A DNA stretch of 20,000 nucleotides from Euglena gracilis (Eukaryota): assembly GCA_039621445.1 (NCBI GenBank), contig CP154954.1, positions 11,180,923 through 11,200,922 of the forward strand. The letters run 5' to 3'. Shown in pieces: positions 1 through 20,000 of this stretch. The stretch's first letter is position 1. Every line of letters begins with the position of its first letter. The notes under the pieces are model-generated. The model was not told the DNA's origin, made no database searches, and worked only from the letters and a program-made list of their open reading frames with translations. Made by a program: the position numbers and the translations under genes.

Positions 1-946
1 GATTGGACTGCAGAGCGGAGTGATTCCACTTCTGCAAACCACGTTTCACAGCTGACGCTACTTCGGGCGGGTCTCTCCGAGGGGATATCCCCTATGGCCG
101 GAGGGTCTCGTCCGAAAACAATTTTGTACGGTGAGTGTGGTAATACCAACCCTGGCAAGGTATTGATGTAAAATAAACACCAATGAAGAACGGATAACCA
201 ATTCTTACCCGAGTCAGCCAGTGAAAGGCGAAGCATATTGACAACGGATTTCACGGCTGCCTCGGCTCTACCATTGCCTTTCGGGCGGTATATAATGGAA
301 AAATGCTGCTCAATGCCGAGTAAACCGCACAAAGTTGTGAAAAATCGCGACGAGATCAAGTGATCTTGATCACTCACGATTTCGTGCGGTAAACCCATTA
401 AGCAGACAATTTTTCCAGGAATATGGATGCCAAAATTTGGGCTGTCAACCCTGCTTTCCGGCATGGAATGGCTACAATGTACCCACTCAGCCGACAGACG
501 ACAACAAAAACGTAATTGTAAATTTTGTCATCTGATCCTTTGCAAGGTTCAAGTTCGATAAAATCCATGCAGAGGGACGTAAAAATGTCTGGTGGTACGG
601 GGAAAACGTCCATCGTACCAGGGGGGGTACCTCTGCGCGGTTTTACAGCTTGACAAATTTGGCACCGTTGCGAAATTCGCAAACAGCGCGAATATAATTC
701 TTTTTTACTCAGGGTTGTGCATTATCTGCGACCCACTAGTGAAAGAAGTTTGGGGGCCCCAGGGTGACCATGGTTGTGATACCTCAAAATCACATCATCA
801 ACCAGGTCTTGGGGTATACAATATTTATAACCAGAAACATTCCGGAAAATAAGCCGCAATGGTGATAGAGAGTAATTCTCTATGGATTCACCATTACTAC
901 GTCTATTCACAATGGTACTATATATAGGGTCACGCGAATAACCCAT
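1..946 (-). pseudogene. pol: Integrase of copy A, disrupted, partial at the window edge
   Basis: HHCC zinc motif (YHNHGHPG...CQICQ) and catalytic D (CMDF), D (IVSDQD), E (GRAEAAV). In-frame TAA at 722-724 and frameshifts near 400 and 945, judged partly against the open homologous ORF at 18752..20000. Confidence 0.92.
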
Positions 947-3204
947 TCGCGGAAAAATAGGGGGGTATGAGTTTCCGTACGCGTAATGCGACGGGGTGCG
1001 GCAGTGCGTCCACGCCGGCGCCTTCCACGCAATGGTGAAATGGCGATGCTGCGATATACACGGGAAACGGGTAGTGAATCGAGCATATTGTCCGCAGTGT
1101 CGGATCGACGTGCGAACTGGTCAGCCTCATGGCTGCCATGAAAAGTCGCATCACCCTCATCCGGGTTCCAAGGATAATTCCAGGGGGCTCGGCTGAGAGG
1201 ATCCGCAACGTTTTGCGTGTGACCTGGGGTATAGATAACCACCAGGTGAAACTGGCTCAAGAACTCATGCCAGCGGCATCTTCTGCCAACTGATGACATG
1301 GCCTTGTTTAGGTCCTCGGTATACCAGTGTTGAAGGCTCTCATGATCCGTCAACACGCGTATCTGGACCAAGCTGCTGGCTATCCAGCTGCGGAATGTCT
1401 GGAGAATAAGCACAATGGCATATGTCTCCTTTTCGCGAATGCTCCATTTAACCTGTCCTTTCCCGTTGTCGCCCTGCAGCTTCCTGCTGAAGACAGCCAC
1501 AGGTCGGAGTTCATTCGCCGCATTATGCGGGCTAAGAACCCCGCCAACTGCGTAATCGCTGCTGTCGACTTCCAGGACATACGGTTTATATGGTTCCGCG
1601 ATATCGAGAACCACGTTCTCGAGCAGCAAGTTCTTGATTTTATTCAAGGCCTCGCGCATTTGGTCATCCCAAATGACTTTTGCGTTATCGGGTGTCCGAT
1701 TTTTGAGTTGTCGGGTTAGGGGTATCGCGATTTTCGCGAAATCTTTCATATAAACCGCGTAATATTGGGCTAATCCCAAAAATCCCTTTAAATGCGTTAA
1801 GGTCTTAATGACCACAGGAGTCCATTTCTTAATGGCATCCATCTTACTGGGTGCGGCTTTACGCTGCCCGTTGCTCAGGATGTGTCCGCAAAACTTAATA
1901 ATTTTGCGAAACAGGTGCATTTTGGAACCCTTCACAAAAAGCACATGCTTTTGGAACGCGGATAACAGCGCCCGCACATCGCGATAATGCGGTTCGAGGA
2001 TATCCTCGCCCGATTTCGCGGATGGTGGTTGGGATCCCACCAGTACATCATCGATGTACACCAGAGCAAACGGTAAAACGCGCAAAACCCACTCTATCAT
2101 GCGTTGAAACATGGCTGGGCCATTCTTATCACCCATGGGGAGTACCATCCATTGGTACACACCCTTGGATGTCACAAATGCCGTGTACGGTTGCGAATCA
2201 GGATGCAAATGCATCTGATGGAAACCGTCTTCCAGATCAAAGATTGACCACAACCGGTTATCCGATTGTCTGGTGATCAAATCCTCGATCAGCGGTAACG
2301 GGGAGGGGTCATCCCTCGTTTGGAAGTTCAGGTACCGGTAATCCAGCACTAGTCTCCACTTCTTCTGACCAGACTGGTCAGCAGGTTTGGGCACCACAAA
2401 ATCCTGTGATGTCCATTCGCTCTTGGAAGGGATAACCCACTTCCGCTGGATGAGCTTCTCAATCATCTCTTTCAGAGCTTGCTCGCGTTCACCTGAACAA
2501 CGGAAGAATTTCCGGTGCATGGGTTTAGCGCCATCCTTGAGCTCGATTTTGCAAACACCGAACGGACCGCGAATCGCGGGGTCGATGTCGCAGGCGTATA
2601 CTGGGTTATCCAGTACACCATGAAATTCGCGAGTAATTCGCGAACAGTAGTCAGCAGACTTGGGGTGTTGGTCCGCACTCTCAACGACCGCAGAAATCTG
2701 CGTTGAGGGTGTGGCATCCCAATTGGTACCAAGGTATCTTGGCACACACACATCGGATATTCCGAGTGCGTCGAAGAAACAAATGCGAAAAATGATTTGT
2801 TTAACAGGTGGTAATAATATACCACAAAAGTCCTCGAATAGTGGTACATCAGCGGGTAAATCCCACGAATGAAAACACACAGAGGATAGTTGGTGAAACC
2901 AATCTGCATTCGGACTGACAGGTATGAGGGGAGCTCGCCGCGTTTCATCGCGGGGGATTTTCTCCACCACATCCGGGATAAGTTTTGGGGGAGGGTGCAT
3001 CCAGAGGACCGTATCACCCCAAAATTTTAGAAACACGTTGGAATGTCGCGACCAATATCGTGACAAGCGCGCATGCGCTTTTGATGAAAACGCATCAATT
3101 TCCAACGACAAATCGAAGGAATCGGCCAAAACCGCCATTTTGGAGGACGATCCCTCCAAAATACGGTATTGACCAAAATTAAATGCGTTCCATACACGCA
3201 TCAC
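907..3204 (-). CDS. pol: Pol segment: methyltransferase-like domain + reverse transcriptase + RNase H (open fragment of a disrupted pol)
   Basis: RT motifs WRLVLDYRYLN, FDLEDGFHQM, MVLPMGDKNGPAMFQR, YIDDVLV, FCGHIL. Gypsy RNase H motifs LEVDSSDYAVGGVL, EKETYAIV, TDHESL, NVADPLSR. Confidence 0.95.
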   Translation of the reverse strand: MMRVWNAFNFGQYRILEGSSSKMAVLADSFDLSLEIDAFSSKAHARLSRYWSRHSNVFLKFWGDTVLWMHPPPKLIPDVVEKIPRDETRRAPLIPVSPNADWFHQLSSVCFHSWDLPADVPLFEDFCGILLPPVKQIIFRICFFDALGISDVCVPRYLGTNWDATPSTQISAVVESADQHPKSADYCSRITREFHGVLDNPVYACDIDPAIRGPFGVCKIELKDGAKPMHRKFFRCSGEREQALKEMIEKLIQRKWVIPSKSEWTSQDFVVPKPADQSGQKKWRLVLDYRYLNFQTRDDPSPLPLIEDLITRQSDNRLWSIFDLEDGFHQMHLHPDSQPYTAFVTSKGVYQWMVLPMGDKNGPAMFQRMIEWVLRVLPFALVYIDDVLVGSQPPSAKSGEDILEPHYRDVRALLSAFQKHVLFVKGSKMHLFRKIIKFCGHILSNGQRKAAPSKMDAIKKWTPVVIKTLTHLKGFLGLAQYYAVYMKDFAKIAIPLTRQLKNRTPDNAKVIWDDQMREALNKIKNLLLENVVLDIAEPYKPYVLEVDSSDYAVGGVLSPHNAANELRPVAVFSRKLQGDNGKGQVKWSIREKETYAIVLILQTFRSWIASSLVQIRVLTDHESLQHWYTEDLNKAMSSVGRRCRWHEFLSQFHLVVIYTPGHTQNVADPLSRAPWNYPWNPDEGDATFHGSHEADQFARRSDTADNMLDSLPVSRVYRSIAISPLRGRRRRGRTAAPRRITRTETHTPLFFREWVIRVTLYIVPL
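2767..3171 (-). other. Dam/N6-adenine DNA methyltransferase-like domain inside Pol, N-terminal to RT
   Basis: IDAFSSKAHARLSRYWS...NVFLKFWGDTVLWMHPPPKLIPDVVEKI..DE....LIPVSPNADWFHQL follows the spacing of the phage-Dam/DIRS MT pattern (D-x-F-A-S..N...Y/F-x-S...DAF...W....NPP(Y/F/W)..I..V+.K......++P.W....W). The catalytic NPPY-type motif reads HPPP here. Confidence 0.75.
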
Positions 3205-4600
3205 GTACGTGTCGACCTGGTTCGTGGCAATTCAGGGATCCGCAAACATAAGTCAAGGGTGTGTTATCCACACTCCCTAGGGGCATTCCCAAGGGTTGAT
3301 GGGTTGGATGGGTTAATACCCAGTCCGTATCATGCGAGATGGAGGTGGGGGAGGTGTGTGACACGGATTTCGCGGTCCCAAACAACAAGGCAATACCTCG
3401 TTGTTGGAGCACTTGATGTACGGTCGCACATTGCGATCCGCAACCAAGTGTATGGTTACGCGAAATCGGGATTAGTGTTGGTGTTTGGACTAGACATCCA
3501 CAATCGAAATCTGTCTGGGCAGAAATTCTCCTTCAGTGCACACATTGGAAGGTAGTGTCGGAGTAGTGGTCCTGGTCGCGCATGTTGGTCTGGTGGGTGT
3601 GTGTGTAAAAGTTGGAATGCGCTCTTGTAGCTGCTGGGGGCTGTACAGATGTATCTGAAAGCGATACATCTGGTGGAAAACGGGGTGTTGGTGCAGCTGG
3701 GCGACTACTGGACACCGTACGTACTTCGGGCCTTTGGGCTTTCGTCTTGTAACCCAGTGGAACGAGGGGGGTACCGCTACTCGCTTGCCCTGCCTCATGG
3801 GGAACGGACGTTGGTGTGTCAATGGGCAGGGGGTGAACTTTCTCGGTACACCCGGTGTGGAAAACGTTGGTTGGTGTGGTTGGTAACGGGGTAAAAAATT
3901 TTGAAAACGGTGTGAAAAAATTGGTGGTCGTCGCGGTTGACGCCACAGGTGCTGAAGGTTTGAAGGGCAATGAAGAGAATGGTGATGTGCGCAAACCGTG
4001 GCAGTGGCAATCCACTACCAGCCGGTGCTGACGTGAAAAGGGGTATCCCAGAATTACGTCAGAACCATGGATTCCGGATTAGGATCCCCAGGTGTCCGGA
4101 AAATTTTGTGGTTGGGGGGGGTGTGAGTGGTGCTTGGGGATGAGGGGTAGGACAATGTCGAAAAAGCATCCCAAGTCACCACCACACATGGGGGTGTTGT
4201 CAGCCGTCGTAATTTTGCTCGGATTCTTGGCTTTCACCAAGAGGGGGGTTGGTATCAACCCGAACCGAAAAAGTAGTGCAATGCGACAACCAGTGTCAAT
4301 GATAATTCTGACTTTTGCACAAAAATTTTGTATTTTGGTTTCCGCTTGGACCAAAAGTTCCATGGGGGGTAAGCAAAGTGAAGGGTCTGGCGAAAATAAG
4401 TTTTCTTACCAGCTTTCCCACCAACCCTTTCCTACTTTGCACAACATTCCGAGCAAAAAGTTGGAGTGGGGGGTGGGGGACCCGAAAATTTCCCGGGTAC
4501 CGACCAGAAAGGCAGATGGGCAGGGGCGGCAGGGTTGATGAGGTCCTACATCCATCTGTTCACCAGCCCAGAGGTCCGTGCCCTCGGACCTCGGGCTCCC
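3179..4600 (-). pseudogene. pol: 5' pol of copy A: aspartic protease plus Pro/Thr-rich linker, disrupted
   Basis: IIDTGCRIAL active-site motif and GIHGSDVILGYP motif. TAA at 4079-4081 (GAA in copy B), TGA at 3533-3535, and a frameshift near 3200. Confidence 0.85.
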
Positions 4601-4603
4601 CTA
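4565..4603 (-). promoter_or_regulatory. gag TAG plus 3' stem-loop (candidate readthrough signal), copy A
   Basis: Minus strand reads TAG GGG AGCCC GAGGTCCG AGGGCA CGGACCTC T GGGCT. The frame after the TAG continues into the protease. Confidence 0.7.
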
Positions 4604-5719
4604 CTCCAGGTCCGAACCGGCCGAATAGCCGGCTATGGGCCTTTTAGAGGTGTAAACGGATTTCAACGTGCGCACTGCCATGCGGGCACCGGCTGACCTA
4701 CCCCGAGGGGTACTGTGTTTCCGCTCATCGCGGAACGGGATTCGGGAGCTAATACCACCGGAACGGGGACCCGATGACCGTGAATTGCCTGATTGGCGTG
4801 AAAATGCGGAGGAACCCGAACCCCGTGAAGATGTCGAGCCTCGCGGACTCTTAATACGCTTACGCGCTTCAGGATTAGGACATTCCCGAGACATATGTCC
4901 CGCTTTGTTGCACAAAAAGCGCACGTTATCCGTGGCTTGGTCCGAAGAACGCGGATATCGCGTTTTCGATCCGGTGGTAGGTGAAGTGGGTGAAACCGGT
5001 GATTTTTGCAATGCGTTCACCGAACCAGCCGGTAATCCACCGGTTGGGTGTGCGTTATACGCGGATTGAATCTGACCAAGAAGCTGTGATAGCTTCAACT
5101 GCTTGGAAACGTAATTCCAGCGTTGGTCAAGAGGCATTGGATGACTCGCCAACTCCTCACGGTGGATATCCTTGATGAGGCTAGGCGTGAAATGCAGGAG
5201 AACAGCATCAAACTGTTCGCGCACTTGCTTTTCACTGAGTTCATCCACTTCAGCGGCAAGTCCTAACCATTTGGCATACCAAAGGTCAATGGACTTCCAC
5301 TTGCGGTCGGGTGGGGCGCATTGCCGCCACTTGGTCTCCAGGGTAATCCTAGCGACCAAACTTGAACTGGTGGAAGCGTATTGCTCCACCAGGTCATCAA
5401 AGGAAACGCGGTAGCTAATAACGAGTTGTCGCGCGCGTTCCTTCTCATCCCTTGGGAGGCAATCGATGAAGTCCATCTTGATCACCTCCGGGTTTGTGTC
5501 CTGGGTTGGCCCTTTCATTGCCCAGTAGTACTCCCAGTCCCGGAAAAACTGTCTCCATGTGGTTGGATCACCGTCCCATTGGGGTTTCACCTTATTCGCG
5601 ATTGCGATGGTGCCCTTGAAGTCTTTCTGAACAACCCAATGACCCTCGGTGGTATTCCGCGGTTTTGGGCCTGGGTACGCTCGAGCACCAAGCGTATCCT
5701 TTCCGGATTCCTGTCGGAA
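4601..5719 (-). CDS. gag: Gag core of copy A (capsid-like region, degenerate CCHC knuckle, Ser/Arg-rich tail with a 411-bp internal deletion)
   Basis: KPQWDGDPTTWRQFFRDWEYYW retrotransposon-gag-like start and RFLCNKAGHMSRECP knuckle (first Cys intact in copy B). Lies directly upstream of the protease. No ATG precedes the capsid-like start. Confidence 0.85.
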   Translation of the reverse strand, partial: FRQESGKDTLGARAYPGPKPRNTTEGHWVVQKDFKGTIAIANKVKPQWDGDPTTWRQFFRDWEYYWAMKGPTQDTNPEVIKMDFIDCLPRDEKERARQLVISYRVSFDDLVEQYASTSSSLVARITLETKWRQCAPPDRKWKSIDLWYAKWLGLAAEVDELSEKQVREQFDAVLLHFTPSLIKDIHREELASHPMPLDQRWNYVSKQLKLSQLLGQIQSAYNAHPTGGLPAGSVNALQKSPVSPTSPTTGSKTRYPRSSDQATDNVRFLCNKAGHMSRECPNPEARKRIKSPRGSTSSRGSGSSAFSRQSGNSRSSGPRSGGISSRIPFRDERKHSTPRGRSAGARMAVRTLKSVYTSKRPIAGYSAGSDLE

Positions 5720-7590
5720 TCACGAGATTTCTGGTGAAGGTGAATCCTGGTACCGGAAATACGGTCGCAAACCCTGTTGGTCACCCGTAATACGGGGACT
5801 CTCCGGTGTGAGGGTATGTGGCGCATGCAACGTGTGGCCCACTCCCGGTGTACGGGTTTGGCTCATTCCTAGCACAAGCATGGAATGATGGATTTCATGG
5901 TGGAGACTTGGCGGAATCGCCGTGTTTTCCGCAAATTCGGTTCCCGTAATTGGAAATTCATCCGAAAACTAGGTTTGGGTTGTGGGCAAGGCCAATGGTG
6001 GCACATTTCGCGGAATCGCGGATTGTGACACTCGGGATACGGGTGGTGATTTGGCGCAACTTCGGCAATGCATACTGCCGAATTGCGGTGTGAAACCCGC
6101 TGTTGGTTGGACACATTATCCAAACCCACAGACAAGTCATGCACACTTTGCTCCAAATGCTCAACGAGTTGGAGTTGGTCGCAAATATGGTCAATTTCAT
6201 CCTCCAAAACGCGAATACGCTTGCGGTAACGGGAAAAGTCATCCAAGTGCGGAATCCTTTCGGAAATTACGGTAACATCTTGGACAAGCTTCCCGTGAGA
6301 CTTATCCAATGATTGGAGTTGTCCCATTAATGCTTTTACAGCATTTGACAGAATCTGCAAAGGTGATGTTACCTTGGTTGGTGTGGTGGTGGGTGCCACC
6401 GGTGCAGGGTTATCCGACAACGCGGTTGTGGTACCCACGGCAAATTTCCGGGTTGTGGTTTATCCAAAAACGCGGAAATTCGCTCATCCAACCTGGTGAT
6501 CTCACTTAGCGTGGATCAGGCGTTCCGATTCACCGATTCCTCGGTGGGAAAGTGCGGAATTGCTTTGTTGCAAACCCACAATGGCCGAGTTAATCCCGCC
6601 AATGTCGGATTGCAACTGCAACTGCAGAGAATCCTGCCGTTGTGCTACTTCCGCTACTTTCGCGCTCAGATTGGACAATCCAACGTGATTCGCGTCACAA
6701 TAGCAGGTTTTCTGATCCAAGCGGGAAAGTCGCTCCTCCAACTGCCGCACATACGTGTGGGGAGCAAAATTCTCGTTGGCTTGTGACTGGAATTGCCGAA
6801 ACGTTTCCGTTTCATCGCACAACTGCATAATGCGGTGTTGCAATTCATGGAAAGTTGCGGACAATGTGGTGAAATGGTCCATAGACACAAATCCACCACT
6901 GCTGGATGTTGCAGACGAGAAATCTCGTGCATGCAACTGTTGTTGCAAATGCAACAACGAGGAGGAACGGGACTCCATTTGTCCCGATAACTGTCGTAGT
7001 GAGTCATGCAAGTGCAGAAACTTGGAGTCATTCCGCGTTTCCGCTTCATGCATGCATTCACTAATTTGCCGGAAGTTTTGCGGGAGTTGTTGGCACATTT
7101 TGTCAAAGGTTTCCCGAAAGTTTGCAAGGTCAATACCCGCACTTTCGAAATTCCTCTGGCAATATTTGCCAACTTCCTGCAAGTAATTCCAGCAGTATTC
7201 CAGCTTGGTTAAGACATGTTTTTGGTTGTCCTCATCAAACTGGAGCACTTTGTTGAGTGCGGTTGCACAATCTGCAACGCATTGTTGCACATGGTTGAAC
7301 TGCCTCACAAGGGGGTGATCCCCGGGAAGCCGAGCAACGATATCCTGCACATCCTCAGCAGTGAGGAGCTCCACAGTGCCCTTCCCATAGCCATCCATGT
7401 GTTGGGACGTACCAGAGTATTCTGGTACCACTAGGCGAGTCTCCGGTTGCCAAGGTAGTGCGGGATAGCACCCAAGATCGGGTGGTGGTGGCAAAGCTCT
7501 GTAAGGGCTTGCCGGTGGACGAACGGGTGGTGGTTGAAAGAAACACGGGGTTTCCAACCCACCATCACCAGAGAAGCCCGGTGGCGGAAT
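5720..7590 (-). pseudogene. ORF0 or N-terminal Gag extension of copy A (coiled-coil-like), disrupted by deletions
   Basis: ORFs 6502..7593 and 5869..6438 are Q/L/E/S-rich with heptad-like runs (VRQLEERLSRLDQK; RIRVLEDEIDHICDQLQLVEHLEQSVHDL). The frame leads to TGA 5720-5722 in the gag frame. Confidence 0.7.
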
Positions 7591-7591
7591 C

Positions 7592-9728
7592 ACTCAGCCA
7601 CCGGGCTTCTCTGGTGATGGTGGGCTGGAAACCCGGTGTTTCTTTCAAACACCACCCGTTCGTCCACCGGCAAGCCCTTACAGAGCTTTGCCACCACCAC
7701 CCGATATTGGGTGCTATCCCGCACTACCTTGGCAACCGGATACTCGCCTAGTAGTACCAGAATTCTCTGGTACGTTCCAACCCATGGATGGCTATGGGAA
7801 GGGCACTGGGGAGCTCCTCACTGCTGGGGATATGCAGGATATCGTTGCTCGGCTTCCGGGGGATCACCCTCTTGTGAGGCAGTTCAACCATGTGCAACAA
7901 TGTGTTGCAGATTGTGCAACCGCACTCAACAAAGTGCTCCAGTTTGATGAGGACACCCAAAAACATGTCTTCACCAAGCTGGAATACTGCTGGAATAACT
8001 TGCAGGAAGTTGGCAAATATTGCCAGAGGAATTTCGAAAGTGCGGGTATTGACCTTGCAAACTTTCGGGAAACCTTTGACAAAATACGCCAACAACTCCC
8101 GCAAAACTTCCGGCTAATTAGTGAATGCATGCATGAAGCGGAAACGCGGAATGACTCCAAGTTTCTGCACTTGCATGTCTCACTACACCAGTTATCGGGA
8201 CAAATGGAGTCCTGTTCATCCGCGTTGTTGCATTTGCAACAACAGTTGCATGCACGAAATTCCTCGTCTGCAACATCCAGCACTGGTTGATTTGTGTCTA
8301 TGGACCATTTCACCACATTGTCCGCAACTTTCCATGAATCGCAACACCGCATTATGCAGTTGTGCGATGAAACGGAAAAGTTTCGGCAATTCCAGTCACA
8401 AGCCAACGAGAATTTTGCTCCCCACACGTATGTGCGGCAGTTGGAGGAGCGACTTTCCCGCTTGGATAAGAAAACCTGCTATTGTGACGCAAATCAGGTT
8501 GGATTAGCCAATCTGAGCGCGAAAGTCGCAGAAGTAGCACAACGGCAGGATTCCCTGCAGTTGCAGTTGCAATCCGACATTGGCGGGATTAAATCGGCCA
8601 TTGCGGGTTTGCAACAAAGCTATTCCGCACTTTCCCACCGAGTTCCGGACATTAGCGGTATTCAGACTGCCATTGTGGAACTTGAGACCGGTATGCATCG
8701 GTGTCTACCAAAGTGACGGAAATGCAGTCTTTGCCTGCAGGTAATCCGGGAACCCTGATTACCGAGAACCCTGATTTCAAGGCATTTTATGACAACATGC
8801 TCACTGACAATCAGGAAACCTTGCAAGATTTCTCCAACACAGCCTATTACGGCTTGAGGAATCGGTGAATCGGAATGCCCGATCCACGCAAGGTGAGATT
8901 ACCAGGTTGGATGAGCGAATTTCCGCGTTTTTGGATAAGCCACCACCCGGAAATTTGCACGTGGGTACCACAACCGCGTTGTCGGATAACCCTGCACCGG
9001 TTGCACCCCCACCACACCAACCAAGGTAACATCACCTTTGCAGACTCTGTCAAATGCTGTAAAAGCACTAATGGGACAACTCCAAATATTGGATGAGTCT
9101 CACGGGAACCTTGTCCAAGATCTTACCGTAATTTCCGAAAGGATTCCGCACTTGGATGACTTTTCCCGTTACCGCAAGCGTATTCGCGCTTTGGAGGATG
9201 AAGTTGACCGTATTTGCGGCCAACTCCAACTCGTTGAGCATTTGGAGCAAAGTGTGCATGACTTGTCTGTGGTTTTGGATAATGTGTCCAACCAACAGCG
9301 GGTTTCACACCGCAAATCGGCAGTATGTATTGCCAAAGATGCCTCAAATGTTCCAGAGTCGCGTTTCCATAACCCGGCTCTGGGTGCACATGCACCACCA
9401 CCACCCGTGTCCCGATTGTCACAACCCGCGAGTCCGCGAATTGTGCCACCATTGGCCTTGCCCACAACCCAAACCCAGTTTTCGGATGAATTTCCCATTA
9501 CGGGAACCGAATTTTCAGAAAAAAACGCCGATTCCGCCAAGTCTCCACCAAGAAATACAGCATTCCATGCTTGTGCGTGGAATGAGCCAAACCCGTACAC
9601 CGGGAGTGGGTCACATGTTGCATGCGCGACATACCCCTACACCGGAGAGTCCCCGTATTACGGGTGACCAACAGGGTTTGCGACCGTATTTCCGGTACCA
9701 GGATTCACCTTCACCAGAAATCTCGTGA
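7592..9728 (+). pseudogene. ORF0 or N-terminal Gag extension of copy B
   Basis: Fragments 7688..8290, 8294..8716, 9038..9667 and the tail of 9156..9728 join through a stop (TGA 8288-8290, GGA in copy A) and small frameshifts. Ends at TGA 9726-9728. Confidence 0.7.
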
Positions 9729-11259
9729 TTCTGACAGGAATCCGGAAAGGAGACGCTTGGTGCTCGAGCGTACCCAGGCCCAAAACCGCGGAATACCACC
9801 GAGGGTCATTGGGTTTCTCAGAAAGACTTCAAGGGCACCATCGCAATCGCGAAAAGGGTGAAACCCCAATGGGACGGTGATCCAACCACATGGAGACAGT
9901 TTTTCCGGGACTTGGAGTACTACTGGGCATTAAAAGGGCCAACCCAGGACACAAACCCGGAGGTGATCAAGATGGAATTCATCGATTGCCTCCCTAGGGA
10001 TGAGAAGGAGCGCGCACGACAACTCGTGATTCGCTACCGCGTTTCCTTTGATGACGTGGTGGAGCAATACGCTTCCACCAGTTCAAGTTTGGTCGCTAGG
10101 ATTACCCTAGAGACCAAGTGGCGGCAATGCGCCCCACCCGATCGCAAGTGGAAGTCCATTGACCTTTGGTATGCCAAATGGTTAGGACTTGCCGCTGAAG
10201 TGGATGAACTCAGTGAAAAGCAAATGCGCGAACAGTTTGATGCTGTTCTCCTGCACTTAACGCCTAGCCTCATCAAGGATATGCACCGTGAGGAGTTGGC
10301 GAGTCATCCAATGACTCTTGACCAACGCTGGAACTACGTTTCCAAGCAATTGAAGCTATCACAGCTTCTTGGTCAGATTCAATCCGTGTATAACACACAC
10401 CCAACCGCTGGATTACCAGCTGGTTCGGTGAACGCATTCCAAAAATAGCAGGTTTCACCCACTTCACCAAACACGGGATCGAAAACGCGATACCCGCGTT
10501 CTTCGGACCAAGCCACGGATAAAGTGTGCTTTTTGTGCAACAAAGCGGGACATATGTCTCGGGAATGTCCTAATCCTGATGCGTGTAAGCGTATTCAGAG
10601 TCCGCGAGGCTCGACCTCATCACGAGGTTCGGGTTCCTCCGCATTTTCACGCCAATCTGGCACTTCACGGTCATCGGGTCCCCGTTCCGGTGGTATTAGC
10701 CCCCGGATCCCGTTCTGCGATGAGCGGAAACATGGTAACCCCTCGGGGTAAGTCACCCGGTGCCCCGGCCAAGAAGCGTGATTCTCATCGCGAGACATCG
10801 CGATCGCGTTCGCGAATCGGATCATCTTCTTCGCGATCCTCATCGGGAAAACCCCGATACACCGGTCATGGTCGACGGGATATCCGGTCACCACGACGGT
10901 TTGACGGGAAATCGGGAAACCGATCCCCCCGTTACCCAGAATCGCGACACAAATCTCGGTGTTCGCTTTGTGGATCGAGTGATCACCACTCATCCAAATG
11001 ACTGCGTTCTCGTTCTCCCCGCCCTGGCCAACGTCACCGCGGTATGAACCGCGGTGACAAGTGTCACTCCTCCAACCGCCATAAAGTCGGTTTCAAGATA
11101 TCTTGTTTGGAGGATGACACCCCGGCTTCGGGCAGGGAGGGGGATGAGACCACGGATACCGATTTCGACGAGGCCCGCATGGCGGTGCGCACGTTGAAAG
11201 CCGTGTATACCTCTAAAAGGCCCATAGCCGGCTATTCGGCCGGTTCGGACCTGGAGTAG
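9729..11259 (+). pseudogene. gag: Gag core of copy B with two CCHC knuckles separated by an Arg/Ser-rich tract
   Basis: CFLCNKAGHMSREC (~10527) and CSLCGSSDHHSSK* (~10960-11001, last Cys position is TGA). TAG at 10446-10448 and a frameshift near 10738. Confidence 0.88.
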
Positions 11260-11295
11260 GGGAGCCCGAGGTCCGAGAGCACGGACCTCTGGGCT
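11257..11295 (+). promoter_or_regulatory. gag TAG plus 3' stem-loop (candidate readthrough signal), copy B
   Basis: TAG 11257-11259, then GGG, then a 13-bp stem 11263-11275/11282-11295 with one bulge and loop AGAGCA. Open and in frame with ORF 11305..(protease). Confidence 0.72.
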
Positions 11296-11817
11296 GATGA
11301 ACAGATGGAGGTAGGACCTGATCAACCCTGCCCCCCCTGCCCATCTGCCTTTCTGGTCGGTACCCGGGAAATTTTCGGGTCCCCCACCCCCCACTCCAGC
11401 TTTCCGCTCGGAATGTTGTGCAAAGTAGGAAAGGGTTCATGGGAAAGCTGGCAAGAAAACGTATTTTCGCCAGACCCTTCACTTTGCTTACCCCCCATGG
11501 AACTTTTGGTCCAAGCGGAAATCAAAATCCAAAATTTTTGTGCAAAAGTCAAAATTCTCATTGACACTGGTTGTCGCATTGCACTACTTTTTCGGTTCGG
11601 GTTGATACCAACCCCTCTCTTGGTGAAAGCCAAGAATCCGATCACAATTACGACGGCTGACAACACCCCCATGTGCGGTGGTGACTTGGGATGCTTTTTG
11701 GACATTGTCCTACCCCTCATCCCCAAGCACCACTCACACCACCCCCAACCGCAAAATTTTCCGGATACCTGGGGATACGAATCTGGAATCCACGGTTCTG
11801 ACGTAATTCTGGGATAC
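11260..11817 (+). pseudogene. pol: Aspartic protease of copy B, truncated by copy C
   Basis: LIDTGCRIAL and GIHGSDVILGY. Sequence after 11817 is LTR-derived. Confidence 0.88.
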
Positions 11818-11819
11818 AG

Positions 11820-12250
11820 TGTACGTCCAAAGCTTTCCCTTTTCCCCTTTTTGGGACTTTCTGTAAAAGCGTTTCGCTTTCGCCTTGGTGCGCAGCCTAC
11901 TTATTACTTATGGTAGGGAAAAGTCTTTGGAGTAACGAAAAGTGGTTTTCCCCTTTTCTTCCTAATTCCCCAAGAAGCAAAGCACAAAGCAAAGACTCAG
12001 AAGTTTCTTCTGAGATCAAGTTCGAATGTTCCGAGGGTTTTTCCCTCTGACAAAACCAATGGTCAAACTTTGGAAGAATGACAGTGAAGAATACCACCTG
12101 TGGTGGAAGGAGAGATAAGTGCTGACGTGTCCAGGGGCAGATCCCAGAAGGGTCTGCCACGATCTTACCAGCTGTGGACTTCCACAGTGGTGCGACCGTC
12201 ACAGAACCCACTCTGCAGATATCCTACAGAGCTGGGACGTGCCTGGTACA
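11820..12250 (-). repeat. Putative 3' LTR of copy C (431 bp)
   Basis: Minus strand starts TGTACCAGG (12250) and ends GGACGTACA (11820), giving 5-bp terminal inverted repeats TGTAC/GTACA. Preceded by a PPT, and the distal end coincides with the loss of copy B homology. The partner LTR is not in the window. Confidence 0.8.
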
Positions 12251-12252
12251 CA

Positions 12253-12262
12253 TCCCTCTCCC
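12253..12262 (-). promoter_or_regulatory. Polypurine tract
   Basis: Minus strand GGGAGAGGGA, a 2-nt spacer (TG), then the LTR start TGTAC. Confidence 0.8.
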
Positions 12263-13159
12263 AGGGCTACGCCCGATTCCTTCATGGACCAGGGTTTCCC
12301 AGTCCAGTCAGGATATCTGACGCTGCCCCAGGTGGGGTTCACTTCTCCATTCGGTGTCTCTCCTTTCCGCACAGTGGCATCCACCCAAAGCCCAAAAACG
12401 CACAAAAGGTTAGCCGCGTTTCGCGGTTACCTATTAGCCGTTTCGGCTTAGGTGGGGTGTGAAAAAGCCCACTGTGGGAAACGGGGCTTGGCAGGTTTCC
12501 TGACAAAGTGTCCCATCCACCCACTTTGGGTGTGCCAAAGGCACGCGGGGTTGGTCAAGCGATTCGCTGAAAACCCGAGGGGAGAGGTGTGGAAGGGGGG
12601 GGCAGGCTCCTATCCTGGTCATACCCGGATAGGGCTCCTAGGCGGTCATACCCGCACTAGGAAACAAAAGCCTACTTACAAAACCGACTGCCGGCGACAG
12701 CTTTGCGAGGGTGGGGGGAAAGTAGGGAGGAGAGGGGGGCTGGCTTAGGCCAGAACAGAATTTTTGCTGTCTGGCAGCCTTAAGAGGCCTTAGGGCCGAA
12801 AAGTGACAAGTTGGCCTATTATTACGGCGTGCGCGCTGTGTGCTGTGCGTCACTTAGCGGCTTGCCAGGTTTCCCGGCTGCCAAGGTCTTCACAGCAGTA
12901 GCTCCTTCACGATGCAATAAGAAGCGATTACCTCTTGCAGACGGTTTCCGTCCGCATGGCCATGGGCAGAGGGGTGGCTGGTGGCGGGGGGGGGGAAGGG
13001 CTCTTGGATGCTTCCATCCAGAGCGCAGAATGACACAGACCCGGGTTCATCCCAGGGCTGTTGAGCGATTTCCGCTACCAGTGTATATATATAGTATATG
13101 GATGTCCAGGCTCCATGAAGGCACTTACCTTACATGAGCCTGGTAATGCCGTTTCGGCA

Positions 13160-16100
13160 TTACATCCGTTCCAGCCGCCAATAATCATGGCGGGAGTCCA
13201 AGGGATCTTCCCCAAGGACCATCTGGAATTGTGGTGGTGGTGGCCTGTCTACGAGCCAGGTTTCTGGCGATTCGTATTCGAAATCAGGTGCCACCCAGTC
13301 CCGAACCCATCCTTCGGGGACTGTGTGCTTGGTTACACTCGCTCTTTCCGCGAGGAACCACTGCAGCTACTCCCAGAATTTCCTGGGCAGAGTTGCTGGC
13401 CAGATGAAGTGGTTCATCCTTGGGTGATTGGCTGACACCTGCGGGGCATTCCCCGGGTGGAAGTCAATCGGCACGTGATACGCACATTCTGCGCGGACTG
13501 TATGGGGTCGTAATACGGCCCCAAGCCAGTCTTTCCAGGTCATCCCGTGGTTTTCGGGTGGCCATTGTGGCAGACACCAGCGACCGTTTCGGTCCTGGTT
13601 TTGGAACAGGCTGAAAAGTATCTTTTCCCTGTCTGCTGTCTCCCAGAGGTAAGGTAATCTTACCCCTGCCTCCTCAGCGGCGAGGCGTATCGCCCCACCG
13701 TCGATCTGCCACCCACGGGCCATTCCCGTGTGGCGGGAGTCGTCGAGCTTGAGGTTGGCATACTTGAAAAAGTCCTTGAACTTTTTGTTCAAGGTGGAGT
13801 ATTCCTCCAGTGGCTTCTCGGCACTTGGCACGATTGTGGGTACTGCGCCTTCCGCAGTGTGCCAGAAGGTACCTCGAAGGCAGTTGACGCAGAGTATCGG
13901 TACATTCGTACCGTCTCGTTCATTGGAACTGAAATTGTGCTTGTGGGTCCAACTGTCCACGCACTTGGCGCATACCAAGGCGGCACAGTTAGGGATGTAT
14001 ACATCCTTATGGAAGGATTTCCGATCCACAGGGTTGCACACATGGACGAGGAGTAATCCCAGGTCAGGTGCACTGTTATACATCTTGTGGCATACAGTGC
14101 AAAGCCACACAAAACGGTTTTCCGTTGTCTTGTCGATGAGGAATTCCTCACCGAAGTAATGGGCCAAAACACGGGGAATCTGGAATTGTAATAATTCCAG
14201 GTCACGTTCTGATCAAAGGACCATTTTCGGCCCTGACAGAACAGTGGCTCAATCCACCGGTTGGGGCATTGCTGTGTCCTCAGTTTGTGGTCGATCATCA
14301 TGTACCTGGGTTTCAGGTCATGAATCTCAGGATCATCCTGATTGACCGCGTTCCAGTCGATGATAACTTCGTCTTCCGAAGGTGTCTCGGCTGTTGAGGC
14401 GCGGGATTTTCCCTGCCCCTTTGACGAAGGTTTCGGCTGTGAGGTTTTCCCATAGCCGGATGATGTGACGTGCGTGAATCCTTGTCCCGAGGGTAATCCC
14501 CGAGAGGAGGATGCAGCACTCTGGCCGCCAGCACCACCACCGCCTTTCGGTGGGGGCTGATCACCAGATCTCGGTGCGGGCTTACAAGGTGCGGCGCCCG
14601 GCTTTGATTTTGCCGGGGCCTTCGGGCATCCGGTTTCCGGAGCATCCGAGGGCCGCCGATCGGCGTCGCGCTTGCTTGCCCAGGTGCGTGGTGACGCTTG
14701 GGACGGGGGTCGTCTCCCCGACACCGAGCGTCGTTGACCTTCAGCAGGGGTTTCCCGGGCTGAGGGCCGTCAAACGCGTTCCCTCGCGGCTTCCGTGGGT
14801 TTCCCAGGGGCAGCCGTGGGGGATGGTGTGGGTGTAGGCTCGGCCGGCACGCTTCGTACTGGTTGAGCCTGTGGTGGGGGCATGGACGTCCGCTTGGCCT
14901 GCTTTTCAGGCGCCGGTGTCCGTGTGCCCGGATGCTTTGGTGCAGTGGCTATGGCTGTGCGCTGAGGTGCGGGTTCATCCCGTGCCTCGGCTGGCGCTAC
15001 CGGTGCTGATACAGGTTCATCCTGTACCGACACGGTTGTTGTTGTCTCCACTGCCATTGTTGTCTGTTCGCCTTCCGTCCGTGTCGCTTCCGACACCGGT
15101 GGTGGCGCCGCCGCTGGGGGAGGTTCATCCTCCACCATGGCTGTTGTGTCACGTGTGTCTTCTGTCGGCTGGGCAGCTTCCGCCGCAGCTGTGGAAGAAC
15201 TGGCCGCTGTGCCACGTGGGGTGACAACTGCGATGAGTGACCGCAAACCACCGAGTACGCGTCCGCCTAGCAAGGTGCGTCGTTCCTCACCTGAAGTGGG
15301 CTCCTCGGTTGGCTCCTCTGTTAACGGGGTTTCCCCGGGAACAGGGAGCTTGAGGCGTAATACCTCAGGCGTGTGGGGCACCGTCTCCGGCGGGTTTTCC
15401 CGCGGAGGGGTCGGTCTGCCCGTCGTACCCAGTGAGGCTGGCGACAGTGGGACAGGCGTCATTTCACCTGTCGGCGATCCTGGGCGCTGGGCAGTTTCTG
15501 CCACAGTGTCCAGCATCACGACCGATGGGCTACGGGTTTTCCGTGCAGGGGGTTCCACTGGCTGACGTTCATCCTCGGCCATAGGGACCGTTTCTTCCTC
15601 CTCCTCCGCTTCCGGAGGGTAGTCCTCTGTGTGGAGTTGTGCTGCAGTGCGCGGGTCCTTTCCGCTTCTGTAGCACCCCTGTGCGTCGGACAGGCGGTAA
15701 AAGCTTATACTTTCACTCCTGTCAGAGTTGGGGTAAGGAGGCGGCCACGACGCTCTCACCCAGCTTCCGGGTGGAGGTTGCGGCTCGTCCTCGTTGATCA
15801 GGCAGAGGTCTTCCCACTGCGATCGAAGGTTCCATCCCATACCCTGCTCTCCTGTGTCTTCCAGGAAAGCGGGCAATGGGACCGTATACCGAGTGTGACT
15901 TACCTCGCGTGCTGCGAAGAAAGGTTCGAACTACTTCCAGTCGAGGATATCCCCGAACTAGGTGTCCAGGTGATCCCGCAGACCACTTTCTGCCTGCTCC
16001 CATTCCGGCCGCAGGTTCATCCTGCGTCGGTCTGGGTCATGAGGTCTGGCGTCCACCTCGGTGTATCCCCGAGGTAACCACTTCCTGTGGATATCCACAT

Positions 16101-18591
16101 CAGTGGTCATCTGTTCCAGGAAATAAATGTAGACTTCCAGGACGTAGGTAATCCACGCCCTGTGCCGGTACTGTTGTAGCAGAAATATTTTCTGCCGGTG
16201 CTGTTTCAGCACCTTTCGATCTTGTGTCCCAATCTGGGGATTCCGGCACTGATGCAGGAGGAATCTCCTGGTCGGCTGGCTGCCGGCACTTTCGGCAGTC
16301 GGAGGCGGTTTTCCGCGTTCTCCGAAACCCCAGAAGTCAGCAATGTGAACTTCCTTGCAAAACTGGCATTCCAGTTTGTACCGCTGGGGGTACGCGAGGT
16401 CGATGTCCAGCACCTTGAACAGCGTGCCATACATGCTGTCCAAGTATACTTGGAGGTTGCGTGTGAACATTACCGCAGCCTGCGCCAGGAGTTTCTCCGG
16501 CAGGGGGTAATATTTCCACTGGATTCCCAGTGCTCCGACGGAATACATGTGGTTGAAGATTTCCTTCAACTGTGCTACGAACGTTTCGTCGTCAGGACAT
16601 GTTCCCAAACAGTCGGCATACGTATGACCGTGTCGGTCGGTAAAGATGCCGAAGTTCTGGCAGGGGTATCCCAACCAGAACCACAGCTCCCAGAAACCGG
16701 ACATCCGGTCCAGGACTATTTCATCCGAATGAGGGTATCCCTCAAACGCATAAAGTTCTGAACTGTAGAAAAAACGTTTGCAGTGATCGTACATACGATT
16801 CTGCACCACTTCGAGCACCGCATCCGGTGGTCGGTGGATCACGTTGCTTGCGTGTGTAAACTGTTGGAGATCTTCGTCGATTTTCGGCCAGATCTCCTGC
16901 AGGTAGGTGAAAACTACAGTAACATCATCGTCCTTCGTTTTCGAAGGTTCGGCGGCTTTTCCGCCCTTGCCTGCTAGGGGTCGGGCAGATTTTCCGCCTT
17001 TACCTGGAGTTGGCCAAGCGGCTTTTCCGCCTTTGCCAGGTGGGGCTTTCCCACCTTTCTCCTGGCCTTTTCCTTTCCCCTTACCCTTGCCCTTGCCTTT
17101 ACCCTTAACCTTTGTGTTAGACAGCCATTCGAATGTCGCCCAGTAATCCCACTATTCTGGGTCTTCTGGCGTAAACACAGGGTAAGTCACCGATTCCGTG
17201 CTTGGCGTTCGAGCAAATTCCTGCTCAGCGTCACCACGATTCGAGTAAACCGGTGCGACTGGGGATAGTCGAGTTTCCCGACGTGCCCGTTCTGCCGTCA
17301 CGTCCGGCGCTGGCGGAGCTTCCTCCTCAGCGTCGACGTGCATCGTCGCGGGCGGATTTTCCGACCTCGGCGAGCGGCGCTGTGGCTGCGGCGTCAGATG
17401 TTCCGGGCCGCGGTCACGCTTGCTGGCGGCAGAGCTTGTGGGTCGTGCTGGTGGCGCTTCCGCCACAGCAACGTCCTGCTGTCGCGCTGGTTGACTTGAT
17501 CGTGATGGAGCTGGGACGCCTGTGAGAGCTGACACAGCAGCATCATACTGCTGGCGCTCTTCCCGTGTCATTTCCGCCCGGGCAGGGTATCCCTGGCCAG
17601 CGGAAACAGGGGGGCGACGTGCGATTTGTCGTTGGATCGTCACAGCATATTCATACTGTTGACGCTCCTCCTCCGTCTCGAACGGCCGGCCAGTCCACGG
17701 GTTAACGGGTTCATCCCGTGCCGGGGGAACTGGTGCCGCACGAGGTGCTGCCGCGGCTTCCCGCGGACGAGCGCTTCGGGTCGCCTCAGACGTCAGGGGA
17801 GGGTTTCCCTCCGCAGGACGTCGTGAGATAGGGTCAGGTATGGTTGGGTGGGGTTGAGGTGGATACACGTACTGATCCCGTGGCATTGGCGCCTCCCGGG
17901 GGTAATCCCCAGAGACGGTGTACTGAGACACAGGCTCCTGCGCAGGATAATCCCGCCGGGGCATGCGCTCAGGGGATCGAAAAATACTTTCTTTCACACG
18001 TGGGTGTTCACTCCGGACAGGTGCTTCCACTGTCTCTTCCTCGGGTAATCCGGGGGAGTGAGCACGAAAATGTGCGGTGTAAGTGCCAACTGGTGGTACC
18101 TGCCGTGCTACCTGTGGCGGGACTTCCAAGCCCAGGTCACGCATGGTAATGTCCGCCGCGAATCCCGACGCGTCCGGGTCGGTGTAATACACAAGACCGG
18201 TCATCGTCGCCTGGGCGCACATACCCCACAGGGCCGGAGGGGTATTCGCGATGGTCAAAATTTTACGGCAGTGGTCATCCCACAATGCCTGGGTGAGTTG
18301 GTCTGGTGCCAGGTTTGCGCTCATACGCATAACCCGGCTCATCGTCTTCGCCGTGCGGTGGATCATCACACCCGCATACGGTGGGAGGCGACGAGAGCCT
18401 GATGGCTGAGATGGCCGCGCTTCCGCGGGCATCTGGGTCATCCTGCTACTGCTGCTGGCTTCAGGGTTTCCCTGAGTCGCAGTCCGTGTAGGTGGCTGCG
18501 TACCGTGTCGGTACGCATACTGGTCAGTTTGAGGGTGGGTTGTGGGGTGGTAAGGCGGTCCTCCGCCTGGCTCCCTTCCACCGGGCAGCAT
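13160..18591 (-). pseudogene. Giant extra ORF (~1,810 codons) of unknown function between pol and the 3' LTR
   Basis: ORFs 17152..18591, 15958..16842, 14770..15876 and 13789..14724 share one frame, separated only by point stops (TAG 17152, TAG 15958, TAG 15931, TGA 14770). One frameshift at the T-run 14166-14169 leads into 13367..14167, then TAG 13367, then open to TAA 13160-13162. Confidence 0.8.
16955..17110 (-). repeat. Coding Gly-Lys repeat in the extra ORF
   Basis: Translates KVKGKGKGKGKGKGQEKGGKAPPGKGGKAAWPTPGKGGKSARPLAGKGGKA with varied synonymous codons. Confidence 0.8.
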
Positions 18592-18682
18592 GATACCGCC
18601 CGGGGTCGGTACGGTGGGATGTTTGGGTTGTTGGTTGTAAGATGTGTAAGGGTAACCGCTTGAGTATTATTTGCCAAAAAGT

Positions 18683-18730
18683 CTGCGGAAAGAAAGAATG
18701 ATAAGAATCAATTATAAAAAAAAGAAAACA
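18683..18730 (-). promoter_or_regulatory. Candidate splice or trans-splice acceptor upstream of the extra ORF
   Basis: Minus strand TGTTTTCTTTTTTTTATAATTGATTCTTATCATTCTTTCTTTCCGCAG|AC. The first downstream ATG is the extra-ORF start at 18591, with A at -3. Confidence 0.6.
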
Positions 18731-18751
18731 ACATGGGTTTCCCATGCGTTC

Positions 18752-20000
18752 TCAAAAACTTGTCATGGAAACATCAATGTTATGCTTCTTGTTCCACAGC
18801 TTCCAATCTTGCTGGACATACCCAACAAAACTGGTTGCTGGTTCCCAAGTGTCCTCCTCGGGCCCATACCCTCTCCAGCGGACCTTCCAAAGGTGCATAT
18901 CTTTGTCGATTTTGTGATCGATAATTTTTTCGACTACAAAGTCGTCCGTCTCAGGTAATCTGGAACGGGGTTTGAAGTGCAAACACGGGATGGGTTTCCC
19001 ATCCGGTGGCGACAGGTATGGCTTGAAGTCGTCCATATGAACGTCCTCAACACCATTCAGTAATGCAACCTTGTAACGCCCGCTGGTACCTAGTCTTTCT
19101 AACATTTCACAGGGGCCGAGCCAGAGGGGGTCCAGCTTGGAAGACTGCATGCGAGTACGGTTTTTCCGCACCCACACGCGGTCACCGGGACTATACACAG
19201 GTGACTTGAAATTCTGCAAAAACGATTTCCGTTTGGTTGCATGAATATCAGTCACGCGCTTCTGCACTGCAGAACGTAAATTTTCTACTTCCGCAAACCA
19301 GGTCTCGCAACTGACACTCGTTCGGGCGGGTCTCTCCGAAGGGACATCCCCTATTGCTGGAGGGTCCCGTCCGAAAACTAATTTATAGGGGGAGTGAGGT
19401 AAAACCAACCCTGGTAGGGTATAAAACAAAGACCATGGTAGAACTGATATCCAGTTGCTGCGCGAGTCAGCCAGTGAAAGGCGAAGCATATTCACGACGG
19501 ATTTCACGGCAGCCTCGCCTCTACCATTGCCTTTGGGTCGGTATATAATGGAAAAATGTTGCTCGATTCCGAGTAAACCGCACAAAGTGGTGAAAAACCT
19601 TGAAGAAATCAAATGGTCTTGATCACTCACGATTTCATTCGGTAAACCCATTAAGCAAACGCATTTCTCCAAAAACATAGTTGCCAAACTTTGGGCAGTC
19701 AACCCTGACTTCTGCCATGGAATGGCTACAATGTACCCACTCAGCCTGCAGACGACAACAAAAATGTAATTGTAAATTCTGTCGTCCGTTCCTTTGCACG
19801 GTTCTAATTCCAGAAAATCCATGCAGAGGGATGTAAAAATGTCAGGGGGTACAGGGAAAAAGTCCATCGTACCAGGGGGGGTACCTCTGCGGGGCTTTAC
19901 CGCTTGACAAATTTGACACCGTTGCGCTATTCGCAAACAGCGTGAGTAAAGCTCTTTCTCGCTCAGGGTTGTGCAATACCTGCGGCCCACCACGAAAGAA
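18752..20000 (-). CDS. pol: Pol C-terminus of copy C: integrase core, GPY/F-like motif and chromodomain (5' partial)
   Basis: CQICQ; D-D-E in CMDF / IVSDQD / GNGRGEAAV; YSPGDRVWV...KLDPLWLGPC; chromodomain FVVEKIIDHK...WKVRWRGYGPEEDTWEP. Stop TGA at 18752-18754. Confidence 0.95.
   Translation of the reverse strand, partial: SFVVGRRYCTTLSEKELYSRCLRIAQRCQICQAVKPRRGTPPGTMDFFPVPPDIFTSLCMDFLELEPCKGTDDRIYNYIFVVVCRLSGYIVAIPWQKSGLTAQSLATMFLEKCVCLMGLPNEIVSDQDHLISSRFFTTLCGLLGIEQHFSIIYRPKGNGRGEAAVKSVVNMLRLSLADSRSNWISVLPWSLFYTLPGLVLPHSPYKLVFGRDPPAIGDVPSERPARTSVSCETWFAEVENLRSAVQKRVTDIHATKRKSFLQNFKSPVYSPGDRVWVRKNRTRMQSSKLDPLWLGPCEMLERLGTSGRYKVALLNGVEDVHMDDFKPYLSPPDGKPIPCLHFKPRSRLPETDDFVVEKIIDHKIDKDMHLWKVRWRGYGPEEDTWEPATSFVGYVQQDWKLWNKKHNIDVSMTSF

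Follow-up and report, generated by a model that had tools for sequence, protein, structure and literature searches.

The Pol polyprotein studied here raises the question of what a domain resembling adenine methyltransferases does in front of a Ty3/Gypsy-type reverse transcriptase (RT), and whether it can still be an enzyme. The methyltransferase domain of DIRS1-group retrotransposons was reportedly described by Goodwin and Poulter. What it does is a long-standing question, and a 2026 preprint has revived the idea that such elements write 6mA on themselves. We analyzed a stretch of 20,000 nucleotides of Euglena gracilis contig CP154954.1, hereafter the window, whose features are collected in Table 1. 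The segment is a genuine Dam/DIRS-kind domain with class-I methyltransferase fold in the Pol of a chromodomain-bearing Ty3/Gypsy element, located between a putative protease and RT. On balance we lean, by a modest degree, towards the view that in the copies of its clade it would serve as a non-catalytic accessory of RT.

Table 1. Features of the window (positions of the whole stretch).
Feature	Positions	Strand	Details
Stop-to-stop frame with Dam-like domain, RT and RNase H	907..3231	-	774 codons
Dam/DIRS-type domain, predicted class-I methyltransferase fold	2755..3198	-	residues 3-150 of frame 3231..907
Motif IV position, H-P-P-P (N-P-P-F/Y/W in most relatives)	2986..2997	-	after strand 4
Reverse transcriptase (RVT_1)	1876..2391	-	E 7e-24, aa 272-443
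RNase H (RT_RNaseH_2 / RT_RNaseH)	1249..1671	-	E 4e-21 and 6e-20, aa 512-652
Integrase, zinc-binding part and DDE core	3..1120	-	reading frames; continues past window edge
Fast-evolving Pro-rich linker, putative protease to Dam-like domain	3232..4009	-	~270 residues
Putative aspartic protease	4010..4340	-	D-T-G at 4289-4297, ILG motif downstream; motifs only
Gag-like frame with CCHC zinc knuckle (~4874-4912)	4601..5719	-	zf-CCHC E 0.0012, below cut-off
Second copy of same family, integrase end with chromodomain (18833-18940)	18752..19999	-	

Judged by its domains, the host is a DDE-integrase Ty3/Gypsy element with a chromodomain. In agreement with the integrase type proposed in the earlier note, a zinc finger and a DDE core lie downstream of RT, and a second copy of the family matches rve (E 1.2e-10) and Chromo (E 1e-10), with 81-87% DNA identity to positions 4-708 and 85% identity to the relative P0002. 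The chromodomain is seen in this second copy, the integrase end of the Dam-bearing copy itself falling outside the window. No LTR pair lies within the window, as the 5' end of the Dam-bearing copy is cut at the centre of a palindrome (7591) and its 3' end lies beyond base 1; the neighbourhood is rearranged, the palindrome being a head-to-head one of 3.5 kb.

In-frame stops and frameshifts make the window copy dead. The integrase changes frame near 943-964 (tblastn with P0002) and again at ~400-527, with an in-frame stop at 722-724 as well. The putative protease is broken by an in-frame stop at 4079-4081, and the linker, which harbors a conserved Cys motif at 3485-3550, is interrupted in frame by a stop at 3533-3535 and shifts frame near 3225-3231. 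The family, for its part, is a very abundant repeat of the host: in two DNA runs more than 22,000 contig pieces belong to it, covering the domain as evenly as RT. RNA run X24 yields 84 reads of 88-99% likeness, thin over the whole stretch and in both directions, with 0 at >=99%, and run X21 yields 50 reads, mostly partial and stacked at 3300-3455; such reads indicate, at the most, weak transcription of related copies and do not show that the window copy is expressed.

Concerning the place of the domain, the earlier note had put it at 2767-3171, between protease and RT. These coordinates are correct, corresponding to residues 12-146 of the frame 3231..907 on the minus strand, all the motifs quoted there are present (HPPP at 2986-2997), and the segment shares its frame with RVT_1 and RNase H, directly upstream of RT. 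The placement behind a protease is verified in part: D-T-G and ILG motifs are present upstream in the same reading direction, with no Pfam protease match either in the separate frames or when the stops are read through as X. In two relatives, P0018 and P0151, weak protease matches are seen upstream.

Dam (PF05869) is the sole Pfam family matching the segment. The match is weak (E 5.4e-4 and 20.1 bits for the isolated segment, the gathering cut-off of 28.1 bits not being reached) and covers profile positions 23-104 of 169, catalytic-motif region included. A HMMER profile built from two sequences, the window and P0002 segments, was searched against 1.84 billion proteins and matches 484 of them at E<=1e-3, 89 at <=1e-10 and 11 at <=1e-30, most showing NPP[F/Y/W]. 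Among these are relatives above the Dam cut-off of 28.1 bits (P0151 with 49.2, P0020 with 39.7, P0017 with 37.9, P0018 with 35.8 and P0066 with 31.7), found by the profile at E 1e-19 to 1e-25, and the DIRS-like RT-RNaseH-Dam protein P0112 (E 1.3e-9), which has the tetrad FPPP and a Pfam PCIF1_WW match. The Dam/DIRS-type homology first read from the motifs is thus borne out by the Pfam match and by these links. At E<=0.01 Pfam Dam is found in 41 of 56 aligned relatives and PCIF1_WW in 1 of 56. In the ESM Atlas eukaryotic clusters are matched, one of them with Dam on 11% of its members; when metagenome contigs were scanned with the alignment of the two segments, 490 pattern matches came up and 0 were confirmed.

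The methyltransferase fold, for which a structure check had been proposed, is recovered as well. The AlphaFold2 model is confident (pLDDT 86; >90 over residues 1-150), and the predicted domain shows a class-I (Rossmann-like) methyltransferase fold. Foldseek gives human CAPAM as best match (E 9.9e-4, probability 1.00), and by VIA PCIF1/CAPAM aligns with Z 10.7-11.5 and rmsd 2.6-3.2 over 125-138 residues. In an all-against-representatives structure search, carried out without Foldseek pre-selection, the top 50 entries are class-I methyltransferases, all 50 of them.

The position of the domain, which differs from that in DIRS elements, is not a one-off. It lies upstream of a Gypsy-type RT in eight Pols, namely those of the window, of P0002 and of 6 of the 20 long relatives examined; P0002 shows RT, RNase H and an integrase zinc finger behind the Dam-like segment, and the full layout of Dam, RT and DDE integrase is present in P0002, P0022, P0036 and P0098. 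The 20 long relatives comprise these six with Dam-RVT_1 (three with RNase H and integrase), two Copia-type IN-Dam-RVT_2, one RT-RH-Dam-IN, one RT-RH-Dam, nine with Dam without RT in the fragment and one with no Pfam family. In the Pols compared, the position before RT is thus a family-wide layout. In the relatives found, whether their Pol is of Gypsy, Copia or DIRS type, the domain stands either directly before RT or directly after RNase H; that it adjoins the RT-RNase H unit in every layout found agrees with a function linked to reverse transcription.

These data also bear on whether the segment could be a local accident, i.e. a piece of a DIRS element inserted into this single Gypsy copy, or a resemblance by chance. 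The degenerate state of the window copy, the neighbourhood rearranged by the 3.5-kb palindrome and the Pfam score under the cut-off would suit such an origin, but P0002 and six Pols that are more distant have the same layout, the domain shares its frame with RT and has 484 HMMER relatives, and it is present in other copies of the family, whose >22,000 contig pieces cover it as evenly as RT in the two DNA runs. A nested DIRS fragment was rejected on these grounds, and we regard a local accident of either kind as extremely improbable.

Motif IV bears on whether the domain can act as an enzyme. In N6-adenine methyltransferases with a (D/N/S)PP(Y/F/W) tetrad the Asn or Asp holds the N6 amino group and the aromatic residue stacks on the flipped base. 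The window domain lacks this canonical tetrad, reading HPPP, with the Asn-Pro-Pro triplet replaced by His-Pro-Pro. Among 144 aligned rows the first tetrad position is N in 98, H in 26 and C in 13. The window belongs to a supported clade of 14 members (UFBoot 99/SH-aLRT 96), where the canonical tetrad is found in 0/14, versus 43/83 outside. The 14 include the window copy, which is dead, and P0147, a row on a long branch, and many relatives come from short metagenome-type contigs and may be decayed copies themselves. Clade members are 40-48% identical over ~145 residues, P0013 reaching 66%. A His at the tetrad start is common to the window (HPPP), P0002 (HPPL), P0013 (HPPP) and P0052 (HPPP). Arranged by tetrad, relatives of one layout form a natural series, NPPF (the P0036 kind), NPPI/V/L, HPPF and HPPL/P.

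The earlier note had considered HPPP as either decay of this copy or a family-wide state. Private decay is ruled out by the His of P0002, P0013 and P0052 together with the 0/14 count, and on the aligned sequences HPPP/HPPL is a state of the family. In two DNA runs no difference between the window and the family falls within 2986-2997 among the best 40 of 220 differences, and the near-fixed differences closest to the tetrad, among those listed, are at 2954 and 3007. The terminal branch of the window in the tree measures 0.35-0.38, versus 0.06 for P0002. Private changes of the window copy are also seen at conserved positions other than the tetrad.

Since the Asn/Asp, the aromatic residue or both are replaced in the tetrad, we infer that adenine N6 methyl transfer may have been lost in the window's clade. 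The domain would then persist as a module without catalysis, binding nucleic acid and perhaps also SAM; protease cleavage might, as a guess, leave it joined to the N-terminus of RT-RNase H, and its substrate while RT is at work would be the template RNA or the RNA:DNA product. Constraint on the domain is indicated by its 62-66% identity to P0002, compared to 38% for the linker; over Dam, RT and RNase H together the identity is 75%. Several other conserved positions that look like part of the pocket are retained by the window or by P0002, i.e. D37, F39, N56/F58, W62, P71-P72 and K82, which could mean cofactor binding or a residual or altered activity. Moreover, His is able to donate as well as accept hydrogen bonds, which counts against reading the tetrad as loss of activity. 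The clade-wide non-canonical tetrad nevertheless favours, as far as sequences can tell, an inactive fold over 6mA self-marking.

Elements of this kind have been described before. DAM-LTR retrotransposons were first reported by Fernandez-Moreno et al. (bioRxiv 10.64898/2026.05.21.726589, May 2026), so that the earlier view that such a domain is no part of Ty3/Gypsy Pol is outdated. According to the preprint's main text, DAM-LTRs share with the window family a Ty3/Gypsy-type Pol with a DIRS-related DAM domain, RT and DDE integrase and no tyrosine recombinase; one of their five lineages is chromovirus-like with a chromodomain, and very high copy numbers are reached in some hosts. The difference lies in the tetrad: almost all the DAM-LTRs described there retain Asn-Pro-Pro, whereas the window has HPPP and its clade is canonical in 0/14. 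A supported clade of the latter kind is not found in the preprint's main text, nor are the words 'protease', 'copia' and 'inactive'. Its screen used a threshold of E<=1e-5, and the 20-bit Dam score of the window is far weaker, so the screen may have overlooked this clade or sampled too little of it.

The same preprint describes DAM-LTR copies enriched in 6mA in ichthyosporeans and in Euglena, and makes the case for a conserved pocket. This bears on the possibility that intact members of the window's family are still active N6-adenine methyltransferases, setting 6mA on cDNA or on an RNA:DNA intermediate as proposed there for DAM-LTRs, with the tetrad as a tolerated variant. The 6mA enrichment, accompanied by higher DAM-LTR expression in three species (bioRxiv 10.64898/2026.05.21.726589), speaks in its favour, together with the intact and confidently predicted fold, the kept Pro-Pro core and pocket-side positions, and the maintenance of the domain over deep divergence. 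Against this, those 6mA data come from other lineages, the E. coli assay described in the preprint gave no 6mA even for pocket-conserved DAM domains, none of the 14 clade members has the canonical tetrad and both key tetrad positions are altered in the window and in P0002. We consider continued activity unlikely, though worth keeping in mind.

A further possibility is suggested by PCIF1/CAPAM, the cap-specific adenosine N6-methyltransferase (PDB 6irv-6is0): the domain would recognise RNA rather than DNA, the target being an adenosine in the capped transcript of the element itself, which canonical relatives would also methylate, and RNA binding alone would be left in the window's clade. CAPAM is the best match in three structure searches, followed mostly by RNA adenine methyltransferases (KsgA/DIMT1, METTL5, Erm), P0112 matches PCIF1_WW, the E. 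coli DNA assay of the preprint was negative, and in the part on DIRS1 elements Iyer et al. 2016 (PMC4738411) group their domain with PCIF1. The likeness concerns the methyltransferase core only, however, at 9-15% identity and with a tetrad other than NPPF; the margin of CAPAM over other methyltransferases is just ~1-2 Z units, and the structural ranking does not discriminate because no solved structure is found by sequence (the PDB search with a 56-row profile returned nothing at E<=1). By sequence the family is closer to Pfam Dam than to PCIF1_WW (41/56 vs 1/56), and in the window there is no PCIF1_WW match in Pfam at E<=1 and neither a WW nor a helical cap-binding domain is seen. This CAPAM-like role on RNA seems quite improbable.

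Returning to the non-catalytic accessory that we favour, a bolder version would be that an old Gypsy clade keeps a methylation-incapable pseudo-enzyme, structurally nearest to PCIF1, as RNA- or hybrid-binding partner of RT. We hold this version to be doubtful; if true, the puzzle of the DIRS 'MT' domain, 25 years old by now, would get a non-epigenetic answer, i.e. template handling and not 6mA. Iyer et al. 2016 (PMC4738411), in what they write on DIRS1, already consider these methyltransferase domains likely inactive and propose transcript binding. The DIRS1 group has the same domain family and also non-canonical tetrads (FPPP in the DIRS-like P0112), but there it comes with a tyrosine recombinase and follows RNase H, whereas in the window family it precedes RT in an element with DDE integrase and chromodomain. 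Phage and bacterial Dam proteins (PF05869) are linked to the segment as its sole Pfam match and through HMMER to cut-off-passing members; unlike them, the window domain scores below the cut-off, matches about half of the profile and is embedded in a eukaryotic retroelement polyprotein. Gypsy-DNMT3 and the SymbioLINE/SymbioDIRS DNMT, named in the preprint, are likewise cases in which a retroelement Pol has captured the fold of a DNA-modifying enzyme, but belong to another methyltransferase family, are directed to cytosine as target base and occupy another Pol position.

What goes beyond the main text of the preprint is the clade that has the domain but, in the sequences aligned, never the canonical tetrad, the DAM-LTR kind itself being already described. 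Since scanned members of the window's clade have Pfam Dam E values of ~5e-6 to 4e-3, the number of such elements is probably underestimated when Pfam Dam is applied at E<=1e-5. To the long-standing problem of the DIRS methyltransferase-like domain this contributes a lineage of Gypsy elements that has clearly retained the domain but not the catalytic tetrad. Retention without the canonical tetrad argues that at least part of the value of the domain to the element would be independent of methyl transfer, and its placement across Gypsy, Copia and DIRS Pols points to a role that may be tied to reverse transcription.

Pol of the degenerate Gypsy-type element carries the Dam-like segment on the N-terminal side of RVT_1 and RNase H, in the same minus-strand frame 3231..907 (see table; amino acid numbering of these domains and of the segment follows the 765-residue ORF starting at 3204). 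The earlier note had claimed a Dam-like methyltransferase domain between protease and reverse transcriptase (RT), and all the motifs it quoted were found in this segment upstream of RT. When residues 1-146 were isolated and searched against Pfam, a single family was matched, Dam (PF05869; profile positions 23-104 of 169), with an E-value of 5.4e-4, though the 20.1 bits obtained do not reach the 28.1-bit cut-off. A word-based search with residues 20-215 yielded one protein, P0002 (1208 aa), 62% identical over the segment, in which RT, RNase H and an integrase zinc finger come after the Dam-like part. Comparison of P0002 with the window by tblastn gave 75% identity for Dam-like domain, RT and RNase H versus 38% for the linker, hence the Dam-like domain is far better conserved than the linker upstream of it. 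An HMMER profile derived from the two segments and run against 1.84 billion representative proteins retrieved 484 at E≤1e-3, of which 89 reach ≤1e-10 and 11 reach ≤1e-30. Pfam Dam was matched at E≤0.01 by 41 rows of a 56-row alignment, PCIF1_WW by only one, and several long relatives score above Dam's own cut-off.

Features of the window copy and Pfam layouts among 20 long profile hits
Feature	Position or proteins	Strand	Basis
Pol frame, stop-to-stop, 774 codons	3231..907	minus	translation
RVT_1	aa 272-443 of ORF	minus	Pfam, E 7e-24
RNase H domains of Ty3/Gypsy Pol type	aa 512-652 of ORF	minus	Pfam
Tetrad HPPP	2986-2997	minus	read from sequence
In-frame stops	4079-4081, 3533-3535, 722-724	minus	reading frames
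Frameshifts	near 3225-3231; 943-964; another between about 400 and 527	minus	reading frames, tblastn
Dam upstream of RVT_1 (n=6)	P0005, P0020, P0022, P0036, P0066, P0098		Pfam
Copia-type, integrase-Dam-RVT_2 (n=2)	P0105, P0130		Pfam
RT, RNase H, Dam, integrase (n=1)	P0151		Pfam
RT, RNase H, Dam-like, DIRS fashion (n=1)	P0112		Pfam
Dam, fragment without RT (n=9)	P0003, P0004, P0008, P0010, P0011, P0017, P0018, P0023, P0117		Pfam
No Pfam family (n=1)	P0058		Pfam

The Dam-like and RT part is present in a single copy in the window; as the domain recurs upstream of RT in P0002 and in six of the 20 long profile hits surveyed for Pfam layout, it is not confined to this copy, and its being a local chimera is effectively refuted. 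In P0022, P0036 and P0098 RNase H and integrase come after Dam and RVT_1, weak protease matches lie upstream of Dam in P0018 and P0004, and in P0009 and P0052 the sequence continues from the Dam-like domain into the pre-RT region. The domain order of the window is thus common to many diverged elements, and in all layouts seen the RT-RNase H unit adjoins the Dam-like domain. P0105 and P0130 are Ty1/Copia-type Pols, with the domain sitting between integrase and RT. About 120-170 residues upstream of the domain, a Cys motif (QC-x2-C-x-R ... Q-x-[DN]-[FY]-D-C-G-C), which may be a small zinc-binding module, is conserved across the clade of the window element; it occurs in the window (3485-3550, minus strand, with the stop at 3533-3535 inside it), P0002, P0004, P0005, P0006, P0008, P0010 and P0011.

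Structure prediction with AlphaFold2 on the 56-row alignment yielded a class-I methyltransferase fold (mean pLDDT 86, pTM 0.75, with pLDDT exceeding 90 in all 10-residue blocks as far as 140), with HPPP lying immediately after strand 67-69 and before helix 73-86, as for motif IV. Foldseek against the PDB ranked the human and zebrafish cap-specific adenosine methyltransferase, PCIF1/CAPAM, first (E 9.9e-4, probability 1.00, TM 0.54 on the query), followed by KsgA/DIMT1 and other methyltransferases. VIA-align gave Z scores of 10.7-11.5 for CAPAM (rmsd 2.6-3.2 over 125-138 residues), about 9 for KsgA, 8.8 for T4 Dam and 8.1 for M.TaqI; a search independent of Foldseek likewise put CAPAM first (Z 10.9), all 50 entries listed being class-I methyltransferases. 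The Dam-like domain is confirmed, and its methyltransferase interpretation supported. Iyer et al. (2016, PMC4738411) assigned the DIRS1 methyltransferase domain to the PCIF1 clade, and a putative PCIF1-like role on the element's own RNA would agree with the structural ranking. However, CAPAM leads by just 1-2 Z units and the family profile matched no solved chain by sequence, so that the ranking leaves PCIF1 kinship unproven; we consider this role improbable.

In enzymes with a (D/N/S)PP(Y/F/W) tetrad, the first residue hydrogen-bonds the N6 amino group of the target and the aromatic one stacks on the flipped adenine. An HMM alignment of 153 stretches (the best 150 of the 484 hits, P0002 and the window) gives the following row counts for 144 filled rows: N (98), H (26) and C (13) at the column of the window's His, Pro (126 and 135) at the next two, and F (77), Y (12) and L (11) at the fourth. 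The commonest tetrad is NPPF/Y/W, as in N6-adenine methyltransferases. A tree was built from the 97 rows in which 95 or more of the 132 match columns are filled (56 shorter ones, including P0013 and P0052, were dropped). It places the window in a 14-row clade (SH-aLRT 96 in a quick search; UFBoot 99/SH-aLRT 96 in a careful one, with the bootstrap not fully settled), whose tetrads are NPPI (four), NPPV (two) and single NPPL, YPPI, NPHY, HPPF, HPMF, HCPR, HPPL and HPPP. The pattern [NDS]PP[FYWH] is matched by 0 of these 14 rows versus 43 of the 83 outside, many rows being short metagenome-type contigs that may be decayed copies (P0147 is on a long branch), and an aliphatic residue stands in place of the aromatic one in most rows of the clade. 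Both key residues are replaced in the window and in P0002, and HPPP recurs in P0052 and in P0013, the latter 66% identical across 91 residues. The end branch of the window copy measures 0.35-0.38 versus 0.06 for P0002, and this copy has private changes at other conserved positions. In two DNA runs of coded organism A (1.4-1.8 thousand million letters each), contig pieces at ≥88% likeness span the 3.6-kb stretch, 23,841 of them in one run and 22,651 in the other; among the best 40 of 220 differences from the window copy, near-fixed ones lie within the domain at 2766, 2954, 3007 and 3146, and none within the HPPP codons. HPPP is hence no private lesion: of the two readings offered earlier, decay of this copy falls, while a shared non-canonical state holds for the window's clade, the family at large keeping NPPF/Y/W as its commonest form.

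Judged from the alignment, the catalytic Asn is replaced repeatedly in this domain family. A second clade (10 rows, SH-aLRT 100: P0046, P0059, P0062, P0086, P0090, P0091, P0096, P0101, P0124, P0138) has HPP[D/N] in eight rows, where a Trp comes three or four positions later, and HPSP and HPTI in the other two; an 8-row cluster (SH-aLRT 89) has mostly CPPF. The element family is extremely abundant in organism A, with >22,000 pieces per run over 900-4500. Reads of RNA run X21 pile up only at 3300-3455 (depth up to about 13). They share a constant set of differences and their ends are loose to either side, which would fit some 150 nt of linker lying within another transcript or diverged copy.

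The window copy itself is dead, being interrupted by stops and frameshifts. Upstream of the Dam-like domain lie a Pro-rich linker, a protease-like stretch (D-T-G at 4289-4297 and an ILG motif; Pfam matched no protease family in it) and a gag-like frame that contains a CCHC knuckle, while downstream of RNase H the zinc-binding part and DDE core of the integrase continue in shifted frames and leave the window at base 3. A second integrase copy (18752-19999, 81-87% DNA identity to the first; rve E 1.2e-10) ends in a chromodomain (Chromo E 1e-10). A head-to-head palindrome (arms 4043-7588 and 7594-11817, centre ~7591, 5 nt between inner arms, 88-96% complementary in pieces) is built from two element copies, each represented by its 5' half with upstream frame, gag and protease; it may be a genuine inverted duplication or may reflect fold-back in the assembly. 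The 5' part of the window copy stops at its centre and the plus-strand copy loses its match at 11817, within protease; as both are cut at the centre, the 5' LTR is absent, and no LTR of the element is visible in the window. The 363-codon frame upstream of gag (6502-7593, minus; mirror 7538-8290, plus) is coiled-coil-like by prediction, matches Pfam weakly (Sec10_N E 9e-4, Retrotrans_gag E 0.049) and may belong to a Gag of unusual length as its N-terminal portion. Just downstream of the chromodomain of the second integrase copy, some 1,600 codons run in one minus-strand frame with few stops (13789-18666, G+C up to 0.61), whose predicted product is Pro/Ala/Gly-rich with a GK repeat and has no Pfam match at E≤0.1 except a weak 2C_adapt (E 0.025); a Cys-rich frame (13367-14212) comes after it.

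Dam-type domains in non-DIRS LTR elements were described by Fernandez-Moreno et al. (bioRxiv 10.64898/2026.05.21.726589, May 2026) who report 10,030 eukaryotic DAM proteins and put the number of independent DAM-LTR lineages at four to five or more, one of them chlorophyte and chromovirus-like, so the window element belongs to a known kind. The main text of that preprint mentions neither a clade lacking the canonical tetrad nor elements below its hmmsearch threshold of 1e-5 (scanned members of the window's clade match Pfam Dam at about 5e-6 to 4e-3), and the words protease, copia and inactive are absent from it; its figures or supplements may contain the protease-DAM-RT layout, even the window's family. 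The preprint proposes 6mA writing for other lineages and reports an enrichment of 6mA on DAM-LTR copies of Euglena and of two ichthyosporeans, and no 6mA gain when DAM domains were assayed in E. coli. According to the preprint, almost all DAM-LTRs retain Asn-Pro-Pro, whereas the window has HPPP and its clade no canonical tetrad, and a still-active putative 6mA writer appears unlikely here. Across the clade the Dam-like domain is kept at 40-48% identity while the linker, save for the Cys motif, is unalignable. On balance we lean towards a non-catalytic methyltransferase fold that would still bind nucleic acid, and perhaps SAM, and would assist RT-RNase H during reverse transcription. A degenerate tetrad in a recently described kind of element bears on the purpose of the domain.

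Follow-up and report, generated by a model that had tools for sequence, protein, structure and literature searches.

A decayed sense-strand reading frame of about 5.5 kb between pol and the 3′ LTR of a very high-copy chromodomain retrotransposon in Euglena gracilis

INTRODUCTION

Additional ORFs (aORFs) are common in LTR retrotransposons and, to our knowledge, almost none of them has a known function. In the plant Ty3/gypsy elements described in two accounts, aORFs lie beside gag–pol and are often Pro-rich, disordered, devoid of domains and conserved within families, with a pol-to-3′ LTR region of 2.9–6.6 kb given for Retand (PMC11963269, PMC11728184). They are placed there 3′ in Athila/Tat/Retand and 5′ in Tekay chromoviruses, and chromoviruses of fungi and non-seed plants have been drawn with an ‘additional ORF with unknown function’ (PMC2864245). 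Giant gypsy-like elements with accessory coding capacity include Burro of planarians and Ogre of legumes. The env gene of retroviruses and errantiviruses and the accessory genes of complex retroviruses sit after pol and before the polypurine tract (PPT) and 3′ LTR.

We describe here an extra reading frame in a 20,000 nt stretch of the E. gracilis genome (the window; contig CP154954.1, positions 11,180,923–11,200,922), which is a further instance of such additional ORFs. It shares with the plant aORFs the added coding capacity and the long region between pol and the 3′ LTR; however, the Retand ORFs, as described in those accounts, are antisense and carry a TRP28 domain, whereas the present ORF is in sense orientation with another conserved core, and the plant chromoviruses presented there have 5′ aORFs (~400 aa in a Tekay example), in contrast to ~1,800 codons lying 3′ of a chromodomain integrase. 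The fungal and non-seed-plant chromoviruses likewise combine a chromodomain Ty3/gypsy element with an extra ORF, a likeness that is drawn from a figure legend and does not extend to ORF size, position or sequence. Burro carries its extra domains, including an env-like one, within a polyprotein of ~4,900 aa and not in a separate 3′ frame, Ogre owes its size largely to long LTRs and an upstream ORF whereas the LTR here is ~430 nt, and neither is called a chromovirus in its source description. With env and the retroviral accessory genes the frame shares its place and, probably, expression from a spliced subgenomic RNA, to judge from a pyrimidine tract ending in AG. A non-exhaustive literature search turned up no chromovirus in which a 3′ ORF of such size lies in sense orientation.

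We propose, with a probability of about 0.7, that this extra frame is the decayed form of a genuine 3′ additional ORF on the sense strand, belonging to a giant chromodomain retrotransposon of the Ty3/gypsy type that measures at least 15 kb and is present in very many copies, and that its product would be an accessory, zinc-binding and mostly disordered protein.

RESULTS

A single long frame with few interruptions

The features to which we refer are as follows, with their basis in brackets.

18752–19999, minus strand: 3′ end of pol of copy B, with integrase core, SH3-like domain and C-terminal chromodomain; stop codon 18752–18754 (Pfam)
18683–18732, minus strand: pyrimidine-rich tract of ~50 nt ending in AG, putative 3′ splice acceptor, between the pol stop and the extra frame (sequence)
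17155–18666, minus strand: segment A, the Pro-rich, mostly low-complexity N-terminal part; 504 open codons, first ATG at 18591 (frame reading, composition)
17152–17154, minus strand: stop 1, in frame (frame reading)
16945–17151, minus strand: Trp-rich motif, then a Lys/Gly-rich basic tract, with tandem units of 33 nt and 24 nt (sequence, repeats)
16250–16833, minus strand: conserved core of block 1, uninterrupted in the window’s copy (phmmer, tblastn back to the window, alignment A1)
15931–15960, minus strand: two in-frame stops, 15958–15960 and 15931–15933, private to the window’s copy (protein P0001 and other copies)
15616–15930, minus strand: continuation of block 1, a second well-kept stretch (alignment with P0001)
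14400–15615, minus strand: Pro/Ala/Glu/Thr-rich low-complexity spacer containing stop 4, 14770–14772 (composition, frame reading)
14173–14176, minus strand: four-letter homopolymer run, site of the frame shift, variable in length among copies (sequence, contigs of four runs)
13163–14370, minus strand: block 2, rich in aromatic residues and Cys, in which four C-x2-C / H-x-C pairs are present; contains stop 5, 13367–13369, private to the window’s copy; final stop 13160–13162 (sequence)
12263–13159, minus strand: non-coding 3′ region from the extra gene to the PPT (many stops in all frames; covered by contigs of runs X16, X17 and X18)
12253–12262, minus strand: PPT-like purine run adjoining the LTR start (sequence)
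11818–12252, minus strand: 3′ LTR of copy B, ~430 nt (contig breaks and end of likeness to other copies)

On the minus strand a single frame, already open at 18666, leads to the final stop with five stop codons and one homopolymer frameshift in its course. The sequence-only reading had joined five separately listed ORFs in this way, and re-reading the frame confirmed it. Four stops fall within the 1,497 codons before the shift and one within the 350 codons of the shifted frame (14212–13163), whereas composition predicts ~62 in 1,835 codons; in 1,000 shuffled sequences the mean was 62 and the lowest count 41, and the remaining five frames over the region hold 35–56 stops each. That so long a frame is an accident of GC- and purine-skewed low-complexity sequence would fit the Pro/Ala/Glu/Thr-rich nature of about half of it, but none of the 1,000 shuffled sequences had nearly so few stops and the frame has protein relatives down to E 5.7e-103, with distant ones at 1e-5 to 1e-7; we give a chance origin practically no credence and take it as refuted by the shuffle test and the relatives. 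Because of these protein-level relatives, and because three of the stops are sense codons elsewhere (see below), we conclude that the extra frame is a genuine coding region and now a decayed copy.

Composition and the Env question

Tracts with 55–69 % Pro/Ala/Glu/Thr/Ser/Gly alternate with two blocks at 12–22 % Phe/Trp/Tyr/Cys, block 1 at about 16866–15700 and block 2 at about 14466–13163, so that the proposed alternation of Pro/Ala/Glu/Thr-rich tracts with two aromatic- and Cys-rich blocks was borne out by the composition scan. By a crude hydropathy test, made without a dedicated predictor, the best 19-residue Kyte–Doolittle mean in the extra frame was 1.32, so that no membrane span can be nominated; the residues that follow the ATG are polar and rich in Pro and Gly, not hydrophobic as in a signal peptide, and no match to an Env family was found in Pfam or among PDB sequences. 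Since a membrane segment is lacking, the product appears not to be an Env, unlike the retroviral and errantiviral proteins encoded at the same place, which agrees with what had been proposed from the sequence.

Block 1 and its relatives

The core of block 1 is marked by the motifs W..F.LGY..N, GG(I/V)(R/Q)W, YPQ.Y.L.C-x2-C, DFWG(F/L) and H-x-C. A phmmer search of 1,835,955,588 proteins (E≤1e-3) returned six matches to block 1, with E-values from 1.6e-23 to 9.1e-4, which aligned back to the window by tblastn. The distant ones, P0005 (E 2.3e-7), P0007 (1.9e-5) and P0008 (9e-4), are 25–33 % identical and are stand-alone predicted proteins of 426–689 aa that start with Met and contain block 1 only. 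All three have the core C-x2-C...DFWG...H-x-C downstream of a Lys/Gly-rich tract, and P0007 and P0008 have a KG-rich tract ahead of the core like that at 16945–17151. In the eight-row alignment A1, C-x2-C is kept in seven rows and H-x-C in six. By significant match to the core and by these motifs, P0001 and P0003–P0008 form an unnamed ‘DFWG’ family, and block 1 thus appears, on sequence grounds, to be a member of a small family of unannotated proteins in which a Cys/His core is conserved.

P0001 is identical to the extra frame in 257 of 319 alignment columns and reads through the two stops at 15958–15960 and 15931–15933. Its conservation is uneven, with 155 of 172 columns identical and then 102 of 147 (Fisher p 3.8e-6, for a split chosen post hoc), and columns 241–280 are identical at 36 of 40 positions against 23–27 of 40 immediately before. 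A profile search with alignment A1 recovered P0007 and P0001 again and nothing further, the ESM Atlas gave no usable match for block 1, and scans of JGI metagenome, viral and prokaryote genome contigs yielded no relative.

Block 2 and searches for domains and folds

Block 2, with four Cys/His pairs visible in its sequence, had no match in a word-indexed protein search and only matches at E≥0.17 among PDB sequences. The Pfam families zf-RING_5 (E 7.7) and zf-B_box (E 8.6) gave noise, and the ESM Atlas scores of 0.81–0.85, with RING clusters at 0.82, lie under the lead level of 0.9 and provide weak RING-like leads at most.

Pfam gave no family above cut-off for the extra frame, searched as six pieces at E≤0.1 and for four of them at E≤10, and these searches likewise gave no match to the plant aORF domains (TRP28/Transposase_28-type, Athila ORF1). 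PDB sequences gave nothing at E≤1 for alignment A1 and segment A. AF2 models had a mean pLDDT of 46.4 for block 1 on the eight-row alignment, reaching 70–85 only in the conserved core, and of 35.2 for block 2 alone. With the low-confidence first model (block 1), Foldseek found no PDB match at E≤0.001, and a VIA search with the same model found none among 48,161 chains at Z≥8; the wide VIA rows all fell on one long low-confidence helix at Z≤5.5. Since the models are poor, these searches say nothing on the fold, including any likeness to fusion glycoproteins. The sequence-only reading had recognized no family, and none has emerged from Pfam, PDB or fold comparison, the relatives themselves being unannotated. 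Nor was paralogy found between the extra frame and gag, the upstream ORFs or the rest of the element.

The carrier element

Three domains were matched in the pol end of copy B: rve (E 1.2e-10), SH3_Tf2-1 (E 1.9e-4) and Chromo (PF00385; E 1e-10, 41.8 bits against a cut-off of 25.1, residues 354–389 of 415). A second copy in the window, copy A, has RVT_1 (E 7e-24) and RT_RNaseH_2 (E 4e-21) at 910–3231 and then an integrase at 3–720 that is 81–87 % identical in DNA to that of copy B; its order, reverse transcriptase–RNase H–integrase, is that of Ty3/gypsy. By domain content and order we assign the carrier to the Ty3/gypsy chromodomain retrotransposons, at very high copy number.

The right border of the 3′ LTR is supported by contigs from other sequencing runs that break at 12240–12269, with ~30 nt of overlap: record 17 of X17 spans 11818–12269 and continues into ~2 kb unlike the window, and record 18 of X17 and record 25 of X18 start at 12240. 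Likeness to other copies stops at 11818, left of which a loose end in X18 reads TGG... on the element strand, as expected of a primer-binding site, and the inverted-repeat arm of copy C reaches as far as 11817. The window contains only the 3′ LTR of copy B, the 5′ LTR and primer-binding site lying outside it. The sense-strand position claimed for the frame, between the pol stop and the PPT/LTR, agrees with the pol stop at 18752 and the purine run alongside the LTR. Combining the two partial copies, of which copy A runs off the window edge, gives at least ~15 kb of internal sequence plus the ~430 nt LTR, so that the earlier estimate of an element exceeding 16 kb is plausible. ARAGORN found no tRNA, and Rfam no family, within the window.

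Linkage and abundance in other copies

We compared the window with X1, the main DNA run, which may be the source sample of the window itself, and with X16, X17 and X18, RNA-type runs possibly containing DNA and labelled as three other organisms or communities. In X1, 63,320 contigs match 11800–20000, and depth over the extra ORF is 0.38–0.96 million against 0.89–1.04 million over 18650–19471 on the pol side; the extra gene is thus about as abundant as pol in this run. The pol stop is bridged by contigs of each other run (X17 record 24, 18593–19526; X16 record 16, 18689–19492; X18 record 29, 18293–19191). We conclude that the extra gene is physically linked to the integrase/chromodomain and to the PPT/LTR and is a standing part of the element.

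The window is itself a nest of elements, in which copy B abuts an inverted pair of copies, and the region might accordingly be an insertion of a different, unrelated mobile element in the interval from pol to LTR, in copy B only. Against this, the junction between pol and the ORF is crossed by contigs of three other runs, depth is continuous, and a search for direct or inverted terminal repeats (≥20 nt) inside 12250–18752 found none; nesting is largely refuted by these results and we consider it very improbable.

At three of the five stops, sense codons make up 99.9–100 % of X1 depth and stand in all contigs of X16–X18 that cover the place. For 15958–15960 and 15931–15933 this holds for all covering depth (25 and 22 contigs of X1, two and one of X18, and one of X16 at one place only), and for stop 5 for 1,007,071 of 1,008,008 in X1 depth and for all covering contigs elsewhere (X16, 2/2; X17, 2/2; X18, 4/4). 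Hence at least three stops arose in the window’s copy alone, which is dead for the extra gene, and these three are not fixed in all copies. The homopolymer run occurs one letter longer in all four runs (X16, one of one contig; X17, one of two; X18, one contig), but by X1 depth the frameshifted length is the majority form, the longer one having 13 % (53,223/395,914) and 12 % (27,119/222,808) at two placements.

The variant tables list a selected 40 of 1,186 differences, 24 of them inside the ORF. Among these, the 14 private ones comprise 11 non-synonymous and three synonymous changes, two being at third codon positions, and the 10 that vary among copies comprise five of each, with seven at third positions.

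One protein or several, helper or passenger

The region is a real coding one and may form a single gene of ~1,800 codons, but the claim of a single protein is weakened by the majority status of the frameshifted run. The break could be normal for the family, as could perhaps the stops at 17152 and 14770, block 2 being a separate ORF or one reached by frameshifting, in which case the 1,800-codon protein never exists. This would accord with the low share of the frame-keeping run length in X1, with the lack of a row for these two stops among the 40 of 1,186 differences listed, and with the short, Met-starting, block-1-only P0005, P0007 and P0008. On the other hand, the longer homopolymer was found in all four sequencing runs, the pieces after each stop have no nearby start codon, the post-shift frame opens no earlier than 14212, which is 36 nt ahead of the homopolymer, and no canonical slippery heptamer is seen there by eye. 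On balance we regard two or more genes as unlikely, while deserving consideration.

A cellular gene, whole or in part, that an ancestor of the family had captured once and that plays no role in the life of the element would account for the lack of a retroelement-type domain in the extra frame, for distant relatives that are stand-alone predicted proteins, and for the free decay of the window’s copy. A useless load of 5.5 kb is, however, expected to be lost quickly from a retroelement, and the near-pol abundance, the linkage to pol in X16–X18, which bear the labels of other organisms or communities, the uneven conservation against P0001 and the third-position bias among inter-copy variants all speak against a mere passenger, which we find distinctly improbable. 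As block 1 has distant relatives elsewhere, it would not be a one-off capture.

DISCUSSION

Returning to the interpretation that we favour, a decayed copy of a standing 3′ gene, we suggest that the product may be a mostly disordered accessory protein whose folded parts would be zinc-binding modules, as the motifs indicate: the C-x2-C...H-x-C core after the Lys/Gly-rich tract and the C-terminal four-pair Cys/His block. Such a protein might bind nucleic acid or chromatin-associated partners and aid the element’s own cycle or its dealings with host control, and would have no role in cell entry. Translation would probably proceed from a spliced subgenomic RNA via the pyrimidine tract and AG just past the pol stop. 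No spliced joint across this candidate acceptor was seen in X16–X18 and, given that these RNA-type runs may hold DNA, this is evidence neither of expression nor of its absence.

A more far-reaching suggestion, which we put forward as speculation and think unlikely to hold in full, is that the block 1 core represents an undescribed zinc-binding family, the third gene of giant chromoviruses in several distant eukaryotes, which together with the C-terminal Cys-rich module would act as a counter-defence or chromatin-tethering factor enabling this family to overrun the genome of its host. If so, the retrotransposon would possess an accessory gene whose role resembles that of its counterparts in complex retroviruses.

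The ORF is exceptional among additional ORFs in its size (~5.5 kb, a third of the element), in its sense orientation at the env position of a chromovirus, and in the abundance of its family, which tens of thousands of contigs match in one run. Because the protein matches no known family, we are left with a gene that is real, be it passenger or helper, but whose function is unexplained. Should it help to evade silencing or to pick integration sites, it would have a bearing on the way in which a single family can inflate a genome; should it be dispensable, the family would show how much dead load a retroelement can carry.

As to the nature of the protein, its only pointers towards the anti-silencing or chromatin/RNA-binding role suggested by the sequence-only reading are the conserved Cys/His motif and the Lys/Gly-rich tract.

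The extra frame of copy B

The extra frame that lies between pol and the PPT/LTR of copy B is coding and a member of a small protein family, and the region that carries it is a standing part of the element. Read on the minus strand from 18666 (first ATG at 18591), the frame meets stops at 17152–4, 15958–60, 15931–3 and 14770–2, then shifts at a four-letter homopolymer run (14173–14176), and in its shifted part holds one further stop (13367–9) before terminating at 13160–2. Composition predicts 62 stops in these 1,835 codons (minimum of 1,000 shuffles, 41), and the remaining five frames contain 35–56 stops each. This reading and these counts show that the sequence-only reading, which had joined the frame with five stops and one homopolymer frameshift, described it accurately. 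A composition scan likewise confirms the alternation that it had claimed, of Pro/Ala/Glu/Thr low-complexity tracts with two aromatic- and Cys-rich blocks (block 1, ~16866–15700; block 2, ~14466–13163). No 19-residue window over the frame has a Kyte–Doolittle mean above 1.32, and this best value backs the view that the element's extra gene is not Env-like.

The frame is set in a nest of copies of a single Ty3/gypsy family. The pol end of copy B carries an integrase core, an SH3-like domain and a chromodomain (Pfam), with the stop at 18752; the integrases of copies A and B are 81–87% identical at the DNA level.

Copies and coding features of the nest
3–720, minus: copy A, integrase
910–3231, minus: copy A, RT and RNase H
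~4079–4405, minus: copy A, protease-like DTG stretch
4601–5719, minus: copy A, CCHC gag piece
up to 7593, minus: copy A, upstream coiled-coil ORFs
7594–11817: copy C, inverted partner of 4043–7588
19999 (entering the window within integrase) to 11818, minus: copy B

Linkage to pol and the LTR

A run search listed 20 sequencing runs that contain the stretch or part of it, and four were compared on 11800–20000: X1, the main DNA run and possibly the window's own source, and X16, X17 and X18, RNA-type runs labelled as other organisms or communities. In X1, 63,320 contigs matched, and the summed word depth, a rough measure, was 0.38–0.96 million over the ORF, 0.89–1.04 million over the pol end (18650–19471) and 1.57–1.59 million over the integrase core. 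Three contigs, each from one of the runs that bear the labels of other organisms, reach across the pol stop and into the extra frame: X17 record 24 (18593–19526), X16 record 16 (18689–19492) and X18 record 29 (18293–19191), the last with ~66 nt replaced. On the LTR side, contigs break at 12240–12269, overlapping by ~30 nt, next to a purine run at 12253–12262. Similarity to other copies ends at 11818, where an X17 contig continues through ~2 kb of unlike sequence and a loose end in X18 reads TGG... on the element strand. These breaks fit an LTR of ~430 nt, the ends of which would be branch points between its 5' and 3' contexts.

A foreign element nested between pol and the LTR could also have placed an extra gene here. 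We consider this very unlikely because contigs cross the pol stop, no repeats of at least 20 nt bounding the ORF region were found, and the extra frame showed no paralogy with other parts of the element. The spanning contigs and the lack of such bounding repeats thus uphold the proposal that the gene is linked to this pol and LTR and is not a separate insertion.

As a separate observation, in 69 X1 contigs the match to the LTR and PPT ends at 12278 and a common different sequence follows to the right (agreement 0.74), which points to a subfamily that shares this LTR but has another 3' internal region.

State of this copy relative to the family

Three of the stops (13367–9, 15931–3 and 15958–60) are replaced by a sense codon in 99.9–100% of X1 depth and in every covering contig of X16–X18, so that these breaks are private to this copy; the stops at 17152–4 and 14770–2 have no entry among the 40 differences listed of 1,186. 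The homopolymer run varies, the frame-keeping form being present in all four runs and making up only 13% and 12% of X1 depth at the two places where it can be set. The copies of that genome may thus mostly descend from a master in which the shift was already present, or else block 2 is ordinarily read as a unit of its own. The 24 differences inside the ORF among those 40, a small and selected sample, fall into two sets: 14 at which the window stands apart from nearly all other copies (11 non-synonymous, three synonymous; two at third codon positions) and 10 that vary between copies (five non-synonymous, five synonymous; seven at third positions). This pattern is consistent with free decay in this copy and constraint during the spread of the family. 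The stretch 15820–16000, which includes the private stops 15958–60 and 15931–3, differs in some copies and is flanked on either side by loose ends (12 and eight X1 contigs, and one X16 contig).

A protein family defined by block 1

A word-indexed protein search with a 397-residue piece (15961–17151) found one protein, P0001 (319 aa, on a 1,013-nt contig), which is 91% identical to the query within the shared part and carries on in ordinary residues past both the 15958 and the 15931 stop. P0002, the translation of 15616–16941 with X at the two stops, was then the phmmer query against 1,835,955,588 representatives, and six proteins were obtained at E<=1e-3, two of them at E<=1e-10. None of the six bears a name; their sources are ENA or Logan assemblies, and the five scanned (all but P0003) hold no Pfam domains. 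P0003, P0004 and P0006 are close or degenerate fragments; P0005 (470 aa), P0007 (689 aa) and P0008 (426 aa) are distant full ORFs with 25–33% identity across a shared core, located at 16833–16250 of the window. In the eight-row core alignment A1 this core is marked by the motifs W..F.LGY..N, GG(I/V)(R/Q)W, YPQ.Y.L.C-x2-C, DFWG(F/L) and H-x-C, with C-x2-C present in 7/8 rows and H-x-C in 6/8, the rows that lack them being degenerate. In P0007 and P0008 a Lys/Gly-rich tract precedes the core, the window equivalent of which lies at 17112–16950. Identity to P0001 along the columns is 115/120 at first, next 23–27/40 and then 36/40; this unevenness, seen at the protein level only and with a split picked after seeing the data, looks like constraint on parts of the protein.

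Possible function and expression

A Pfam scan of six pieces of the extra frame gave no match above cut-off, and PDB sequence searches gave none at E<0.17. AF2 on a shallow alignment reached pLDDT 70–85 only at residues ~120–210 of P0002, in the order helix, hairpin, helix and three strands ending at C-x2-C; searches by fold with this model either found nothing or hit a single long helix of low confidence. For block 2, which has four Cys/His pairs and a model pLDDT of 35, the word-indexed protein search found no homologue, and only sub-threshold RING-like feature matches were seen. We suggest that the product may be a largely disordered accessory protein, the folded parts of which are candidate zinc-binding modules beside a basic tract, and that these putative modules could act on nucleic acid or chromatin partners.

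A pyrimidine tract of ~50 nt (18732–18683), placed after the pol stop and before the ATG, ends in AG and resembles a 3' splice site of the kind used for env-type subgenomic RNAs; no spliced joint was seen in the RNA-type runs X16–X18, which may hold DNA. One of these, X18, is a leaf-litter metatranscriptome with 209 contigs on 11800–20000, indistinguishable as RNA or carried-over DNA; 20 show at least 99% likeness, and hence this sample type contains the host or a close relative.

Relation to known elements

LTR retrotransposons are known to carry additional ORFs, and bdelloid rotifer LTR elements reportedly take up extra ORFs. In published accounts, Retand elements have 2.9–6.6 kb from pol to LTR with antisense TRP28 ORFs (PMC11963269), plant additional ORFs are either 5', in chromoviruses such as Tekay (~400 aa, Pro-rich and disordered), or 3' and env-like, in Athila (PMC11728184), the giant gypsy-like elements Ogre and Burro have added coding capacity (PMC6431247), and drawings of fungal chromoviruses show one more ORF, of unknown function (PMC2864245). 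In contrast to all of these, the present element joins a chromodomain integrase to a sense-strand 3' frame of ~1,800 codons and has a conserved block-1 core outside Pfam. Within a non-exhaustive set of literature, taken without supplements, no chromovirus with a chromodomain integrase and a sense 3' frame of this size was found.

Other features of the nest

In copy A, at least 560 further Gln/Leu-rich, coiled-coil-looking codons lie upstream of the CCHC gag piece (5869–7593, minus), with a faint Retrotrans_gag match (E 0.049). This region would be a gag of great length or else an additional ORF on the 5' side, and the element may therefore have extra coding capacity at both ends. A sub-threshold Pfam match to Dam, a DNA N6-adenine methyltransferase (2893–3121, minus; residues 37–113 of the ORF at 910–3231; E 0.0077; 16.4 bits, cut-off 28.1), sits in a ~280-residue extension before the RT domain and may be due to chance. 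Over the whole window CpG observed/expected is ~0.9 in coding parts and TpA ~0.6, with CpG depletion absent; inter-copy differences are symmetric transitions, a pattern that is not RIP-like.

The inverted repeat spans 4043–11817, its arms 5 nt apart (7589–7593) and the right arm longer by ~680 nt, at three places. Its centre lies inside the upstream coiled-coil ORF (6502–7593, minus; 7538–8290, plus), so that the cut falls at one and the same element position in the two arms. The longer pieces of the copy C arm are 93–96% complementary to the gag-side half of copy A (4043–7588), and this divergence of 4–7% argues against a simple assembly fold-back.
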